In this document: positions 1 through 59,373 of the stretch, one piece after another
Numbering within the stretch: position 1 is the first letter of the stretch
How the letters are laid out: each line of letters begins with the position of its first letter
DNA from: an uncultured Acidobacteriota bacterium
GTDB taxonomy: Bacteria > Acidobacteriota > Polarisedimenticolia > JACPZX01
NCBI GenBank assembly: GCA_964568735.1
Contig: CAZMRF010000008.1
Coordinates: 42,261 to 101,633, forward strand
Length of the DNA stretch: 59,373 bases
Direction: 5' to 3'
Notes under the pieces: model-generated
Told to the model about the DNA's origin: nothing
Database searches by the model: none
The model's input: only the letters and a program-made list of their open reading frames with translations
Position numbers and translations under genes: made by a program

Positions 1-1336
1 AGAACGAGACCATCGCCGTCTACGACTTCGGAGGGGGCACCTTCGACATCTCCATCCTGGAGGTCGGTGAGGGCGTGGTCGAGGTGAAGTCCACGAACGG
101 CGACACGCACCTGGGTGGTGACGACATCGATCAGAAGATCATCGAGTGGATCGTCAGCGAATTCAGGAAGGACCAGGGAATCGACCTCGGCAACGACAAG
201 ATCGCGCTGCAGCGGCTGAAGGAAGCCGCCGAGAAGGCCAAGTGCGAGCTCTCCACGACCGTCGAGACGGAGATCAACCTGCCCTTCATCACGGCCGATT
301 CCTCCGGCCCCAAACATCTCCTGATCAAGCTGTCCCGGGCCACGTTCGAGTCGCTCGTCGACGACCTGATCCAGCGGACGGTTGAACCGTGCCGGCGGGC
401 GATGGCGGACGCGAAGCTCACGCCGGAGCAGATCCACGAGGTGGTCCTCGTGGGCGGCTCGACGCGGATTCCGAAGGTCCAGCAGGTGGTCAAGGAGTTC
501 TTCGCCCGGGAGCCTCACAAGGGCGTCAATCCCGACGAAGTCGTGGCCGTGGGAGCCGCCGTCCAGGGCGGAGTGCTGGGTGGAGAGGTCAAGGACATTC
601 TCCTCCTGGACGTCACCCCTCTCTCTCTCGGCATCGAGAGCGCAACACCACGATCCCGACGAAGCGAAGCCAGGTCTTTTCGACGGCCGAGGACGACCAG
701 CCTTCCGTCGACGTGAAGGTCTGCCAGGGCGAGCGCGAGATGGCCCGGCACAACAAGGTGCTCGGCAACTTCAGGCTGGAGGGCATTCCAGCCGCCCCCC
801 GCGGGGTGCCGCAGATCGAGGTCACGTTCGACATCGATGCCAACGGGATCCTCCACGTTTCCGCGAAGGACACCGGCACGGGCCGCGAGCAGAAGATCCG
901 CATCGAGGCAAGCAGCGGGTTGAGCAAGGACGAAGTTGAGAAGATGAGGCGCGAGGCGGAGACGCACGTGGAGGAGGATACGAAGTTCCGCGAGGAGGCC
1001 GAGCTGCGGAATCGCGCGGACGCGGCCGTCCATTCCACCGAGAAGATGCTCAAGGAGGCGGGCGAGAAGCTCCCGGCATCCGACAGGGAGGCGATCCAGA
1101 AGGAGTTGACCGCGCTTCGCACCGCGCTGAAGGGGGGCACCGGTCCCGAGATCCAGAGGGCGATGGAGGGTCTGACCGCGGCACAGCACGAGATGGCTCA
1201 GCGCGTTTACTCGACCAAGGCCGCCGGCACGAGCCCGGAGGGCGAAGGCGCGGGACGCGCCCCCGGGGCCCCCGAGGGCGGCAAGGAGAGCGACGTCGTG
1301 GATGCGGAGTTCGTCGACGTGGACGACAAGAAATAG
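1..1336 (+). CDS. dnaK: Molecular chaperone DnaK (Hsp70), C-terminal ~2/3; 5' end cut by the window edge. Reading frame switches from +3 to +2 at about nt 636-641, so this is a possible pseudogene or an assembly error.
   Basis: Frame +3 (75..716) gives canonical Hsp70 sequence ([49 protein letters not shown]). Frame +2 (389..1336 ORF) continues with NTTIPTK...[20 protein letters not shown]...[10 protein letters not shown]. About 10 residues (TLGGVMTKLI) are missing at the junction. Confidence 0.85.
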
Positions 1337-1428
1337 ATTGTCAACAACACCTCCCGGCACTATGATGGAGCCCGCTCTGAACGGGGCCTGTGGGTCGAGC
1401 ATGGGGGCCATCATCCGGGAGAGGGTGG

Positions 1429-2310
1429 ATGCAACAGGGGAACCGCCCAGAACGCGGAGGCTCCAGTTCACAGAGTCTGAAGAAGTATCTTCAAGAGATC
1501 GCAAAGCTCCCGCGGATCACTGCCGACGAAGAGAAGAAGCTCGGGGCCCGGATCAAGCGGGGTGGCAGAGAGGGACGGGAGGCCATCCAGAAGCTCGTGG
1601 AGGCCAACCTCCGGTTCGTCGTCAGCTTTGCCAAGAAGTACCGCGGCTGCGGACTCTCCTTCCTTGACCTGATCAACGAAGGCAACATCGGCCTCATCGA
1701 GGCGGCGAAGCGCTTCGACCCCGGCAAGAACGTCAAGTTCATCACCTACGCCGTCTGGTGGATCCGGCAGTCGATCGTCCACGCTCTCTCCGATCAGAGC
1801 GGGGCCTTCAGGCTCCCCCAGAAGCAGGCCAACCTCCTCTACCGGATCGGCAAGACGATCCAGCAGCTCACGCTCGAGAACGAGCGGGCGCCGAGCCCGG
1901 AGGAAATCGCGGACCGGCTGAAGATCCAGCCGGAGGAGGTCACCGCGCTGCTCCGGGTCGCCGACGACAACGTCTCTCTCAGCACCGTGATCGACGAGGA
2001 GCACAACTTCCACGTCGCGGACAAGATCGAGCAGGATTCGGTGACGGCCCCGGACGAGAACTACTTCCGCTCCTCGCTCAAGGACCTCATCCGCGGCTGC
2101 CTGGAGGACCTCGACGACAAGGAAGAGCTCGTGGTCCGGCTCCGCTTCGGGCTTGCCGAAGGAGGCGGGGAGAAGGACCCGATGACGTTGAAGGAGATTG
2201 GCGATATCCTCCACCTGTCCAGGGAGCGGATCCGGCAGATCGAGGCCCAGGCGCTCGAGAAGATGTTCCGTTCCGAACGAGTCCAGCATCTCAGGATCTA
2301 CTTGAACTGA
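1429..2310 (+). CDS. RNA polymerase sigma factor, sigma-70 family (RpoD/RpoS-like, no region 1.1). The ORF can extend to a GTG at 1390.
   Basis: Regions 2-4 are recognisable: [54 protein letters not shown], and a C-terminal HTH ([27 protein letters not shown]). About 293 aa. Confidence 0.85.
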
Positions 2311-2404
2311 CGCCGGAAGCGCCAGGGCATCAGGATTGGTCGTGACGGGCTCCCGGGAGCCTCTCGGAGGCGTGACCCGGGCAGGCTCACAGAGGCTCTC
2401 TCCC

Positions 2405-3244
2405 ATGAGGCCCGACAGCACCCCTCGTCCAGCAGGCGCCCCCGATCGCTCGCCGCCCCCCGCGAGCGTCAGGTGTCCCGACTGCGGAGGAACCGGGTTT
2501 CGCGTGATCCGGGAGGGCGGCAGCGGCCGAAGCTATGCCGGCCCCTGCCCCTGCACGCGGGAAGAGAGGGTCCGGGCCCTGCTCCGGCGCGCCCGCATCC
2601 CGAGCCGCTACTCCGCCTGTGACTTCGGGTCCTTCTCCACCGACGCTCGCTTCGATCCGTCCATCGAGAGGGCCTGCATGGCAACGCGCGAGTTCGTCCA
2701 GAGCTACTCGGCGCGCCGGGCCCGCGAGGAGGCGGAGTTCGGCCTGCTGCTCCTCGGCCCCCCCGGGGTGGGGAAGACGCACCTCGCGGTGGCCGCGCTG
2801 CGCGAGCTGATCCTCGAGCACGGGGTCCAGGGGCTTTTCGCCGACTTCCGCGAGCTCATCAAGAGCCTGCAGGCCTCCTACGATCCGCTCGCGCAGGACT
2901 CCGAGATGGAGCTTCTCCGGCCCCTCGTCCAGGCCGAAGTCCTGGTCTTCGACGACCTGGGCGCGGCCCGGATGACCGAGTGGGTCCGCGACATGGTCGG
3001 CCACATCGTCAACAGCCGCTACAACGAACGGAAAGTCACCCTCATCACCAGCAACCTCAGCGACGCTCCCGCGGGCAAGGACTCGAACCACCCGGTTCTC
3101 ACCGAGCGGATCGGCCCGGCGGTTCGATCGAGGCTGCACGAGATGTGCGTGTCGGTCGAGATCACGGGGAAGGACTTTCGTGTCAATGAGGACTTCCGCC
3201 TCAACGTGAAGCGATCGACCCGCCGGCCTCGCCGGCGGAGCTGA
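2405..3244 (+). CDS. DnaC/IstB-family AAA+ ATPase with N-terminal C4 zinc ribbon (helicase-loader-like). The ORF can extend to 2336.
   Basis: CPDCGGTG...CPC zinc ribbon; Walker A LLLGPPGVGKTHLAVA; Walker B VLVFDDLG; sensor LITSNL. No transposase partner nearby. Confidence 0.7.
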   Translation: MRPDSTPRPAGAPDRSPPPASVRCPDCGGTGFRVIREGGSGRSYAGPCPCTREERVRALLRRARIPSRYSACDFGSFSTDARFDPSIERACMATREFVQSYSARRAREEAEFGLLLLGPPGVGKTHLAVAALRELILEHGVQGLFADFRELIKSLQASYDPLAQDSEMELLRPLVQAEVLVFDDLGAARMTEWVRDMVGHIVNSRYNERKVTLITSNLSDAPAGKDSNHPVLTERIGPAVRSRLHEMCVSVEITGKDFRVNEDFRLNVKRSTRRPRRRS

Positions 3245-3344
3245 GCGGGAATTCCCCGAGCCCGGCGGGCGTTACGCCGGACAAGCTCCCGAGCCTCTGA
3301 TAGAATCCAGCCGGCCTCCTGCACTCCCTGACCGGAGTCTCCCC

Positions 3345-4529
3345 TTGGACAGCGAGATCATCGTCCTGCACGGCGCCCGCACGGGCATGGCCGCCTACAA
3401 CGGCCGTCTTGCCGGCCTGAGCGAGATCGAGCTGGGATCGCTGGCTGCACGCGGCGCCCTCGTGCGCAGCGGCGTTCCAGCCGAGGCCGTCGATCACGTG
3501 ATCATGGGCAACGCCCTGCAGACATCGGGGAACGCGGCCTACGGGGCGCGCCACGTCGCGCTGAAGGCGGGGATTCCGGAGCGGGTTCCGGCTCTCACCG
3601 TCAACCGGCTCTGCGGATCGGGCATCCAGGCCGTGATCTCCGCCTCCCACATGATTGCAGCCGGCGAAGCGGAGGTCTGCGTCGCCGGGGGCATGGAGAA
3701 CATGTCCCAGGCCCCTCACGTCATCCGGGGAGCACGCAGGGGATTCCGGCTGGGTGAAGGGCGGCTCGAGGATTCCCTCGTCGTGGCACTCACGGACGGC
3801 TACTGCGGGTTGATGATGGCCGAAACGGCCGAGGTCCTCGCTCGTGAGGCGGGCATCACGCGGAGGGAGTGCGATGCCTATGCCCTCCGGAGCCAGCAGG
3901 CCGCGGAAGCCGCCTGGCAGGCCGGGCGCTTCCAGGAGGAGATCGTGCCGGTGGAGATCCGGGAGAAAGGCCGCGTTCAGGAATTCGCCGAAGACGATCA
4001 CCGGCGGCCGCAGACGACCTCAGACGCGCTCGCGGCCCTGCCCCCCGCCTTCGGTCGCGGCGAGCTGGTCACCGCAGGGAACGCCTCGGGGATCGTGGAT
4101 GGAGCCGCCGCGCTCGTCCTGTCCGGGGCTCGCCGGGCCGAGGCGGAGGGATGGACCCGGCTCGGCCGGCTCGCCGGCTGGGGATACGCGGGCGTCCCGC
4201 CTAGAATCATGGGGATCGGCCCCGTCCCCGCCATCCGCGCAGCACTCGATCGCGCGGGCCTCTCCATCGACGAGATCGATCTCTTGGAGATCAACGAAGC
4301 CTTCGCTGCTCAATACCTCGCCGTCGAGAAGGAGCTGCACCTGGATCGGGAGAAGGTGAACGTGAACGGAGGCGCGATCGCCCTGGGGCATCCCCTGGGC
4401 GCAACGGGCGCCCGGCTCGTCCTCACACTCCTCCTCGAGCTGCGGCGGCGTGGCGCACGGTACGGGGTGGCGGCAGCCTGCATCGGCGGGGGGCAGGGCA
4501 TCGCCCTCGTCGTCGACGCTCAATGCTGA
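3345..4529 (+). CDS. Acetyl-CoA C-acetyltransferase (thiolase II)
   Basis: 394 aa. Thiolase active-site region [12 protein letters not shown] and C-terminal [19 protein letters not shown]...[15 protein letters not shown]. Confidence 0.9.
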
Positions 4530-4636
4530 GGGATGCCATGATTCGGACGAAGAACTAGCTCCGCAGAGTCACGACAGATTCGCCGCGGCCCCGTGGTGCT
4601 CCGGCCCGCGGCGGACCCTGGTCCGGGAGAGATGCC

Positions 4637-5419
4637 ATGACCTACAAGAACCTCCTCTACGAGAACAACGACGGCGTCGTCCGCATCACCGTCAACCGTC
4701 CCGAGAAGCTCAACGCGCTGAACCGCGAGACTCTCCGAGAGCTCGACCAGGCGCTCTCCATGTACCAGGGCGACGACGCAGCCCGTGCGCTCATCGTGAC
4801 GGGCAGTGGCTCGCGCGCCTTCGTGGCGGGGGCCGATATCGCCGAGCTCGCGGAGCAGACACCCCGGGAAGGCCAGGACTACGCGCTCTACGGGCAATCC
4901 GTTCTCTCCCGGCTCGAGCGCAGCCGGAAGCCGACCATCGCCGCCATCAACGGTTTCGCGCTCGGGGGCGGGCTCGAGCTCGCGCTCGCCTGTCAGATCC
5001 GGGTCGCGGCGGAGGGGGCCTCCCTCGGCCTGCCGGAGGTCACTCTCGGCCTCATCCCGGGGTTCGGGGGCACCCAGCGGCTGCCTCGCCTCGTGGGGCG
5101 CGGGAAGGCTCTCGAGCTGATCCTGACGGGCGACCGGCTGGATGCCCAGGAGGCCTTGAAGACGGGCCTCGTCAACAGGGTCGTCCCCGCCGATCAGCTC
5201 ATCGAAACCTGCGAGAAGCTCGCAAAGACCATACTCTCGCGTGGGCCCATCGCCGTCAGCTTCGCCATCGACTCGGTCAACAGGGGACTCGACATGCCCC
5301 TCTCGGAGGGGCTCTTCCTCGAAGCGGGTCTTTTCGGCCTCTTGACGGCCACCGATGATGCCAGGGAAGGGACCGGCGCCTTCCTGGAAAAGCGCAAGCC
5401 CGCATTCCGCGGACGGTGA
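4637..5419 (+). CDS. Enoyl-CoA hydratase (crotonase family)
   Basis: 260 aa. Crotonase motifs AFVAGADI, INGFALGGGLELALACQIRVAAE, GLIPGFGGTQRLPR. Confidence 0.9.
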   Translation: MTYKNLLYENNDGVVRITVNRPEKLNALNRETLRELDQALSMYQGDDAARALIVTGSGSRAFVAGADIAELAEQTPREGQDYALYGQSVLSRLERSRKPTIAAINGFALGGGLELALACQIRVAAEGASLGLPEVTLGLIPGFGGTQRLPRLVGRGKALELILTGDRLDAQEALKTGLVNRVVPADQLIETCEKLAKTILSRGPIAVSFAIDSVNRGLDMPLSEGLFLEAGLFGLLTATDDAREGTGAFLEKRKPAFRGR

Positions 5420-5436
5420 CGGGGAGGGCCTGTCCG

Positions 5437-7551
5437 ATGGCTCTCGATCTTCCAGCGAGCCTGCCCGGCCGGGCCTCTCCGCGCAACCCGCTCAGCGGGC
5501 TGCGCTATGCCGTCCTGATCCTCCTCGTGCTCCTGACGGGCGCCGTGGCCTACCTGATCGCCGACAGGTCGCGCGGCGAAGGCGGCCCTCCTCTCACGTC
5601 GCTGGAAACGGGCGAGGGGGTGGCGCAGCGCTCGCTGAACCTCGACCTCAAGCGAACGCGCCGCGGGCTCCCCTCGCTGCAGATCACGGCCCGCGAGGCG
5701 CTGACCTACCGCGCCGGAGGCACCGTGCTTCACGACGTGTCCGTCACCGTTTTCGACGAGGGTCAGGAGCGGACGGAGATCTCGGCGCCGCTCGCGGTGT
5801 CGGGTGAGGCCTCCGCGGGGGGGTGGAGCTTCCGGGAGGGAGTCGTCTTGAAGAACGAGCGGGGCCTGCACGTGGAGGTCCCCGAGATCACCTACCGCGA
5901 ATCTCCCCCTGAGCTCAACGCGACGGGCGAGGTGGTGTTCAGCACAGGGAGCGTCGAGGGGAGGGCGAGGGGCCTCCGTTACCTGGTGGCCCGGCGCCGG
6001 CTCGAGTTCCTCTCCGACGTGAGCATCTCGGCCGCCGACTCCTCGGGAGCGCAGCGCACGATCCTGGCGACCTCGGCACGGCTGGACCCCCGATCCGACC
6101 TCGTGACCTTCATGGGCTACGTGATGCAGAGCTCGACGGGCCAGACGCTCTCGGGGAGCCTGGTCGAGGTGGGCCTCGAAGCCGAGGGAAGCAACAAGCG
6201 CGTGCGCTCCCTGCGAGCCCTCCGCGGCTTCCGCGCGTTCTTTCCCGCGGATCCAGCCGGAGGCGCGCCGGTATCGGCTGAAGGCCACACCCTGACGGGA
6301 GACAGGCTGGAGCTGCAGCTGGATCCGGAGGGCCTCCCTGTCGCCGTCTTCGCGGAAGGGGGGGTCCGCCTCGCCGACGGCAACCCGGAGGAGCACCCGA
6401 GGAGTCTCTCGAGCGACCGGCTCGACGCGGAATTCCGGGAGGGCCGGATCGTGAAGGTGACCGCGAGCCAATCGGCGCAGCTTCAGATTCCCGCTGCGAG
6501 GGACCCGCGCGGCGAGAGCGCGACCGTCGATGCGGGGAGGATCACCGCCGGCATCGACCAGGCCGGCCGGAGCTTCGAGGCCATCGAGGCCGAGGGAGAT
6601 GTGAAGGTTTCCCACGGGACGAGGACTCTCGAGTCGCCGAAGCTCCGCTACGAGCCCTCGCAGGAGAGGTGGATCCTGAGCGGAAGCGCGGAGAGCCCGG
6701 CAAGCCTGACGACGGAGGGCGCCACGATTGCGGCGAACGAGATCGAGATCGACAGAACCCAGGAGATCCTCCTGGCACGGGGCCGCGTCAAGACCACGAC
6801 CTCCTCCCCCGCGAGCCCCGCGACTCCGGGTGCCGGGACTCCTGCTGCCGGGACGACGGTGCCTGGAGCTGGAGCTCGCGGCCTGGAGGGGCTCTTCGGC
6901 TCAGAGGGAGGCGCCCTTCACGCGATGTCGGAACGGTTGAGGCTCCAGATGAAGGAGCGGCAGGCGAGGTACACCGGAGGAGTGAGGATCTGGAAAGGGA
7001 GCGGCAGCATCGAAGCGCTGGAGGTCCGATTCTCCGAGGCCGAGGGACTCCTCGACGCCGAAGGGGGAGTGGTCGCCCGCATCCCCGTCGAGGGCGCCTC
7101 GGATCCTTCAACGCGCACCGTCACGATCACCTCGTCGAGCCTGCGCTACCGCAGGGATGCCATGGATGCCCGGTTCGGGGGGGGGACCGTGGCCACGACG
7201 GGGGGCCTCAGGATCCAGGCCGAGAGCATGCACGCCACCGGCACGACGCTGGAAGGGCTCAGGCAGCTCGAGGCCGATGGAGGCGTGACCCTTCGGCAGG
7301 GGAGGATCCTCGGCGAAGGCGATCGACTCGTGGCCGATTTCCCATCCGAGCGTTTCTCGCTCATCGGGAAGGGGCGACTCGCAACGATGCAAGATCAGTC
7401 TAATCAGCAGGTTGCGCGTGGGGCTGTGTTGACTTACGAGAGGTCGACTGGTAGGATTCAAGTCGAGTCCGAATCGGGCGGAAGGACCTGGATCACGCTT
7501 CGGCCGACGTCGGAAGAGGGTGAGCGCGGTGATCCGAAGCCTCCACGCTGA
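5437..7551 (+). CDS. LPS-transport periplasmic protein, LptC/LptA-like (OstA-like), apparently a single long membrane-anchored protein. A GTG at 5416 overlaps the upstream stop.
   Basis: N-terminal TM helix ([19 protein letters not shown]) as in LptC. A long periplasmic portion sits in the syntenic position immediately upstream of lptB-rpoN-hpf. 700+ aa instead of separate ~190-aa LptC and LptA. The LptC/LptA-like identity rests on synteny and the TM anchor, not on a recognised OstA motif. Confidence 0.55.
7429..7457 (+). promoter_or_regulatory. Candidate sigma-70 promoter for lptB inside the 3' end of the upstream gene (TTGACT-17-TAGGAT)
   Basis: TTGACT at 7429-7434, 17-nt spacer, TAGGAT at 7452-7457, lying in a local low-GC island (7380-7470), ~60 nt upstream of the lptB start. 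Confidence 0.35.
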
Positions 7552-8257
7552 AGGAATTTCGAAGAGCTACCGGAAGCGTCACGTCGTCACAGACGTGACC
7601 CTGCGCATACAGGGCGGGGAGATTGTCGGTCTCCTGGGTCCCAACGGCGCCGGCAAGACCACCACCTTCGGATGCATCCTGGGCCTCGTTCGGCCCGACA
7701 GAGGCCGGGTCACCCTCGACGACCAGGACATCACCTCTCTTCCGATGTATCTGCGCGCCCGCCGCGGGCTCGGATACCTGCCCCAGGAAGCTTCGGTCTT
7801 CCGGAAGATGACGGTGGAGGACAACCTCCTCGCCATCCTCGAGACGCTTCGATTGGGGAGCGACGAGATGCGCGAGCGCTCCGCGAGCCTCCTTGAGGAG
7901 TTCGGTCTCTCCCACCTCGCGCGGCAGAAGGGCTCGACGCTCTCCGGGGGCGAACGACGCCGGCTCGAGATCGCACGGGCCCTCACGACGAGTCCATCCT
8001 TCATTCTCCTCGACGAACCCTTCGCGGGGATCGATCCCATCGCCCGCGCGGATCTCCAGCGCGTCGTCGCGCATCTCAAGGAGAGAGGGTTGGGGATCCT
8101 GATCACGGATCACAACGTTCGGGAGACTTTACAAATAACCGACCGGGCGTACATTATCGCGGAGGGAACCATCCTCGAATCAGGTCCACCGGACGAACTG
8201 GCCTCGAACCCCCGCGTGCGCGAGGTTTACCTGGGGGATCAGTTCCAGCTCGCCTGA
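7520..8257 (+). CDS. lptB: LPS export ABC transporter ATP-binding protein LptB
   Basis: [45 protein letters not shown]. Sits directly upstream of rpoN. Confidence 0.92.
8128..8159 (+). promoter_or_regulatory. Candidate promoter for rpoN inside the 3' end of lptB (TTTACA-16-TACATT)
   Basis: TTTACA at 8128-8133, 16-nt spacer, TACATTATCG at 8150-8159, in a low-GC patch ~125 nt upstream of rpoN. Confidence 0.3.
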
Positions 8258-8283
8258 TCCTCGATCAGAGCGAAGCAGAAAAC

Positions 8284-9750
8284 ATGGCGCTCGAGCAGAA
8301 ACTCAACATCAAGATGAGCCAAAAGCTCATCATGACGCCGTCGCTGCAGCAAGCGATCAAGCTGCTGCAGTTGAGCAAGCTCGAACTCCTCGAAGAGATC
8401 ACGCACGAGCTGGTCGAAAACCCGGTCCTCGAGGAAGGCACGGAGGTCACGCAGAGCGAGCAGGAGGTGAAGGAAGAGGCGGCAGCTCCTGTCGCCGAGG
8501 GCGCCCCGGCCGCAGCAACGACGCCGGCCGAGGGAGACGGGAAGGAGACCTTCGGCGACGACTTCCTCGACGCCTTCTACGAGAACTTCATCCAGTCCTC
8601 GTACGAGCCCAGGGCCCCCGTCGAGCAGATCGACCTCCCGTCCTTCGAGGCCACGCTCACCAAGCCGCAGACGCTCACCGATCACCTCGAGTGGCAGCTC
8701 GAAGCGAGCGCCGTCGACGACCGGGTCAGGGAGATCGCCGAGGCGATCATCGGCAACCTCAACGACGACGGATACCTCGGGGCGACGGTGGAGGAGCTCC
8801 AGGCGATGGGGCCCTACCGGCCGGAGGAGGTCGAGCGCGCCCTCACGCTCGTGAGGAGCCTGGATCCTCCCGGTGTGGCTGCGCGCGACCTGCGCGAGTG
8901 CCTGCTCATCCAGCTGGAGCACCTCGGCCTCGCCGCGAGCCACGCCGGCGGGATCGTCCGCGACCACTTCGATCAGCTGCAGGGCCACCGGTATCCTGCC
9001 CTCGCGCAGGAGCTCGGGTGCGACATGGCCGAGCTCAGCGCCGCCATCGACGTCATCCGGCACCTGGACCCCTCCCCGGGACTTCGATACAACTCGCGCC
9101 GCTCCCAGTACGTCACGCCCGACGTATTCGTCGTGAAGGTGGAGCGCGCTGAGTATAAGGTCGTCCTGAACGAGGACGGCATGCCGCGGCTGCGGATCAG
9201 CGGCCACTACCGGCGGATGCTCGACCATCAGAACCCCGCCGCGGACAGGGAGGCGCGCTCCTATATCCGGGAGAAGGTCCGCGCCGCGCACAGGTTCATC
9301 AAGAGCCTCGACGAGCGCCAGCGCACCATCTTCAAGGTCGCAACCAGCATCGTCAAGCACGAGAGGGACTTCCTGGACCACGGCATCAATCACATGCGCC
9401 CTCTCATCCTCCGCGATGTTGCGGAGGACATCGGGATGCACGAGTCCACGGTAAGCCGCGTCGTCAACAACAAGTACATGCACACTCCCCGCGGGCTCTA
9501 CGAGATGCGGTATTTCTTTCATGCGGCCGTCCCCGGCTCGGCGGGCGAGGACATCTCTTCGCTCAAGGTGAAGGAAAAGATCCGCGAGATCGTCGCATCG
9601 GAGGACAACCAGAGCCCGCTGAGCGACGCGCACATCGTCAAGCTCCTATCCGAGGAGCATGGCATCAGGATCGCGCGAAGGACGGTGGCCAAGTACCGCG
9701 GAGAGCTCAGGATCCCGTCCTCGAACGATCGGAGGCAACCCCTGGCGTGA
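8284..9750 (+). CDS. rpoN: RNA polymerase sigma-54 factor RpoN
   Basis: N-terminal MALEQKLNIKMSQKLIMTPSLQQAIKLLQLSKLEL; C-terminal RpoN box ARRTVAKYRGELRIPSS; 488 aa. Confidence 0.95.
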   Translation: MALEQKLNIKMSQKLIMTPSLQQAIKLLQLSKLELLEEITHELVENPVLEEGTEVTQSEQEVKEEAAAPVAEGAPAAATTPAEGDGKETFGDDFLDAFYENFIQSSYEPRAPVEQIDLPSFEATLTKPQTLTDHLEWQLEASAVDDRVREIAEAIIGNLNDDGYLGATVEELQAMGPYRPEEVERALTLVRSLDPPGVAARDLRECLLIQLEHLGLAASHAGGIVRDHFDQLQGHRYPALAQELGCDMAELSAAIDVIRHLDPSPGLRYNSRRSQYVTPDVFVVKVERAEYKVVLNEDGMPRLRISGHYRRMLDHQNPAADREARSYIREKVRAAHRFIKSLDERQRTIFKVATSIVKHERDFLDHGINHMRPLILRDVAEDIGMHESTVSRVVNNKYMHTPRGLYEMRYFFHAAVPGSAGEDISSLKVKEKIREIVASEDNQSPLSDAHIVKLLSEEHGIRIARRTVAKYRGELRIPSSNDRRQPLA

Positions 9751-9773
9751 CCCCGACCAATGAGAACTCCGAC

Positions 9774-10367
9774 ATGAAGCTCGAGATCACGGGACGGCAC
9801 GTGAAGGTAACGCCCGCTCTCAGGACCTTCGCGAGCGAGAAGCTCGAGAAAATCCGGCGCCTCGTGGACGGATCCCTCGAGATTCACGTGATCCTCACCG
9901 TCGAGAAGCACCGGCACTCGGCCGAGATCCTCGTCCATGGCCGGCACCTCGGACTGAGCGCCCGCGAGGTGACTCAGGACATGTACACCTCCATCGGCGA
10001 GTGCGTGGAGAAGCTGGAAACCCAGGCGAGGAAGCAGAAGGAGAAGCTCACCACGCGCAGGAGGAGGGCCGCAGCACTGTCCGAGTCTCCGGTGGAAGCT
10101 CCTTCCGTGCCCGAGAGGACCAAGTCCAGCCGGGCGCCTGCGGCCGCGCGGCGACGCAAGGCCTCCGATGGCGCTGACGCAGACGGGCTCCAGATCGTCC
10201 GCACCTCCATGCCCCGTCGCAAACCCATGTCGGTGGAGGAGGCGGCCGTGCAGGTCATGGAAACCGACCTGGGCTTCATCGTCTTCCGCAACGATCGCTC
10301 CCAATCGATCAACATCCTCTACCGGCGGAAAGACGGGCGGCTCGGCCTTATCGAGCCGGAGAGCTGA
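9774..10367 (+). CDS. hpf: Ribosome hibernation-promoting factor (long HPF / sigma-54 modulation protein)
   Basis: MKLEITGRHVKVTPALRTFASEKLEKI... plus a C-terminal dimerisation domain (VVRTSMPRRKPMSVEEAAVQV...). Canonical position after rpoN. Confidence 0.9.
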   Translation: MKLEITGRHVKVTPALRTFASEKLEKIRRLVDGSLEIHVILTVEKHRHSAEILVHGRHLGLSAREVTQDMYTSIGECVEKLETQARKQKEKLTTRRRRAAALSESPVEAPSVPERTKSSRAPAAARRRKASDGADADGLQIVRTSMPRRKPMSVEEAAVQVMETDLGFIVFRNDRSQSINILYRRKDGRLGLIEPES

Positions 10368-10424
10368 AGCCCGAAGATCGCGCATCGCACCCCAGGACGC
10401 GCTCATCGTGTCCCTGCACGCTCC

Positions 10425-10454
10425 TTGACACGGCTGGGGAGCCCCGGCTACGAT
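10425..10454 (+). promoter_or_regulatory. Candidate sigma-70 promoter (TTGACA-18-TACGAT) upstream of the acyl-CoA dehydrogenase pair
   Basis: TTGACA at 10425-10430, TACGAT at 10449-10454, in a 148-nt intergenic region. Confidence 0.3.
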
Positions 10455-10515
10455 GCCGTCTATTCCTTGAAACTAAAGAGAGTTACGTGACGCCCGCCCA
10501 TCTGGATACCACGAC

Positions 10516-11661
10516 ATGAGACTCGAGCTCGACCAGGACCACGTGATGCTGCGGGACACCCTCCGGCGATTCGCCGAGAGCGAGATTGAGCCGAAGGCCG
10601 CCCACCACGACCGTACGCGGGAGTTTCCGCGCGAGTCCGTCAGGAAGAGCGCTGAGCTGGGCCTGATGGGCGTCATGGTCGACCCATCGCACGGCGGGGC
10701 CGGCCTGGACGCTCTCTCCTACGTGATCGCCATCGAGGAGATCTCCAGGGTGGATGCCTCTCTCGGCGTCATCCTCTCCGTGAACAACTCGCTCTACTGC
10801 CACCCCATCGAGAAGTTCGGGACCGAGGAGCAGAAGAAGAGATACCTGGCCCCCTTCGCGGCCGGGGAAAAGATCGGAGCCTACTGCCTCACCGAGGCCA
10901 ATTCGGGCTCGGACGCGGGGAGCTTGAGGACTTCCGCCGTGCGCAAGGGCGACCGCTGGGTCCTGAACGGATCCAAGGTCTTCGTCACGAACGGGATCGC
11001 CGCCGACGCCTGCATCGTCTACGCGAAGAGCGAGGCGGGGGCCCCCGGCTCCCGCGGGATCTCGGCCTTCATCGTGGAGCGGGGCTTTCCGGGGTACTCG
11101 CTGGGCAAGCCGGAGACGAAGCTCGGGATCACCTCTTCGGGATCGGTGGAGGTCGTCCTGACGGATTGCGAGGTGCCCGCGGGGAATCTCCTCGGCGAGG
11201 AGGGAGCCGGGTTCAAGGTGGCCCTCCACACCCTCGACGGCGGGCGCATCGGCATCGCCGCGCAGGCCGTCGGCATCGCCCAGGGCGCCCTCGACAAGTC
11301 GGTCCGGTATGCGAAGGAGCGCGTGCAGTTCGGGAAGCCCATCGCCGAGCAGCAATCGATCCAGTGGATGCTCGCGGACATGGCCACCGACACCGACGCG
11401 GCGCGATTGCTCACCTACCGCGCCGCCCACGCCAAGGAGACGAAGGAGCGATACACGCTCGAAGCCTCGATGGCGAAGCTCTTCGCGTCGGAGGTGTGCA
11501 ACCGGGTGGCCTACAAGGCGGTGCAGATCTTCGGCGGCTACGGGTACATCTCCGAGTACCCCGTGGAACGCTACTTCCGCGACGCCCGCATCACGGAAAT
11601 CTACGAAGGCACCAGCGAGATCCAGCGGATGGTGATCGCGGCCAACATCCTCAAGGGGTAG
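10516..11661 (+). CDS. Acyl-CoA dehydrogenase
   Basis: 381 aa. ACAD motifs YCLTEANSGSDAGS, QIFGGYGYISEYPVERYFRDARITEIYEGTSEIQR. Confidence 0.9.
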   Translation: MRLELDQDHVMLRDTLRRFAESEIEPKAAHHDRTREFPRESVRKSAELGLMGVMVDPSHGGAGLDALSYVIAIEEISRVDASLGVILSVNNSLYCHPIEKFGTEEQKKRYLAPFAAGEKIGAYCLTEANSGSDAGSLRTSAVRKGDRWVLNGSKVFVTNGIAADACIVYAKSEAGAPGSRGISAFIVERGFPGYSLGKPETKLGITSSGSVEVVLTDCEVPAGNLLGEEGAGFKVALHTLDGGRIGIAAQAVGIAQGALDKSVRYAKERVQFGKPIAEQQSIQWMLADMATDTDAARLLTYRAAHAKETKERYTLEASMAKLFASEVCNRVAYKAVQIFGGYGYISEYPVERYFRDARITEIYEGTSEIQRMVIAANILKG

Positions 11662-11666
11662 CCGGC

Positions 11667-12815
11667 TTGGACTTCAGCCTGAGCGAGGAGCAGGGGATCC
11701 TCAGGGAGACGATCCGCGAGTTCGCGGCATCGGAGATCGCCCCTGTGGCCGGCGAGTACGAGCGACGCGAGGAGTTCCCCGCGGCCCTCATCGCCAAGCT
11801 CGCGGAGCTGGGGATCATGGGGATGTCGATCCCCGAGAAGCACGGCGGCGCGGGCTACGGGCCTCTCTCCGTCGCGCTCGTGCTCGAAGAGCTGGCCGCG
11901 GCGTGCGCTTCGACGGCGGTGACCGTGAGCGTGCACAACACGGCCTCCGCGGGTCCCATCGCCCGCTTCGGCACCTCCGAGCAGAAGGAGCATTACCTCC
12001 CGGCCATGGCATCGGGCGAGATGCTCGGAGGCTTTGCTCTCACCGAGCCGACCGCCGGGTCGGACGCCGCCGGCATCAGGACCACGGCCGAGAAGAGGGG
12101 AGACCGGTACATCCTCAACGGCACGAAGGCCTGGATCACGAACGCGAGGGTCGGCCGCGTCTTCGTGCTCTTCGCGCTGACGGACCCCTCGCGCGGAAAG
12201 AAGGGCATGTCGGCTTTCATCGTGGAGCCCTCCCTTCCCGGATTCTCTTTCGGCAAGTCCGAGCACAAGCTCGGGCTTCGGGCCTCCACGACGGGCGAGA
12301 TCGTGCTCGAGGGATGCGAGGTTCCGGAGGAGAACCTGCTCGGGGAAGAGGGGTTGGGGTTCACGATTGCGCTCTCCACTCTCGATCGCGGCCGGGTCGG
12401 CATCGCGGCGCAGGCCATCGGCATCGCCCGCGCCGCCTTCGAGGCCGCCCGGGCCCACGCACTAAGCCGGGAGGCCTTCGGCGCCCCCATCGGGCGCCTT
12501 CAGGCGATCCAGAACAAGCTGGCCGACATGGCCGTGGATCTGGACGCCGCCCGCCTGCTGACCCACCGCGCGGCCTGGCTGATGGAGTCGGGCGCGAAAG
12601 AGTTCACGAGGGAGGCCGCGCAGGCCAAGCTCTACGCCTCCGAGATGGGGAACCGCGTTTGCTACGAGGCGCTCCAGGTATTCGGCGGGTATGGCTACTC
12701 GCGGGAGTACCCCCTGGAGCGCTACTTCCGCGATGTCCGCGTCACGACGCTCTACGAGGGCACGTCGGAGATTCACAGGATCATCATCGCTCGCAGGCTC
12801 CTCACGGCTGCCTGA
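11667..12815 (+). CDS. Acyl-CoA dehydrogenase (second, tandem paralog; TTG start)
   Basis: FALTEPTAGSDAAG, QVFGGYGYSREYPLERYFRDVRVTTLYEGTSEIHR; ~382 aa starting LDFSLSEEQGILRETIREF. Confidence 0.85.
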   Translation: MDFSLSEEQGILRETIREFAASEIAPVAGEYERREEFPAALIAKLAELGIMGMSIPEKHGGAGYGPLSVALVLEELAAACASTAVTVSVHNTASAGPIARFGTSEQKEHYLPAMASGEMLGGFALTEPTAGSDAAGIRTTAEKRGDRYILNGTKAWITNARVGRVFVLFALTDPSRGKKGMSAFIVEPSLPGFSFGKSEHKLGLRASTTGEIVLEGCEVPEENLLGEEGLGFTIALSTLDRGRVGIAAQAIGIARAAFEAARAHALSREAFGAPIGRLQAIQNKLADMAVDLDAARLLTHRAAWLMESGAKEFTREAAQAKLYASEMGNRVCYEALQVFGGYGYSREYPLERYFRDVRVTTLYEGTSEIHRIIIARRLLTAA

Positions 12816-12842
12816 GGGACGCAGGGATCGGGAGATCAGACG

Positions 12843-14510
12843 ATGGCGAGGACCCTGTCGGGAGAAAAGCGGCGCTGGGAGCAGGAGACGCTCCAGCCGG
12901 GGCTCGCGCGGCGCCCGGAGCGCGACGTCCGGTTCACGACGGTTTCCGATCAGCCCCTGGAGCGGCTCTACACCCCCGAGGACCTCTCGCCCGGCTGGGA
13001 TCCCGTGCGGGACCTGGGGCAGCCCGGAGAGTTTCCCTACACGCGCGGCATCCACCCGACGATGTACCGCGGCCGGCTGTGGACGATGCGCCAGTTCGCC
13101 GGCTTCGGCTCCGCGGCGGACACGAACGAGCGCTACCGGTATCTGCTGGCTCACGGCCAGACGGGCCTCTCGGTGGCCTTCGATCTCCCCACCCTGATGG
13201 GCCGCGACAGCGACGACCCCATGGCGGAGGGCGAGGTGGGCCGCGAGGGGGTCGCGATCGACTGCCTGGCCGACATGGAGGCCCTCTTCGCGGAAATCCC
13301 CCTGGCGAAGGTCAGCACCTCGATGACCATCAACTCGCCCGCCGCGATCCTCTGGGCGATGTACCTGGTCGTCGCCGAGAAGCAGGGGGCCGACTGGAAG
13401 GTGCTCGACGGGACCATCCAGAATGACATCCTCAAGGAGTACATCGCGCAGAAGGAGTGGATCTACCCGCCGCGCCCCTCGCTGCGGATCATCACGGACA
13501 TCATGTCGTTCGCCGCCTCCGACGTGCCCCGCTGGAACACGATCAGCATCAGCGGGTACCACATCCGCGAAGCCGGCTCGACGGCCATCCAGGAGCTGGC
13601 CTTCACGATCGCCGATGGGATCGGCTACGTCGAGGCCGCGCGCGAGGCGGGCCTCGATCCCGATCAGGTGGCTCCCAGGCTTTCCTTCTTCTTCAACTCC
13701 CACAACGATTTCTTCGAGGAGATCTGCAAGCTGAGAGCGGCCCGGCGCCTGTGGGCCCGCCTGATGAAGGACCGGTTCGGCGCCACCGATCCCCGGTCGT
13801 GGATGCTGCGCACCCACGTCCAGACGGCCGGGTGCTCGCTGACGGCGCAGCAGCCCTACAACAACATCGTCCGGGTCACGGTCCAGGCGATGGCCGCGAT
13901 CCTCGGCGGCACGCAGAGCCTCCATACGAACTCTCTGGACGAGACGCTCTCACTCCCGACCCAGGAGGCGGTGACCATCGCGCTGAGGACCCAGCAGATT
14001 CTCGCCGAGGAGAGCGGGCTGGCGAACTCGATCGATCCGCTGGGCGGCTCCTACCTCATCGAGCGCCTCACCGCCGAGATGGAGGAGGGGGCCCTCGACT
14101 ACATCCGGAAGATCGATGCGATGGGCGGAATCGTCGCGGCCATCGAGAAAGGGTTCCCCCAGAAAGAGATCGCCGATGCGGCCTACAAGTACCAGATCCA
14201 GGTCGACTCGGGGGAGAAGACGATCGTGGGGGTGAACAAGTACGCCGTGGAGGACGATCGCAAGCCCGAGATTCTGAAGATCCACGCCGACATCGAGCGC
14301 GATCAGGTACGCCGGCTCACCGAGGTCAGGCGCTCCAGGGACGCCTCCCGGCACGCCAGGGCCCTGGAAGCGCTGCGCCTCGGCGCCGAAGGCGACCGCA
14401 ACCTCATGCCTCTGATCCTCGAGGCCGTGCGCGCCCATGCCACCGTCGGGGAAATCTGCGGCGCCATGAAATCCGTTTTTGGAGAGTACCGGGAGCAGAG
14501 CGTCCTCTGA
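12843..14510 (+). CDS. Acyl-CoA mutase large (substrate-binding TIM-barrel) subunit; methylmalonyl-/isobutyryl-CoA mutase family
   Basis: 555 aa. [38 protein letters not shown] and the rest of the mutase TIM barrel. No C-terminal B12 domain; that is encoded separately downstream. Confidence 0.9.
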
Positions 14511-14530
14511 TCTCGTCACGCGGGGGAGAC

Positions 14531-14950
14531 ATGGCCGCTTCGGGCCTCAGACTGCTGGTGGGAAAGGTGGGCCTCGACGGGCACGACCGCGGGGCGAAAA
14601 TCGTCGCGCGCGCGCTGCGCGACGCGGGCTGCGAGGTGATTTACACGGGACTTCATCAGACTCCCGAGATGGTCGTGAACGCCGCGATCCAGGAAGACGT
14701 CGATGCCATCTGCCTCAGCATCCTCTCGGGAGCGCACAACACGCTGCTGCCCAAGGTGATCCGCCTCCTCTCCGAGAAGGAGGCGGCGGACATCCCCGTC
14801 GTGGTGGGCGGGATCATCCCGGACGAGGACATCGATGCGCTCAAGAAGGCCGGCGTCCTCGAAGTCTTCACACCGGGAGCTTCGACCCGGCAGATCGTCG
14901 AGTTCATCCAGGGCCGGATCCACCGCCGCCGAGGAGCGGCCGATCGTTGA
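14531..14950 (+). CDS. Acyl-CoA mutase small subunit (cobalamin-binding domain)
   Basis: 139 aa. B12-binding motif [30 protein letters not shown], plus [12 protein letters not shown] and VVVGGIIP. Confidence 0.9.
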
Positions 14951-14997
14951 AGAGACCAGGCCACCAGTCCACCGGCCTCGGCAACGGCGCCTCCTCG

Positions 14998-15417
14998 ATG
15001 CAAGCCGCCCCGGCCCTCAGCGTGCTGACCTTCGAGGTCGGACCCTATCTCTTCGCGGTACCGGCGTCGGACGTGAGGAGAATCCTCAACTCGGGAGAGC
15101 AGCCTCCGGAGGGAACCACGATCGTGGACGCCGTCGGTCTGCTCCACGAAACAGAAGGCGCGGAATCCACGGGCCGGGAGGTTCTGCTCCTCCTGGCGGG
15201 AAGCACCCCTGCCGGATCGCCGCTCGCGGTGAGGGCCTCGCGGGCTGCGGAGGTGCGCCCGCTCAGGCCGGAGTGGCTGCTTCCATTTCCCGGCTTCATC
15301 TTCCGCAGGGAGAATCCTTTCCTCGGACTCGTTCCTCCGGGCGCGGGCTCGGAAACGAGGCCGGTCTTCGTTCTTGCGGGCCCGGAGAGGCTGCTGGCAT
15401 GCGCGGGCGACCTCTAG
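14998..15417 (+). CDS. CheW-like domain protein (degenerate)
   Basis: VLTFEVGPYLFAVPASDVRRIL resembles the CheW N-terminal motif (LTF.LG.E.YGI.V..V.EI), with C-terminal PVFVLAGPERLL. 140 aa. Confidence 0.55.
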   Translation: MQAAPALSVLTFEVGPYLFAVPASDVRRILNSGEQPPEGTTIVDAVGLLHETEGAESTGREVLLLLAGSTPAGSPLAVRASRAAEVRPLRPEWLLPFPGFIFRRENPFLGLVPPGAGSETRPVFVLAGPERLLACAGDL

Positions 15418-15863
15418 CGGGCGTCCCCTGGGTCGGGTTCCTGATCGACGAGGTCGCTCTCGCCGTCGAGGCGAGACTGGTCAAGGCGGTCACCTGGAGC
15501 CGGGGCCTCATCCGGGTGCCCTTCGTGAAGCGGAGCGTCGCCGGCGTGATCGTGCGGGGCGGAAGGATCGTCCCGGTCCTGGACCTGGCCCTGGTGCCCT
15601 CGGCGTGGAACCGAATGCCCCGCCCGGGCGGGAGCCAGGTCGTGATCGTCGGGGAGGGCGAGATGGAAGCCGGCATCCTCGCCCGCTCCACCGAGACCTT
15701 CCACGCCGCGGAGCTCCATGCGGCGACTGGAGGAGGGAGCCTTGCGCGGGTGAGGGAGTCCCTCCTGGAGGGGATTGTCGAGGTGGCCGGTAGAACGTAC
15801 GGGGTCTTGAAGATTTCCGTGGCGCTGCACGCGGCCGGGGTGCCGCAGACCTTCTCCGGGTAG
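15399..15863 (+). CDS. CheW-like domain protein (second copy, overlapping the first by 19 nt)
   Basis: VGFLIDEVALAVEARLVKAVTW...VAGVIVRGGRIVPVLDL...QVVIVGEGEMEAGILARSTETF fits CheW topology. 154 aa. Confidence 0.55.
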   Translation: MRGRPLAGVPWVGFLIDEVALAVEARLVKAVTWSRGLIRVPFVKRSVAGVIVRGGRIVPVLDLALVPSAWNRMPRPGGSQVVIVGEGEMEAGILARSTETFHAAELHAATGGGSLARVRESLLEGIVEVAGRTYGVLKISVALHAAGVPQTFSG

Positions 15864-15896
15864 TCCGGAGGCACGAGGAGAGAGGGCGACGAGACC

Positions 15897-16781
15897 ATGG
15901 CGAAGAAGATCCTGCTGGCCGATGACAGCATCACCATCCAGAAGGTCGTCGAGCTGACCTTCTCCGAAGGCGACTATGAGGTGTTCTGCGCGAGCGATGG
16001 CGCCCAGGCGATACGGAAGATCGAGGAGATCGTTCCCGACATCGCCCTCGTGGACGTCATGATGCCGCAGAGGAACGGGTACGACGTCTGCGCGCACGTC
16101 AAGAAGGATCCGAACCTCGCATGGATCCCCGTGCTCCTCCTCACCGGCACCTTCGAGCCGTACGATCCGAAGCGCGCCGGCGAGGTCGGAGCCGACGGGC
16201 ACATCATCAAGCCCTTCGAATCCAGGGCCCTCGTGGGCCAGGTCGAGGATCTCGTGTCGCGCCATCCGAGACCTGGAGCCAGGGGAGAGTCACGGGCACC
16301 CGTGATGCCGCCTCCGGCCGCCGCGCCCCAGGAAGCGAGGGAGAGACCGGCACCTGCGCCCCCGGCCGCTCTGGGCCCCGCGACCGTGCGGATCGACTCC
16401 CGCGCCTTCTTCAACCAGATGGAGCCGGCGGCGCCCCCGGCCGCGCCCACGCCGTCCCTGGGCCCGCTGGATCTCGGCTCAGGGGAGGGATCCATCGAGC
16501 CAACCCGGCCCATGCGCGCCACCGCGCCCCGTCCTCCCGCTCCCGCCCCCGTGGCAGCCACCGTCCCGAAGAGCGCGGGCCCCCGGGAGGAGGACATCGC
16601 GCGAGCCGCCCGGGAGAAGGTCGAGGAGCTGGCGAGGCCGATCATCGAGAAAGCGGCCGAGAAGATCATCCAGGAAATCGCCTGGGAGGTCATCCCCGAG
16701 CTTGCAGAGACGATCATCAAGCACAGGATCAAGGAGCTCGAGGAAGAGGCCGCCTCGGAGGGGGGAGCCCCGCTCCACTGA
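15897..16781 (+). CDS. Response regulator: receiver domain plus Pro/Ala-rich linker plus Glu-rich alpha-helical C-terminal segment (RomR-like architecture)
   Basis: REC: KILLADDSITIQKVVE...LVDVMMPQRNGYDV...HIIKPFE. An ~110-aa PAPAP-rich linker follows, then C-terminal EEDIARAAREKVEELARPIIEKAAEKIIQEIAWEVIPELAETIIKHRIKELEEEAASEG. Confidence 0.7.
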   Translation: MAKKILLADDSITIQKVVELTFSEGDYEVFCASDGAQAIRKIEEIVPDIALVDVMMPQRNGYDVCAHVKKDPNLAWIPVLLLTGTFEPYDPKRAGEVGADGHIIKPFESRALVGQVEDLVSRHPRPGARGESRAPVMPPPAAAPQEARERPAPAPPAALGPATVRIDSRAFFNQMEPAAPPAAPTPSLGPLDLGSGEGSIEPTRPMRATAPRPPAPAPVAATVPKSAGPREEDIARAAREKVEELARPIIEKAAEKIIQEIAWEVIPELAETIIKHRIKELEEEAASEGGAPLH

Positions 16782-19391
<2,610 letters not shown>

Positions 19392-19416
19392 CGGACCGAT
19401 CCAGCAGGGATGGACG

Positions 19417-20268
19417 ATGACGCGCGTGCCGCCCCACCTGATTTCGAGTCTCGTGCGAGAGGCGCTCGCCGAGGACATCGGTCCGGGGGACGTGACCACC
19501 GAAGCGATCGTGCCCGAGGAGCTGCTCGCGCGCGGCTCGATAGAGGCCAGGATGCCGATGGTCCTCTCGGGCCTGGCCCTGGCGCTCGAGAGCTTCCGGC
19601 AGCTCGACTCGAGCGTGAGCGTCCTCGCCTCCGCCGTGGATGGCGACCAGCTCGAGGAGGGAGAAGCCGTCCTCGTGCTGAAGGGCCGTGCACGAGCCCT
19701 GCTCACGGGGGAGCGGACGGCTCTCAACTTTCTCGGGCACCTGAGCGGTGTGGCGACGTGGACCCGGCGCTGTGTCGAGGCCGCAAGACCCCACCGCGCG
19801 GCGATATCGGACACGCGGAAGACGACGCCGACCCTTCGGCTCCTCGAGAAGGAGGCGGTGCTCTGCGGCGGCGGATCCAATCACCGCCTCGGCTTGTGGG
19901 ACGCCGTGCTCGTGAAGGACAATCACTCCGATCTCGCGGGAGGCGTCGGCCCCGCGGTCACGCGGGCGAAGGAGGCCCTCCGGGGACGACTCCCCGTGGA
20001 GGCGGAAGTCCGCACGCTCGAAGAGCTGGAGGAGGCGCTCCGGGCTGGAGCGGACGCAGTCCTGCTGGACAATTTCACCGTCGACGATCTCGGCGAGGCC
20101 GTGCGCCGGGCCAGGGGCAGGGCCCTCATCGAGGTCTCCGGAGGCGTGACTCCGACAACGCTGCCCGTGATCGCCGCCCTCGGAGTCGATCGCATCTCGA
20201 TGGGCGCGCTGACCCACTCCGCGCCGGCTGCCGACCTGACCATGAGGATTGAGCCGTGGAAGAGATGA
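19417..20268 (+). CDS. nadC: Nicotinate-nucleotide diphosphorylase (carboxylating)
   Basis: TGERTALNFLGHLSGVATWT, AAISDTRKTTPTLRLLEKEAVLCGGGSNHR, LLDNF..., IEVSGGV. Confidence 0.9.
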   Translation: MTRVPPHLISSLVREALAEDIGPGDVTTEAIVPEELLARGSIEARMPMVLSGLALALESFRQLDSSVSVLASAVDGDQLEEGEAVLVLKGRARALLTGERTALNFLGHLSGVATWTRRCVEAARPHRAAISDTRKTTPTLRLLEKEAVLCGGGSNHRLGLWDAVLVKDNHSDLAGGVGPAVTRAKEALRGRLPVEAEVRTLEELEEALRAGADAVLLDNFTVDDLGEAVRRARGRALIEVSGGVTPTTLPVIAALGVDRISMGALTHSAPAADLTMRIEPWKR

Positions 20269-21098
20269 AGGCAGTGGAAAACGAGAGGGATGCCCGGATC
20301 GACAAGGTGGTTCTCCGCAAGAGCCTGGGCGATCGGCTCCTCGGGCACCGTCTCCTCTATTTTCTGACGCTGCCTTCGACCAACCGGCACGTACGGGAGC
20401 TGGCCGAGGACGGCTGGCCCGAGGGGACCATCGTCATGGCCGAGGAGCAGACGGCCGGGCGCGGCCGATCCGGGCATACGTGGCATTCGCCGCCGGGCGT
20501 CGGGATTCACCTGTCGATCCTGCTCAAGCCGCGCCTCGCCGCGGAGAGGGTCCCGCTCCTCACGCTGATGGCGGCGGTCGGCACGGCTCGCGGGCTGCGC
20601 GATCGCGGGCACGAGGCCGAGATCAAGTGGCCCAACGATCTGATGCTGAAGGGGAGGAAGATCGGCGGCATCCTCGCCGAGACGCGCTTCAGGCCCGCGT
20701 CCCCCCCCGAGGTGGTGCTCGGGCTCGGGCTCAACGTCAACCACCGGGAGGAGCATTTCCCGGCCCCTCTGCTTCCGGGCGCGGGCTCGATCCGGATCCT
20801 GACGGGACGGGATGCGGACCGGACCGCCCTCCTCACGAACATCCTGATCCAGATGGACTCGCTTTACGACCGGCTCAAGGACGGAGACGAAGGAGGCCTC
20901 GTCGAGGACTACGTGAGCCTCTGCCCGATGGCGAACGGCGCGGCGATCTCCGTCCAGCAGGGAAGCGAGGTCGTCAGCGGCAAGACTTCGGGCATCGGGC
21001 CGACGGGAGCCCTCAGGCTGGCGACGGCCTCGGGCATCCTGGAGCTCCACGCAGGCGAGGCCCGGCTCACCGGGAGCTCCGATGCTCCTCGCGGTTGA
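20256..21098 (+). CDS. birA: Biotin--[acetyl-CoA-carboxylase] ligase (group I, no HTH)
   Basis: AEEQTAGRGRSGHTWHSPPG, KWPNDLMLKGRKIGGILAE. Confidence 0.88.
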   Translation: MEEMKAVENERDARIDKVVLRKSLGDRLLGHRLLYFLTLPSTNRHVRELAEDGWPEGTIVMAEEQTAGRGRSGHTWHSPPGVGIHLSILLKPRLAAERVPLLTLMAAVGTARGLRDRGHEAEIKWPNDLMLKGRKIGGILAETRFRPASPPEVVLGLGLNVNHREEHFPAPLLPGAGSIRILTGRDADRTALLTNILIQMDSLYDRLKDGDEGGLVEDYVSLCPMANGAAISVQQGSEVVSGKTSGIGPTGALRLATASGILELHAGEARLTGSSDAPRG

Positions 21099-21849
21099 CC
21101 TGGGGAACACCCAGGCAACATTTGGACTCTTCCTGGGCGCGTCCCTGGAGGCGGACTTCGCCCTCTCCAGCCTGGCCCCCCGGAGCGCCGACGAGTGGGG
21201 GACGGCCATCCACGCCCAGCTCGCCCTGCGCCGCCTCGACCCCGCCACCGTCGACGCCGGAGTGTTGTGCAGCGTCGTTCCACATCTCACGTCAGCCGTC
21301 ACCGAGGCCCTGGGGCGCTTCTTCAGGATCGACCCGCTCCAGATCGGTCCCGGCACCCGGACGGGGATTCCCATCCTCTACGATCCACCTCAGGATGTGG
21401 GGGCGGATCGCATCGTGAACGCTGTCGCCGCCTTCCACCTCGCGAAGGGCGCGGCCATCGTCGTGGATTTCGGCACCGCCACGACCTTCGACGCGATCAC
21501 CCGGAAGGGCGAGTATGCCGGAGGGGCCATCGCGCCGGGGATCCAGATCGGCGCCGACGCGCTCTTCGCCCGGGCCGCCCGCCTTCCACGCGTCGAGATC
21601 GCGCGTCCCCCCTCCGTCATCGGCAGGACGACGATCCACAGCATCCAGAGCGGCCTCTATCACGGCTACGCCGCCCTCGTGAACGGCATGATCGCGCCGA
21701 TGCGACGCGAGCTCGGCGGCGAGGCCCGCGTCTACGTGACCGGCGGACTCGCCCCGACGCTCGCCGACGCCCTCGAGGGCATCGAGGCGGTCCTCCCTCA
21801 CCTCACGCTCGAAGGCCTGCGGCTCCTCCACCAGAAGAACCGCCCTTGA
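21082..21849 (+). CDS. coaX: Type III pantothenate kinase
   Basis: MLLAVDLGNTQATFGLF, IVVDFGTATTFDAI, GGAIAPG. Confidence 0.9.
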   Translation: MLLAVDLGNTQATFGLFLGASLEADFALSSLAPRSADEWGTAIHAQLALRRLDPATVDAGVLCSVVPHLTSAVTEALGRFFRIDPLQIGPGTRTGIPILYDPPQDVGADRIVNAVAAFHLAKGAAIVVDFGTATTFDAITRKGEYAGGAIAPGIQIGADALFARAARLPRVEIARPPSVIGRTTIHSIQSGLYHGYAALVNGMIAPMRRELGGEARVYVTGGLAPTLADALEGIEAVLPHLTLEGLRLLHQKNRP

Positions 21850-22991
21850 AGATCCTGGTCGTGTGCAGCGGCAACATCTGCCGCAGCCCGATGGCCGCCG
21901 CCGTGCTGCGCGATCGGCTCGAGCGCGCCGGGCGCACGGATGTCTCGGTCTCCTCGGCGGGAACTCTGGGCATCGTGGGGGAGCCCGCCGATCCCGTCGC
22001 CGTCAGCGTCGCCGCGGAGGCGGGCTACGACATCGGCGGCCATCGATCCTCCGCGCTCACCGCCGGGGAGTCGAGCGGCGCGGATCTCGTCCTCGTGATG
22101 GAGGAGCACCATGCGAGGAAGGTGGGAGAGCTCGCGCCGGCCCGAGCGTCGACCTTCCTGCTCGGCTCTTTTCTCCCCGCCTCACCAGCCCGCTCCGACT
22201 CCGGGGAGATTGCCGATCCGATGGGGGAGGGGCCGGAGGCCTTCCGAGAATGCCTGAAGACGATCGAGGATTCCATCGATCGTTTCCTGAAGCACTGGCT
22301 CGACGGAAATCTCTCAGCGGAGGCGGGACCGGAGGCCGAGCTGCGGTACTTCAGCGAGATCGGGGACCGCATCCTGGCGGCCCGCGGAGGGGGAGCGGGC
22401 CTCACGTCGCTCGAGTTCCACGTCGTGGACGGGTGGTGGAAGCGGGACCTCCCGCTGTGGCTCGTTCTGGAGGCCTTGTCCGAGTCATCGCTCGACTGGC
22501 CGCCGGGTGAGGTTCCGCGCGGCTTCATCCGCCATCTCTCCCGCGAGGTCGAGGCTCGTGCCGCGGAGGCGGGGCTGGCCGGGGAGAGACCGGCCGCTCG
22601 AGGATCGGCCCCCGGAGATCCGGAGGGGATCCGGAGGGATCTCATCAAGGATCTCCGCGCGGCGGAGCGAAGGGTCGGGAAGGCGCATCCCCGGCTCAGG
22701 GCCGAGCTCAAGGCCGCGGGGCGGGCGCTGAAGGCTGCTCCCGGCAGCCTGCTCGGCATCGAGGCCGAGATCCGGAAGAGCCGCGCGGCCATCGTTCAAT
22801 CAGCGCGGGAGTCGCTTCCGCTGGGTGCGCTCGAGAGGATGGAGGCCGAGGAACGCGCCCGGCTCGCCGCGCTCTCACGCCGGCTCTCGCCCGGAGCCGC
22901 CGAGGAGACCCTTCAGCGCCTGGTCGAGGAGCGTCTCCTGGGCTACTTCGATCTCCCGGCGATGATCATGCTGCACATCGGCTCCGGCTGA
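21846..22991 (+). CDS. Low-molecular-weight protein-tyrosine phosphatase fused to a ~230-aa C-terminal domain of unknown function (TTG start)
   Basis: N-terminal KILVVCSGNICRSPMAAAVLRD (CX5R P-loop) and DP motif (GEIADPMG). An uncharacterised C-terminal region follows: LEFHVVDGWWKRDLPLWLVLEAL...RGFIRHLSREVEARAAEAG..., ending in a coiled-coil-like stretch. Confidence 0.75.
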   Translation: MKILVVCSGNICRSPMAAAVLRDRLERAGRTDVSVSSAGTLGIVGEPADPVAVSVAAEAGYDIGGHRSSALTAGESSGADLVLVMEEHHARKVGELAPARASTFLLGSFLPASPARSDSGEIADPMGEGPEAFRECLKTIEDSIDRFLKHWLDGNLSAEAGPEAELRYFSEIGDRILAARGGGAGLTSLEFHVVDGWWKRDLPLWLVLEALSESSLDWPPGEVPRGFIRHLSREVEARAAEAGLAGERPAARGSAPGDPEGIRRDLIKDLRAAERRVGKAHPRLRAELKAAGRALKAAPGSLLGIEAEIRKSRAAIVQSARESLPLGALERMEAEERARLAALSRRLSPGAAEETLQRLVEERLLGYFDLPAMIMLHIGSG

Positions 22992-23127
22992 GCCCCGGGT
23001 CGATGGCGGCGGCTCTCGGAGCCTGCTAGCTTCCTGAGGCCGGAGGACCAGGGAGAGCAAGGCCCGACTCCAGAGGCTCGTCGAGAGCTCTCCGGGGACC
23101 CGTGAATCATGCAAGGGGGTCCCCTTC

Positions 23128-25773
23128 GTGTGCTTCCGGTCTCCGCTGCCGCCCGCGGCCCTGCTCTTCTGCGGGGCAATTCTCCTGCCGGCCCCAACCC
23201 CGCTCCATGGCCTGATCTGGGGCCTCCTGGGAGCTGCGGGCCTCGCCGCTGGCGGGCTGGCCGCGCGCAGACTCCAGGAGACGCCTCCAAGGGATCAGCG
23301 CGCGTGGAGCTCCCTCAACTCTCTCCTGCTGGTCCCGATCTCCTTCTTCCCGCTGGGCCTCTTCGTATCCTCCTCAACTCCTTACTGCCTGCCAGGGCGA
23401 GAACTGGAAGCATTCCTCACGGAGAGGGGAGGCACCCTCGCCGATCCCGCCGACCTCCGTGGACGACTGACCTCGGAGCCGGTACCTCTCCCCGATCTGC
23501 GCGGAGGCTGCCTTCTCGAAATCGAGGTGCAAAGTCTCAGGACCGCCCGCGTCACGAGAGCCCTGCGGGGCGGCGCCCGGGTCCGCGTCCCCGAGTCCCT
23601 GGGAAGCGCTCCCGATCCATGCACCCTCGTGCCCGGCTCGATACTTTCCATAGCCTCGACGCTCGCGCTGCCCGAGCCCTTCCGGAATCCCGGCTCGCCC
23701 GACTCGCGCGCGCAGCTCCGTGCGCGCGGCTTCGTCGCCTCGGGGCGCTCCCCGAGCCCGAGGCTCCTCGAGATCGCGGCGCCGCCGGGCGCGCTCGAGA
23801 CGATCCTCTCGAGCCTCAGGCGGGCCTTCCTCGCGACCCAGGCAAGAGCCTTCGGCCTGGCCGGCGAACCGGAATCCTCGGGGACTGCGAGTGCGATCGT
23901 GCTCGGGTACAGGGCGCAGGCTCCGGAGGAGATGGTGCAGGCCCTGCGACTGGCCGGGACGGCCCACCTCCTGGCCATCTCCGGCTTCAACGTCGCCCTG
24001 CTCGTCGTCTGCGTGCGCTCGGCGGCTCTCCTGGCCGGAGCGGGCCGGCTTGCGGGTATCCTGCTCGTTCTCGGATCTCTCGCGATCTACGTCGGGCTGG
24101 CCGACCGCCAGCCGTCGGTCCTCAGGGCCGCGGGCACGGCGTGCCTCCTCGAGCTCGCGCTCCTCGCCGGCCGGCGGCCGGAACCGGCGACGGCCCTGGC
24201 CGTGGTTTTCCTTCTCTTCGCCGGCACCAGCCCATGGACGAGCGCCGACATCTCGCTCCAGCTCAGCTTCGTCGCGGTCGCAGCGCTCGTGACCTTCGGC
24301 GCCGACTTCGCCGGCGCGCTCCCGGGCCCCAGGTGGCTCGCATGGTCTCTCGCCTCGAACGCCGTCGCCCTCGCCGCCACGGCGCCTCTGACAGCGCTGC
24401 TCTTCAACAGGGCGACGCCCGGCGCCCTCCTCGCCAATCTCGCCGCAGTGCCCCTCATGGCTCTCGCCTTCGTGGCCTCGTCCGCTGCACCGGTCCTGAC
24501 GGCCCTGTCGCCCGCACTCGCCTTCTTCCGCGTGGACATCGATCCTGGCCTCGACCCAGGAGCGCTTCTCGCGGAGCTGGCGTCGCGTTGCTTCGAGGGC
24601 TCAGCCCGGGCCTCGGGGGAGGTCGCTTCGTTCCCGTGGATGAGCTATCCCGTCTGCACGCCACCTGCATGGCTTCCGGCCGCCACGCTCATGATCGCGG
24701 CCCTCGGGCGCTGGAGGTGCATCCTGCCCGGGGTACGGCGCTGCCTCCTCGCGGCGGCGGCGGTGATGCTCGCCTGGGCGGCTCTCCCGACCGAGAGGCT
24801 TCCCGAAGCCGATGGACGCTCCCTGACCGTCACGTTTCTGGACGTGGGTCAGGGCAGCAGCGCGCTCGTCGAGACGCCCGATGGGTTGCGCCTCCTCGTG
24901 GATGCCGGAGGCTTCGCGGGCAGCACCTTCGACATGGGAGCGAGAGTCGTGGCGCGGGCTCTCCTCACGATGGGAATCCGGCGCCTCGACGCCGTCGTGG
25001 TCTCGCATGCCGACATCGATCACTCAGGAGGCATCCCGTCAATCCTGGAAGTATTCCCCGGCGCCGAGCTCTGGCTGGCCTCGGGTGAGAGGCGCTCGGA
25101 GAGGATGGCTTCGATCGCCGCACTGGCCATCGACAGGGGCAGGGTGCTCCGGCTCCTCCTGCCGGGAAGGCGGTTCCGTTTCGGCGGCGCGCTCGTCGAG
25201 CCCCTCCACCCGCCACGCGGCTGGCATCACCCGGGACTCAACGACAGCTCGCTGGTCCTGAGGATCGAGCACGGCGAGGACGCGCTCCTCCTGCCCGGCG
25301 ACATCGGCGCCGCCGCCGAGTCCGCGCTGGCGGCCCACATGAAGCCGGCGGATGTTCTCCTCGTCGCTCATCACGGGAGCCGCACCTCGTCCACGGGCCC
25401 CTTCCTCTCATCGATCCACCCGGCCTGGGCCGTGATTTCATGTGGTCGGCGCAACCGCTACGGCCATCCCGCCCCCGAGGTCGTGCGGCGCATCGCAGCG
25501 GCGGGAGCGCGCATCCTGCGAACCGATGAGCTGGGAGCGATTCGCGTGCAGCTCAGCGGAGAGGGATTGGACGCCAGGATCGGCACCTGGGACGGGAGGG
25601 GCTGGGCTCCGTGGCGCGGCCCCCGGGAGCCTGCTCCCGGCCTCAATTCAGGAGGCGGACCGGATCCGGGACGAAGCAGGCGACGAGGAGGATTCCTGCC
25701 AGCACCGCGACGAGGCGCCTCCCCCGGCTCAGCTGGCTTCGTTCGTCGAGGAGGCGCGGGTGGCGAGGGCTGA
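23128..25773 (+). CDS. comEC: DNA internalisation-related competence protein ComEC/Rec2 (competence domain plus metallo-beta-lactamase domain)
   Basis: Polytopic N-terminus. Competence domain LRLAGTAHLLAISGFNVALLVV. MBL domain TVTFLDVGQGSSALVETPDGLRLLVDAGG...VVSHADIDHSGG...LLVAHHGS. The low-complexity C-terminal tail overlaps the convergent downstream gene. Confidence 0.85.
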   Translation: MCFRSPLPPAALLFCGAILLPAPTPLHGLIWGLLGAAGLAAGGLAARRLQETPPRDQRAWSSLNSLLLVPISFFPLGLFVSSSTPYCLPGRELEAFLTERGGTLADPADLRGRLTSEPVPLPDLRGGCLLEIEVQSLRTARVTRALRGGARVRVPESLGSAPDPCTLVPGSILSIASTLALPEPFRNPGSPDSRAQLRARGFVASGRSPSPRLLEIAAPPGALETILSSLRRAFLATQARAFGLAGEPESSGTASAIVLGYRAQAPEEMVQALRLAGTAHLLAISGFNVALLVVCVRSAALLAGAGRLAGILLVLGSLAIYVGLADRQPSVLRAAGTACLLELALLAGRRPEPATALAVVFLLFAGTSPWTSADISLQLSFVAVAALVTFGADFAGALPGPRWLAWSLASNAVALAATAPLTALLFNRATPGALLANLAAVPLMALAFVASSAAPVLTALSPALAFFRVDIDPGLDPGALLAELASRCFEGSARASGEVASFPWMSYPVCTPPAWLPAATLMIAALGRWRCILPGVRRCLLAAAAVMLAWAALPTERLPEADGRSLTVTFLDVGQGSSALVETPDGLRLLVDAGGFAGSTFDMGARVVARALLTMGIRRLDAVVVSHADIDHSGGIPSILEVFPGAELWLASGERRSERMASIAALAIDRGRVLRLLLPGRRFRFGGALVEPLHPPRGWHHPGLNDSSLVLRIEHGEDALLLPGDIGAAAESALAAHMKPADVLLVAHHGSRTSSTGPFLSSIHPAWAVISCGRRNRYGHPAPEVVRRIAAAGARILRTDELGAIRVQLSGEGLDARIGTWDGRGWAPWRGPREPAPGLNSGGGPDPGRSRRRGGFLPAPRRGASPGSAGFVRRGGAGGEG

Positions 25774-26665
25774 AGAAGATCAGGAGCGTCGCCCAGAAGA
25801 GCCAGGCTTCGTTGACGAGGAGCCCCAGGCTCACGAAGGCGACGATCGAGACCCAGGAGAGCCACCGATGCGTGCGCGGCGAGACGGCATAGGCGATGTG
25901 CCCGCCGTCGAGCTGGCCCACGGGGAGCAGGTTGAGTGCCGTGGCCAGGAAGCCGACCCACCCGGCGAGGATGATGCTCGACTGCGCGAGGACGAAGCCC
26001 TCCGGCGCAGGAGGGGGCGGGACCAGCCATCCTTCGAAGAGACGGACCAGAAGGGAGTCACCGAAACGAAAGGTCTGAACCCCCTCCACCAATCCAGGAT
26101 CGGGCACCCATGCGGAGCTCGCGACTCCGATGAGGAAGACCGGTATGGCCACGGCCGCGCCCGCCAGGGGACCTGCCACGCCGATGTCGAAGAGGGCCCG
26201 GCGATCGGTGATCGGAGCCCTTATCCGAATGAACGCGCCGAAGGTCCCGAAGAACATCAGGGGCGGCGAGGGCAGGAAGTAGGGTGGCGTCGCGTCGATG
26301 CCGTAGCGGCGGCAGGCGATGTAGTGGCCCATCTCGTGCGTGCCCAGGATCGCCAGCAGGCTGAGCGAGTAGGGAAGGCCGAGGAGCAGAAGCCCCGGCT
26401 GCTCGAGCAGCGCAGCGAGCCCGTCGATCGAGATACCCCGAGCTGGAGCCTCCCAGCCAACCCCGGTGAGCAGCGTGGTGCAGAATGTCACCAGGAGCAG
26501 GAGGCCGGACAGGAGCCACCCCCGGCCCTGCGACCTGCCCGGGGTCAGTCGAGGACGCCCCTCCGTGTGCGAGCCGAAACCGGGGGAGGGTGGAGCGGCA
26601 TCCCCTTCGTCTGCAGTGAGCTCCGGATAGTGCGGGAGATCGGCCGCGTCCGGCGTGGGCCGCAA
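25643..26665 (-). CDS. Site-2 protease family (M50) membrane metalloprotease
   Basis: HEMGHY zinc-binding motif in a TM helix, multiple TM segments, 340 aa. Confidence 0.75.
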   Translation of the reverse strand: MRPTPDAADLPHYPELTADEGDAAPPSPGFGSHTEGRPRLTPGRSQGRGWLLSGLLLLVTFCTTLLTGVGWEAPARGISIDGLAALLEQPGLLLLGLPYSLSLLAILGTHEMGHYIACRRYGIDATPPYFLPSPPLMFFGTFGAFIRIRAPITDRRALFDIGVAGPLAGAAVAIPVFLIGVASSAWVPDPGLVEGVQTFRFGDSLLVRLFEGWLVPPPPAPEGFVLAQSSIILAGWVGFLATALNLLPVGQLDGGHIAYAVSPRTHRWLSWVSIVAFVSLGLLVNEAWLFWATLLIFFSPRHPRLLDERSQLSRGRRLVAVLAGILLVACFVPDPVRLLN

Positions 26666-26694
26666 GCCGGTGTCTGGAGTCGGGCCGGAGGAGG

Positions 26695-26964
26695 TCAGGC
26701 GAGGTTCCTGAGGTTCTTCCCCGGTTTGAACCGTATCGTCCTGCCCGGAGGAATCCTGACCTCCCGGCCGGTTCGGGGATTCCGTCCGATGCCCTTCTTA
26801 CGCGGCTTGACCTGGAAGACTCCGAAGGTCCGCAGCTCGATGCGCTCGCCGCGGCACATGGACTGCTTCAACGCGTTGAGAACCGCTTCCACAGCCTCAT
26901 CAGCCTTGACGCGCGTGATCCCCACCTTCCTGGAGACTTCATTGATGATGTCGGCCTTGATCAT
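26695..26964 (-). CDS. HU/IHF-family DNA-binding protein (IHF alpha-like)
   Basis: MIKADIINEVSRKVGITRVKADEAVEAVL...RTFGVFQVKPRKKGIGRNPRTGREVRIPPGRTIRFKPGKNL; 89 aa. Confidence 0.85.
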   Translation of the reverse strand: MIKADIINEVSRKVGITRVKADEAVEAVLNALKQSMCRGERIELRTFGVFQVKPRKKGIGRNPRTGREVRIPPGRTIRFKPGKNLRNLA

Positions 26965-27006
26965 CGGAGGAGCCCTCGGGTGCGGACGAGGAAGAAACTG
27001 GTAGTC

Positions 27007-27035
27007 ATCATACGGAGAGGTCCCGGGTAAGTCAA
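27007..27035 (-). promoter_or_regulatory. Candidate sigma-70 promoter for the IHF-like/S2P operon (TTGACT-17-TATGAT on the minus strand)
   Basis: Reverse complement of 27030-27035 is TTGACT; of 27007-27012 is TATGAT; 17-nt spacer. Confidence 0.4.
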
Positions 27036-27107
27036 CAAGTCCTTTCTCTCCATATAATTGCACTACGGACGGGCCCTCGGCCCCGCTGTGGTAGGTTTCG
27101 CCCCGCC

Positions 27108-28445
27108 ATGGCCGGACAGGGGGGAAGACCGCGGGTCGCCATCGTGGGGGCCCCGAACGTCGGAAAATCCACGCTTTTCAACCGCCTGGTCGGCCGGAGA
27201 AGGGCGCTCGTCGGCGACCACCCCGGCCTCACGCGGGACCTCATCGAATCACCGGCGACTCTCGGCGACTGCCCGGTCATCCTGGTCGACACGGGGGGAC
27301 TCATGCCCGCCGGCGCGGGAGCCCTCGCGGAGACGATCCGGGCCAACGTACTCGCGGCAGCCGCCGCATGCGACCTGATCCTCTTCGTCGTGGACGCGCG
27401 CCGCGGCGCAGCGGGATTAGAGGAAGACCTCGCCCAGAGGCTGCGGCGGACCGGTGTGCCCGTCATCCTGGTGGTGAACAAGGTCGATGCTCCTGATCTC
27501 GGGCCGCAGGCGGCGGCCGAGTTCACGTCGCTGGGGCTCGAACCTATCCTTCCCGTCTCCGCAGAGCACGCGCTGGGAATGGGGGACCTCCATCTCGAGG
27601 CCTCCAGACACCTGGAGGGCGCTCCCGCGGCCGCCGAGAGCCGCGAGATCGTGGAGGTGGCCATCGTCGGGCGCCCGAACGTCGGCAAGTCGTCTCTCCT
27701 CAACGCGCTCCTGGAATCGGAGCGTGCCCTCGTGAGCGAGCAGCCGGGGACGACGAGAGACTCCGTGGACGCCGAGCTGATCTGGAACGGGCGCATCTAT
27801 CGGCTGGTCGACACGGCAGGCATGCGGCGGCCCGGGAGAGTCGACAAGGGGCCCGAGGCGCTCTCGGTGGGCGCGGCCCGCCGGGCCCTGGGGAGCGCCG
27901 ACATCAGCCTCGTCATGCTCGACGCGCACGAAGGTCTCGTGGCGCAGGACATGAGCCTCCTCGGGCTCGTGGCCGGGGGCCGCGGAGCGCGTGTCAGGCC
28001 GGCCGTCGTCCTCGCGAACAAGATCGACACCCTCACCTCGCCCGGCGCCATCGACGCGCTCGTGCGCCAGATCCACGAGAGGCTCCGCTTCGCCCGATTC
28101 GTCCCGATCCTGCCGATCTCGGCCAAGCAGGGGACCCACCTGGACCGGATCCTCCCCGCCGTCGAGCAGGTCCGATCCGACACGGCCCGCCTCCTGCCGA
28201 CGCACGACCTCAACGACTGGCTCCGCCGGGCCACGAAGGCTCACCCCCTCCCGCTGCGGGGCGGAAAGCCCATGTCGATCGTCTTCGTGACGCAGTCCGG
28301 GACGCGCCCCCCGACCTTCACGTTCCTCACGAATCGCGGCGCGCACCCTCACTTCTCCTACGTGCGCTACCTCGAGAACTCCCTCAGGGAGCACTTCGCG
28401 ATGCACGCCACACCCATCGTGCTGCGATTCCGGTCCCGGAGCTAG
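27108..28445 (+). CDS. der: Ribosome-biogenesis GTPase Der (EngA), tandem GTPase domains
   Basis: Two G domains (GAPNVGKSTLFNRL...DTGG; GRPNVGKSSLLNAL...DTAG) plus a KH-like C-terminus. Confidence 0.92.
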   Translation: MAGQGGRPRVAIVGAPNVGKSTLFNRLVGRRRALVGDHPGLTRDLIESPATLGDCPVILVDTGGLMPAGAGALAETIRANVLAAAAACDLILFVVDARRGAAGLEEDLAQRLRRTGVPVILVVNKVDAPDLGPQAAAEFTSLGLEPILPVSAEHALGMGDLHLEASRHLEGAPAAAESREIVEVAIVGRPNVGKSSLLNALLESERALVSEQPGTTRDSVDAELIWNGRIYRLVDTAGMRRPGRVDKGPEALSVGAARRALGSADISLVMLDAHEGLVAQDMSLLGLVAGGRGARVRPAVVLANKIDTLTSPGAIDALVRQIHERLRFARFVPILPISAKQGTHLDRILPAVEQVRSDTARLLPTHDLNDWLRRATKAHPLPLRGGKPMSIVFVTQSGTRPPTFTFLTNRGAHPHFSYVRYLENSLREHFAMHATPIVLRFRSRS

Positions 28446-28469
28446 GAGGCTTCTCCGGGTCGTGTGAAA

Positions 28470-28499
28470 TTGACTCCTCCGGCGCCACCGTTATAGATT
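28470..28499 (+). promoter_or_regulatory. Candidate sigma-70 promoter (TTGACT-16/18-TATAGAT) upstream of the mglA-like gene
   Basis: TTGACT at 28470-28475; TATAGAT at 28492-28499. Confidence 0.35.
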
Positions 28500-28517
28500 G
28501 GGCGCCCAGAGCCTGCG

Positions 28518-29804
28518 ATGGTCCTATTCAACTACTCGACAAAAGAGCTCACCGCCAAAATCGTCTACTACGGGCCCGGTCTTTGCGGGAAGACGACGAA
28601 CCTCCAGTTCATCTTCGAGAATCTCCCGGCGAACATCCACAAAGGGAAGATGCTCTCCCTGGCGACGAAGACGGACCGGACTCTCTTCTTCGATTTCCTG
28701 CCCATCGATCTCGGGACGATCCGCGGCATGCGGACCCGGCTGCAGCTCTACACCGTGCCGGGCCAGGTCTTCTACAACACCACGCGGAAGCTCGTCCTGA
28801 AGGGCGCGGATGGCCTCGTCTTCGTCGCCGACTCGCAGAAGAAGATGCTCGACGCCAACAGCGAGTCCTTCGGCAACATGGAACAGAACCTGCGCGAGCA
28901 CGGGATGGAGCTCGAGACCATCCCCCATGTCCTCCAGTTCAACAAGCGCGACCTCAGGGACATCCTGAGCGTCGAAGAGCTCAACGCCGCGCTCAACAAG
29001 CACAACGTGCCGATCTACGAGGCCGTGGCCACGACGGGGATCGGGGTCCAGGACACGCTCAAGGCGGTCACGCGACTGGTGCTGAACTCCCTCCGCGAGA
29101 AGTACTCCGACGGCAAGAAGACCTCGACGCAGCGCGCCGCCGCGGCCGCATCTGCCGCGCGGCCGGCCCGGCAGGCTGCCTCGGCCCAGGTCGCGCCCCG
29201 CGAGCCGCTCGAAGTCGAGCCTGTCCTCGAGCTCGACGATGAGCCGGCGCTGGCACCTTCTCGCGAGCCCGAACCCGTGCTCGCTGTCGCCGCCGAGGAG
29301 GCCGTGGAGATCGAGGAGATCCAGGACGACATCGAGGAGGTTCCTGTGCTCGAGGTCGCCGAGGAGGAGGTCGGAGAGGCCGTGATCATCGAGGAGTCTC
29401 CCGCGATCAGCCTCGACGAATCTTCGCCCCTCAAGCTCGAGGAGCCCGAAACCGGCGCGCCGGGCCGCTTCGACGAGATCGAGATGACCCCCGAAGCCGA
29501 AGAAGAGCCGGCGCAGGGAGCGCCTCTGGGTGCCGCGCGCGCCCGTCAGCCCTTCGAGATGGACTCGAAGGCCTACGAGCTGGCGTCGCCGCTCGACGAG
29601 ACCGTCGCGGACGGCGCGACGGTGGCGATCGACGTGGCTGCCGCGGGCTCGAGGAGCTCACCCGGGAGGCCGCCGCTTCCGGGGAGAAGGGCCGCGCCGG
29701 GCAGCTCCGCCGCCCGCGAGGCCTCCTTCCCGCTCGAGATCGAGGTCCAGGGCCGTACCGTGCGACTCGAGGTGACCATCAGCGTTCGGGTCGATAAGAA
29801 TTGA
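28518..29804 (+). CDS. mglA: MglA-family Ras-like small GTPase with a ~230-aa acidic, low-complexity C-terminal extension
   Basis: N-terminal ~195 aa strongly similar to Myxococcus MglA: KIVYYGPGLCGKTTNLQFI (P-loop), TDRTLFFDF (intrinsic Arg finger), LYTVPGQVFY (catalytic Gln), QFNKRDL (G4), TLKAVTRLVL. This is followed by a tail rich in E/A/P/V (EEVPVLEVAEEEVGEAVIIEESP...). Confidence 0.85.
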   Translation: MVLFNYSTKELTAKIVYYGPGLCGKTTNLQFIFENLPANIHKGKMLSLATKTDRTLFFDFLPIDLGTIRGMRTRLQLYTVPGQVFYNTTRKLVLKGADGLVFVADSQKKMLDANSESFGNMEQNLREHGMELETIPHVLQFNKRDLRDILSVEELNAALNKHNVPIYEAVATTGIGVQDTLKAVTRLVLNSLREKYSDGKKTSTQRAAAAASAARPARQAASAQVAPREPLEVEPVLELDDEPALAPSREPEPVLAVAAEEAVEIEEIQDDIEEVPVLEVAEEEVGEAVIIEESPAISLDESSPLKLEEPETGAPGRFDEIEMTPEAEEEPAQGAPLGAARARQPFEMDSKAYELASPLDETVADGATVAIDVAAAGSRSSPGRPPLPGRRAAPGSSAAREASFPLEIEVQGRTVRLEVTISVRVDKN

Positions 29805-29826
29805 GGGGGGAGCCGCTCCCCACACC

Positions 29827-31059
29827 ATGAACCTGGACTGTCCTGGCTGCCGATCCCGACTCAAGCTGGATCCTTCGAAGCTCCCGCCCGGGGCCACCGC
29901 GGCGGTTTGCCCGAAGTGCCGGACGAAGATCCTCCTGCCCGGCACCGCCTCCACGGCGGAGATTTCGGTCCAGTGCAGCAGGTGCGCCTCTCGCCTCAAG
30001 GTCAAGGTCGCGAGGCTCAGGCAGACTCCCAGCAAGAGCAAGTGCCCCAAGTGCGGAAACGCCGTGGACCTCCCCGCGGCGCCTTCCGCGGGGGGCTCCA
30101 GAAGCTCCGCCACGCAGATCCCCGGAGCGTCCCCGCCGGCGAAGCCCCCCCAGCCCCCCGGCGTGGACCGCTCGGCGATGACGCGCCGGCTCGATGCGCG
30201 GGAGATGGGGATGCTCATGCAGGGCCAGGGAGCCCAGGCTCCTGACGCACTGCCGTCGGCCCCGATCTCCCTCGAGGATCCGCCCTCCGGCGCCTTCGAG
30301 AGCAGCTCCTCCGATCTCGGCCGCCTCATCGACGAGAAGGTCGACGCCCTGGGCGAGCTCGGCGAAGCGCCGCCCCCCCAGAGCCCCCGCTTCGGCGAGT
30401 CATCCGTGGAGGATCTGGCCATCGAGCTCTCCCGGTCGGGGGAGCCCATGCCTGATGCCTCCCCGGAGCATCACGAATCGGGCGCCCGCATCTCCGCCGG
30501 CCCGAGGGCCGTCGCCGAGGCCCCGGCGCCGCCTGGCGCGCCTCCCGCAGGCCGGCGAGCGGGATCCAGTTCAGGAAGCAGGGCCATCCCCACCTTCAGC
30601 GCCGTGGCTGGAGCCGCGCCGCGGGCAGCCTCGGGGCCGGGAGCCTTCCCCTTCGTTCTCGGCGGAATCATCGGAGGATCGCTCGTGGCCGCCGGGCTCA
30701 TCCTCGGGGGACGCTTCCTGCCCTCCGGGTTCGTGCCTCCCGTCCCCGAACCGATCTCCGTGCTGACACGCGAGAGCCTCGGGCTCCTGGGGCTGTTGAT
30801 CTTCCTGTCGGCGCTCTCCGGGCTCTTCGCCTCCTTCGCGCTGCCCCCCGCGGGCGAGGGGAAGGAGGGCAGGATCTCCATTTTCCGGTGCGCGGTGGCC
30901 GCCGGGCTCGTGGGGCTTCTCGCGGGCGTGGGCATTGCCCTCATCCGCGGCGGCGCCGACCTCACGTCGATGTCCCTGCCGGCAGCCACGTGGACGGCGG
31001 CGCTGGTCCTCTCGGGACTGCTGACCGGCCTCGTGGCGCGTGTCTTCTCGGGCCGCTAG
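29827..31059 (+). CDS. Double zinc-ribbon (MJ0042-type) protein with Pro/Ala-rich linker and C-terminal transmembrane helices
   Basis: CPGC-x17-CPKC and CSRC-x17-CPKC ribbons at the N-terminus. A Pro/Ala/Ser-rich region follows, then 3-4 hydrophobic helices (FPFVLGGIIGGSLVAAGLILGG..., LLGLLIFLSALSGLFASFAL..., LVGLLAGVGIALI...). Confidence 0.65.
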   Translation: MNLDCPGCRSRLKLDPSKLPPGATAAVCPKCRTKILLPGTASTAEISVQCSRCASRLKVKVARLRQTPSKSKCPKCGNAVDLPAAPSAGGSRSSATQIPGASPPAKPPQPPGVDRSAMTRRLDAREMGMLMQGQGAQAPDALPSAPISLEDPPSGAFESSSSDLGRLIDEKVDALGELGEAPPPQSPRFGESSVEDLAIELSRSGEPMPDASPEHHESGARISAGPRAVAEAPAPPGAPPAGRRAGSSSGSRAIPTFSAVAGAAPRAASGPGAFPFVLGGIIGGSLVAAGLILGGRFLPSGFVPPVPEPISVLTRESLGLLGLLIFLSALSGLFASFALPPAGEGKEGRISIFRCAVAAGLVGLLAGVGIALIRGGADLTSMSLPAATWTAALVLSGLLTGLVARVFSGR

Positions 31060-31193
31060 GAGCCCCGGCGAGCCCCGGATCCGTCGCGCTCTCCGACGTT
31101 CGCAAGGGGGCGCCTCCCGTCTTAGAATCCAGCAGCCGTAGCGGAGCGCCGGCCGGGGTGGCCTACGACTCCCTCGCATTCCGGAGAGACACC

Positions 31194-32270
31194 TTGAGAC
31201 GACGGTTCCTCCTGCTCGTGATGACCGGGACGATGGCGGCGAGTGCAGCTCTCGCGCAGCCCTCCAGCCCGTCCGGCCTGAACGTCTACCCCTCCTTCCA
31301 TCTCAAGTTCGAGAGGGGGGGCGGGACCTATCTTCTCGCCAGCACGATCATCGTGAACGTCAGCGACAAGACCGTGCGCGACCTGACGCTCCAGCAGACC
31401 TACCCCCACGACCTGGTGCCCACGGCCGCGCCGGCGGGCATCCACGAGTACTTCGCACGGCCCGAGGGCTTCGTGGAATCGGTCGAGGGTCAGGTCTACA
31501 CGATGACGACCCCATTGCTCCGCAGGGGCGAGATGACCTCCGCTCTGGCCCTGCTGAAATACGATGGACGTCCCTCCACCGCCGTGATCCCTCCGGCGCA
31601 GATCAAGTACGCCGCCGCGGGCGAGAGCTTCACCGAGAGCGGGCCCGCGCTCACGCTCGATCTCAAGAAGTACACGAAGTACAGCGGGACGCTCGCCGAG
31701 TTCATCAAGCGCTACGCCGGGATTCTCCTCGAGTTCCCCGAGTCGGAGGGACCGGACTGGGGCTTCTCGGGCTTCGCATCCAGCGTCAGGGCGAAGACGC
31801 CCATCGGCATGGTGGAGATCGAGGGCGATGCGGCGGAAGGGCGCTTCAGCCTGATCCGGGGGGAGCCGGGCGACACGAGGCTGCTCCTCGTGGCCTGGAA
31901 GGCCGAGCCGAATGCGGGCTTGGCCGAGAGCAGGGCCCAGGTGCTCGACGTGGTCCGGCGCCAGATCATGCCGTCAGCGGCCTTCGAGCTCGACATGGAA
32001 GGCGCCACCGTCGAGAAGGGCCGTCTCGGCCGGTACGAGGCCTGGATCATCGCCTCCCGCTGGACCGACAAGGTCGTGGACCGGCTGGGTGAGGGCCCCG
32101 CGCGGTGGTACCTCTACGACGACACGACCAGGAAGCGACGGTACCTCGTGCTGATCGCCACGCAGGGGCGGGGAGCCGGCCCGGGCAAGGCGGACACTCC
32201 CAACCCCGAGAAGGAAGCAGCCCTGATGAAGGAGCTCGAGCAGATCGCGAGCAGCTTCCGGGCGCTCTAG
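31194..32270 (+). CDS. Secreted hypothetical protein (signal peptide; TTG start)
   Basis: Signal peptide MRRRFLLLVMTGTMAASAALA/QP; ~358 aa with no recognisable motif. Confidence 0.5.
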   Translation: MRRRFLLLVMTGTMAASAALAQPSSPSGLNVYPSFHLKFERGGGTYLLASTIIVNVSDKTVRDLTLQQTYPHDLVPTAAPAGIHEYFARPEGFVESVEGQVYTMTTPLLRRGEMTSALALLKYDGRPSTAVIPPAQIKYAAAGESFTESGPALTLDLKKYTKYSGTLAEFIKRYAGILLEFPESEGPDWGFSGFASSVRAKTPIGMVEIEGDAAEGRFSLIRGEPGDTRLLLVAWKAEPNAGLAESRAQVLDVVRRQIMPSAAFELDMEGATVEKGRLGRYEAWIIASRWTDKVVDRLGEGPARWYLYDDTTRKRRYLVLIATQGRGAGPGKADTPNPEKEAALMKELEQIASSFRAL

Positions 32271-32285
32271 GAGCCCGGCAGGATC

Positions 32286-33236
32286 ATGCCCCGCCTCCGG
32301 CGGTCCCTCCTCGGCGCTGCGGCAGCCTGCGTCGTCGCCTGCGCGGGGTCCTGGCTGGCGGGAGAGGTCAGCCCTCTGACCCTCTACCAGAAGACCGCGC
32401 GCGCGGCGCTCGTGGCCAGGGTCCGAGCCACCGACGACAGCACGCGACGCCCCACGCTCGAGGTCCTTCACGTATTCAAGGGGGACTACACACGGCCCTA
32501 CCTGACGATCGTGCCCTTCAGGCAGGACTACGCCAGCGAGAAGCCGTGGCTCCGCTCGGAAGTCTTCAGGGAAGGCCGGGAATACGTGCTCTTCCTGGAT
32601 CCCTACCACGAGGAGGCGAAGGCGGGCGATTTTCCCGTCGAGACTCCGGAGGCAGCCCCTCCGGAGGAGAACTCGCTCTTCGTCGTGCTCAACGCCCATC
32701 TCGGCGTGCTCGACGTTCCAGCCGAGGGCGGCGAGGCCCTCACCGGCGCCCTGGAGAGATTCGCCTCGATTCTCGCGCTGCGCGAGTTCGATCTCCAGGC
32801 GCGCGCCTTCCGCGCCCTTCTGCGCGAACCCAACCCGTACCTGCTGGAAGCGGGTCTCGACGAGGTCGCACGCTTCCGCCTGGCCACGGAGGACGATCTG
32901 GATCCTCTGGAGGCCACGCTCGGATCCGTTCGGCCCTCGTTCCGGCGATCGGCCGCCGAGATCCTCGGCCAGATCGGGGACGACGCCCGGCGGGCGGGAA
33001 GGAGGCTCTCCCGCCAGAGCGAGATCGTCGACAGGATCGCCGCGCGGGCCCTGACGGACGAGGCCGCCGAGGTGCGCGCCGAGTCGGCGAGGAGCCTCGG
33101 GCTCCTCGGTGGACCGGAGGCCGGGGCGCTCCTGCGCCGGATCAGCCGGCAGGATGCCGACCAGCAGGTCCGCTACAGCGCCGAGGTCGCCCTGGCGGAG
33201 ATCGAAGGAGGCCTTCCGCCCCCGCGCCACCGGTGA
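32286..33236 (+). CDS. HEAT-repeat (PBS-lyase-like) protein with N-terminal signal or lipoprotein-like sequence
   Basis: C-terminal repeats of the form R.SAAE.LG.IGD..A...L, VRAESARSLGLLGGPEAGALL, and QQVRYSAEVAL. N-terminal LLGAAAACVVACAG. Confidence 0.5.
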   Translation: MPRLRRSLLGAAAACVVACAGSWLAGEVSPLTLYQKTARAALVARVRATDDSTRRPTLEVLHVFKGDYTRPYLTIVPFRQDYASEKPWLRSEVFREGREYVLFLDPYHEEAKAGDFPVETPEAAPPEENSLFVVLNAHLGVLDVPAEGGEALTGALERFASILALREFDLQARAFRALLREPNPYLLEAGLDEVARFRLATEDDLDPLEATLGSVRPSFRRSAAEILGQIGDDARRAGRRLSRQSEIVDRIAARALTDEAAEVRAESARSLGLLGGPEAGALLRRISRQDADQQVRYSAEVALAEIEGGLPPPRHR

Positions 33237-33249
33237 CGCAGGAGCCGCT

Positions 33250-33277
33250 GCGATCCAGCCTTGACAGCCCGGCCGCC
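33250..33277 (+). promoter_or_regulatory. Candidate sigma-70 promoter for glnA (TTGACA-16-TAACAT)
   Basis: TTGACA at 33250-33255; TAACAT at 33272-33277; ~155-nt leader to glnA. Confidence 0.35.
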
Positions 33278-33434
33278 GGTGGTAACATCGCCGCCCATCG
33301 CGTCTGACTGCGTTTCCCTCCATTCCTGACGTCGTGACCAAATCGCCCGGCTGCCGGCTGGACTCCATCCCGAGCAGGGGAGAGTCCCTACCCGGCCATA
33401 CCCTGGGCCGCCAGCGCCCGCGGAGAGAGCAGAG

Positions 33435-34847
33435 ATGAAGTCCGCCGAGGTCCTCAAGCTCATCAAGGACAAGAGCATCGCCATCGTGGACGTGAAGTTC
33501 ATGGACCTGCCGGGCCTCTGGCAGCACTGCTCGTTTCCGTCCCACGAGCTGACCGAGGAGTCCTTCAGCGAGGGATTCGGCTTCGACGGGTCGAGCATCC
33601 GCGGCTGGCAGTCCATACACGAGAGCGACATGCTGGTCGTGCCCGATCCGGCCACCGCCTGCATCGATCCCTTCATGCCCGTCCCGAGCCTTCACATCGT
33701 GGGCAACATCGTGGATCCCACGACCAAGGCCAAGTACCACAGGGACCCCCGGTACATCGCGCAGAAGGCCGAGGCCTACCTCTTGAGTACGGGCATCGCC
33801 GATACGATCTATTTCGGCTCCGAGGCCGAGTTCTTCATCTTCGACGACATCCGCTTCGATCAGCGCGAGAACATGGGCTTCTACTTCATCGACTCCGTGG
33901 AAGGCCGCTGGAACAGCGGCAAGGACGAGAAGCCCAATCTCGGGTACAAGCCGAGATTCAAGGAGGGGTACTTCCCCGTGCCTCCCACCGATGCGCACCA
34001 TGACCTGCGCACGGAGATGGTGCTTCTCATGGAGCAGGTCGGGCTCACGGTCGAGGCTCACCATCACGAGGTCGCGACCGCCGGGCAGCAGGAGATCGAC
34101 ATTCGGTACACGACGCTCACGCGCGCGGCCGACAACCTGATGCTGTACAAGTACATCGTCAAGAACTGCGCGCGGCGGCACAACAAGACCGTCACCTTCA
34201 TGCCGAAGCCCCTGTTCAACGACAACGGATCCGGGATGCACTGCCATCAGAGCCTCTGGCGGGGAGGACAGCCGCTCTTCGCCGGCAACGGCTACGCCGG
34301 GCTGAGCGAGATGTGCCTCCACTACATCGGGGGAATCCTGAAGCATGCCGCGGCGATCGTGGCCTTCGCGGCGCCCACGACGAATTCCTACAAGAGGCTT
34401 GTGCCCGGCTTCGAGGCGCCGGTGAACCTGGCCTACTCGCGCCGGAACCGCTCCGCGGCCGTGCGCATCCCGATGTACTCCAACAACCCGAAGCAGAAGC
34501 GCCTCGAGTTCCGTCCCCCCGATCCCTCGTGCAATCCGTACCTGGCCTTCGCCGCGATGCTCCTGGCAGGACTCGACGGAATTCAGAACCGGATCGATCC
34601 GGGCCAGCCCCTCGACAAGGACATCTACGGGCTGACGCCGGAGGAGCTGCAGGGAGTCCCGACGCTCCCGGGCAGCCTCGATGAGTCGCTCGCCGCCCTC
34701 GAGAAGGACCACGAGTTCCTGCTCAAGGGGGAGGTCTTCACCGAGGACGTCATCCGCACCTGGGTGAACTACAAGCGCCGGCACGAGATCGACCCGATCC
34801 GGATGCGCCCCCACCCCTACGAATTCGCCCTCTACTACGACATCTGA
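33435..34847 (+). CDS. glnA: Glutamine synthetase type I
   Basis: 470 aa. [54 protein letters not shown]; adenylylation-loop region present. Confidence 0.95.
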
Positions 34848-34873
34848 GGGCGGGGGAGGAGCGTTCCGGCGCG

Positions 34874-37800
34874 GTGGCGGCCAGCGGCATAGGAGAGCAG
34901 CCGGATTCGCATGACCTGCTCGGGCGCTGCTCCGGCGCCTTCCCGGATCCCACTCGAGCAGCGGCGGAGATCACACGGCTCGCGCGGGGCGCCTCACCCA
35001 GGGCGCTCAAGCTCGCCACACTCCTCTCCACGGTCCCCGATCCCGAAGGAGCCCTGGGCAGCCTCGGGAGGCTTTCCGAAGCGGGCAGGCTGCCGGAACG
35101 AGACGAAGCCCTACGCGCGCTGATCCTGCTCGCGGGCCACAGCGCGTGGCTTGCCGAAGTCATCCAGGTCGATGGCAGGGCGCTGGAGGCCGCGATCGAG
35201 GCGCGCCGCCAGCCGGTGCCGGCAGCCGATGGCGTGCGGGAGGCCCTCCGGCGCTCCCTGCGAACCTCGAGCCCGGGTGGCTTCTGGCGATCCCTCCGCT
35301 CCTTCAAGGAGCGCCAGATCGCGGCCATCGCGCTGAGGGACTTCCACCGCGAGTGGCCGATGACCGAGGTCGTCGAGCAGCTCTCGTTCCTGGCCGACGC
35401 GATTGTCGCGGAAGCCCTCGGCCGGGCGCTCTCGGAGGCGATGGCGGAGTTCGGCGCCCCGCTGGGGTACGACGCTTCCGGCAGGCGGAAGAAGGCCACG
35501 GCCACCGTGATGGCCCTCGGGAAGCTGGGCGGGCTGGAGCTGAACTACTCCTCGGACGTCGATCTGCTCTTCCTCTACTCGCACGACGGAGAGACGCGGG
35601 GGGCCGGAAGCGACCCGGCCACCGTCATCACCAACAAGGAGTTCTTCACCCGCGTCGCCGAGATCCTGACGCGCGGTCTGTCGGCTCCCGAAGGGGGCGG
35701 ATGGATCCTCCGGGTCGACTGGGGACTGAGGCCGGGAGGCAAGGACGGCGACCTGGCGCTGCCGCTCCACGCGACCGTCGCCTACTACCGCACCTGGGCC
35801 CGCCCGTGGGAGAGGCAGGCCTTGATCAAGGCCCGCACGGCGGCGGGAGATGGGAGGCTCGGGCGCAGGTTCATCTCCCAGATCCAGGAGCTCGTCTACC
35901 CGCGCGCTCCGGAGGCGGACGCGACCGACGCCATCCGGGTCATGAAGGACAGGATCGACGCCTCGCTGGCGGGGAGCGGCAGGACGGGCTTCGATCTGAA
36001 GCTCGGGCGGGGCGGCATCCGAGAGATCGAGTTCCACGTGCAGGGCCTTCAGATCCTGCATGCCGGCCCCGATCCCTGGCTGAGGGATCCGAACTCGCAG
36101 CGGGCGCTCCACCGCCTCGCGGAGCGAGGGCACCTCTCCCGCGCCGAGCACGCGACGCTCACCGCCGCCTACCAGTTCCTCAGGGAGGCCGAGCACCGGA
36201 TCCAGATCCGGCAGAACCTCCAGCGCTCGACGCTACCCTCCGATGAGCGCGAGCTCGTGATCCTAGCGCGGGCCATGTCATACGCAGACTTGGCCCCCGG
36301 AAGGGCGGCCGAGATGTTCCTCGCCGATCTCGACCGCCACCGCGGCGAGGTCCGCCAGCTCTACGACGCCTTCATCGCCTCGCAGTCGCAGAAGCGTCTG
36401 GAGCGGCCCATCGCCCCCGACCTCTTCCTCGATCCAATGAGCGATTCGGAGATGATGGAGATCCTCTCGGGGGCGGGCTGCTCCGACCCGGGCGCGCTCG
36501 TCGTGGTCATCCGGAGGGCCCGGCGGCACCTGACCGCGCCTTCCGTGCCCGTCGAGAACCGGCGAGCCTTCCGCCAGGTGACCCCGGTGATCTTGCGCGG
36601 GATCACGTCCGTGGCCAGCGCGCCACGTTCCCTCCGGAACCTCGAGAGGCTCCTCGAGAGCCTCGCCGTGGATCCCGCGGGCATGATGGCCTTCCTCGAG
36701 CGGCCCGAGCGGTTCGCACCGATCCTGCGCCTCTTCGGAGGGAGCCAGCCGCTCTCCGACCTCCTGATCCACCGGCCCGCGCTGATGCTCGATCCCGCCT
36801 TCGATCGCGCCCTGGCCTCCGACCGGACCCTGACGGCGCACGTCGCCGCCGTGCGCGCGCGAGTCAGATCGGGGGGCTCCTTCGCCGGCAACCTCGCGGC
36901 GCTGCGCCACTACCAGCAGGAGGAGCTCCTGCTCATCGGGTTGAAAGATCTCAGCCGCCAGATGAACATCCGCGCCGTGCGGCGCGCCCTCACGGACCTC
37001 GCCGAGGCCTGCGTCCGCGGGGCCTACGCGGCCGCCGTCTCGGGGATGCGCTTCGAGGGCAGGCCGGTCCCGAGGCACGTTTCCGTCCTGGGCCTGGGGC
37101 GTCTCGGGTACCGCGAGATGGACTACGGTTCCGACCTCGATCTCGTCTTCCTCTATCACGCCGCGGGCGCCGATGCCGCGACGCACGCGGCGGCATGCGA
37201 TCTGGCGACGCGGGTGGTGGAGGCGCTCGACACCATCACGCGCGAGGGTCCCCTGTACGCCGTGGACACTCGACTCCGCCCCTTCGGAGCCGAGGGCGAG
37301 ATGGCCCAGACCTCGGCCTCCCTCCTCGACTACCTGAGGGAGCAGGCGGGCGTCTGGGAGATGCAGGCGTACCTGAAGGCCCGCTGCGTCGCCGGAGACC
37401 TCCGCGCGGGTGAGCGCGCCGTCCGCAGGGCGGAGCAGGCGATCCTCGAGCGTGCGTCCAGGGAGGATCCGGGAGCCGCCATCCGCGCCATGCGGGAGCG
37501 GCTGAGAGCGGCCTCGGAACATCCCGACGAGGACCTCAAGAGCGGGATCGGGGGAACCTACGCCATCCAGTTCACGCTCCAGTACCTCCAGCTGCGGCAC
37601 CACGTTCCTTCCCCGCCCGCGAGAAACACGCTCAGGCTCATGCGCACGATGCGCGATCTCGACCTCATCGGCGAGAAGAGCTACACGTTGCTCTTCAAGG
37701 CGGAGAGGTTCCTCCGCCGCCTCGAGCACCAGCTCAGGCTGATCCACGGACGGTCTGTGACGCGGATCCCGGAGAACCGGGACCTCCTCGCGGAGGTCGC

Positions 37801-37936
37801 AGCCGGCCTCGGCTACGACGGGCCTCCCGAGGAAGCCGTGGAGTCGCTCGGCAGGGACCTGAGAGCCAACCGCGCGGCGGCCGAGGAGGCCTTCGAGCGC
37901 GTCATTTCACCCGGGGCGGCCGGCGGACGCCATTGA
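34874..37936 (+). CDS. glnE: Bifunctional glutamine synthetase adenylyltransferase/adenylyl-removing enzyme
   Basis: Two nucleotidyltransferase domains (GKLGGLELNYSSDVDLLFLY and LGLGRLGYREMDYGSDLDLVFLY); ~1020 aa; immediately after glnA. Confidence 0.88.
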   Translation: MAASGIGEQPDSHDLLGRCSGAFPDPTRAAAEITRLARGASPRALKLATLLSTVPDPEGALGSLGRLSEAGRLPERDEALRALILLAGHSAWLAEVIQVDGRALEAAIEARRQPVPAADGVREALRRSLRTSSPGGFWRSLRSFKERQIAAIALRDFHREWPMTEVVEQLSFLADAIVAEALGRALSEAMAEFGAPLGYDASGRRKKATATVMALGKLGGLELNYSSDVDLLFLYSHDGETRGAGSDPATVITNKEFFTRVAEILTRGLSAPEGGGWILRVDWGLRPGGKDGDLALPLHATVAYYRTWARPWERQALIKARTAAGDGRLGRRFISQIQELVYPRAPEADATDAIRVMKDRIDASLAGSGRTGFDLKLGRGGIREIEFHVQGLQILHAGPDPWLRDPNSQRALHRLAERGHLSRAEHATLTAAYQFLREAEHRIQIRQNLQRSTLPSDERELVILARAMSYADLAPGRAAEMFLADLDRHRGEVRQLYDAFIASQSQKRLERPIAPDLFLDPMSDSEMMEILSGAGCSDPGALVVVIRRARRHLTAPSVPVENRRAFRQVTPVILRGITSVASAPRSLRNLERLLESLAVDPAGMMAFLERPERFAPILRLFGGSQPLSDLLIHRPALMLDPAFDRALASDRTLTAHVAAVRARVRSGGSFAGNLAALRHYQQEELLLIGLKDLSRQMNIRAVRRALTDLAEACVRGAYAAAVSGMRFEGRPVPRHVSVLGLGRLGYREMDYGSDLDLVFLYHAAGADAATHAAACDLATRVVEALDTITREGPLYAVDTRLRPFGAEGEMAQTSASLLDYLREQAGVWEMQAYLKARCVAGDLRAGERAVRRAEQAILERASREDPGAAIRAMRERLRAASEHPDEDLKSGIGGTYAIQFTLQYLQLRHHVPSPPARNTLRLMRTMRDLDLIGEKSYTLLFKAERFLRRLEHQLRLIHGRSVTRIPENRDLLAEVAAGLGYDGPPEEAVESLGRDLRANRAAAEEAFERVISPGAAGGRH

Positions 37937-37962
37937 CACTCGCTTCGAGCGGGTCCTATCAT
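37933..37962 (+). promoter_or_regulatory. Candidate sigma-70 promoter (TTGACA-18-TATCAT) upstream of the cNMP/FHA gene
   Basis: TTGACA at 37933-37938; TATCAT at 37957-37962. Confidence 0.3.
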
Positions 37963-38002
37963 CGGCCTCCATCGGCGTGATCCCCGCGCCGTCCCTCCGC
38001 GC

Positions 38003-38839
38003 ATGGCCAACCCCTTCAAGGACTACATCGTCAAGCTGAGAGCCGGTGACCTGGTTTTCAAGGCCGGCGACCCGGGGACGGAGATGTACATCGTCCAGTC
38101 GGGAACGGTCGAAGTCTTCTCGGAAGGCCCGCGGGGCTCCACCGTCCTCGCCGTGATGGAGAAGGGCGACTTCTTCGGGGAGATGGCGCTCCTCGACGGC
38201 GCGCCTCACATGGCCTCCGCCCGGGCCGTCGAGGATGTCGAGCTCATCGAGATCAACAGCACTCTCTTCGACCGGATGATCAAGGCGAACACCGAGATCG
38301 CCGTGCGAATGCTCAGGAAGCTCTCCATCCGGCTGCGTGAGGCCAACAAGGCTCTCGACGGAGCGCTCGCAGCCGGCGACCGCGAGGCCCCCCCCCTCCC
38401 CGAAGCACCCGCCGCCGCCATCCCGGCGGACGCCGCTCGCACGAAGGCGGAGCCGGCGTCCCCCTCGCATGGGGCTCTCAGGGCACCGGACATGGCCTCC
38501 CTCGAGGGCTGCCATGCCTTCTTCCACGCGGAGGAAGGACAGGAGACATTTCCCATCCGGACCGACAAGGCCGTCCTGGGCCGGTTCGATCCCGTGACCG
38601 GGCTCAAGCCGGAGGTCGATCTCTCCAGCGCCGACATCAACCGTTCGGTCTCACGCCAGCACGCCCGGCTCACGCAGGAGGGCGGGGTCTACTACCTCTG
38701 CGAGGAGCCCGGCGCCCTCAACGGCACGTTCATCAACGGCAGGAAGCTCATCACGGGGAAGCCCACCCGCATCCGAGACGGCGACGCCGTCACGCTCGGA
38801 ATGGTCAAGATGACCTTCCGGGAAGCGGGGAAGAGTTGA
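38003..38839 (+). CDS. Cyclic-nucleotide-binding domain protein with C-terminal FHA domain
   Basis: cNMP-binding fold (GDLVFKAGDPGTEMYIVQSGTVEVF...GDFFGEMALLDGAPHMASARAV...). After an Ala/Pro linker comes an FHA domain (GRFDPVTGLKPEVDLSSADINRSVSRQHARLTQEGGVYYLCEEPGALNGTFINGRKL...DGDAVTLG). Confidence 0.75.
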   Translation: MANPFKDYIVKLRAGDLVFKAGDPGTEMYIVQSGTVEVFSEGPRGSTVLAVMEKGDFFGEMALLDGAPHMASARAVEDVELIEINSTLFDRMIKANTEIAVRMLRKLSIRLREANKALDGALAAGDREAPPLPEAPAAAIPADAARTKAEPASPSHGALRAPDMASLEGCHAFFHAEEGQETFPIRTDKAVLGRFDPVTGLKPEVDLSSADINRSVSRQHARLTQEGGVYYLCEEPGALNGTFINGRKLITGKPTRIRDGDAVTLGMVKMTFREAGKS

Positions 38840-38908
38840 CGCGGCTCCCCGCGCGCCCGGTGGCCTTCGGGAAGCTGGAGGCGGCCCGGGCCGCCATCGG
38901 GCTCAGCC

Positions 38909-39697
38909 ATGCAGGTTGAAGGCGATAGTCCCAGCGTGAAGCTTCCCTCCTTCGAGGGCCCGCTCGACCTGCTCATTCACCTGATCCGGATCAACGAGGT
39001 CGACATCTACGATATCCCGATCGTCGAGATCACGCGGCAGTTCGACTCCCACCTCCAGCTCATGCGCGAGCTGGATCTCGGCGTTGCCGGCGAATACCTC
39101 GTGATGGCGGCAACTCTCGTTCAAATCAAGTCGCGGATGCTGCTGCCGGCCGCGCCGGGCGCCGAGGAGGCCGGGGAGGATCCCAGGGCCGATCTCGTCC
39201 GCCAGCTCATCGAGCACGAGAAGCTGCGAGCGGCGGCCGAGAACCTGCGCGACCTCGCCGAGGCCAGGGAGGACGTCTACCTCCGCCCCGGCGATCCGCT
39301 GGGCCCCTTTGAAGGCGAGTCCTGGATCACCGTCTCTCTCTTCGATCTCGTCTCCGCGCTCAAGAGCACCCTCGACCGCCTCGAGGCCGGGCGGACCGTG
39401 GCGGTCACGCGGGAGGAGTTCTCCATCGAGGACAAGATCGACTGGATCCTGGAAACCCTCGCGCACCTCGGCGCGAGGCAGTTCGGCGAGCTGCTGGCGG
39501 CCTTCCCGTCGCGAGGAGAGAAGATCGTGACTTTCCTGGCGCTGCTCGAGCTGATCCGGCAGCGGAGGATCATGGCCGCCCAGAGAGAGCCGGGTGCGGA
39601 GATCTATCTCATGGGGCGATCCGAGCCCGCCGACGGCCCGATGGCTCCGGCCGCGCTGGGAACCGGGGACGATGTGGAGGAGAGCCGGGATGCCTGA
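38909..39697 (+). CDS. scpA: Segregation and condensation protein A
   Basis: FEGPLDLLIHLIRINEVDIYDIPIVEIT..., 262 aa, followed by scpB. Confidence 0.9.
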   Translation: MQVEGDSPSVKLPSFEGPLDLLIHLIRINEVDIYDIPIVEITRQFDSHLQLMRELDLGVAGEYLVMAATLVQIKSRMLLPAAPGAEEAGEDPRADLVRQLIEHEKLRAAAENLRDLAEAREDVYLRPGDPLGPFEGESWITVSLFDLVSALKSTLDRLEAGRTVAVTREEFSIEDKIDWILETLAHLGARQFGELLAAFPSRGEKIVTFLALLELIRQRRIMAAQREPGAEIYLMGRSEPADGPMAPAALGTGDDVEESRDA

Positions 39698-40313
39698 GCA
39701 GGAAGGGGAGCGTCGAGTACCAGGTGAAACCACGATGAGGGCGATCCTCGAGGCCCTGCTCTATGCCACACCGGACCCCGTGACAATCGAGGAGCTGAAG
39801 GAAGCCTTCGGCGCGGAGCGGGCGGCGGAGGTGGACGCGGCGCTCGCGGCCCTGGCGGAGGACTACCGGCGGCCCGATGGCGGGCTTCGAGTCGAGAGGG
39901 TAGCGGGCGGCTACCGGATCACGACCCGGCCGGAGCTGGCCGATATCCTGCGCGAGTTCGTCCGCCGGCGCAACCGCTCACGCCTCTCGAGAGCCGCTCT
40001 CGAGACGCTCGCCGTCGTCGCCTACCGCCAGCCCGTGACGGCCCCGGAGATCGAGGCGGTCCGCGGAGTCTGCCCCTCGGCCATCCTCCGATCCCTGCTC
40101 GAGAAACGGCTCATCCGGATCTGCGGGCGCAAGAAGGTCGTCGGCAACCCCTTTCTCTACGAGACCACCGGCGAGTTCCTCGAGCATTTTGGGCTGAACT
40201 CCGTCGAGGATCTCCCCTCGCTCGAGGAGTTCTCTGCCGTCCTCGACGAGATCCAGCCGGCCGGCCCGGGGACGGAGGACAGGGGAGCCGCCGAGGGCGA
40301 GAGCAGCCCCTGA
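39690..40313 (+). CDS. scpB: Segregation and condensation protein B
   Basis: ILEALLYATPDPVTIEEL...AGGYRITTRPE...LETLAVVAYRQPVTAPEIEAVRGV (winged-helix repeats). Start overlaps the scpA stop. Confidence 0.88.
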   Translation: MPEQEGERRVPGETTMRAILEALLYATPDPVTIEELKEAFGAERAAEVDAALAALAEDYRRPDGGLRVERVAGGYRITTRPELADILREFVRRRNRSRLSRAALETLAVVAYRQPVTAPEIEAVRGVCPSAILRSLLEKRLIRICGRKKVVGNPFLYETTGEFLEHFGLNSVEDLPSLEEFSAVLDEIQPAGPGTEDRGAAEGESSP

Positions 40314-40661
40314 TCACCTGGTGGCCGCACAACCATCCCTCCCGTCCGCGTGTCCCTAGATCCGCGAGGCCGGAAGCGACGGGTGCCTCGCTAGGAGCCC
40401 CGGTACCCGCCGGGTGCGGCTGAAGGGCGAATCGAGTGTCAACCACAGCACGTCCACGCATATCCCCTGTCGTTGACTCCCTTTGAAGCACTGTGTTACG
40501 GTGCCGCGCCTCTCATCCAAGGCCCTGAGAACAGCCCGATCCCTCGCGGGGACAGCCTCGAAGGGGCGCCGCCCGGGGGGGGGGTACGGCCGCGCCTCCC
40601 GGACCCGCCCGGAGGCAGCAGGGGAGCGCTCCCGGGGGGGAGCCGGCAAGGAGCAGACCCA

Positions 40662-42146
40662 ATGACGATGGGCCGACGCCGTAGGAACGCAGTACCCACC
40701 ACCGTCCTCGCGCTCGTCATCGGCCTCCTGAGCCTCTTTTCGGGAACGGCGGAGGCTCAGAACCGGCGGAAGTCCTGGGAGGTCTTCATCTACTTCGGCG
40801 AGTACGGCGGCCAGAGCGTGCCCTCGGTGATCCAGAAAGGGGTCGTGAGCACCTACCGCCTCGATCCCTCGATCGCGTTCTTCGATCCGAACAACAACGG
40901 CGCGGCCCCCTGCATCCTCTGCAAGAACCTCGGCCAGACGGGGCCCGATCAGCAGTTCATCATCCTCGACCCGAACAATCCCACCGCGGACCCGCTCGGC
41001 GTGGACGTGTGCGTGAATTCGACCGGCGGGGCCCTGCCCATAGCCTTCGATGCCAACAGCCCGTACTACGACGAGTGCGACAACGACATCGAAGCGAAGT
41101 ACCGGTACAACTCCCAGGGGATCGTGACCAACGGAGCGGTGGAAAGGAACGACAGCGAGTTCGTCCTCGGAGCCCGGGCGGGATACAACATCACGAATCA
41201 CTGGGAGGTGGAGCTGGACCTCGGCTTCGCCAAGCAGCGGCTGGACATGACCAGGAATCTCATCCCGCTGCTCCAGCAAGGCGTCAGCAACCCGGCGGAC
41301 CCGTACTTCGCCCAGCAGGCCCAGTTCTTCGAGTTCACGTGGGCGAATCGGGACTTTCTCGACCTCGGGTACGAGCCATTCTTCAACGCGCAGGGCGGCG
41401 TCAACGTCGTGCGAGGCGCGCAGGAGATTCCCAACGTCCCCCACCATCGCTTCTCTGAGAACTCCAGCGCTGACATCCCGGCGGTCCTCCCGATGCCCGC
41501 GATCGATTCGGAGCGGTTCCAGGACGTCACGGACTTCGTCAACAGGATCTTCCTCGATCCCACAGCCTTCAGGAACAGGGCGAACCAAATCAACATCGAC
41601 ATCTTCTCGGTGGGGATCACGGGCGTCTACAATTTCAACACCAGCCCCGACAGCCGGATCATTCCCTACCTCTCCGGGGGGTTCGGCAGGTGGATCCGGC
41701 AGTTCGACACCCCCTACCAGGGCGAGGACACCGACTACCTGACGGTGGGGGGCGGCGTGCGATTCTTCATCAATGAGATCTTCGCGTTCCGGATGGAAGG
41801 GCGGCAGGTTCTCTTCCAGGACGACGAGATGACGATCACCGCGAAGCTGCCCCGCCAGAACCTGGTGGACATGTCCTTCAGGTCCAACAGGTGGCCCGGT
41901 GCGCTCCCTTCGGGCGGCTGCGTACGGGATCAGGATCCCCCCGTGCAGGAGCCGCCCGACGAATGCCAGGGCTCGTATCTCCAGAACTACAACGAGAACA
42001 CGGGCGCTCCTCCCGGATTCCGGGCGATTGCCAGCCTCCCTCCGAACTCGGGGGCCGGGGGCTATGCGAGCGTCGAGTTCATCACCCAGACGGACGACTT
42101 TTGGGAAGCCCGCATCGGCTTCGACGTCCTCCTCGGGGGCCGTTAA
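40662..42146 (+). CDS. Secreted hypothetical protein (signal peptide), possibly an outer-membrane/beta-rich protein
   Basis: Signal peptide MTMGRRRRNAVPTTVLALVIGLLSLFSGTAEA/QN. 494 aa, rich in N/G/F/Y. AAGGAG RBS 10 nt upstream. A long (~180 nt) G-tract-rich leader precedes it. Confidence 0.5.
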   Translation: MTMGRRRRNAVPTTVLALVIGLLSLFSGTAEAQNRRKSWEVFIYFGEYGGQSVPSVIQKGVVSTYRLDPSIAFFDPNNNGAAPCILCKNLGQTGPDQQFIILDPNNPTADPLGVDVCVNSTGGALPIAFDANSPYYDECDNDIEAKYRYNSQGIVTNGAVERNDSEFVLGARAGYNITNHWEVELDLGFAKQRLDMTRNLIPLLQQGVSNPADPYFAQQAQFFEFTWANRDFLDLGYEPFFNAQGGVNVVRGAQEIPNVPHHRFSENSSADIPAVLPMPAIDSERFQDVTDFVNRIFLDPTAFRNRANQINIDIFSVGITGVYNFNTSPDSRIIPYLSGGFGRWIRQFDTPYQGEDTDYLTVGGGVRFFINEIFAFRMEGRQVLFQDDEMTITAKLPRQNLVDMSFRSNRWPGALPSGGCVRDQDPPVQEPPDECQGSYLQNYNENTGAPPGFRAIASLPPNSGAGGYASVEFITQTDDFWEARIGFDVLLGGR

Positions 42147-42420
42147 CCCTCCTTGACAGGGCCTTCCCCAGCGGCATAGAGTACGAGTTCGCTTTGACTT
42201 ACGGGCCTCCCCGCCGGAGCCAGCGGCCGCGTGCCGCGGGCAGGCAGCGGGAGAGTACCGCCACCGGGGCTGCGGCTCCGGAATACGACGCAGGAGGTCA
42301 GCGCGCCAGCCCATGGAGTTGCAGAAGGAAGTTCAGGTCGAGACGCACGCCGGGGGTGAACGCCCCGAGATCGATCCGGCAGCAGCGAAGGGGGGAAGAT
42401 CCCCCGCGGCTGCAGCGGAC

Positions 42421-44166
42421 ATGTCCCGCGACGACTACGAGAAGCTCCTCGACATGTACGACGTGAGCTTCCGCAGCCTGGCCGAGGGCCAGGTCGTCAA
42501 GGGGAGGATCCTCAAGGTCCTCCCGAACGAAGTCATCGTGGACGTCGGCTACAAGTCCGAAGGGATCATCCAGATCCAGGAGTTCACCGACCCCGACGGA
42601 ACCGTCCGGGTCTCCGAGGGAGACGAGGTCGATGTCCTCCTCGAGAAGCACGAGAACCGGGAAGGCTACGTCGTGCTCTCCAAGGAGAAGGCGGAGAAGG
42701 TCCGCGTCTGGGAGACGGTGGAAGCGGCCTTCAACAGCGGCTCCATCGTGAAGGGCCGGGTCATCGAGCGCATCAAGGGAGGGCTGGCCGTTGACATCGG
42801 CGTCCGCGCTTTCCTTCCCGGATCGCTCGTGGACGTCCGCCCTGTGCGGAACCTGGATTCGATGCGCGGCAAGGAGATTCGTGCCCGCGTCATCAAGGTG
42901 AACCGGCGCCGGGGCAACATCGTCCTCTCCAGGAAGGCCGTGCTCGAGGAGGAGAACCAGGAAAAGAAGAAGAAGACGCTGGAGATCCTCGAGGAAGGCA
43001 AGCGCATCAAGGGAGTCGTGAAGAACATCACCGGCTACGGCGCCTTCCTGGACCTGGGAGGCATCGACGGCCTCCTCCACATCACGGACATGTCGTGGGG
43101 TCGCATCAACCACCCCTCGGAAGTCTTCTCCGTCGGAGACGAGGTCGAGGTCATCGTCCTGAAGTTCGACCGGGAGACGGAACGGGTTTCCCTCGGCTAC
43201 AAGCAGCTCAAGGCCGATCCCTGGGAGCAGGTCGGGGAGAGGTACTCGGCAGGCTCGCGCGTCAAGGGCAAGGTGGTCAGCCTCACCGACTACGGCGCCT
43301 TCGTCGAGCTGGAGGAGGGAGTCGAGGGACTCGTCCATGTCTCCGAGATGTCCTGGACCAAGAAGGTCAAGCACCCTTCCAAGGTCCTGACGGTCGGCAG
43401 CCTGATCGAGGCCGCTGTTCTCGACGTCGACCTGAGGCAGCGCCGGCTCAGCCTGGGCCTCAAGCAGATCGAGCCGAACCCCTGGGACATGATCGCCCAG
43501 AAGTACGAGGTGAACTCGAAGATCACGGGGAAGGTCCGCAACCTCACCGACTTCGGCGCCTTCGTCGAAGTGGAGGAGGGAGTCGACGGACTGATCCACA
43601 TCTCGGACCTGTCATGGACGAAGCGAGTCAAGCATCCCTCCGAAATCCTCAAGAAGGGTGACGAGGTCGAGGCGATCATCTTGAAGATCGACGCCGAGAA
43701 CCAGCGGCTTTCCCTGGGACTGAAGCAGCTCCAGCCCAACGTCTGGGACGAGTTCTTCGACAGGCACGTGGTGGGCGACATGGTCCACGGGAAGATCTCC
43801 CGCATGGCCGACTTCGGAGTCTTCGTGGAGATTGCCGAGGGTGTGGAAGGCCTCGTCCACGTCTCCGAGCTCGCCGATGAGCGAGTCGAGCATCCCAAGG
43901 ACAGGTTCAACGAGGGCGACGAGGTCCGGGCGAAGATCATCAAGATGGACACTCTCGAGAGGAAGGTGGGCCTCAGCATCAAGGCGGCAGCGGCCGACGA
44001 GGAGCGCTCCAGCCTCAGCAGCTACATGGACTCATCGAGCGACGGTTCCGTGCGGCTCGGTGACGTCGCGGGATTCCCGACGGCCTCCGTGGCCTCCTCC
44101 GACCCCGAGGACGGAGGTGCCATCGAGGCGGAGCCCGGTGACGGGCCGCCTCGGGAGGAGGACTGA
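42421..44166 (+). CDS. rpsA: 30S ribosomal protein S1 (six S1 domains). The ORF can extend to 42313.
   Basis: Repeated S1 domains (GQVVKGRILKV..., GSIVKGRVIERIKGGLAVDIG, GKRIKGVVKNITGYGAFLDLGGIDGLLHITDMSW, and so on). ~581 aa from MSRDDYEKLL. Confidence 0.92.
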   Translation: MSRDDYEKLLDMYDVSFRSLAEGQVVKGRILKVLPNEVIVDVGYKSEGIIQIQEFTDPDGTVRVSEGDEVDVLLEKHENREGYVVLSKEKAEKVRVWETVEAAFNSGSIVKGRVIERIKGGLAVDIGVRAFLPGSLVDVRPVRNLDSMRGKEIRARVIKVNRRRGNIVLSRKAVLEEENQEKKKKTLEILEEGKRIKGVVKNITGYGAFLDLGGIDGLLHITDMSWGRINHPSEVFSVGDEVEVIVLKFDRETERVSLGYKQLKADPWEQVGERYSAGSRVKGKVVSLTDYGAFVELEEGVEGLVHVSEMSWTKKVKHPSKVLTVGSLIEAAVLDVDLRQRRLSLGLKQIEPNPWDMIAQKYEVNSKITGKVRNLTDFGAFVEVEEGVDGLIHISDLSWTKRVKHPSEILKKGDEVEAIILKIDAENQRLSLGLKQLQPNVWDEFFDRHVVGDMVHGKISRMADFGVFVEIAEGVEGLVHVSELADERVEHPKDRFNEGDEVRAKIIKMDTLERKVGLSIKAAAADEERSSLSSYMDSSSDGSVRLGDVAGFPTASVASSDPEDGGAIEAEPGDGPPREED

Positions 44167-44177
44167 TCGGAGAAGCC

Positions 44178-44471
44178 ATGACCAAGGCTGAGCTGGTTGA
44201 GGAAGTTTCCAGGATCTCCGAGCTCACCAAGAAGCACTCCGAAGTGATCGTGAACACGGTCTTCCAGTCCATCGTCGATGCGCTTCACAAGGACGAGAAG
44301 ATCGAGCTCAGGGGTTTCGGCTCCTTCCGCATACGTCAGCGGCGATCGCGCCAGGGGAGGAACCCGAAGACGGGGGCCAGGGTGCACGTCCCCGCCAAGA
44401 AGATCCCCTACTTCAAGCCCGGCAAGGAGCTCAAGGAGCTGATCAACCGCTCCCCCCAGCCGCAGCAGTAG
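44178..44471 (+). CDS. ihfB: Integration host factor subunit beta
   Basis: MTKAELVEEVS...KIELRGFGSFRIRQRRSRQGRNPKTGARVHVPAKKIPYFKPGKELKE; conserved rpsA-ihfB linkage. Confidence 0.88.
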   Translation: MTKAELVEEVSRISELTKKHSEVIVNTVFQSIVDALHKDEKIELRGFGSFRIRQRRSRQGRNPKTGARVHVPAKKIPYFKPGKELKELINRSPQPQQ

Positions 44472-44981
44472 ATGGACGCTCTCTTCTCTCCCTGGAGGTT
44501 CTCCTACCTGGTCCAGGCAAAATCGGAGAGCGGCTGCGTGTTCTGCAAAGCCCTCCTGAGCGACGACTCGGGGACCGAGGACAACCTCGTCGTCTACAGG
44601 GCCGTCCACAACTTCGTCATCCTCAATCTCTACCCCTACAACAACGGCCACCTGATGATCGTCCCCAGGGCCCACCTCGCCGCCCCCTCGGCCTCCAGCC
44701 CGGCGCAGAGGGCGGAGATGGCCGAGCTCGCGGTCGTGGGAGAGAGCGTCCTCAGGGAGGCCTATAACCCCGACGGTTTCAACGTCGGGATGAACCTCGG
44801 CCGCGCCGCGGGGGCAGGGATCGAGGAGCACTTCCATCTCCATGTCGTCCCCCGCTGGTCGGGCGATACGAATTTCATGACGGTCATGGCCGGGACGCGC
44901 GTCATCCCCGAAGATCTCAGGAAGACCCGCGACAGGCTCCGAAGCGCATTCGTGGCGCGCCTCGGGGACGGCCCCTCTTGA
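44472..44981 (+). CDS. HIT-family hydrolase (GalT/Ap4A-like HIT domain)
   Basis: Histidine triad [10 protein letters not shown]; 169 aa. Confidence 0.75.
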
Positions 44982-46315
44982 CCTCGCCCCCAGGCCCGCC
45001 TGCGGTGACCTCCAGGTATCTCATTGAGACCTGGGGCTGCCAGATGAATCAGCACGACTCGGAGCGCATGGCGGGGCTGCTCTCTGCGCAGGGGATGACC
45101 CCCGCGCGCCGAGCGGCCGATGCCGACGTCATTCTCCTGAATACCTGCGCCGTCAGGGAGAAGGCCTCCGAGAAGGTCTTCTCCCGCCTCGGGTGGCTGG
45201 GGCGCCTCAAGAACGCACGGCCGGATCTCGTCATCGGCGTCTGCGGATGCGTGGCTCAGATGGAGCAGGCGGCCATCTTCAAGCGGGCGCCGCACGTGGA
45301 CATCGTCATGGGGCCTCGCCAGCTCGCGAGCCTTCCGGCGCTCGTCGGGCAGGCCCGTGAGCGGCGCCACCAGCTCGCGGTGCTCGACCCCAGGGACAGG
45401 CTGCTGCCCGAGGAGGCTCCTGCCCTGCGCAGCTCGAGGGCGAAGGCCTACATCACGGTCATGGAGGGGTGCAACAAGGGATGCACCTTCTGCATCGTCC
45501 CCGCCACCCGGGGGCGCGAGTCGTGCCGGCCGTCAGACATGATCCTCGCCGAAGCGAGCGCCGCGGTGGAGGCCGGTTACCTCGAGATAGAGCTGCTCGG
45601 ACAGAACGTGAACGCATGGCGCAGCGACGGCTGGGATTTCACGCGGCTCCTTTCCGCCGTCAGCCGGATCCCCGGGCTGAAAAGGCTCCGATTCACGACC
45701 TCCCATCCGCTCCACTTCAAGAACACCATCCCGGATCTCATGGCGGCACGACCGGTGCTCTGCCCCCACGTGCACCTGCCCTTCCAGTCGGGCTCCGACG
45801 CGGTGCTCGCCCGGATGCGCCGTGGCTACACCGCGTCCCAGTTTCTCTCGCGCCTTGCCTATGCCCGCTCCCGCGTACCCGGGCTCTCATTCTCCACCGA
45901 CGTCATCGTGGGCTTCCCCGACGAGACGGAGGGAGATTTCCTCTCAACGCTTGCCATCGTCGAGCAGGCCAGGTTCCATCAGCTCTTTGCCTTCACCTAT
46001 TCCGCGCGGCGTGGGACGCCCGCTGCCGCGCTGGACGACGGCGTGCCGGCCGACGTGAAGAGCGAGAGGCTCCAGCGTCTGATCGGGGCACAGCTCGCCA
46101 TCCAGGCGGAGATCTACCAGCGCTACGTGGGGAGGGTCGAAGAGATCCTCGTCGAAGGTCCCAGCATCAGGGACCCTCGATGGCTCGCAGGGAGAACGGC
46201 AACGAACAAGGTCGTGAACTTCCCGGGATCGGCCGGACTCACGGGATCCATGGCCGCCGTGCGCATCACCGGGGCCGGCTCCACGAGTCTGCGTGGCGAG
46301 CTGCAGAACCCCTGA
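44978..46315 (+). CDS. miaB: tRNA-2-methylthio-N6-dimethylallyladenosine synthase (radical SAM). A GTG at 45005 is an alternative start.
   Basis: [16 protein letters not shown] (UPF0004 domain), radical-SAM [12 protein letters not shown]-terminal TRAM domain. Confidence 0.9.
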
Positions 46316-46320
46316 ATCGC

Positions 46321-46349
46321 GCGTCCTCCCTTGACTTCACCGGGGGGGG
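46321..46349 (+). promoter_or_regulatory. Candidate sigma-70 promoter (TTGACT-17-TATAAC) with a G11 homopolymer filling the spacer
   Basis: TTGACT at 46321-46326; eleven G at 46332-46342; TATAAC at 46344-46349; 47 nt upstream of the BFN gene start. Confidence 0.35.
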
Positions 46350-46395
46350 GGGATATAACTCGGGTCGGAAGCATCCGGCTCGGAGGCGTGCGGTC

Positions 46396-46881
46396 ATGAC
46401 GATCGAGATGAAGATCAAGGGGCTCATGATCGACCCCGTGACGAACATGCCGATCATCATGCTCCGCGACCCCGGCAGCGAGGCCGTGCTGCCCATCTGG
46501 GTAGGGCTCTACGAGGCCAACGCCATCGCGCTGCAGCTCGAGAACATCTCCACGCCCCGCCCGATGACGCATGATCTCCTCAAGAACCTCCTGACGCAGC
46601 TCCATGCCCGTGTCGAGAAGATCGTGATCACGGAGCTGAAAGAGAACACCTTCTACGCCCTGATTCATCTGGAGGCGGAGGGGAAGAACCTGACGATCGA
46701 CTCGCGGCCGAGCGATGCGATCGCACTCGCGCTGAGGGTGGGCGCCCCCATCTTCGTCGAAGAGGACGTCATCAGCCGGGCCAGAAGCGTGGACATGACG
46801 AAGGATGTCGGCGATTCGGACCGTCTCCGGCAATGGCTCGAGAAGCTGGATCCCGATGAGCTCGGGAAGTACGAGATGTAG
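46396..46881 (+). CDS. Bifunctional nuclease (BFN/DUF151) domain protein
   Basis: 161 aa; MIDPVTNMPIIMLRDPGSEAVLPIWVGLYEANAIALQLE...SRPSDAIALALRVGAPIFVEEDV, typical of the BFN domain. Confidence 0.7.
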   Translation: MTIEMKIKGLMIDPVTNMPIIMLRDPGSEAVLPIWVGLYEANAIALQLENISTPRPMTHDLLKNLLTQLHARVEKIVITELKENTFYALIHLEAEGKNLTIDSRPSDAIALALRVGAPIFVEEDVISRARSVDMTKDVGDSDRLRQWLEKLDPDELGKYEM

Positions 46882-47054
46882 CTGATCCCGCCGGCCTGCG
46901 GTCGCCGGGTGGCCTCCATCCCGTGACAGTCTGACCTGCACTCGGGGGGGAGCAGGCACCTGCCTTTTAATTATCAGAGTCTAAAGCACTTATACCCTCA
47001 AAGGTCGGGCTCTCGGTACCGGGCGCCGGCCGACACGACACCGGACTCCCCGAA

Positions 47055-47876
47055 ATGCGGCCCGTCTTCTCTTCCGCCCTCCCTTCGCGCTCGAATGGAA
47101 ATCCAGCGGGGCGTCTCAAGTTGATCGTCTCCATCACGAACCAGAAGGGTGGAGTCGGCAAGACCACCACGGCCATCAACCTGAGCGCCGCTATCGCGGA
47201 GAAGGGACTCAAGACCCTCCTCGTCGATCTCGATCCCCAGGCCAACGCCACGCTTTCCTATCTCGAGCGTTCCAAGGTGGGGCGCACCGTTTACGACGCC
47301 CTGACGGATCCCGAGATCACTTTCCGGGATGTCATCGTCCGCACCTCGATCCTCCACCTGGACATCGCCCCCTCGAGCATCGGCCTCGCCAAGCTCGAGA
47401 GCCGCCTCGTGGGCGAGCTGGATGGGCATTTCAGGCTGAAGGACAAGCTGCAGTCGGTCATCGCGGACTACGACTACATCGTGCTCGACACGCCTCCAAC
47501 GCTCGGGCTGCTGACCGTGAACGCGCTGGTCGCATCGACCCACCTTCTGATACCGATCCAGAGCTCCTACTTCTCCCTGGAGGGGACGGATGATCTCCTG
47601 GAAACCGTCGACAAGATCAAGGCCAGACCGAACCCGGATCTCCAGATCCTGGGGGTCGTGATCACCCTTCACGACAAGCGGACGGTTCTGGCCAGAGACA
47701 TCCGCAAGCAGATCCACGAGGTTTTCGGAAACAAGGTCTTCAAGACGATCATCTCGAAGAACATCCGTCTCGAAGAGAGCCCTGCCTACAAGGAGTCGAT
47801 CTTCACGTTCGCCCCCGAGTCCAGCGGTGCTCTCGACTATTACCGATTGAGTGAGGAGGTCATCAGCCGTGTCTAA
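47055..47876 (+). CDS. parA: Chromosome-partitioning ATPase ParA/Soj (start uncertain; a TTG near 47121 is possible)
   Basis: Deviant Walker A NQKGGVGKTTTAINLSAAIAEKG, plus DLDPQANAT and VLDTPPTLG. Confidence 0.9.
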   Translation: MRPVFSSALPSRSNGNPAGRLKLIVSITNQKGGVGKTTTAINLSAAIAEKGLKTLLVDLDPQANATLSYLERSKVGRTVYDALTDPEITFRDVIVRTSILHLDIAPSSIGLAKLESRLVGELDGHFRLKDKLQSVIADYDYIVLDTPPTLGLLTVNALVASTHLLIPIQSSYFSLEGTDDLLETVDKIKARPNPDLQILGVVITLHDKRTVLARDIRKQIHEVFGNKVFKTIISKNIRLEESPAYKESIFTFAPESSGALDYYRLSEEVISRV

Positions 47877-48735
47877 GAGCCGGGGGCTTCCCGAAAACGT
47901 GAGGATGCGCCACGATACCCACTTCGTCGATCAGTTGATCACGCCGCAGGCGCACACCGTCGGGCGCATGATCGATCTCTCCCAGCTCGATCCGAATCCT
48001 CTCCAGCCGCGCCGGATCATCGGGCCCATCGATGACCTCGTGGCCTCGATCAAGGAGAAGGGGATCCTCGAGCCGATCCTCGTGAGGCCCCTGGACGGAC
48101 GCTTCCAGATCATCGCTGGAGAGCGGCGTTACCAGGCCGCGCGGGCAGCAGGGCTCACCGTCGTCCCCTGCATCGAGATCGACGTCGACGAAAGGGGAGT
48201 CGTCGAGATATCCCTCATCGAGAACCTCCAGCGGCGGGACCTGGATCCCTTCGAGGAAGGCGACGCGCTCCTGGATCTCTGCGAGCGTTTCGAGTACACG
48301 CATGACAAGATTGCCCGGAAGCTCGCGAAGTCGAGGACCTCGATCACCGAGATGCTGAGCATCGCGAGAATCCCTGATGTAGTGCGTGAGGTCTGTCGGC
48401 GCGCCGACATCTCAAGTAAGTCTTTACTCATCGAGATCGCGCGGCAGCCGACCGAGGAAGCGATGATCGGCTTCGTTCACCGGGTCGCGGAGGACAGGCT
48501 GTCGCGCGACGACGCGAGGAGGCTTAGGGCCGTGCCTCCTCCCTCAGACACGGCGGATGAGAATCCGACGACCGAAGGCGCGCGCCGCGGCTTCGTCCTG
48601 AAGCTGAAGTTCGACTCGGTCCCCGGGAGCGTCAGCCTCAGGTTCAACAACCCCGAGGTCGGAAAGGCCGAGATCCTCGGCGCCCTCCGTGAGCTCATCC
48701 ACAAGATCGAGCACTCGAAAGAAATCTCGACTTGA
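47869..48735 (+). CDS. parB: Chromosome-partitioning protein ParB/Spo0J (GTG start overlapping the parA stop)
   Basis: ParB box LEPILVRP...QIIAGERRYQAARAAGL; HTH region ITEMLSIARIPDVV. Confidence 0.85.
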   Translation: MSKSRGLPENVRMRHDTHFVDQLITPQAHTVGRMIDLSQLDPNPLQPRRIIGPIDDLVASIKEKGILEPILVRPLDGRFQIIAGERRYQAARAAGLTVVPCIEIDVDERGVVEISLIENLQRRDLDPFEEGDALLDLCERFEYTHDKIARKLAKSRTSITEMLSIARIPDVVREVCRRADISSKSLLIEIARQPTEEAMIGFVHRVAEDRLSRDDARRLRAVPPPSDTADENPTTEGARRGFVLKLKFDSVPGSVSLRFNNPEVGKAEILGALRELIHKIEHSKEIST

Positions 48736-48809
48736 TCTCGTGGTCGACCCGCAACCCCGCCGAGCCCGCCTCGAAGAGGAGCCCGGCCGCGTCATCTGAC
48801 CCTTGGCGC

Positions 48810-50297
48810 TCAGCGCTCCTCGTTGTCGCGGACCAGCGGAACAGTCTGGTCGCCCACTCGAAGGTCGATCCTCGAAACCGCGTCGCCCGGGGTAACGACG
48901 AAGGTCAGGAGGTAGTCGGCGGCCTTGAGAAAGAAGCGGTCCTGGCTCAAGGGGAACAGCTCGAAGAGCCCGCCGCGTGACGGCTGCCACCAGAGACGGC
49001 CGTCCTGTATCGCAATCCTCACCCTCCGGCCGCCGGGCGTTCGATAGGCACCCTCGTAGCGATCCAGTACCGAGCCGTCCACCTGCACGGCGAGCAGGGG
49101 CGTTGGCTTCACATTTGCCTCCCATCGCCCCACCGCTGCTTCCGAAACCGCCGGACACGAAAGCGCTTCTCGAACGAAGGCGCGCAGGAACGCACACGCG
49201 AGGACATTTCCCTCGACCCCCTCCGTCCGGTAGAAGGGTGCGCTCAGCCCGTCGGCGTTCGCCATCGCGACGAGCGCTATGCGGGAGCCCGGGGCGACGA
49301 GCACCAGGGAAGAGTAGCTATCAGGCCAGTAGCCGTGGTGCCAGATCAGGCGCTCGCCTTCGTAGTCTTCCACGAACCACCCGAGCGCGTAGGGAAGACG
49401 GCTGCCATCGGAGCGAACGTTCGGAGCCCACATCACGGCCCGCGTGGCGTCGCCGAGCAGACGGCGCCCGGTCGAGGCGTTCACGAAGCGTGCGTAGTCG
49501 AGCACCGTCGAGATGACGTTTGCGGCGGCGTCGAGCTCGGGCGGCGGGGGCAACGCTGGAACGATCTCAGTCCCGCCGAAGACCCGGTACGGCCTGGCGA
49601 GCTGATCCGCGAGGGCGGCGTATCGGATGCGGTCGCTCACGGCGACGAAGCGTTCAGCCTGGCTGCCGGAGTCCAGCACGTCGAGGCCAGGAACGGTGCG
49701 CTTCATGCGGACGGGATCGAGGAGCCGGGTCTTGAGAAGGTGGCGGAAGCTCCATCCCGTCCTGGCCTCGAGGACGCGGCCCAAGGTTGCAAATACGTCT
49801 CCGTTGTACGAGTACGCGCTCCCCGGCGGGTCACTCTCCGCGGTCATCGTCAGGACATGACGGATGGTTGCCTCCGGCCGAGCGACCCCCGGGGCGTAGG
49901 CGCTGATGGGATCGTCCAGCGAGAGCTCGCCGCGCTCGACCATCTGCATGATCAAGACGGCTGTCATCGGCTTCGTCAGGGAGGCGATATTGAACGGCGT
50001 GTCAGGGGTGACCGGGAGCCGGCGCTCGACGTCCGCAAACCCATAGCCCTTCGCCCAGATCACGCGATCGTGGTCGATCACGGTGACCGCAAGGCCGGGA
50101 AGCCGCAGGCGCGCCATGGCCTCCGAGCATGCCTGGTCGAAACGGGCGAGACGGGTTGCGCCAGGAGGCGGCGTCGGCGTGGCGCTCTTCGGGTGTGGCG
50201 TACAGGTGGTGAGTGCGAATGCGGCGACCATGAGCAGGCGTCGAGGCACGAGTCTTCCGACCTCCGCTGGCAAGGAGCTGGATGCCGGGTGGGCCAC
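48810..50297 (-). CDS. Serine hydrolase, beta-lactamase/PBP-like family (class C-like) with C-terminal extension; probable lipoprotein. An internal ATG near 50231 is an alternative start.
   Basis: SxxK motif FNIASLTKPMTAVLI; YSYNGD (YxN-like); N-terminal RRLLMVAAFALTTC signal/lipobox-like. 495 aa. Confidence 0.75.
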   Translation of the reverse strand: MAHPASSSLPAEVGRLVPRRLLMVAAFALTTCTPHPKSATPTPPPGATRLARFDQACSEAMARLRLPGLAVTVIDHDRVIWAKGYGFADVERRLPVTPDTPFNIASLTKPMTAVLIMQMVERGELSLDDPISAYAPGVARPEATIRHVLTMTAESDPPGSAYSYNGDVFATLGRVLEARTGWSFRHLLKTRLLDPVRMKRTVPGLDVLDSGSQAERFVAVSDRIRYAALADQLARPYRVFGGTEIVPALPPPPELDAAANVISTVLDYARFVNASTGRRLLGDATRAVMWAPNVRSDGSRLPYALGWFVEDYEGERLIWHHGYWPDSYSSLVLVAPGSRIALVAMANADGLSAPFYRTEGVEGNVLACAFLRAFVREALSCPAVSEAAVGRWEANVKPTPLLAVQVDGSVLDRYEGAYRTPGGRRVRIAIQDGRLWWQPSRGGLFELFPLSQDRFFLKAADYLLTFVVTPGDAVSRIDLRVGDQTVPLVRDNEER

Positions 50298-50555
50298 CGA
50301 GAGTCGCGCCCTGCATAAAGTTTACATAAGATACATTATCGGCGGTCTGGGGATGGCGCCTCCTGGCCCGGGACTCCCGACGCGGCGCACGTCCCGCTGC
50401 CCAGGCCGCCTTTTCCGTCCATCCTGTCGCCTCCCGCTTCCAGCTCGACATCCGGGGCCTCGTCTTCCGATCGCCCCTCGCAACCCCACGGGCATGTGGT
50501 CTAGCATCCGGCGCGGCCTGACGCCCGATCCCGGACGCCGCCGCGGCACCCTGCC

Positions 50556-52997
50556 ATGACCCGCATCCAGCGATACGTCTTTCGCGAGCTCCTTGGTCCG
50601 ACCGTGGTGGGAGTTCTCGCCTACGGCCTGATCTTGATGACCAATCTCTCCATGCACGCCGCGGAAATGATGATCCGGAGGGATCTCCCGGTCAGCCTCG
50701 TCGCGCAGTTCGTGGCCCTGGCTCTTCCACGAATCGCCGTCCTGACTCTCCCCATGGCCGTCCTCCTGGGCACCCTCGTCGGAATCGGCCGTCTCGTCAG
50801 CGACAACGAGCTGTCGGCCCTCCGTTCGCTCGGCTACAACGATCGACGGCTGATCCTCCCAGCGCTCGCCCTGGGCTTGCTCGCCACGGCGGTCACCTGG
50901 GTGCTCTTCGACACCGCCGTTCCCACCGCCAACTACCAGCAGCACCAGCTCCAGGCGCGCATCTTCATCTCGTCCGACCTGAACAGGGAGATCCAGCCCC
51001 GGACCTTCTACGAGAAGATCCCGGGGCTCCTCATCTACGCCGACGAGGCGAATCCCACGGACGGCACGCTCCAGCGTGTCCTCATCCACCAGAAGACCGA
51101 GGGCGGCCGTGAGGAGATCTCGACCTCGGGGCGGGCCCGGATCGAGTACCGCGACGAGGACGGCGTGCTGAACTTCCGCCTGGAGGACGTCGTATCGCAC
51201 ACCTGGGACCAGGCCGACCCCCTCGTTTACCAGGTGGCTCGGCGCGACGAGGAGAGCATCGTTCGGCCTCCCGATATCTTCACGACGGAGATGCTCCGGT
51301 CGCTCGAAAAGCCTCCGCCGCCCAACCTCCGCGAGCAGAGCATGGTCCAGCTCCTCGACACCATACGCAGCTTCAAGCAGATGGAGCCCGGAGCCATCAG
51401 GCGCCGATACAGGAACGAGGCATGGGTCGAGCTCCACAAGAAGTTCGCCATCCCGGCGACCTGCCTCGTCTTCGCCTTCCTCGCGCTGCCGCTGGGTCTC
51501 TCCCAGCGCCGCGGAGGCCGGGCCTGGGGTTTCCTCATCTCCCTGCTGGTCGTGGCCGTCCAGTATTTTCTGCTCACGACCGGCGAGCAGACCGCCGACA
51601 GAGGGCGCATGCCGCCCTGGCTCGCCATGTGGCTGGGCAACCTCATCTTCCTCGCCGTCGGGTGCATTCTCCTCGCCATCGCGGGACGCTGGAGCTGGGA
51701 CCCGGGGGCCCTGCTCGCGCGAATGACTTTCAGGCGCCGCGGCGTCCCCGCGCCGGCCCCGGCGGAGCCGGAGCCCCCCGCTCAGCATCAGACAGCGGCG
51801 CTCCCTCAGGCCGCCCCTGAACCGACCGGGGCGGCAGCCGAGCTCCCACCCGTGCAGGCCGCCCGCGCTCCGCGCTTCATACCCCCCGAGCCGCTCCCCT
51901 GGCGCAGGAGGTTCCTGCCCGCCATCGACCTGTACATGCTCAGGACGCTGACCTTCGTCGGCGCCATCGTCGCCCTCTCGCTGACGCTCCTTTTCGCGCT
52001 CTACGCCATGGTCGATCTCATCGACGACATGAGCCGCGGCCGCGCCTCGCCTGCGCTCCTGCTCCAGTACCTCGGCAACGTGCTCCCGCAGTTCATCACG
52101 AGCTATGTCCTGCCGATGACCCTGTGCGCCGCCACGCTCATCACCTTCGCCCTTCTCGCGCGCACCCACGAGCTCACGGCGCTTCGCAGCGCCGGGGTCG
52201 GCCCCTTCCGCGTGGCCTGGACATTCCTGATCGTGGGGATCCTCGCCGCGGCGACCAGCTTCGGCGCCCTGGATTCCATACTCCCCGCCACCAACCAGAA
52301 CGCCATCGAGCTGCGGGACCGCATCCGGGGAAGGAGCCCGCGCAGCTACCGCCAGACCGAGCGGAGGTGGGTCTTCGGGAGCAGCGGCGATCTGGTCACC
52401 TTCTCGAGCTTGAGACCGGATCCCGGGGAGATCCTCGACCTGACGATGATGAAGTTCCATCCAGGCACCCTGCGCGTGAAGGAACGCATCTTCGCCGAGC
52501 GCGCCCTCTGGCACGAGGATCGGGGATGGGAGCTCGTCCATGGATGGCGCCGCGAATTCGGGGACGGGGGCGAGCGCTATGAGGAGTTCGATGTGCGGCC
52601 CGCGGCCGAGCTCGACCCGCCGGCCTATTTCTCCCAGGAATGGAAGGCGCCCGACCAGATGAACATCGGGGAGCTCCGTTCACACGTCTCCGATCTCAAG
52701 CGGCGCGGGTACGACACACGCGAGATCCAGGTCGGCCTCCATCGCAAGATCGCGGTTCCGGCCATCTGCGTGGTGATGGTCCTGATCGCGCTGCCCTTCG
52801 GCCTGCGGATCGAGAAGCGGGGGCCGCTCTTCGGCCTCGGCGTCGCGCTGCTCATCGCGGCCGTCTATTTCTTCCTCATGCAGGTGAGCGGGAAGGTCGG
52901 GGAGATCGGGCTCCTTCCGCCGGTACTGGCCGCGTGGGCGCCGAACGTCCTCTTCTCCGGCGCCGGGCTCTACCTCATGGCCTCGAGCCGCTGGTAG
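50556..52997 (+). CDS. Fused LptF-LptG-like LPS export permease (two YjgP/YjgQ permease modules in one 813-aa protein)
   Basis: First module: MTRIQRYVFRELLGPTVVGVLAYGLILMTN..., about residues 1-400. A Pro/Ala-rich linker follows. Second module starts LPAIDLYMLRTLTFVGAIVALSLTLLFALYAMVDLIDD... Each module has the typical 3 TM + periplasmic loop + 3 TM layout. Confidence 0.7.
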   Translation: MTRIQRYVFRELLGPTVVGVLAYGLILMTNLSMHAAEMMIRRDLPVSLVAQFVALALPRIAVLTLPMAVLLGTLVGIGRLVSDNELSALRSLGYNDRRLILPALALGLLATAVTWVLFDTAVPTANYQQHQLQARIFISSDLNREIQPRTFYEKIPGLLIYADEANPTDGTLQRVLIHQKTEGGREEISTSGRARIEYRDEDGVLNFRLEDVVSHTWDQADPLVYQVARRDEESIVRPPDIFTTEMLRSLEKPPPPNLREQSMVQLLDTIRSFKQMEPGAIRRRYRNEAWVELHKKFAIPATCLVFAFLALPLGLSQRRGGRAWGFLISLLVVAVQYFLLTTGEQTADRGRMPPWLAMWLGNLIFLAVGCILLAIAGRWSWDPGALLARMTFRRRGVPAPAPAEPEPPAQHQTAALPQAAPEPTGAAAELPPVQAARAPRFIPPEPLPWRRRFLPAIDLYMLRTLTFVGAIVALSLTLLFALYAMVDLIDDMSRGRASPALLLQYLGNVLPQFITSYVLPMTLCAATLITFALLARTHELTALRSAGVGPFRVAWTFLIVGILAAATSFGALDSILPATNQNAIELRDRIRGRSPRSYRQTERRWVFGSSGDLVTFSSLRPDPGEILDLTMMKFHPGTLRVKERIFAERALWHEDRGWELVHGWRREFGDGGERYEEFDVRPAAELDPPAYFSQEWKAPDQMNIGELRSHVSDLKRRGYDTREIQVGLHRKIAVPAICVVMVLIALPFGLRIEKRGPLFGLGVALLIAAVYFFLMQVSGKVGEIGLLPPVLAAWAPNVLFSGAGLYLMASSRW

Positions 52998-55983
52998 CCG
53001 ACGAAGCCTCTTCCAGGAGCCGGCGGATATCGGGCTGGGCCGGGTCGAGCGACAGGGATTCACGCGCCGCTTTCACCGCCTCCCCGGCGCGGCCCCTCGC
53101 AAGGTAGAGGCGCGCCAGCGCGTTCCGGGGGGCCGGCCACTTCGGATTCGAGGCCCTCGCGCGCTCCAGCTCCTCGCGTCCCTCCTCCTCTTTCCCCTGC
53201 CGCACGAGAAGGATGCCCAGCTCCAGCCGTGCCCGAGCGTGATTCGCATCCAGCGCGAGGATCTGCCGCAGCGAGCGGTCGGCCTCGCGCAGCATCCCCC
53301 TGCGGATGAGATTGAGGGAGAGGTTCAGCCGGGCGTCGGTGTAGTCTGGCTCGAGATCGATGGCCTTCAGGTACTCCTCGAACTCCCCTTCCGGGTCGCC
53401 GAGGAGCCCCAGGACCGCCCCCAGGTTGTTGTGCGCGGATGCGTAGGAGGGGTCGAAGTCGATGGCCTGCCCGAAGGCCTCCTTGGCCTCGTCGCGCCGC
53501 TCCAGCGCCAGCAGCGCCGAGCCGCGGCTGTTCCAGATCACTGCGTTTTCCGGATCTGCCTCCAGTCCCGTGGCGTAGGCCTTCAGGGCCTCCTCGAGCC
53601 TGCCCTGATCCTGGAGGACGAGCCCGAGGTTGTTCCACGAGCCGGGGAACTCGGGGTCGGCCTGGATCGCCCTCCTGAACTCGGCCATCGCCTCGTCGAG
53701 CCGCCCCTGCTCGCGCCGGATGAGTCCGCTGTTGTTGATAGCCTCGGCATAGTCCCCGTCGATCTCTTCAACCCTGCGGTAGGCCGCGAGCGCCTCTTCG
53801 CTCCTTCCCTGCCGCGCGAGCGTGATCCCGAGGCTGTTCCACAGGTGCGGGTTGCGCGCGTCCTTCTCGAGGGCCCGGCGGAAGGTCTTCTCGGCCCGAT
53901 CGACCTCCCCACGCTCCAGGAGGACATTCCCGATCAGGTTGTCCACGTCCGGCAGCTCGGGATCCGCCCTGCGGGCCGCCTCCAGCTCCTCCAGGGCCTT
54001 GTCGAGCTTCCCGGCGGCCATCAAGGCCCTGGCCACATTCATCCGTGCCGCGTAGAAGGACGGGTCCTGATCGAGGGCCTTCCTGAAGGCCTGCTCGGCC
54101 TCCGCGCTCCTCCCCTGCTGCAGCAGGGCGATACCGACATTGTTGGAGGCGTTGGGCGTTGTCTGGCCCAGGTAGCCGAGGGCCGTCAGCTTGGCGAGCA
54201 TCTCCCTCTCGACCGCCTCGGAAGCGGCGTCGTTCCCGGCCGGCAGATCCGCGGGGAGATCCCCGGTCCCCTCCCAGGTCGCGATGCGCTCCACGGCCTC
54301 AGGCGGGCCCTCCTCGAGAAGGGCCGTGACGACCCGGCCGTCCATGTCTTCGCCCACGGGCAGACCCATGAGCTCGAGCAGCGTCGGCGTCACGTCCAGG
54401 ATCGAGACGTCGCTCAGGGCGCCGCCCTTGCGGATGCCCGGTCCCGCGACGGCGAAGATGCCGAACTTCCGGTGCCAGTCGGCGGCCATCCCCACGCCTA
54501 TCCTCGGATCGGTCTGCGGGCGGGTCGAGCCGCTCTTGAATCCGTGGTCCGACACGACCATCACCGTCGTACCCGCTCCCGCCGCCTCCAGGAGCTCCCC
54601 GAGCAGCTTGTCTTGAAGCTTGCAGAAGCGCTCCACGACGGCTCCCCACCGTTCCACGGCTTCGGGCCGGACTCCCGGGAGTCGCGGCGGTGCGTAGCGC
54701 ATGAAGAGGTGAGATACCGTATCGATCCCCTCGTAGTAGACGGTGGTCACGCGGGGGCGGTACTCCTTCAGGAGGCGCAGGGCGGCGTGGTGATAGGTCC
54801 GGGTCGAGACGAGGATTTGCCGGAGCGCCGACTCGTCCTCGTTCCCGGGATCGGCCTCGCGCCCCAGGAGCCCGGTGAGGTCATCGCCCGCGCGGCGGGA
54901 AGCCACCCGGATCTCGGGCGCGAGCGAGAGGATGAGCCCCTCGGGCCAGGTTCGTCCCCTGAGGGCCTCCCCCGACGCCTGCCCTCCGAAGAGCTGGTAG
55001 GCGACCCGATCGCTGACCTGGAAGCCGAGCACCCTCTCCGCGGGCCACGTAGCCCACCATCCCACGGTCCCCACGGTGATGCCGCGCCCCGAGAAGATCT
55101 CCCAGAAGGCCCTGGCTTTCCGCATCGTGCTGGTGACCGGCATCTCCCGGCCCGTCCTCGAATCGACGGCGAGGAAGTCCACGATACCGTGCTTCTCGGG
55201 GACCTTGCCCGTCGCCATCGACGTCCAGAGGATCGGAGAGAGCATCGGCGAGAGGGCTTTCATCCGGGCCTTGACTCCTTCCTGCACCAGGCGCCTGAGG
55301 TTCGGCATCTCCCCTCTCTCCATCAAGGGGTCGAGGACCTTCCAGTCAGCGCCGTCGAGTCCGATGAGCAGGATCCGTCTTCCGTCCCCGGATTCGGGAT
55401 CGAAACCCCGCTCGTAGAGCTCCGGCCAGAAGCCCATCTGCTCGAAGGAATCGGCCTTCAGGCCCACCGAAGCGAGGGCCGCCCGGATCGAATCCGCGAG
55501 CGCTTCCGCGGGCGCCGATGAGAGCGAGAGAAGCTCGTCGAGGCTGTGCTGCGACGCCACCGCTCCCGCGGCCCCGGCGACGATTCTCGCGAGGATCGCC
55601 GGGTCGCCAAGGCTGCCGCTGGGGAGCAGGGCGAGCCGTCCGGCCGCGCTCCGATCGGGGTGGAGGCTGATCGTGGCCGAGAGGCGCACAGGCGTCCCCT
55701 CGCGGCTGGCCAGCGGCTTTCCTTCGACCTCGCGCACCACGAGGTCGGCCTGGAAGGGTCGGGCAGGGAGGCGGCGGATCCGGCTCAGGAAGGGCAGGCG
55801 CCAGTGGAAGCCCGGCTCGACGGCCCGGTACTCCGCCGACCCCGCACGGCCGCAGATGACGATCTCATCGTCTCCCGGGGGTACGTGGTAGATCCCGGCC
55901 GCGACCAGCGCCGCCCCGACAAGAAGGAGCGCCGTGAGACTGCCCGCCCGGCTCAACGTGATGCCTCCCCGAGAATCCGTCAT
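52975..55983 (-). CDS. Membrane-anchored type-I phosphodiesterase/nucleotide pyrophosphatase (alkaline-phosphatase superfamily) with a long C-terminal TPR-repeat region
   Basis: N-terminal TM (SLTALLLVGAALVAAGIY). AlkP-core motifs ([35 protein letters not shown]). At least 10 TPR-like repeats in the C-terminal 450 aa (AE.AFRKALDQDP..., AL.AY...LE.DP...). 1002 aa. Confidence 0.7.
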   Translation of the reverse strand: MTDSRGGITLSRAGSLTALLLVGAALVAAGIYHVPPGDDEIVICGRAGSAEYRAVEPGFHWRLPFLSRIRRLPARPFQADLVVREVEGKPLASREGTPVRLSATISLHPDRSAAGRLALLPSGSLGDPAILARIVAGAAGAVASQHSLDELLSLSSAPAEALADSIRAALASVGLKADSFEQMGFWPELYERGFDPESGDGRRILLIGLDGADWKVLDPLMERGEMPNLRRLVQEGVKARMKALSPMLSPILWTSMATGKVPEKHGIVDFLAVDSRTGREMPVTSTMRKARAFWEIFSGRGITVGTVGWWATWPAERVLGFQVSDRVAYQLFGGQASGEALRGRTWPEGLILSLAPEIRVASRRAGDDLTGLLGREADPGNEDESALRQILVSTRTYHHAALRLLKEYRPRVTTVYYEGIDTVSHLFMRYAPPRLPGVRPEAVERWGAVVERFCKLQDKLLGELLEAAGAGTTVMVVSDHGFKSGSTRPQTDPRIGVGMAADWHRKFGIFAVAGPGIRKGGALSDVSILDVTPTLLELMGLPVGEDMDGRVVTALLEEGPPEAVERIATWEGTGDLPADLPAGNDAASEAVEREMLAKLTALGYLGQTTPNASNNVGIALLQQGRSAEAEQAFRKALDQDPSFYAARMNVARALMAAGKLDKALEELEAARRADPELPDVDNLIGNVLLERGEVDRAEKTFRRALEKDARNPHLWNSLGITLARQGRSEEALAAYRRVEEIDGDYAEAINNSGLIRREQGRLDEAMAEFRRAIQADPEFPGSWNNLGLVLQDQGRLEEALKAYATGLEADPENAVIWNSRGSALLALERRDEAKEAFGQAIDFDPSYASAHNNLGAVLGLLGDPEGEFEEYLKAIDLEPDYTDARLNLSLNLIRRGMLREADRSLRQILALDANHARARLELGILLVRQGKEEEGREELERARASNPKWPAPRNALARLYLARGRAGEAVKAARESLSLDPAQPDIRRLLEEASSATSGSRP

Positions 55984-56237
55984 CCGGCGCGCGGCCGGAG
56001 GTTCCCGAGCATTCTAGTCCCCGCCTCCGGGCGCGCCTCCCCTCCCGCCCGGGCCTCCTCCCCGACGATCGAGTTCGGTGTGCCGGCCGGCGGAGGGGCT
56101 GGCTCCGTGAGCCGGTGCTCGAGGGCCGCAGCCGGGAACGGGTGAGGAGATCGAGCCCTAGAGTCAGCGTCGAGGCGCGACGGCGAGCCCGCCCGACGGG
56201 CCTGGAGGTCCGGAACGTTGCGGAATCCGGCCGGCTC

Positions 56238-58808
56238 TCAGGGCAGGAGCTCCGAGCGGGTCTCGTTCCCGCAGGGATCCCGGGCCGTGACCTTGTAGAA
56301 GTGAATCTGGCCGAAGGCCGGCACGGCCGTCGCCGCGTAGGCGGAGTCCACGACGCTGTCGCCGTCGAAGTTGTTGTTGGCGCTCGTGAGGACGATGAAC
56401 GGAGTGATGCCGGTATTGGCGTAGGCCGAGGCGGCCGTCTGGCGGTAGAGGCCGTAGGCGGTCGCGCCGATGCGCGAAGGCCAATCGAGCTGGGTCGTGC
56501 TCCCCGGGACCCAGGCCAGGTTGGCCCCGATGGCCGGCGGCGGCGTGGTCTCACCCGCGGTCGTTCCCACCAGGGTGACCCGCTTGGCCATGTTCCATTC
56601 CTTGTTGAAGGGATTGAAGCTGTCACGAGCCCGCACGGTGTAGACCCACTTCTTCGCCGCGCCCCCCGAAGCGAACCCCGTGTCGGTGAACCAGCCGTCG
56701 CGGGTCGTGGCGATGGAGTTTGCGGAGCTCGGGATGTAGCTGAAGTTCGCGCAGGGCACGGTCGTGTTCGTCGTGGCGATGCACTCCTCTCTGTGGATCT
56801 CGTAGACCACCGGCGGGGTCGTCGCTTCCACGGCGGGATTCCACGTCAGGACGGCGGAGCGGACGCAGTCCAGCCCGCCCACCGCCGTCACGAGCCCCAC
56901 CGTGGTGGCCCAGGCGGGAGGCTCGTTGTCCACGTAGGTGTAGGCGCCCGTGGCCGTGGCGAAGGTCGTGTCGGGGTTCCGGACCGTCACGTTGACCGCC
57001 CCGAGAGCGTGGGCCGGCGGCTTCGCGACGATCCGGCGGTTGTTCAGGAACCTGAGATCCGCGGCCGGCGCTCCCGCGAACTCCACGGCGGCCCCGGGAT
57101 CGAAACCCTCACCGCGCACCAGGACCCAGTCGTTCCCGAGAAGGTCACCGGTCGGAGGATCGACGCGCCGGACCTGGATCGGATTCGCCGAGGGACCGGC
57201 CCCTGCTCGATGATGGAAGCCCAGGTCGGCCACGCCCGCATCGCCCAGCCCATCCGCCCGCGTCGTGAGCGCGTCCAGGGAATGCTCGGTGGCCAGATCG
57301 CTGCCCGCGTCCACCGCCGGGCTGTCCGGCGCGTTCGGATCGGCCTGCGTCAGGTAGAAGCCGCTCAGCGGGCCCGGCGTGAAGGCCGGATCGTTCGAAA
57401 AGTTGCCCGTCCCCGGAAGCTGCATCCCCGCATCGGACCAGGTGATCGTCCCGAAGGCCTGGCCGGCGGCGTCTCCTCCCACGTTGCCCCACAGGATCAT
57501 GTCGGAGGCCGTGAATCCGGGCAGGAGGGTCATGGAGCCGTCGATGAGGAAGCCTCCACCGAGAGTCGGGGCTCCGGAGTTGAGAGCCAGCGTGTTGCGG
57601 CTGAAGCTCCCGGAGAGCATCCCCGTGCCCTCGAAGGCCACGCCGCCGCCGGCGCCGAAGGCCGCGTTGCCCACGAAGAGGTTGTTCTCCGTCGAGAGGT
57701 CGTAGAGATCTCCAAACGTGAAGAACGTGATGGCCATCCCGCCCCCCGTCCTCGCCCGGTTGTGGGAGAAGACGTTGTCGGCCATCTTGAGCGAGCCGTT
57801 GTTGTAGCCCGCATAGCTGCTCGTGGCGAGGGCGAATCCGCCGCCGCGGCCGAAGTAGGAACGGTTCCCGACGATCTCGTTGCCGGCGATGGTGACCCTG
57901 ACCTCCAGCTGGGAGTTGTAGTTGGGGTAGATGCCTATGGCCCCGCCGCTCTTGTTGTGGGAGCGGTTGCCGATGAGGACGTTGTTGCTCACGGTGGGTT
58001 TCCCACCGTAGGCCGCCGTCGCGGTGAAGTAGACGCCGCCCCCCATCGTCGCGCTGGTGTTGCCCGCGATGACGTTGTTGCTCACGATCATGTTGTCCGA
58101 CGAGACGACGACTCCCCCGCCGCCGAGGCCGTCGCGGAAGCCGTTCAGGATCGTGCAGCCATCGATGATCGATACGTTCAGCAGGCCCGCGCTCCGGAGC
58201 GCGAAGCCGTTCCTCGCCGCGTCGATGACGGTGATCTGCGCGTCCGGATCCCGCAGGGCGAAGCCGGGCTGCCAGCCGCACGAGATGACGTTCCCCTCGT
58301 AGACCGCGAGCTGGGACTCGAGGTAGGTGCCCGCCGCCACCCGGACCTCGGTCGGCGTCGTCCCGCTCGTGATGTCCGTTCCCTTGAAGATGGTCCGGAA
58401 GGGCGTGCTGGGGCTCGTGCCGTTGTTCGTGTCGAGCCCCGTCGTCGCGACGTAGAAGACGGGCCCGGTGTGCAGGAATGGGTAGAACTCGTCGGCCCCG
58501 TTGACGGAGTCCGTGACGTTGATGGTCGTCGTCCGGGCGGAGGCAAACGTGGGGATGGTCACGGAGAGCGTCCGCGAGTTCACGAAGGTCGTCGCGGCCG
58601 CCGTGGAATCGAAGGTGACGGTCGTGGAGGACCTGAAGCCGACCCCCCGGATGATCGCGGTCCGTCCGGCGACGTTGAAGGGCGAGAAGGCCGGGTCGAT
58701 GACGAAGACCTCGAGGCCGGCCGCCGCCGCACTCCCCACCGCCGCGGAGAGGATCAGCAAGGCAAGAGACAACACGACGGCGCGGCGGATCACCAGATGA
58801 AGCCTCAT
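56238..58808 (-). CDS. Secreted IPT/TIG-domain and right-handed parallel beta-helix (PbH1) repeat protein
   Basis: Signal peptide MRLHLVIRRAVVLSLALLILSAAVGSAAAAG. Beta-helix repeats (NNVIAGNTSATMGGGVYF, NNVLIGNRSHNKSGGAIGIY, GNEIVGNRSYFGRGGGFAL, NLFVGNAAFGAGGGVAF). Two IPT-like segments. The ORF can extend to 59141, but the signal peptide supports 58808. Confidence 0.65.
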   Translation of the reverse strand: MRLHLVIRRAVVLSLALLILSAAVGSAAAAGLEVFVIDPAFSPFNVAGRTAIIRGVGFRSSTTVTFDSTAAATTFVNSRTLSVTIPTFASARTTTINVTDSVNGADEFYPFLHTGPVFYVATTGLDTNNGTSPSTPFRTIFKGTDITSGTTPTEVRVAAGTYLESQLAVYEGNVISCGWQPGFALRDPDAQITVIDAARNGFALRSAGLLNVSIIDGCTILNGFRDGLGGGGVVVSSDNMIVSNNVIAGNTSATMGGGVYFTATAAYGGKPTVSNNVLIGNRSHNKSGGAIGIYPNYNSQLEVRVTIAGNEIVGNRSYFGRGGGFALATSSYAGYNNGSLKMADNVFSHNRARTGGGMAITFFTFGDLYDLSTENNLFVGNAAFGAGGGVAFEGTGMLSGSFSRNTLALNSGAPTLGGGFLIDGSMTLLPGFTASDMILWGNVGGDAAGQAFGTITWSDAGMQLPGTGNFSNDPAFTPGPLSGFYLTQADPNAPDSPAVDAGSDLATEHSLDALTTRADGLGDAGVADLGFHHRAGAGPSANPIQVRRVDPPTGDLLGNDWVLVRGEGFDPGAAVEFAGAPAADLRFLNNRRIVAKPPAHALGAVNVTVRNPDTTFATATGAYTYVDNEPPAWATTVGLVTAVGGLDCVRSAVLTWNPAVEATTPPVVYEIHREECIATTNTTVPCANFSYIPSSANSIATTRDGWFTDTGFASGGAAKKWVYTVRARDSFNPFNKEWNMAKRVTLVGTTAGETTPPPAIGANLAWVPGSTTQLDWPSRIGATAYGLYRQTAASAYANTGITPFIVLTSANNNFDGDSVVDSAYAATAVPAFGQIHFYKVTARDPCGNETRSELLP

Positions 58809-58960
58809 CTCCTCGACCCTGGCCCGGGACGGGACGTAGGGCCACACGCTGCCGGGGCACACCCCGCGGGCGCCGCCGGCCACCAAGAGCTGTTCGGAGC
58901 GTTGAAAGGCTGCCCTAAACACGGAGACTGCGTGACTTGACCGTTCCCGGGTGACTTTTC

Positions 58961-58989
58961 TTATACGCGGAGGCCCGAGGCAGGTCAAG
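58961..58989 (-). promoter_or_regulatory. Candidate sigma-70 promoter for the beta-helix gene (minus strand TTGACC-17-TATAAG)
   Basis: Reverse complement of 58984-58989 is TTGACC; of 58961-58966 is TATAAG. Confidence 0.3.
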
Positions 58990-59149
58990 CCGAAAAAGCC
59001 CATCCTTCCCCGCCGGAGCTTCCAGGACGCAAGAAAAGCGGGAGAGAGCCCTCGGACGCGGGTCGTGAAACCCCTGAGGGTTCGTATTTGTCCGTATTTG
59101 TCCGGGGCCCGGGATGGGCGCCGGGGCGATCCCGGCCGCAACTCGACCC

Positions 59150-59373
59150 CTAGGTTCCCTCTGACCAGGAGTGGAGGTACCGGTCCTGCTCGTCGGTGAG
59201 GGTGTCCGTCAGGAAGCCCATGGTCTCCAGCTTCAGCCTCGCAATCTCGCGATCGATGTCGGGAGGCACCGGGTAGACCTTTTTCTCGAGGCTTCCCGCC
59301 TGGCGGACCATGTACTCCGCCGCGAGGGCCTGGTTGGCGAAGGACATGTCCATGACGGAGGCCGGGTGCCCCT
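59150..59373 (-). CDS. ahcY: Adenosylhomocysteinase, C-terminal fragment (continues beyond the window end)
   Basis: [20 protein letters not shown]...[29 protein letters not shown] matches the AhcY C-terminus (HPSFVMS.SFTNQ...LDE.VA.LHL..LG.KLT.LT..Q..YL). Confidence 0.7.

What the first reader, a model, noticed from the sequence alone, without database searches (positions are those of the whole stretch)
14998..16781. Orphan CheW-CheW-response-regulator module with no CheA or MCP; the regulator has RomR-like architecture
Two overlapping, degenerate CheW-like genes are followed by a response regulator. The regulator has a receiver domain, an ~110-aa PAPAP-rich linker and a short Glu-rich helical C-terminus (EEDIARAAREKVEELARPIIEKAAEKIIQEIAWEVIPELAETIIKHRIKELEEE). 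This domain organisation is characteristic of RomR, the polarity regulator that acts with MglA/MglB in Myxococcus. An mglA ortholog lies 12 kb downstream. CheW pairs with no kinase are reminiscent of FrzA/FrzB-type adaptors. Taken together this suggests a polarity or motility signalling module outside Myxococcota.
Basis: partly seen in the sequence, partly recalled or inferred. Interest (0 to 1): 0.6.

Follow-up and report, generated by a model that had tools for sequence, protein, structure and literature searches.

The report
RomR polarity-regulator locus in an acidobacterium
This is the acidobacterial counterpart of the Myxococcus romR locus (two CheW-like adaptors, the RomR polarity regulator, then valyl-tRNA synthetase); RomR outside myxobacteria is already known, but the unstudied CheW pair turns out to travel with romR in several distant lineages.

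Summary
There are two co-directional CheW-like genes (14998-15417 and 15399-15863), then a 294-aa response regulator (15897-16781). The valS start codon abuts its stop codon.

The regulator is a true RomR homologue, not a look-alike. Against M. xanthus RomR, which I fetched here, the receiver domain is 47% identical (E=7e-37) and the C-terminal helix 49% identical (E=1e-9). They share the core IAWEV(V/I)PxLAETII, including the Trp that M. xanthus RomR needs to bind MglC.

Leonardy 2007 describes the M. xanthus romR locus as MXAN4462 (two CheW domains), romR, ValRS. The window holds the same cassette with the double CheW split into two genes. I found CheW-CheW-romR in at least six separate RomR clades (GC 43-75%), always in housekeeping surroundings.

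An MglA homologue lies 11.7 kb downstream. The window contains no CheA, MCP or MglB.

RomR in Acidobacteria was reported in 2012 and 2015, so this is a new member of a known kind. The useful lead is that the uncharacterised double CheW may be a conserved RomR partner.

The parts
14998..15417 (+). cheW-like 1 (139 aa): a strongly divergent CheW-fold protein that lacks about 16 residues at the CheW beta4 / 'NLRG' region
15399..15863 (+). cheW-like 2 (154 aa): a more canonical CheW domain; it overlaps cheW-like 1 by 19 nt in another frame
   Evidence: Pfam PF01584 scores 29.1 bits against a cut-off of 23.5, covering profile positions 3-133 of 138. T. maritima CheW finds this family by phmmer. Orthologues sit in the same position in L003, L005, L043 and L045. 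GC3 is 0.90.
15897..16262 (+). romR receiver domain (aa 1-122), with acidic pocket D9/D10, phospho-acceptor D53 and K105
   Evidence: Pfam Response_reg scores 73 bits. It is 47% identical to the M. xanthus RomR receiver domain, E=7e-37. D9, D10, D53 and K105 are invariant in alignments that include M. xanthus RomR. AF2 pLDDT is above 90.
16263..16610 (+). romR Pro/Ala-rich disordered linker (aa 123-238), containing a conserved 'TVR' short motif at aa 163-165
   Evidence: The linker is 23% Pro and 22% Ala. AF2 shows coil with pLDDT 53-60. The linker does not align across the family. The TVR motif is kept in 41 of 51 acidobacterial-type sequences.
16611..16781 (+). romR C-terminal helix (RomR-C, aa 239-294, plus the stop codon); core IAWEVIPELAETII at 16677-16718; W263 is the equivalent of M. 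xanthus W394
   Evidence: BLASTP against M. xanthus RomR-C gives 49% identity over 39 aa, E=1e-9. W263, P267 and E271 are invariant or nearly so. AF2 shows a helix at 231-288 with pLDDT 80-93. W394 and E402 of M. xanthus RomR lie in the MglC-binding region, and W394A abolishes binding (PMC12719032).
16782..19391 (+). valS (valyl-tRNA synthetase), start codon abutting the romR stop; the conserved downstream neighbour of romR
   Evidence: The translation and the junction sequence TGAATG are. The orthologous neighbours carry the ValRS Pfam domains. valS lies within 600 nt downstream of romR in 24 of 32 metagenome loci and in the Myxococcaceae loci. MXAN4460 is a ValRS.
28518..29804 (+). mglA homologue (428 aa): an MglA GTPase domain (aa 1-194) plus a 233-aa acidic C-terminal extension; no mglB nearby
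   Evidence: It scores 258 bits, E=1.5e-75, against M. xanthus MglA (5ymx). The P-loop GPGLCGKTT, the TDRT arginine and the PGQ glutamine are conserved in the printed alignment. No neighbouring ORF has a Roadblock domain.

Best explanation
The locus is the romR locus of an Acidobacteriota bacterium. The synteny and the named relatives point to the class Polarisedimenticolia.

Shown here: the response regulator is a homologue of Myxococcus xanthus RomR in both conserved regions. These are the phosphorylatable receiver domain and the C-terminal RomR-C helix, joined by a non-conserved Pro-rich disordered linker. The gene sits in the same cassette as in M. xanthus: two CheW-like domains, then romR, then valS. 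In M. xanthus the two CheW domains are fused in one protein (MXAN4462); here they are two translationally coupled genes.

Inferred from the M. xanthus literature: RomR acts as a polar scaffold for the small GTPase MglA, which is encoded 11.7 kb away. Its receiver domain would bind a RomX-type adaptor that holds MglA-GTP. Its C-terminal helix, through the conserved Trp (W263), would dock a Roadblock-type MglC/MglB GAP complex. Together these would set the front-rear polarity of a surface-motility machine, most likely type IV pili.

Inferred from conserved gene order only: the two CheW-like proteins work with RomR. My preferred mechanism is a kinase-less adaptor pair. The canonical second CheW, and the first one that lacks the CheA-P5-contacting beta4 region (as FrzB does), would tether RomR's receiver domain to a chemosensory array or kinase encoded elsewhere, or to RomR's own polar cluster. 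This would gate RomR phosphorylation at D53.
For: RomR identity:
- BLASTP against M. xanthus RomR (L036, fetched with a published native primer) gives 47% identity and E=7e-37 for the receiver domain, and 49% identity and E=1e-9 for RomR-C.
- W263, P267 and E271 correspond to the invariant Trp and Pro of the published RomR-C logo, and to W394 and E402 of the MglC-binding region.
- The AF2 architecture of receiver, coil and long helix matches the published description of RomR.

Same cassette as in M. xanthus:
- Leonardy 2007, Fig. 1 legend.
- The L036 ORF 5384-6196 has two CheW stretches (52 bits), with valS 88 nt after romR.

CheW pair:
- Pfam and the fold search identify both proteins as CheW-like.
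- The pair is conserved in the same position in relatives, with dN/dS below 0.45.
- CheW-CheW-romR is also found in L076, L100 and L118 (both CheWs above the Pfam cut-off, flanked by LptF/G, pyrF and ABC-permease genes) and in L063, L064, L067, L079, L058 and L047.
- These loci fall in at least six clades of a receiver-domain tree, with GC 43-75%.

Other points:
- MglA.
- Intergenic gaps of 47, -19, 33 and 0 nt, with no excess of terminator-like sites, fit co-transcription.
Against: - No function was tested.
- MglB, MglC, RomX, CheA, MCP and pilus genes are absent from the window, and the rest of the genome was not available.
- Most RomR-family loci with enough upstream sequence have no CheW (29 of 35 in a non-random sample; L004). 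The CheW pair is therefore not obligatory for RomR.
- Profile-profile comparison does not establish one-to-one orthology between the window's CheW proteins and the two MXAN4462 domains (hhalign E about 1e-3 to 0.1).
- The even stronger romR-valS linkage shows that conserved gene order at this locus need not mean a physical partnership.
- The conserved Arg of the CheW 'NLRG' motif is not at the aligned position in CheW-like 2, so canonical array binding is uncertain.
Confidence: 0.75

Rival explanations
1. The regulator is RomR, but the CheW pair is only a passenger. On this view the cheW-cheW-romR-valS order is kept because the genes share a transcript with the essential valS, and the CheW proteins serve an unrelated chemosensory array elsewhere in the genome.
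For: romR-valS adjacency is even more widespread than cheW-romR (24 of 32 loci), although no RomR-ValRS functional link is known. Most RomR loci lack the CheW pair (L004). The published RomR interaction studies read here never report a CheW partner.
Against: The pair recurs immediately upstream of romR in at least six divergent clades, embedded in different housekeeping surroundings (LptF/G, pyrF, ABC permease, B12-binding mutase subunit). It is never accompanied by a CheA or MCP in the loci examined. It keeps the same internal order, with the more divergent CheW first. In Myxococcaceae the two domains are fused yet still sit next to romR.
Confidence: 0.3
2. The regulator is an ordinary CheY-like protein with a low-complexity tail that only mimics RomR, and the CheW-like ORFs are decaying remnants of a lost che operon.
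For: CheW-like 1 fails the Pfam and NCBIfam profiles. CheW-like 1 and 2 show no pairwise similarity. No CheA or MCP is nearby. The receiver domain also hits many generic response-regulator families.
Against: The tail is not low-complexity noise. It aligns to M. xanthus RomR-C with E=1e-9 and shares an almost identical 14-residue core. It is conserved in nearly all of the best 150 of 2090 representative clusters. Both CheW ORFs have gene-like GC3, conserved orthologues, dN/dS well below 1 and, for CheW-like 1, a confident CheW-fold model.
Confidence: 0.03
3. RomR here acts as an MglB-independent polar hub, as in Bdellovibrio. It would work with an orphan, extended MglA and other partners, and would control something other than reversing motility, for example pilus placement, secretion or growth polarity.
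For: mglA has no mglB within four genes and carries a 233-aa extension. In Bdellovibrio, MglA works without MglB, RomR is essential, and RomR binds a TPR protein and CdgA. Orphan MglA proteins are known. romR is tightly joined to housekeeping genes.
Against: The MglA P-loop keeps the Gly that is replaced by Ser in the GTP-locked Bdellovibrio protein, which suggests a GAP is still needed. RomR-C keeps the Trp required for MglC binding. mglB could simply lie outside the window.
Confidence: 0.2

Closest known systems
Myxococcus xanthus romR locus: MXAN4462 (two CheW domains) - MXAN4461 (RomR) - MXAN4460 (ValRS) (Leonardy et al. 2007, PMC2034494)
   Same: The gene order and orientation are the same: CheW-like, CheW-like, RomR, ValRS. 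RomR has the same three-part build. The receiver domain is 47% identical and RomR-C 49% identical, with the shared core IAWEV(V/I)PxLAETII and D53 at the same position. In both, the first CheW domain is the more degenerate.
   Different: Here the two CheW domains are separate, overlapping genes rather than one 271-aa protein. The linker is 116 aa rather than about 250 aa. The upstream neighbours are methylmalonyl-CoA mutase genes rather than a GGDEF response regulator and a hybrid kinase. At sequence level the CheW proteins cannot be matched one-to-one to the MXAN4462 domains.
RomR homologues already catalogued in Acidobacteria (e.g. Cabther_A0541, Acid345_0072, Acid_3193; Keilberg et al. 2012, PMC3441718; Guzzo et al. 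2015, PMC4546325)
   Same: They are from the same phylum and the same family, defined by the receiver domain plus RomR-C with an invariant Trp and Pro, and they co-occur with MglA.
   Different: Those papers list locus tags and co-occurrence with MglA/MglB/Frz. In the texts I read they do not mention a CheW pair or valS next to romR. According to the paper, two of the three acidobacterial entries lack RomR-C, whereas this one is complete. I did not fetch their sequences.
Bdellovibrio bacteriovorus RomR (Bd2761) with orphan MglA (Milner et al. 2014, PMC3983030)
   Same: It is a RomR homologue with a conserved receiver domain and C-domain and a divergent linker, working in a cell whose mglA has no adjacent mglB.
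   Different: Bdellovibrio MglA has a P-loop Ser that is thought to lock it in the GTP form. The MglA here keeps Gly and has a long C-terminal extension. The gene context of Bd2761 was not examined.
FrzA/FrzB CheW pair of the M. xanthus Frz system (Guiseppi et al. 2019, PMC6952110)
   Same: Both pair a canonical CheW with a divergent CheW that lacks the beta4-beta5 region contacting CheA-P5. CheW-like 1 lacks about 16 residues at that place and its model has one strand fewer.
   Different: FrzA and FrzB are encoded in a complete che operon with an MCP, a CheA, CheR and CheB. The pair here is encoded with romR and with no kinase or receptor. In other lineages the first CheW of the romR-linked pair keeps this region (L076, L100), so the deletion is not a defining trait of the cassette. 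Sequence relatedness to FrzA/FrzB was not tested.

Membership tests
RomR (as defined by Keilberg et al. 2012) | N-terminal receiver domain of the RomR subfamily (BLASTP to the RomR receiver domain at 1e-20 or better), with the phosphorylatable Asp53 | tested here: met
   47% identity and E=7e-37 against the M. xanthus RomR receiver domain. D53 is at the same residue number, and D9, D10 and K105 are invariant.
RomR (as defined by Keilberg et al. 2012) | Conserved alpha-helical, Glu-rich C-terminal region (RomR-C) with an invariant Trp and Pro | tested here: met
   49% identity over 39 aa, E=1e-9, against M. xanthus RomR-C. W263 and P267 are conserved. The tail is 25% Glu. AF2 shows a helix at 231-288.
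RomR (as defined by Keilberg et al. 2012) | Non-conserved, unstructured (Pro-rich) linker between the two conserved regions | tested here: met
   The linker is 116 aa, 23% Pro and 22% Ala. AF2 shows coil at pLDDT 53-60. The linker does not align across the family.
RomR (as defined by Keilberg et al. 2012) | Co-occurrence with MglA and MglB in the same genome | tested here: inconclusive
   MglA is present in the window. No Roadblock/MglB domain occurs in any large ORF of the window. The rest of the genome was not available.
RomR (as defined by Keilberg et al. 2012) | Genomic context of the type locus (two CheW domains upstream, valS downstream) | tested here: met
   Window. M. xanthus L036. Published locus description.
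RomR (as defined by Keilberg et al. 2012) | Polar localisation; binding of RomX/MglA-GTP by the receiver domain and of MglC by RomR-C | not testable with these tools
   Only the conservation of the M. xanthus W394 and E402 equivalents (W263, E271) could be checked.
CheW (Pfam PF01584) | Sequence match to the CheW-like domain profile above the gathering score | tested here: met
   This row is for CheW-like 2: 29.1 bits against 23.5, covering nearly the full profile.
CheW (Pfam PF01584) | The same profile test applied to CheW-like 1 | tested here: not met
CheW (functional coupling protein of chemosensory arrays) | Encoded with, or acting on, a CheA kinase and an MCP; conserved Arg of the 'NLRG' turn (E. 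coli R62) | tested here: not met
   There is no CheA or MCP in the 59-kb window or next to the cassette in L076, L100 and L118. The aligned position of R62 is Gly or Glu in CheW-like 2 and is deleted in CheW-like 1 (the alignment of such divergent sequences is uncertain). Partners encoded elsewhere cannot be excluded.
FrzB-type divergent CheW | Lacks the roughly 20-aa beta4-beta5 segment that contacts CheA-P5 | tested here: inconclusive
   CheW-like 1 has a gap of about 16 residues exactly at 'PAFIKGVTNLRGVIVP' of E. coli CheW, and its model has 9 rather than 10 strands. However, this rests on one MAFFT alignment and one medium-confidence model. No comparison with the FrzB sequence was made.
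MglA, group 1 (Wuichet & Sogaard-Andersen 2014) | Ras-like GTPase with the P-loop, the intrinsic Arg finger (R53) and the catalytic Gln (Q82) of MglA; usually coupled to mglB within four genes | tested here: met
   258 bits against M. xanthus MglA, with GPGLCGKTT, TDRT and PGQ conserved. The coupling to mglB is not met, which makes it an 'orphan' MglA in the sense. The 233-aa C-terminal extension is atypical.

The most novel reading that the evidence does not exclude
The two CheW-like proteins (MXAN4462 in M. xanthus) are an ancient, dedicated and so far overlooked component of the RomR polarity hub. They would form a kinase-less adaptor pair that plugs RomR's receiver domain into a chemosensory array or kinase. 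That would supply the missing physical link between Frz-type signalling and RomR (Guzzo 2015 states that FrzE has not been shown to be the RomR kinase and that intermediates may exist). The cheW-cheW-romR(-valS) cassette would then be the ancestral form of the locus, repeatedly trimmed in many lineages.
Probability: 0.3. Interest if true: 0.6.

Novelty: new member of a known kind. Interest (0 to 1): 0.4.

Why it matters
As a RomR/MglA locus in an acidobacterium, this extends a known distribution and is ordinary.

The comparative by-product matters more. The two-CheW-domain gene next to romR was mentioned once, in a 2007 figure legend, and was said to be required for fruiting in unpublished work. 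I found no later mention of it in the searchable literature. That gene pairing is conserved from Myxococcota to Acidobacteriota and in several other unidentified lineages, always without a kinase or receptor.

How chemosensory signals reach RomR, and what phosphorylates D53, are still open questions in the Myxococcus polarity field. A conserved CheW-type adaptor encoded with romR is a concrete candidate that can be tested genetically in M. xanthus.

The survey also shows that the RomR family is much larger than the 31 proteins catalogued in 2012, with about 2090 clusters (50% identity) at E<=1e-30. It further shows that romR is almost always followed by valS. This second point is relevant when interpreting romR deletions, including the reported essentiality in Bdellovibrio.

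Tried and rejected
- A homologue search with the C-terminal 70 aa alone found one fragment only, because the word index was too sparse for so short a query. The full-length search was used instead.
- PDB sequence searches found no RomR or RomR-C entry.
- Looking up cluster members to obtain organism names returned none.
- The JBC 2025 supplement holds the RomR alignment only as an image. Its codon-optimised mutagenesis primers gave a partial RomR-C peptide, with one base apparently dropped in the printed primer. I therefore used the native primers of Keilberg 2012 to fetch romR from genome contigs. This consumed the single genome scan, so no organism-named survey of the family was possible.
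- BLASTP between the two CheW-like proteins, and against MXAN4462, showed nothing significant. hhalign of the small family alignments was also not significant, so one-to-one orthology of the CheW domains is not claimed.
- The promoter/terminator scan gave counts at the chance level.
- An exact look-up of the MglA protein found no record.
- The idea that the two CheW ORFs are one frameshifted gene is rejected. Relatives have them as separate genes, with gaps or overlaps in different frames.
- The idea that the FrzB-like deletion is a general feature of the first CheW of the cassette is rejected. L076 and L100 keep the segment.
Full report
**Observation**

The window is high-GC (about 68%), and third-position GC identifies the coding frames. 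At the reported coordinates there are four tightly packed + strand genes:
- cheW-like 1, 14998-15417 (139 aa).
- cheW-like 2, from the ATG at 15399 to 15863 (154 aa). It overlaps the first by 19 nt in another frame.
- A response regulator, 15897-16781 (294 aa).
- valS, 16782-19391, whose ATG directly follows the regulator's TGA.

Upstream lie two acyl-CoA dehydrogenase genes and the two methylmalonyl-CoA mutase subunits. Pfam places cheW-like 2 in PF01584 (29.1 bits, cut-off 23.5) and the regulator's first 116 residues in Response_reg (73 bits). cheW-like 1 reaches only 11.7 bits, and NCBIfam has nothing for either CheW. The linker is 116 residues with 23% Pro and 22% Ala, and the tail is 56 residues with 25% Glu. 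AlphaFold2 models this as a confident receiver domain, a low-confidence coil and one long helix at 231-288.

**The regulator is RomR**

The family is very large. There are 3042 hits below 1e-10 in the word-indexed search. In the exhaustive search there are 2090 clusters (50% identity) below 1e-30. Nearly all of the best 150 share the N-terminus KILLADDSITIQKVVELTF and a C-terminal R-E-I-A-W-E-V-(I/V)-P-x-L-A-E motif, separated by linkers of very different length. Source names, where given, are Acidobacteriota, often Candidatus Polarisedimenticolia.

To test membership directly I needed M. xanthus RomR. The native cloning primer from Keilberg et al. 2012 (Table S2) retrieved romR from 36 Myxococcaceae genomes, including M. 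xanthus AM003 (L036). The 419/420-aa translation starts MPKNLLVADDSLTI and ends IKDRETQH, as the published primers and numbering require.

BLASTP of the window protein against it gives 47% identity over the receiver domain (E=7e-37) and 49% identity over 39 residues of the C-terminal helix (E=1e-9). The core is IAWEVIPELAETII here and IAWEVVPQLAETII in M. xanthus. D53 is at the same residue number. W263 and E271 correspond to W394 and E402. W394 is the residue whose mutation abolishes binding of RomR-C to MglC (PMC12719032). W263, P267 and E271 are invariant or nearly so in alignments spanning the family, which matches the 'invariant Trp and Pro' of the published RomR-C logo. All sequence-level criteria for RomR are therefore met.

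**The CheW pair**

Aligned with E. coli and T. maritima CheW, cheW-like 1 lacks about 16 residues at the beta4/'NLRG' segment. This is the segment whose absence stops FrzB from binding the CheA-type kinase FrzE (Guiseppi 2019).

Both genes look functional:
- GC3 is 0.79 and 0.90.
- Orthologues in the same position are 50-93% identical.
- dN/dS is about 0.26-0.43, although synonymous sites are near saturation.

They are separate genes in every relative, so the overlap is not a sequencing frameshift.

**The same locus exists in Myxococcus**

In the Myxococcaceae loci, the ORF directly upstream of romR (L036 5384-6196, 271 aa) contains two CheW-like stretches (Pfam 52 bits). The gene directly downstream is valS. 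Leonardy et al. 2007 say exactly this in the legend of their Fig. [quoted passage not shown] Full-text searches found no other paper that mentions MXAN4462 or a CheW next to romR.

Pairwise and profile-profile comparisons do not reach significance between the window's CheW proteins and the MXAN4462 domains. The correspondence therefore rests on fold, architecture and synteny, not on demonstrable one-to-one orthology.

**Distribution**

In close relatives the order is rpoN-hpf-acd-acd-mcm-B12-cheW-cheW-romR-valS-nadC-birA-coaX (L003, L005/6, L043, L045). A more distant acidobacterial relative has the same backbone without the CheW pair (L004).

A metagenome scan with a family alignment returned 80 loci. 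I screened them with an iteratively built CheW HMM and with the window's ValRS, with these results:
- valS starts within 600 nt after romR in 24 of 32 complete RomR-C loci.
- A CheW-like gene lies directly upstream in 6 of 35 loci that have at least 900 nt of upstream sequence, and in 4 more with shorter flanks.
- In L076, L100 and L118, Pfam confirms two separate CheW genes. They are flanked by an ABC permease, pyrF and LptF/G respectively, with no CheA or MCP.
- In L063 the two domains are fused, as in Myxococcus.
- In every case the first CheW scores lower than the second.

The CheW-positive loci have 43-75% GC. They fall into at least six separate clades of a rough neighbour-joining tree of receiver domains, interleaved with CheW-negative clades. 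The sample is the 'best 80' of more than 600 candidates, and the tree has no support values. The frequencies are therefore indicative only.

**Rest of the window**

An MglA homologue lies at 28518-29804, 11.7 kb downstream. It scores 258 bits against M. xanthus MglA, with the P-loop, arginine finger and catalytic glutamine conserved. It carries an unusual 233-aa Ala/Glu/Pro-rich C-terminal extension.

Its neighbours are der, a zinc-ribbon membrane protein, an ORF without Pfam hits and a HEAT-repeat protein. None has a Roadblock domain. No large ORF in the window has CheA, MCP or Roadblock domains. Group 1 MglA proteins in Acidobacteria, and 'orphan' MglA proteins in general, are already described.

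**How it most likely works**

- *Shown:* homology of the regulator to RomR in both functional regions, a CheW fold for both upstream proteins, the conserved cassette, and the MglA homologue.
- *Inferred from M. xanthus work:* the receiver domain binds a RomX-type adaptor that captures MglA-GTP. The C-terminal helix binds an MglC/MglB Roadblock complex through the conserved Trp. The disordered linker contributes to polar clustering. Together these define the front and rear poles for surface motility.
- *Inferred from gene order only:* the CheW pair acts with RomR. I favour a kinase-less adaptor that couples RomR's receiver domain to a chemosensory array or kinase encoded elsewhere.

The main rival is that the CheW genes are passengers in a transcript anchored by the essential valS. 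The still stronger and functionally puzzling romR-valS linkage keeps that rival alive.

**Novelty and verdict**

RomR homologues in Acidobacteria were catalogued in 2012 and again in 2015. RomR with an orphan MglA was studied in Bdellovibrio in 2014.

What I could not find in the literature is that the uncharacterised double-CheW gene accompanies romR across phyla. That is a modest but testable lead for an open question, stated: how chemosensory signals reach RomR and what phosphorylates it.

Noticed in passing
window 16779-16784 (romR TGA / valS ATG); L003-L006, L007-L042, L045 and many of L047-L126: romR is almost always followed directly by valS. valS starts within 600 nt in 24 of 32 complete RomR-C metagenome loci, in the Myxococcaceae loci with enough flank, and in the acidobacterial relatives. 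In the window the stop and start codons abut. No functional link between RomR and ValRS is known. The linkage could make romR deletions polar on an essential gene, which may bear on the reported essentiality of RomR in Bdellovibrio (speculation).
   Followed up: partly
window 28518-29804, with neighbours 29827-31059, about 31062-32270 and 32271-33236: The MglA homologue carries a 233-aa Ala/Glu/Pro-rich C-terminal extension and has no mglB within four genes. It is followed by a zinc-ribbon membrane protein, an ORF with no Pfam match and a HEAT-repeat protein, which might be its partners.
   Followed up: partly
window 3-1336, junction at about 630-646: dnaK is split over two reading frames. At GGCATCGAG|AG|CGCAAC the conserved 'TLGGVMTKLI' stretch between '...SLGIE' and 'RNTTIPTK...' is missing (about 31 nt), which shifts the frame. 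This is either an assembly error or a disrupted gene.
   Followed up: partly
window 16383-16391 (RomR aa 163-165; wider motif TVRIDSRAFF at 16383-16412): A short 'TVR' motif inside the otherwise unalignable Pro-rich linker is kept in 41 of 51 acidobacterial-type RomR sequences. It may be a short linear binding motif.
   Followed up: no
window 14998-15863; L036 5384-6196; L076, L100, L118: In every CheW-CheW-romR locus the first CheW domain scores lower against Pfam CheW than the second (11.7/29.1, 26/65, 40/73 and 84/100 bits; MXAN4462 has a weak N-domain and a strong C-domain). This suggests a fixed division of labour within the pair.
   Followed up: partly
whole RomR family: The RomR family is far larger than the 31 proteins catalogued in 2012. 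About 2090 clusters (50% identity) score E<=1e-30. Protein lengths run from about 220 to 850 aa because of the variable linker. Source names are mostly Acidobacteriota.
   Followed up: partly
window 52975-56013 (- strand) and 50505-52997 (+ strand): One 1012-aa protein combines an SPFH/Band-7 domain, a type I phosphodiesterase domain and many TPR repeats. A separate 830-aa ORF has two LptF/LptG permease stretches and appears to be an LptF-LptG fusion.
   Followed up: no
window 37937-38839 and 2306-3244: One protein combines a cyclic-nucleotide-binding domain with an FHA domain. Separately, an IstB/DnaC-like ATPase ORF lies next to a sigma-70-family gene.
   Followed up: no

Follow-up and report, generated by a model that had tools for sequence, protein, structure and literature searches.

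Among prokaryotic Ras-like switches MglA is the best understood, and the models built on it describe a protein of one domain under the control of MglB and RomR/RomX. The locus described here raises the question of what to make of an MglA-type GTPase that continues into a long additional tail and has no mglB gene beside it: whether the tail is genuine, to which lineage the protein belongs, and what such a tail might do. A preliminary description, made from the letters of the window alone (the window being the whole stretch of DNA analysed, 59,373 nucleotides), had proposed an MglA ortholog whose fused acidic tail could be a built-in regulatory element, or alternatively a SofG-like paralogue. 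Our main finding is a large sister lineage of MglA that combines the MglA catalytic core with a conserved tail architecture, and in which the gene of a GTPase-activating protein (GAP) is not linked. The features of the locus, by position in the window, are the following.

27108..28445, + strand: der (EngA), two Pfam MMR_HSR1 domains plus KH_dom-like; directly upstream, given as context, function not linked
28470..28499, + strand: sigma-70-like promoter TTGACT-N18-TAGATT, in the 72-nt spacer between der and the long mglA
28518..29804, + strand: long-form MglA-type GTPase gene, ATG start, 428 aa plus stop, single intact ORF
28518..29102, + strand: MglA-type G domain, aa 1-195 (PDB MglA E=1.5e-75; Foldseek TM 0.88; catalytic residues invariant)
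28572-28595, + strand: P-loop GPGLCGKT, aa 19-26 (read from sequence)
28671-28697, + strand: switch I with Arg finger, TDRTLFFDF, aa 52-60 (read from sequence)
28755-28766, + strand: VPGQ, aa 80-83 (read from sequence)
28941-28952, + strand: NKRD, aa 142-145 (read from sequence)
29103..29156, + strand: alpha5 extension and short second helix, aa 196-213 (AF2 DSSP)
29157..29702, + strand: acidic disordered linker, aa 214-395 (pLDDT<50; net charge -28)
29217-29234, + strand: linker motif EPVLEL
29271-29288, + strand: linker motif EPVLAV
29340-29357, + strand: linker motif VPVLEV
29703..29801, + strand: conserved C-terminal module, aa 396-428 (profile, AF2)
within 29703..29801, + strand: predicted amphipathic beta-hairpin, aa 399-424, SFPLEIEVQGRTVRLEVTISVRV (AF2 pLDDT ~90)
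29827..31059, + strand: probable co-transcribed membrane protein (MJ0042-type zinc ribbons, two; disordered linker; 4 TM-like segments)

The G domain and the coding status of the tail

The nearest Ras-like G domain to that of the window protein is MglA. Residues 3-194 match M. xanthus MglA (PDB 5ymx/6h17/6hjh) with an E-value of about 1.5e-75 by phmmer, and Thermus MglA (3t12) matches at 5e-65; the best PDB match outside MglA is Rab35, at 8.6e-06. By BLASTP, a Cystobacter MglA is 60% identical and a canonical MglA from Acidobacteriota 62%, in agreement with the 60-65% first estimated for the initial ~195 aa, and the AF2 model has a Foldseek TM of 0.88 to MglA, as against ~0.7 to Rab/Ras. The protein has no N-terminal extension: it begins MVLFNYSTKELT, aligned to MglA residue 1. 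Both catalytic elements named in the preliminary description, the intrinsic Arg finger (R54) and the catalytic Gln (Q83), are intact and correspond to R53 and Q82 of M. xanthus; the columns equivalent to R53, T54, Q82 and T26 do not vary in any clade compared (39 sequences of long-form sub-lineage B1, 14 of B2, and 30 canonical). G1 (GPGLCGKT) and G4 (NKRD) are present, and G3 reads LYTVPGQ, in which TxPGQ replaces DxxGQ and the conserved Asp is absent, a peculiarity of MglA G3 motifs (PMC4316618). Conservation of the G domain is high, with a mean top-residue frequency of 0.84 among 94 homologues. Because it keeps every catalytic feature of MglA, the protein is expected to work as a switch that binds and hydrolyses GTP.

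The ORF had been delimited exactly, from its ATG to the stop after 428 codons, and its tail turns out to be genuine. An annotation or assembly artefact (a missed stop, a frameshift, or an MglA fused to a downstream ORF) has practically no chance of accounting for it. In each 90-nt window across the tail, GC3 in the ORF frame stays at 0.80-0.93, and both alternative frames contain stops. More than 150 homologues have the same layout; full-length ones are 44-87% identical to the window protein and come from independent assemblies (NCBI, ENA, JGI, Logan), including RefSeq proteins of cultured Geothrix. The C-terminal module, moreover, is conserved in frame with an invariant Pro. Nothing in favour of an artefact was found here, the sole similar hint coming from another locus, L045, whose canonical MglA runs to 323 aa and includes an Arg/Pro-rich read-through. 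The artefact explanation is thus already refuted.

Family membership and the place of mglB

In a neighbor joining tree of G domains (a distance tree without bootstrap), the window protein falls in clade B1 of the long forms, apart from the canonical clade, which is made up of 192-198-aa MglAs and holds myxobacterial as well as acidobacterial members. The long-form clade comprises the sub-lineages B1 and B2, which have in common the derived residues I4F, N12T/A, C13A, H75Q, D86N, S88T and I92V, located in beta0/beta1 and switch II. The term MglA ortholog therefore does not hold: membership of the window gene in a large long MglA lineage (B1), paralogous to canonical MglA, is well supported by sequence comparison. 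What marks canonical MglA is absent from it, namely a ~195-aa single domain, coupling to mglB (within four genes, following Wuichet & Sogaard-Andersen 2014, PMC4316618) and grouping with characterised MglA orthologues. Acidobacteriota also encode a canonical 194-aa MglA with mglB directly upstream, including in other classes of the phylum. The preliminary description had considered that a canonical operon elsewhere would reduce the gene to a generic paralogue; paralogue is correct, given the operons found at the phylum and class level, but generic is not, as the long MglA family, found mainly in Acidobacteriota, is by its sequences large and coherent, with a defined architecture. The DNA of the window itself resembles Ca. 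Polarisedimenticolia.

The reported lack of an adjacent mglB or Roadblock GAP gene was upheld by Pfam scans and by an MglB HMM. Based on 7 bona fide MglBs and run on six-frame ORFs of at least 60 aa at E<=0.01, the HMM recovered mglB in 32 control loci and gave zero matches in any such ORF of the 59-kb window; it detected no mglB within +-6 kb of the B1/B2 long-form genes in 41 loci. All 30 canonical members of the tree, by comparison, are linked to mglB. Among 80 stretches kept from at least 600 in a scan of genome contigs, each assembly is represented once. Neither Roadblock/LC7 nor MglB was found by Pfam among the neighbours and plausible window genes tested, nor a bactofilin gene among the window genes scanned.

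Our searches retrieved no dedicated family model for the long MglAs and no paper describing them. The survey of Wuichet & Sogaard-Andersen (2014) was limited to GTPases of 150-240 aa (PMC4316618), and long MglAs are missing from it because this length filter excluded them. Public databases label them inconsistently, as 'hypothetical', 'ARF-like', 'SRP receptor beta' or 'MglA'.

Architecture and possible role of the tail

The tail (aa 196-428, 233 aa) is rich in Ala, Glu, Pro and Val. It opens with an invariant Tyr (Y196) inside the first of two helices assigned by DSSP on the AF2 model (aa 177-200 and 206-213), along which pLDDT drops from 75 to 51. The acidic linker that follows has no confident placement, with pLDDT below 50 at aa 210-382. 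Across the family, linkers range from 64 to 383 aa and are little conserved (0.28), and patterns of the type acid-Pro-hydrophobic-acid-hydrophobic occur in them 9-14 times above composition-matched shuffles. Aromatic residues are scarce (1.6-3%). B1 linkers are strongly acidic, at -0.14 per residue and never positive, and those of B2 are near-neutral, at a net -0.01 per residue.

The description of a ~230-aa disordered tail is accurate for this acidic linker, but not for the last ~30 aa, which form a conserved and confidently predicted beta-hairpin. The C-terminal module sits at the extreme C-terminus, in frame, in ~110 of 120 homologues, with a conservation of 0.43 at full occupancy; P405 of the hairpin is invariant and G412 is kept in at least 90%. 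Strand 1 carries the Pro and strand 2 has alternating hydrophobic positions, and a strict hydrophobic/polar alternation is common to the hairpins of B1, B2, Nitrospirota and Krumholzibacteriia members. The window protein thus has the complete long-form layout: MglA-type G domain, disordered linker, terminal hairpin. Docking of the hairpin on its own G domain, initially read from a pLDDT of ~90 in the full-length model, was dropped when the C-terminal 60 aa modelled alone gave 89-95; the hairpin is predicted to be a self-contained element, confident with or without the G domain.

An exhaustive profile search for the module against 1.84 billion representatives returned 96 matches. In the samples inspected, short matches were fragments or full-length long MglAs, and giant matches were VCBS/Calx-beta adhesins with many weak, repeated matches. 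Other protein contexts were therefore discarded: apart from these weak adhesin repeats, the module occurs only in long MglAs or their fragments. Because the profile also weakly and repeatedly matches VCBS/Calx-beta repeats, its sequence pattern is partly generic for end strands of beta-sandwiches.

Three readings of the tail deserve to be weighed. The one suggested at the outset holds that acidic segments fold onto the protein's own G domain, one candidate site being the basic alpha5/beta2-beta3 pocket, and take the place of MglB as an inbuilt exchange factor or autoinhibitor; the acidic C-terminal switch of Ran is a eukaryotic analogue. In MglA, this allosteric pocket is where the D/E-rich C-terminal MglB helix or the Glu-rich RomR end binds (PMC6785124), and its basic residues are reported to be conserved only alongside a D/E-rich helix partner, for which the RomR segment can substitute (Baranwal 2019, PMC6785124). 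Long MglAs retain this pocket (L64, I67 and K181 are conserved in most cases; K or R stands at position 185 in 88% of 158 B1 and in all B2 sequences), the acidity of B1 linkers fits, and a few lineages have good Ct-helix-like matches (in Vicinamibacteria, for example, TDDLLDSLG, z 3.8-4.9). The window tail would then resemble the MglB Ct-helix and the RomR end as a flexible D/E-rich segment near an MglA G domain with a basic alpha5, acting in cis instead of in trans, but motif similarity and covariation are both lacking. We ran a Ct-helix PSSM made from 16 MglB C-termini on 166 tails (200 shuffles each). Over the family as a whole its enrichment was no more than marginal, with a mean z of 0.54 and 11% at p<=0.05. 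The tail of the window protein scored below its own shuffles (z = -1.0), and a Ct-helix-like motif was rejected. Covariation between tail acidity and alpha5 basicity was ruled out by a Spearman coefficient of +0.16, which has the wrong sign, and B2 keeps the basic pocket with near-neutral linkers. With these three tests failed, the whole acidic region below a pLDDT of 50, and the best-conserved element of the tail, the non-acidic hairpin, left unexplained, we regard a cis-acting MglB substitute as unlikely.

A self-assembling hub seems more improbable still. Here the hairpin would oligomerise and the Pro/Glu-rich linker would drive a condensate or matrix, in the manner of PopZ, with GTP gating the binding of clients to the protein, which would itself serve as the landmark. 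An acidic, Pro-rich disordered region followed by a terminal element with a predicted exposed hydrophobic face would suit such a hub, as would the repeated, multivalent short motifs of the linker and the absence of a conserved partner gene across the family. The oligomerisation it calls for is putative, however; aromatic 'sticker' residues are scarce, and the wide variation in linker length and charge, down to the neutral linkers of B2, is a better fit to a tether than to a tuned condensate driver.

The reading that we prefer, tentatively and at a little under even odds, is that of a competent GTPase switch on a flexible linker, at whose end sits an element for docking or assembly, a mechanism that we infer. 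The conserved hairpin tail probably tethers or assembles the switch. As an attachment or assembly element, the hairpin would add onto the beta-sheet of a partner or self-associate, because one face of its 11-residue strands is fully hydrophobic and cannot be left exposed. The linker would serve as a charged flexible tether, giving the anchored G domain access to its targets, and its short motifs may recruit factors. Activation of the GTPase would come either from some other factor or from a Roadblock-type GAP encoded elsewhere, for which the retention of switch I/II and of the alpha5 pocket speaks. If the hairpin localises or assembles the switch, it would show bacteria positioning a small GTPase without lipid anchors, and the hairpin, the linker motifs and the adjacent membrane protein would offer handles for finding effectors.

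A broader proposal, possible but on the doubtful side, is that long MglAs are a distinct, MglB-independent class of Ras-like switches whose polypeptide carries its own spatial control. The hairpin, on its long charged tether, would anchor the protein to itself or to a partner, either a membrane one or a landmark, and in many Acidobacteriota the switch would serve a housekeeping spatial role (envelope, division or polarity), not motility reversals. If true, this would be the first prokaryotic small-GTPase family with an intrinsic localisation module, and its logic would be comparable, by analogy, to the lipid-anchored hypervariable tails of eukaryotic Ras/Rab.

Gene neighbourhood and likeness to known systems

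The long mglA was correctly said to have its own promoter after der. A consensus scan of the spacer gave 1 site where 0.1 is expected, and an equivalent TTGAC(T/C)-N17-TAxAxT is kept in 7 related loci (L001-L004, L006, L007, L009), in spacers that are otherwise divergent. The der gene itself lies upstream in the window and in L001-L009 only; other long-form lineages do not have it there. A response regulator encoded upstream gave generic receiver matches only (PDB, NCBIfam), none of them specific to RomR.

Downstream, the membrane-protein gene starts 22 nt past the mglA stop with no terminator in the gap. Its product matches Pfam Zn_ribbon_4 (3.8e-11) and TIGR02098 and has its TM-like segments at aa 272-404; in L001-L004, L006 and L007, the long mglA is followed at -4 to +22 nt by an orthologue or an Rce1-like membrane protein. 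The zinc-ribbon protein is probably co-transcribed with the long mglA; its membership in the system is inferred. Within the window's subclade it would be the likeliest local partner (zinc ribbons plus 4 TM), with the Rce1-like protein replacing it in sister lineages, and such a partner would put the switch at the membrane. Outside this subclade the link does not hold, and it could reflect nothing more than synteny. Clustering the flanking ORFs all against all, annotating representatives with Pfam and scanning the downstream genes gave no neighbour conserved family-wide; other long-form lineages have gltX, nrdR, a cyclophilin, DUF2520 or an FHA-RDD protein nearby. The lack of a partner gene common to the whole family was counted against the tether reading.

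The downstream protein recalls GltJ of the M. xanthus gliding machinery, in which a disordered linker binds MglA-GTP and a zinc ribbon recruits MglB (PMC11135422), a precedent that we count in favour of the tether reading. In both, zinc ribbon(s) at the N-terminus go together with a disordered linker and TM segments, but by Pfam the window protein lacks a GYF domain and a TonB-like periplasmic part, the resemblance of its zinc ribbon to solved structures does not exceed a weak best PDB match to an unnamed 49-aa protein (E=0.056), and sister lineages have the Rce1-like protease instead.

As for the GTPase, it shares with Group 1 MglA of M. xanthus and T. thermophilus the G-domain fold, the Arg finger, the catalytic Gln, the Thr in place of the G3 Asp, NKRD, the N-terminal beta0 and, largely, the alpha5 pocket. 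It differs from MglA in its 428 aa instead of ~195, its separate clade, its never being linked to mglB, and its added linker and hairpin. SofG has an N-terminal extension and is far more divergent from MglA. This orphan M. xanthus MglA paralogue docks on the bactofilin BacP, and thus has a landmark partner and not MglB (PMC4316618, PMC4085708). Judged by its description, SofG is like the window protein an mglB-uncoupled MglA paralogue with a retained Arg finger and sequence beyond the G domain; the window protein, however, lacks the N-terminal extension and is 60% identical to MglA, so that SofG-like applies only loosely, as a name for an MglA paralogue that is an mglB orphan and carries an extension.

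In layout, an analogy is FtsZ, in which a GTPase domain is followed by a disordered linker, highly variable in length and sequence between species, and by a short, conserved end through which partners are docked. The analogy is one of three-part layout only: the folds are unrelated, tubulin-like in FtsZ and Ras-like here, and the end of FtsZ is a short helix/strand peptide binding FtsA/ZipA, whereas that of the window protein is a predicted beta-hairpin of ~26 aa.

The long-form gene and its tail

The MglA-type gene of the window belongs to a widespread, uncharacterised branch of the MglA family in which the protein has three defined parts: a G domain, a variable linker (here aa 214-395) and a conserved terminal module (aa 396-428).

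28518-29804 (+): long-form MglA-type GTPase gene; single ORF, ATG start, 428 codons

Among solved structures, the M. xanthus MglA chains 5ymx, 6h17 and 6hjh match residues 3-194 (E ~1.5e-75) and Thermus MglA 3t12 matches at 5e-65, the next-best proteins being Rab35 and Rab27 (E of at least 8.6e-06). By BLASTP, the protein is 60% identical to a Cystobacter MglA and 62% to an acidobacterial canonical MglA (about 195 aa, mglB-linked). Pfam and NCBIfam returned weak generic Ras and small_GTP matches and nothing further; the protein is therefore without a curated model. The motifs GPGLCGKT, TDRTLFFDF, VPGQ and NKRD are all found, among them the Arg finger and catalytic Gln noted in the preliminary description, and the columns equivalent to M. 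xanthus T26, R53, T54 and Q82 are invariant in each group looked at. At the level of sequence, this is a catalytically complete MglA-type switch. The G domain is confident in an AF2 model based on 94 homologues (TM 0.88 when superposed on MglA). The G-domain model mbb2343433034 (window 28518-29102) fits GTP-state MglA structures better in sequence register (62% structural-alignment identity) than GDP-state ones (56-57%), which suggests that its predicted beta2 strand adopts the 'flipped' active register.

That the long C-terminal tail is an annotation or assembly artefact has negligible probability. Read in the frame of the ORF, each 90-nt segment of the tail has a GC3 of 0.80-0.93, and stops are present in both other frames across it. 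The homologue search gave more than 8000 matches. All of the best 120 are long, with a median of 422 aa (range 247-612); they derive from assemblies of NCBI, ENA, JGI and Logan, and some of them match over the full length at 44-87% identity. About 110 of these 120 end in the same kind of in-frame C-terminal sequence. This coding signature, together with the in-frame conserved tails of homologues, excludes a frameshift or missed stop, and the fused tail is genuine, as first described. A 295-aa version is present in cultured Geothrix species, which makes the long form directly testable; source labels for it are as varied as 'hypothetical protein', 'ADP-ribosylation factor-like protein', 'MglA' and 'signal recognition particle receptor subunit beta'. 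A useful contrast to genuine long forms is the canonical mglB-linked Thermoanaerobaculaceae MglA of locus L045 (6001-6972), which comes out at 323 aa because of an Arg/Pro-rich extension that lacks a hairpin and is probably a read-through from an assembly frameshift.

Relationship to canonical MglA

Among the matches listed in a scan of genome contigs, the closest relatives are Acidobacteriota, with Ca. Polarisedimenticolia first (77-79% over the G domain), followed by Thermoanaerobaculia, Holophagae including Geothrix, Vicinamibacteria and others. Eighty translated loci from these matches comprise three kinds of protein. Canonical MglA (192-198 aa, starting MTFINYASKEIN... or MSFINYSSREIN...) is represented in Myxococcota and, within Acidobacteriota, in Thermoanaerobaculia, Holophagales, Pyrinomonadaceae and Blastocatellia. 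Long form B1, to which the window protein belongs, starts MVLFNY[ST]TKELT... and has 293-606 aa; long form B2 starts MVFFNYSTMQMA... and has 262-505 aa. In a neighbor joining tree of the G domains, a distance tree drawn without support values, the canonical clade is separate from a second clade made up of B1 and B2. Relative to canonical MglA, B1 and B2 share the derived residues I4F, N12T/A, C13A, H75Q, D86N, S88T and I92V, which map to beta0/beta1 and switch II/alpha2.

The linkage to mglB follows the same division. An MglB HMM, trained on seven bona fide MglB proteins from canonical loci, recovered mglB directly upstream of mglA in 31 control loci and downstream in 1 more. The two genes adjoin in 30/30 canonical tree members, and the HMM detected no mglB within 6 kb on either side of any B1 or B2 locus. 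It had no match among six-frame window ORFs of at least 60 aa, nor did Pfam detect a Roadblock/LC7 domain among 27 plausible window genes; the reported absence of an adjacent mglB thus extends to the 59-kb window. Judged by sequence, the long forms are a separate lineage without a linked GAP. With its separate clade, lack of linked mglB and derived residues, the window protein is, contrary to the preliminary description, not 'the' MglA orthologue but a member of an old paralogue lineage. Literature searches yielded no description of this lineage, whose existence would moderately surprise a specialist. The reference survey of prokaryotic small GTPases kept only proteins of 150-240 aa, so that long forms were invisible to it (PMC4316618).

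The B2 proteins of loci L024, L027, L029, L030, L036, L037, L041, L049, L053, L059, L061, L064 and L067 have 341-505 aa, linkers close to neutral and a terminal hairpin related to that of B1 (..LEKLLLRLNIALNAKE); in the loci examined, a DUF2520 protein gene lies upstream, and in several NrdR lies downstream. A Zixibacteria locus (L056, 6001-7329) encodes a 442-aa MglA-like protein with an MglB homologue downstream, not upstream. Its polybasic/hydrophobic end (KKKKKGFFLFRLFGKK) resembles a membrane-targeting element and, if it is one, would be a different solution to MglA anchoring.

Linker and terminal hairpin

Across 94 aligned B1 proteins, the mean top-residue frequency is 0.84 in the G domain, 0.28 in the linker and 0.43, at full occupancy, in the last 33 residues; linkers are 64 to 383 aa long. 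B1 linkers are uniformly acidic (-0.14 per residue, never positive); those of B2 are near neutral (-0.01). The description of the window tail as acidic and disordered holds for the linker (net charge -28, AF2 pLDDT<50) but not for the terminal hairpin, which AF2 folds confidently. Linkers of the family are not random in sequence: acid-Pro-hydrophobic-acid-hydrophobic patterns occur 9-14 times as often as in composition-matched shuffles, and [DE]P[IV]DL[DE] occurs 35 times against 0.1 expected.

aa 234: EPVLEL, linker motif
aa 252: EPVLAV, linker motif
aa 275: VPVLEV, linker motif
aa 399-424: terminal module hairpin, SFPLEIEVQGRTVRLEVTISVRV

In the terminal module, the Pro of strand 1 is invariant, the turn Gly is kept in at least 90% of sequences, and both strands show strict hydrophobic/polar alternation; B2, Nitrospirota and Krumholzibacteriia long forms end with the same pattern. 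An exhaustive search of 1.84 billion representatives with the module profile matched 96 proteins. On inspection of some of these, they proved to be long MglAs or C-terminal fragments of them, or else giant VCBS/Calx-beta adhesins matched through 5-17 weak repeats of a generic 'LxxGxxxxIxVPVxV...' beta-sandwich end-strand pattern; the module is thus specific to the long-MglA family, and its sequence pattern, given the adhesin matches, is like that of the final strands in Ig-like beta-sandwich repeats. The adhesins P0130-P0132, P0136 and P0139 have 3,000-6,500 aa and match through 7-16 weak repeats each. Hairpin pLDDT is about 90 in the full-length model and 89-95 when the last 60 residues are predicted alone; this confidence is therefore intrinsic and uninformative on docking, and we dropped it as a sign of docking onto the G domain. 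As modelled, the hairpin is conserved and self-contained, with one hydrophobic face.

Neighbouring genes and possible modes of action

The long mglA starts 72 nt after the end of der (EngA). This spacer contains a predicted promoter, TTGACT-N18-TAGATT (1 found, 0.1 expected), and a TTGAC(T/C)-N17-TAxAxT element is common to seven related loci whose spacers otherwise diverge, in agreement with the proposal that the gene has its own promoter. By Pfam, the 27 window genes scanned are core housekeeping genes (DnaK, sigma factors, LptD-like, thiolase, M50 peptidase, HU, Der, ScpAB, S1, MiaB-like, ParAB); valS, comEC, glnA and glnE were assigned separately by synteny with related loci. Among them lies an IstB/DnaC-like AAA ATPase (2336-3244, +; Pfam IstB_IS21, 1.4e-16).

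29827-31059 (+): zinc-ribbon membrane protein; two MJ0042-type zinc ribbons, disordered linker, four TM-like segments
about 31194-32270 (+): secreted protein of about 358 aa; signal peptide MRRRFLLLVMTGTMAASAALA

In the window and loci L001-L004, L006 and L007, a polytopic membrane protein gene follows long mglA at -4 to +22 nt. Its product is either an Rce1-like CPBP protease (L002, L004, L007) or a protein that combines two MJ0042-type zinc ribbons with a disordered linker and 3-4 TM segments. The spacing is 22 nt in the window; the zinc-ribbon orthologues of L003 and L006 overlap the mglA stop by 4 nt. The secreted protein, without a Pfam or NCBIfam match, is conserved two genes past long mglA in the four der-linked loci compared (L001-L004; 27-57% identity). 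In a mechanical ORF list it reaches back to 30888 and overlaps the gene before it. Outside the window's subclade, the neighbours are unrelated housekeeping genes. FHA-domain proteins recur, possibly by coincidence: a cNMP-binding plus FHA protein is conserved in the window's syntenic block (38003-38839, +) and in L001-L004, and upstream of the Geothrix long mglA a divergent gene encodes an FHA plus RDD membrane protein (L028 4877-5902, -).

We tentatively favour, at somewhat less than an even chance, a GTPase switch anchored by its hairpin and tethered by its linker. The hairpin would serve attachment or assembly, either augmenting a partner's beta-sheet or self-associating, and the linker would act as a charged, flexible tether, perhaps with a further role in recruiting factors. 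FtsZ has the same three-part layout: a GTPase, a variable disordered linker and a conserved terminal docking peptide. In the window's subclade, the obvious candidate for an anchor or effector is the membrane protein encoded next to long mglA. GltJ, whose cytoplasmic part is similar in layout to the 29827-31059 protein, provides a precedent, since its disordered linker binds MglA-GTP and its zinc ribbon recruits MglB (PMC11135422). That long MglA is instead a self-assembling hub seems to us quite unlikely.

The preliminary description had proposed that the tail is a built-in, MglB-like acidic regulator acting in cis, which we now consider unlikely. The MglB Ct-helix (DDDIDNLF) binds a pocket formed by alpha5 K181/K185 and L64/I67 of the beta2-beta3 loop, the basic alpha5 residues are conserved only alongside D/E-rich helix partners, and the Glu-rich end of RomR can substitute for the helix (Baranwal et al. 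2019, PMC6785124). Long forms do keep this pocket: K181 is mostly retained, and a basic residue occupies position 185 in 88% of B1 and 100% of B2. However, a PSSM from 16 MglB C-termini shows hardly any enrichment in the 166 tails scanned (mean z 0.54), and the window protein has z -1.0; tail acidity and pocket basicity do not covary (rho +0.16), and in B2 the pocket is kept even though the linkers are neutral. Ancestry, or an acidic helix in trans, therefore accounts for the pocket better than the protein's own tail does. Readings beyond those considered here hold the remaining probability.

The window also encodes a response regulator (15897-16781, +) whose N-terminal receiver is followed by a Pro/Ala-rich linker and whose helical, Glu-rich C-terminus has one Trp, with a Pro nearby (..IAWEVIPELAE..); PDB and NCBIfam gave generic receiver matches only. 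Its layout is like that of RomR as described, an MglA polarity partner with a Glu-rich C-terminal region and invariant Trp and Pro (PMC3441718).

What the first reader, a model, noticed from the sequence alone, without database searches (positions are those of the whole stretch)
29827..31059. Double zinc-ribbon membrane protein encoded 22 nt downstream of mglA: candidate GltJ-like MglA effector
Two MJ0042-type C4 zinc ribbons (CPGC..CPKC; CSRC..CPKC) sit at the cytoplasmic N-terminus. A Pro/Ala-rich linker and 3-4 TM helices follow. In Myxococcus the zinc-ribbon domain of the gliding-motor protein GltJ binds MglA-GTP directly. A zinc-ribbon membrane protein translationally linked to mglA therefore suggests a compact GTPase-effector pair, possibly a minimal polarity or adhesion switch.
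Basis: inference. Interest (0 to 1): 0.65.

Follow-up and report, generated by a model that had tools for sequence, protein, structure and literature searches.

The report
Zinc-ribbon membrane partner of long-tailed MglA
In an uncultured class of Acidobacteriota, the polarity GTPase MglA carries a long acidic tail and is always co-transcribed with a small membrane protein bearing two zinc ribbons; this is probably its membrane docking or regulatory partner, but no binding has been shown.

Summary
ORF 29827-31059(+) encodes 410 aa: two MJ0042/ZitP-type C4 zinc ribbons, a largely disordered Pro/Ala-rich linker and four TM helices. It starts 22 nt after a true mglA.

New facts:
- This MglA has a ~235-aa acidic tail.
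- In all 14 distinct loci where both genes can be read, long mglA lies immediately upstream (18-29 nt gap in ten, a 4-nt overlap in three, 123 nt in one).
- An invariant TTGACTC-N17-TAGATT promoter footprint precedes mglA. A second footprint precedes the next gene, so mglA and the ZnR gene look like their own bicistronic operon.
- The family is tiny: 86 hits among 1.84 billion representatives. Named members belong to Candidatus Polarisedimenticolia.
- An invariant linker motif (T-R-R-L-D-x-R) is the best candidate contact site.

In Myxococcus GltJ the linker binds MglA-GTP; the ZnR binds the linker and MglB. The protein has no GYF domain and no glt context, so it is not a GltJ homologue.

A distant double-ZnR-GYF membrane protein sits beside a homologue of the downstream periplasmic gene with a DUF294-type nucleotidyltransferase gene, not mglA, directly upstream. 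The protein may therefore primarily serve an envelope module.

Direct MglA binding is inferred, not tested.

The parts
28470..28499 (+). Sigma-70-like promoter (TTGACT-18-TAGATT) in the der-mglA gap
   Evidence: The scan found 4 sites against 0.2 expected in shuffles. TTGACTC-N17-TAGATT is invariant in 10 loci whose spacers are otherwise 46% identical.
28518..29102 (+). mglA G domain (aa 1-195)
   Evidence: Matches PDB 5ymx/6h17 MglA at E 1.5e-75. The domain is 80-91% identical across loci.
29103..29804 (+). MglA C-terminal extension (aa 196-428): Pro/Ala stretch, acidic region with EPVLEV-like repeats, and a conserved terminal segment FPLEIEVQGRTVRLEVTISVRV
   Evidence: Net charge is -29 in the window and -22 to -58 in complete tails of relatives. 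The last ~35 aa are conserved. No Pfam domain was found.
29803..29812 (+). Purine-rich Shine-Dalgarno-like run GAGGGGGGAG in the 22-nt gap
   Evidence: Read directly from the sequence.
29827..31059 (+). ZnR-4TM gene (410 aa), the finding itself
29827..29940 (+). Zinc ribbon 1 (aa 1-38; C5, C8, C28, C31)
   Evidence: Pfam and TIGR02098 hits. The cysteines are invariant. ZitP-like fold.
29956..30078 (+). Zinc ribbon 2 (aa 44-84; C50, C53, C73, C76), followed by LPAAP
   Evidence: The ZnR pair has net charge +12 in the window and +8 to +12 in relatives.
30175..30222 (+). Conserved linker motif (aa 117-132, A-M-T-R-R-L-D-A-R-E-M-G...), with a short helix at 124-132
   Evidence: T119, R121 and D123 are invariant and R120 nearly so across 18 sequences. 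The pattern occurs once per locus, always at this place. Helix.
30295..30357 (+). Conserved helix (aa 157-177, SSSSDLGRLIDEKVDALGELG)
   Evidence: D163, L164, L167 and I168 are invariant within the closer subclade. AF2 predicts helix 157-177. The distant subclade has a different helix here.
30358..30636 (+). Variable Pro/Ala-rich disordered linker (aa 178-270)
   Evidence: pLDDT is mostly below 50. P+A fraction is 0.38. Length and sequence vary between homologues.
30637..31056 (+). Four-helix membrane domain (aa 271-410)
   Evidence: AF2 helices with pLDDT 82-94. Four hydropathy peaks. No significant PDB fold match; best E 0.7.
31099..31128 (+). Second promoter-like site (TTCGCA-18-TAGAAT) ahead of the next gene
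   Evidence: Found in the scan. TCGCAA...TAGAAT is conserved in five loci of the closer subclade, and a -10-like TAnAnT element occurs in most of the eight aligned loci.
31194..32270 (+). Exported ~355-aa protein ('g3'): signal peptide, beta-sandwich and PsbP-like domain. The TTG start at 31194 is inferred.
32286..33236 (+). Exported HEAT-repeat protein (possible lipobox VVAC)
   Evidence: Pfam HEAT_2 E 1.3e-11. Always follows g3. N-terminal sequences.

Best explanation
The ORF encodes the inner-membrane partner of an unusual, long-tailed MglA.

The two genes form their own bicistronic operon. The protein is anchored by four TM helices. It presents about 270 cytoplasmic residues: two strongly basic ZitP/GltJ-type zinc ribbons, an invariant short motif (T-R-R-[LI]-D-x-R), a helix and a floppy Pro/Ala linker.

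Most likely it is a membrane docking and regulatory site for MglA. It would couple the GTPase switch to an envelope module made of the next two genes, a periplasmic beta-sandwich/PsbP-like protein and an exported HEAT protein.

By analogy with GltJ, MglA-GTP most plausibly contacts the invariant linker motif. The zinc ribbons would act as switch or recruitment modules, for that linker, for MglB, or for MglA's own acidic tail.

Shown here: the domain anatomy, operon structure, co-conservation, and the conserved motif and charges. Inferred: every physical contact and the direction of signalling.
For: 1. Adjacency holds in 14 of 14 distinct loci spanning two deep subclades (26-30% identity). The gap is 18-29 nt in ten loci, a 4-nt overlap in three and 123 nt in one.
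2. An invariant promoter footprint precedes mglA. A second footprint precedes g3. No promoter-like site lies between mglA and the ZnR gene.
3. The four-gene block survives where flanking genes change: L002 lacks glnA-glnE, and subclade B has a PEGA gene inserted.
4. The linker motif is invariant inside otherwise disordered, variable sequence.
5. The one distant double-ZnR relative whose upstream neighbour is not mglA also lacks this motif.
6. Charges are complementary everywhere: ZnR pair +8 to +12, MglA tail -22 to -58.
7. There is precedent. The GltJ N-terminal ZnR-linker is an MglA-GTP-operated switch on a membrane protein, and the ZitP ZnR is a polar adaptor.
8. ZnR1 has the same Cys positions as the GltJ ZnR: 5, 8, 28 and 31.
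9. A RomR-like response regulator lies in the same window, consistent with a working MglA polarity module.
Against:
- All loci come from one class, in which the wider gene order (comEC to scpAB) is also conserved. Adjacency alone is therefore weak evidence.
- In L018 a homologous double-ZnR membrane protein is coupled to a g3 homologue but follows a DUF294 nucleotidyltransferase gene, not mglA. The older partnership may be ZnR protein with g3.
- No MglB was found in the window.
Confidence: 0.4

Rival explanations
1. The protein belongs to an envelope module and has no direct MglA contact. It would be the membrane subunit of a complex with the periplasmic g3 protein and the HEAT protein. Co-transcription with mglA would reflect shared regulation, or lineage-wide synteny, in one class.
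For: - L018 has a double-ZnR membrane protein (ZnR pair hhalign probability 99.1%) next to a g3 homologue (probability 97.8%, E 1.2e-12). The gene overlapping its start is a DUF294 nucleotidyltransferase, not mglA.
- The first periplasmic loop carries nearly invariant prolines, P299 and P307.
- The whole neighbourhood is syntenic across the class.
Against: - g3-HEAT appear to have their own promoter, whereas mglA and the ZnR gene share one and are translationally coupled.
- About 270 conserved cytoplasmic residues, including an invariant motif, need a cytoplasmic ligand.
- L018 is a single 3.9-kb contig cut inside the upstream gene. Its protein has a GYF domain and lacks the motif, so it may be a different subfamily.
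Confidence: 0.3
2. Electrostatic tether. The two basic zinc ribbons bind the acidic EPVLEV-repeat tail of MglA constitutively. The tail plus the ZnR-4TM protein would then act as a membrane anchor for the GTPase, independent of nucleotide state.
For: Conserved opposite charges in every locus, including the distant subclade. The long tail has been seen only in MglAs encoded next to this gene. The ZnR pair and the tail are both family-specific features.
Against: Charge complementarity is not specificity. Basic zinc ribbons could equally bind anionic lipids or nucleic acid. No structural prediction was possible. The tail sequence is poorly conserved apart from its last ~35 residues.
Confidence: 0.15
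3. A true GltJ orthologue, that is, a component of an Agl-Glt-type gliding motor.
For: N-terminal ZnR with identical Cys spacing, followed by a disordered linker and a membrane anchor.
Against: No GYF domain. A four-TM bundle with no sizeable periplasmic domain. No sequence match beyond the zinc ribbon. No glt or agl genes among the window ORFs scanned. The family is confined to one acidobacterial class.
Confidence: 0.03

Closest known systems
GltJ (Myxococcus xanthus Agl-Glt focal-adhesion protein; Attia et al. 2024, PMC11135422)
   Same: Membrane protein with an N-terminal cytoplasmic MJ0042-type ZnR (Cys 5, 8, 28, 31). A disordered linker follows and carries a short conserved motif. It is functionally tied to MglA.
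   Different: GltJ has one ZnR, a GYF domain and a glt gene context. Its ZnR does not bind MglA; the linker does, and the ZnR recruits MglB. The window protein has two ZnRs, no GYF domain and a compact 4-TM anchor. It is co-transcribed with mglA itself and occurs in Acidobacteriota. Attia et al. state that outside Myxococcales ZnR-GYF proteins do not correlate with mglA-mglB operons.
ZitP (Caulobacter crescentus zinc-finger polar adaptor, PDB 2nb9)
   Same: The same zinc-ribbon fold (rmsd 1.5 A; phmmer E 0.046) at the cytoplasmic N-terminus of a membrane protein. The ZnR is used for protein-protein recruitment.
   Different: ZitP has a single ZnR, one TM helix and a DUF3426 domain, and it binds PopZ. 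None of these was detected here.
Bacterial ZnR-linker-GYF membrane proteins (class described by Attia et al.); example P0099 in locus L018
   Same: The double ZnR is homologous (hhalign probability 99.1%). Pro/Ala linker and multi-TM C-terminus. The next gene is a g3 homologue.
   Different: P0099 has a GYF_2-like domain (E 4.6e-5). It lacks the T-R-R-L-D-x-R motif and follows a DUF294 nucleotidyltransferase gene instead of mglA.
Canonical mglB-mglA (group 1 MglA) modules
   Same: The G domain is a typical group 1 MglA with P-loop, intrinsic Arg and catalytic Gln.
   Different: It has a ~235-390-aa acidic C-terminal extension. No Roadblock/MglB gene lies within four genes or was found in the 59-kb window, so it is an 'orphan' in the sense of Wuichet and Sogaard-Andersen. 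Its partner gene is a ZnR membrane protein.

Membership tests
MJ0042-type zinc ribbon (Pfam Zn_ribbon_4 / TIGR02098) | Two CxxC pairs about 19 residues apart, with the profile score above the curated cut-off | tested here: met
   PF13717 scores 43.2 bits against 30.3, in two stretches. TIGR02098 scores 24.2 bits against 20.9. All eight Cys are invariant.
MJ0042-type zinc ribbon (Pfam Zn_ribbon_4 / TIGR02098) | ZitP/GltJ-like two-hairpin fold | tested here: met
   The AF2 model matches 2nb9 at rmsd 1.5 A over 37 columns, TM-score (target) 0.63, probability 0.82.
GltJ | N-terminal cytoplasmic ZnR with Cys 5/8/28/31 | tested here: met
GltJ | GYF domain after the linker (GltJ residues 138-222) | tested here: not met
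   A Pfam scan at E<=0.1 lists only zinc-ribbon families. AF2 shows only a helix at 157-177.
GltJ | Linker motif that binds MglA-GTP and competes with the ZnR | not testable with these tools
   A conserved linker motif exists.
GltJ | Encoded with, and part of, the Agl-Glt gliding machinery | tested here: not met
   No glt or agl-type genes among the window ORFs scanned. The neighbours are der, g3, HEAT and glnA.
ZitP | Single TM helix followed by a DUF3426 domain | tested here: not met
   Four TM helices, no DUF3426 hit.
ZitP | ZnR binds PopZ | not testable with these tools
   No PopZ search was made. From my own knowledge, PopZ is an alphaproteobacterial protein.
MglA (group 1), for the upstream gene | Ras-like G domain with PGLCGKT P-loop, intrinsic Arg finger and catalytic Gln, closely similar to solved MglAs | tested here: met
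   E 1.5e-75 to 5ymx over residues 3-194. The motifs are present.
MglA (group 1), for the upstream gene | Coupled to an mglB (Roadblock/LC7) gene within four genes | tested here: not met
   No Robl_LC7 hit in the window ORFs scanned. The rest of the genome was not seen.

The most novel reading that the evidence does not exclude
Polarisedimenticolia may have evolved a bacterial counterpart of the eukaryotic small-GTPase membrane anchor. The acidic C-terminal 'hypervariable' tail of MglA would be captured by the twin basic zinc ribbons of a dedicated 4-TM receptor. The receptor's invariant T-R-R-L-D-x-R motif would read the GTP state. One two-gene operon would thus place a Ras-like switch on the membrane and relay it to a periplasmic PsbP-like/HEAT module.
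Probability: 0.15. Interest if true: 0.7.

Novelty: new variant of a known kind. Interest (0 to 1): 0.45.

Why it matters
MglA is the best-studied bacterial Ras-like polarity switch, yet nearly all mechanistic work comes from Myxococcus. Attia et al. report that outside Myxococcales ZnR-GYF membrane proteins do not correlate with mglA-mglB operons.

Here a ZnR membrane protein is hard-wired to mglA in a two-gene operon, and MglA itself is fused to a long acidic tail. If the two proteins bind, this is a minimal and experimentally tractable GTPase-receptor pair. It would show that the ZnR-linker switch idea extends beyond gliding motors.

It would also give a first functional handle on a family that NCBI annotates as 'hypothetical protein', in a class for which the papers found here draw on MAGs and metagenomes. 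If they do not bind, the locus is an ordinary lineage-specific envelope operon.

Tried and rejected
No interface test was possible.
2. Foldseek against afdb50 was unavailable. The PDB search gave no significant match for the 4-TM domain; the best hit had E 0.7 and was a generic helix bundle.
3. The exact look-up of the window protein found no contig.
4. The profile search with A4 was limited by the word prefilter and added only one member.
5. The genome-contig scan found one locus and the metagenome scan four.
6. The linker of the RomR-like response regulator contains ATVRIDSRAFF, which resembles the ZnR-4TM motif. An unbiased profile HMM of the motif scores it at E = 2, ranked 8th among six-frame ORFs. 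I rejected it as chance-level.
7. I looked for MglB/Roadblock in the window and found none. The remaining gaps hold no convincing ORF.
8. GC3 does not discriminate the ORF from its antisense ORFs: 0.87 against 0.84-0.85. Coding status rests on homology and Pfam hits.
9. No supplements were held for the GltJ paper, so the linker motifs could not be compared.
10. The PDB holds no RomR-like chain among the matches, so the response regulator could not be confirmed as RomR by sequence. NCBIfam has no specific model for it.

Full report
**1. What is there**

The ORF at 29827-31059 (+) is real. It begins with ATG 22 nt after the TGA of the preceding gene, behind a GAGGGGGGAG run.

Its product (410 aa) passes Pfam's cut-off for Zn_ribbon_4 with two stretches (E 3.8e-11). 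It also passes NCBIfam's cut-off for the MJ0042 CXXC domain. The two C4 sites are C5/C8/C28/C31 and C50/C53/C73/C76. All eight cysteines are invariant in 18 homologues that fall to 26% identity.

An AlphaFold2 model from a 16-sequence alignment has mean pLDDT 68.8. It shows:
- two four-stranded ribbons (pLDDT 80-90);
- a short helix at 124-132 and a helix at 157-177;
- a disordered Pro/Ala-rich stretch up to about residue 270;
- four TM helices (274-294, 316-337, 352-373, 379-409; pLDDT 82-94).

A hydropathy scan finds the same four segments. One ribbon superposes on the ZitP zinc finger 2nb9 (rmsd 1.5 A over 37 columns). The 4-TM bundle has no significant match in the PDB (best E 0.7).

With N-terminal zinc sites and an even number of helices, both ends should be cytoplasmic. 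This is an inference.

**2. The upstream gene**

Gene 28518-29804 encodes a genuine group-1 MglA. It matches M. xanthus MglA structures at E 1.5e-75 and has the P-loop, the intrinsic arginine and the catalytic glutamine.

It is 428 aa long, against the 195-203 aa of the solved MglA chains. Residues 196-428 form a tail with no Pfam domain and net charge -29. The tail carries EPVLEV-like repeats and a conserved last segment, FPLEIEVQGRTVRLEVTISVRV.

No Roadblock/MglB gene was found among the window's ORFs. By the four-gene criterion of Wuichet and Sogaard-Andersen this is an orphan MglA.

**3. Distribution and gene context**

The family is very small.
- The word-indexed search found 18 clusters.
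- An exhaustive HMMER scan of 1.84 billion representatives found 86 proteins at E<=1e-3 and 35 at E<=1e-10.
- Named relatives of the downstream gene are from Candidatus Polarisedimenticolia, a class of Acidobacteriota.
- The single GTDB species hit is an uncultured Acidobacteriota MAG.
- NCBI calls family members 'hypothetical protein'.

Both genes can be read in 14 distinct loci: the window, L001, L002, L003/4, L005-L010, L011/12, L013, L014/15 and L019. In every one the order is der, long mglA, ZnR-4TM, a ~360-aa exported protein ('g3'), then a HEAT protein.

The mglA-ZnR spacing is 18-29 nt in the closer subclade. It is a 4-nt overlap in three loci of the distant subclade. In L013 the gap is 123 nt, and that mglA looks frameshifted.

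The MglA G domain is 80-91% identical across these loci. The ZnR-4TM protein is only 26-78% identical.

**4. Operon structure**

The whole neighbourhood is syntenic in this class, so adjacency alone is weak evidence. Two further observations sharpen it.

First, a consensus scan finds four sigma-70-like sites between 26600 and 33600, against 0.2 expected. One is in front of the hu gene, one in front of mglA (28470-28499), one in front of g3 (31099-31128) and one in front of glnA. None lies between mglA and the ZnR gene.

Second, TTGACTC-N17-TAGATT ahead of mglA is invariant in ten loci of both subclades, while the rest of the spacer is 46% identical. The g3 upstream element TCGCAA...TAGAAT is conserved in the closer subclade.

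The best reading is two transcription units, mglA-ZnR4TM and g3-HEAT. The four-gene block also survives where the flanks change: glnA-glnE are absent in L002, and a PEGA gene is inserted in the distant subclade.

**5. Features that suggest a cytoplasmic ligand**

- Inside otherwise disordered and variable sequence, the motif A-x-T-R-R-[LI]-D-x-R-x-[LM]-G has T119, R121 and D123 invariant.
- The pattern occurs exactly once per locus, always at this place.
- The ZnR pair has net charge +8 to +12 in every homologue. Complete MglA tails carry -22 to -58.

These features are shown. That they mediate contact with MglA is inferred.

**6. Comparison with what is known**

Attia et al. 2024 report the following:
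- Neither the isolated ZnR nor the GYF domain of GltJ interacts with MglA-GTP.
- The linker motif L86-T107 does.
- The ZnR binds this linker intramolecularly, is released by MglA-GTP, and then recruits MglB.

A second paper repeats that the GltJ ZnR interacts with MglB. The GltJ ZnR uses C5, C8, C28 and C31, the same positions as ZnR1 here, and resembles ZitP.

The window protein therefore shares the 'N-terminal ZnR plus disordered linker with a conserved motif on a membrane protein' design. It fails the GltJ membership tests: no GYF domain, a 4-TM anchor, and no glt/agl context. It also lacks ZitP's DUF3426 domain.

The same paper states that outside Myxococcales ZnR-GYF proteins do not correlate with mglA-mglB operons. 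A ZnR membrane protein co-transcribed with mglA in Acidobacteriota is therefore a new variant rather than a known case.

**7. A cautionary relative**

Among the weak hits of the exhaustive search, P0099 (431 aa) has:
- a homologous double ZnR (hhalign probability 99.1%);
- a GYF_2-like domain (E 4.6e-5, just under Pfam's cut-off);
- a multi-TM C-terminus, but not the T-R-R-L-D-x-R motif.

On its 3.9-kb contig (L018) the next gene is a g3 homologue (probability 97.8%, E 1.2e-12). The gene overlapping its start by 4 nt is a DUF294-type nucleotidyltransferase, not mglA.

This single locus suggests that the pairing of a ZnR membrane protein with g3 may be older than the link to mglA. It also suggests that the motif travels with mglA. 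It keeps alive the rival view that the protein primarily serves an envelope module.

**8. The neighbours**

The HEAT protein also has an export signal, with a lipobox in some members. Both should be periplasmic and cannot touch MglA. They could touch the conserved periplasmic loop of the ZnR-4TM protein (P299 and P307).

**9. Verdict**

The mechanistic analogy needs correcting, and no interface evidence exists.

My best explanation (confidence 0.4) is a membrane docking and regulatory partner of the long-tailed MglA. It would contact MglA through the invariant linker motif and/or through ZnR-tail electrostatics, and it would be linked to the periplasmic g3/HEAT pair. The main rival (0.3) is an envelope-module subunit without direct MglA contact.

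I rate novelty as a new variant of a known kind, and interest as moderate (0.45). It is a clean, testable two-gene system in an uncultured lineage, but it currently rests on comparative genomics alone.

Noticed in passing
window 29103-29804: MglA carries a ~235-aa C-terminal extension: a Pro/Ala stretch, an acidic region with 3-4 EPVLEV-like repeats, and a conserved beta-like last ~25-35 aa (FPLEIEVQGRTVRLEVTISVRV). Tails of 220-390 aa with net charge -22 to -58 occur in the related loci. No domain hit and no literature were found.
   Followed up: partly
window 15897-16781 (+), with 15405-15863 (+) just upstream: A response regulator with REC, a Pro/Ala-rich linker and a Glu-rich helical C-terminus containing one Trp and one Pro (EIAWEVIPELAE). 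This fits the published description of RomR, the MglA polarity partner. A CheW-like domain gene lies directly upstream. It was not confirmed by sequence comparison with RomR.
   Followed up: partly
window 16383-16415: The response-regulator linker contains ATVRIDSRAFF, which resembles the ZnR-4TM motif. A profile HMM of the motif scores it at E = 2, so the resemblance is chance-level.
   Followed up: yes
[not shown]
   Followed up: partly
L018 1-3947: A distant locus has a DUF294 nucleotidyltransferase gene overlapping by 4 nt a double-ZnR, GYF_2-like, multi-TM protein (P0099), followed by a g3 homologue. mglA is not the adjacent upstream gene on this short contig, which is cut at its 5' end.
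   Followed up: partly
window 28470-28499 and 31099-31128; alignments A5, A6: Phylogenetic footprints of sigma-70-type promoters. TTGACTC-N17-TAGATT is invariant ahead of mglA in 10 loci. The distant subclade also has a ~50-nt longer, partly conserved 5' leader.
   Followed up: yes
L005 7947-9242 (P0018); several family members: The database start of P0018 cuts off zinc ribbon 1. The ORF extends upstream to LNLECPGC. Many members translate with L or V at the first residue in the six-frame read, so they appear to start at non-ATG codons such as TTG, CTG or GTG.
   Followed up: partly
L013 4884-6644; L006 ~6700: The mglA of L013 lacks the conserved terminal segment and leaves a 123-nt gap, probably an assembly frameshift. 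The L006 tail contains a run of N.
   Followed up: no
L016 (GCA_035646975.1): A contig labelled 'Patescibacteria group bacterium' has the same ZnR-4TM, g3, HEAT, glnA, glnE context as the Polarisedimenticolia loci. This is probably a binning error.
   Followed up: no
window 52975-56013 (-) and 50505-52997 (+): A 1012-aa protein combines SPFH/Band_7, a type I phosphodiesterase domain and many TPR repeats. An 830-aa protein has two LptF/LptG matches, apparently a fused permease.
   Followed up: no
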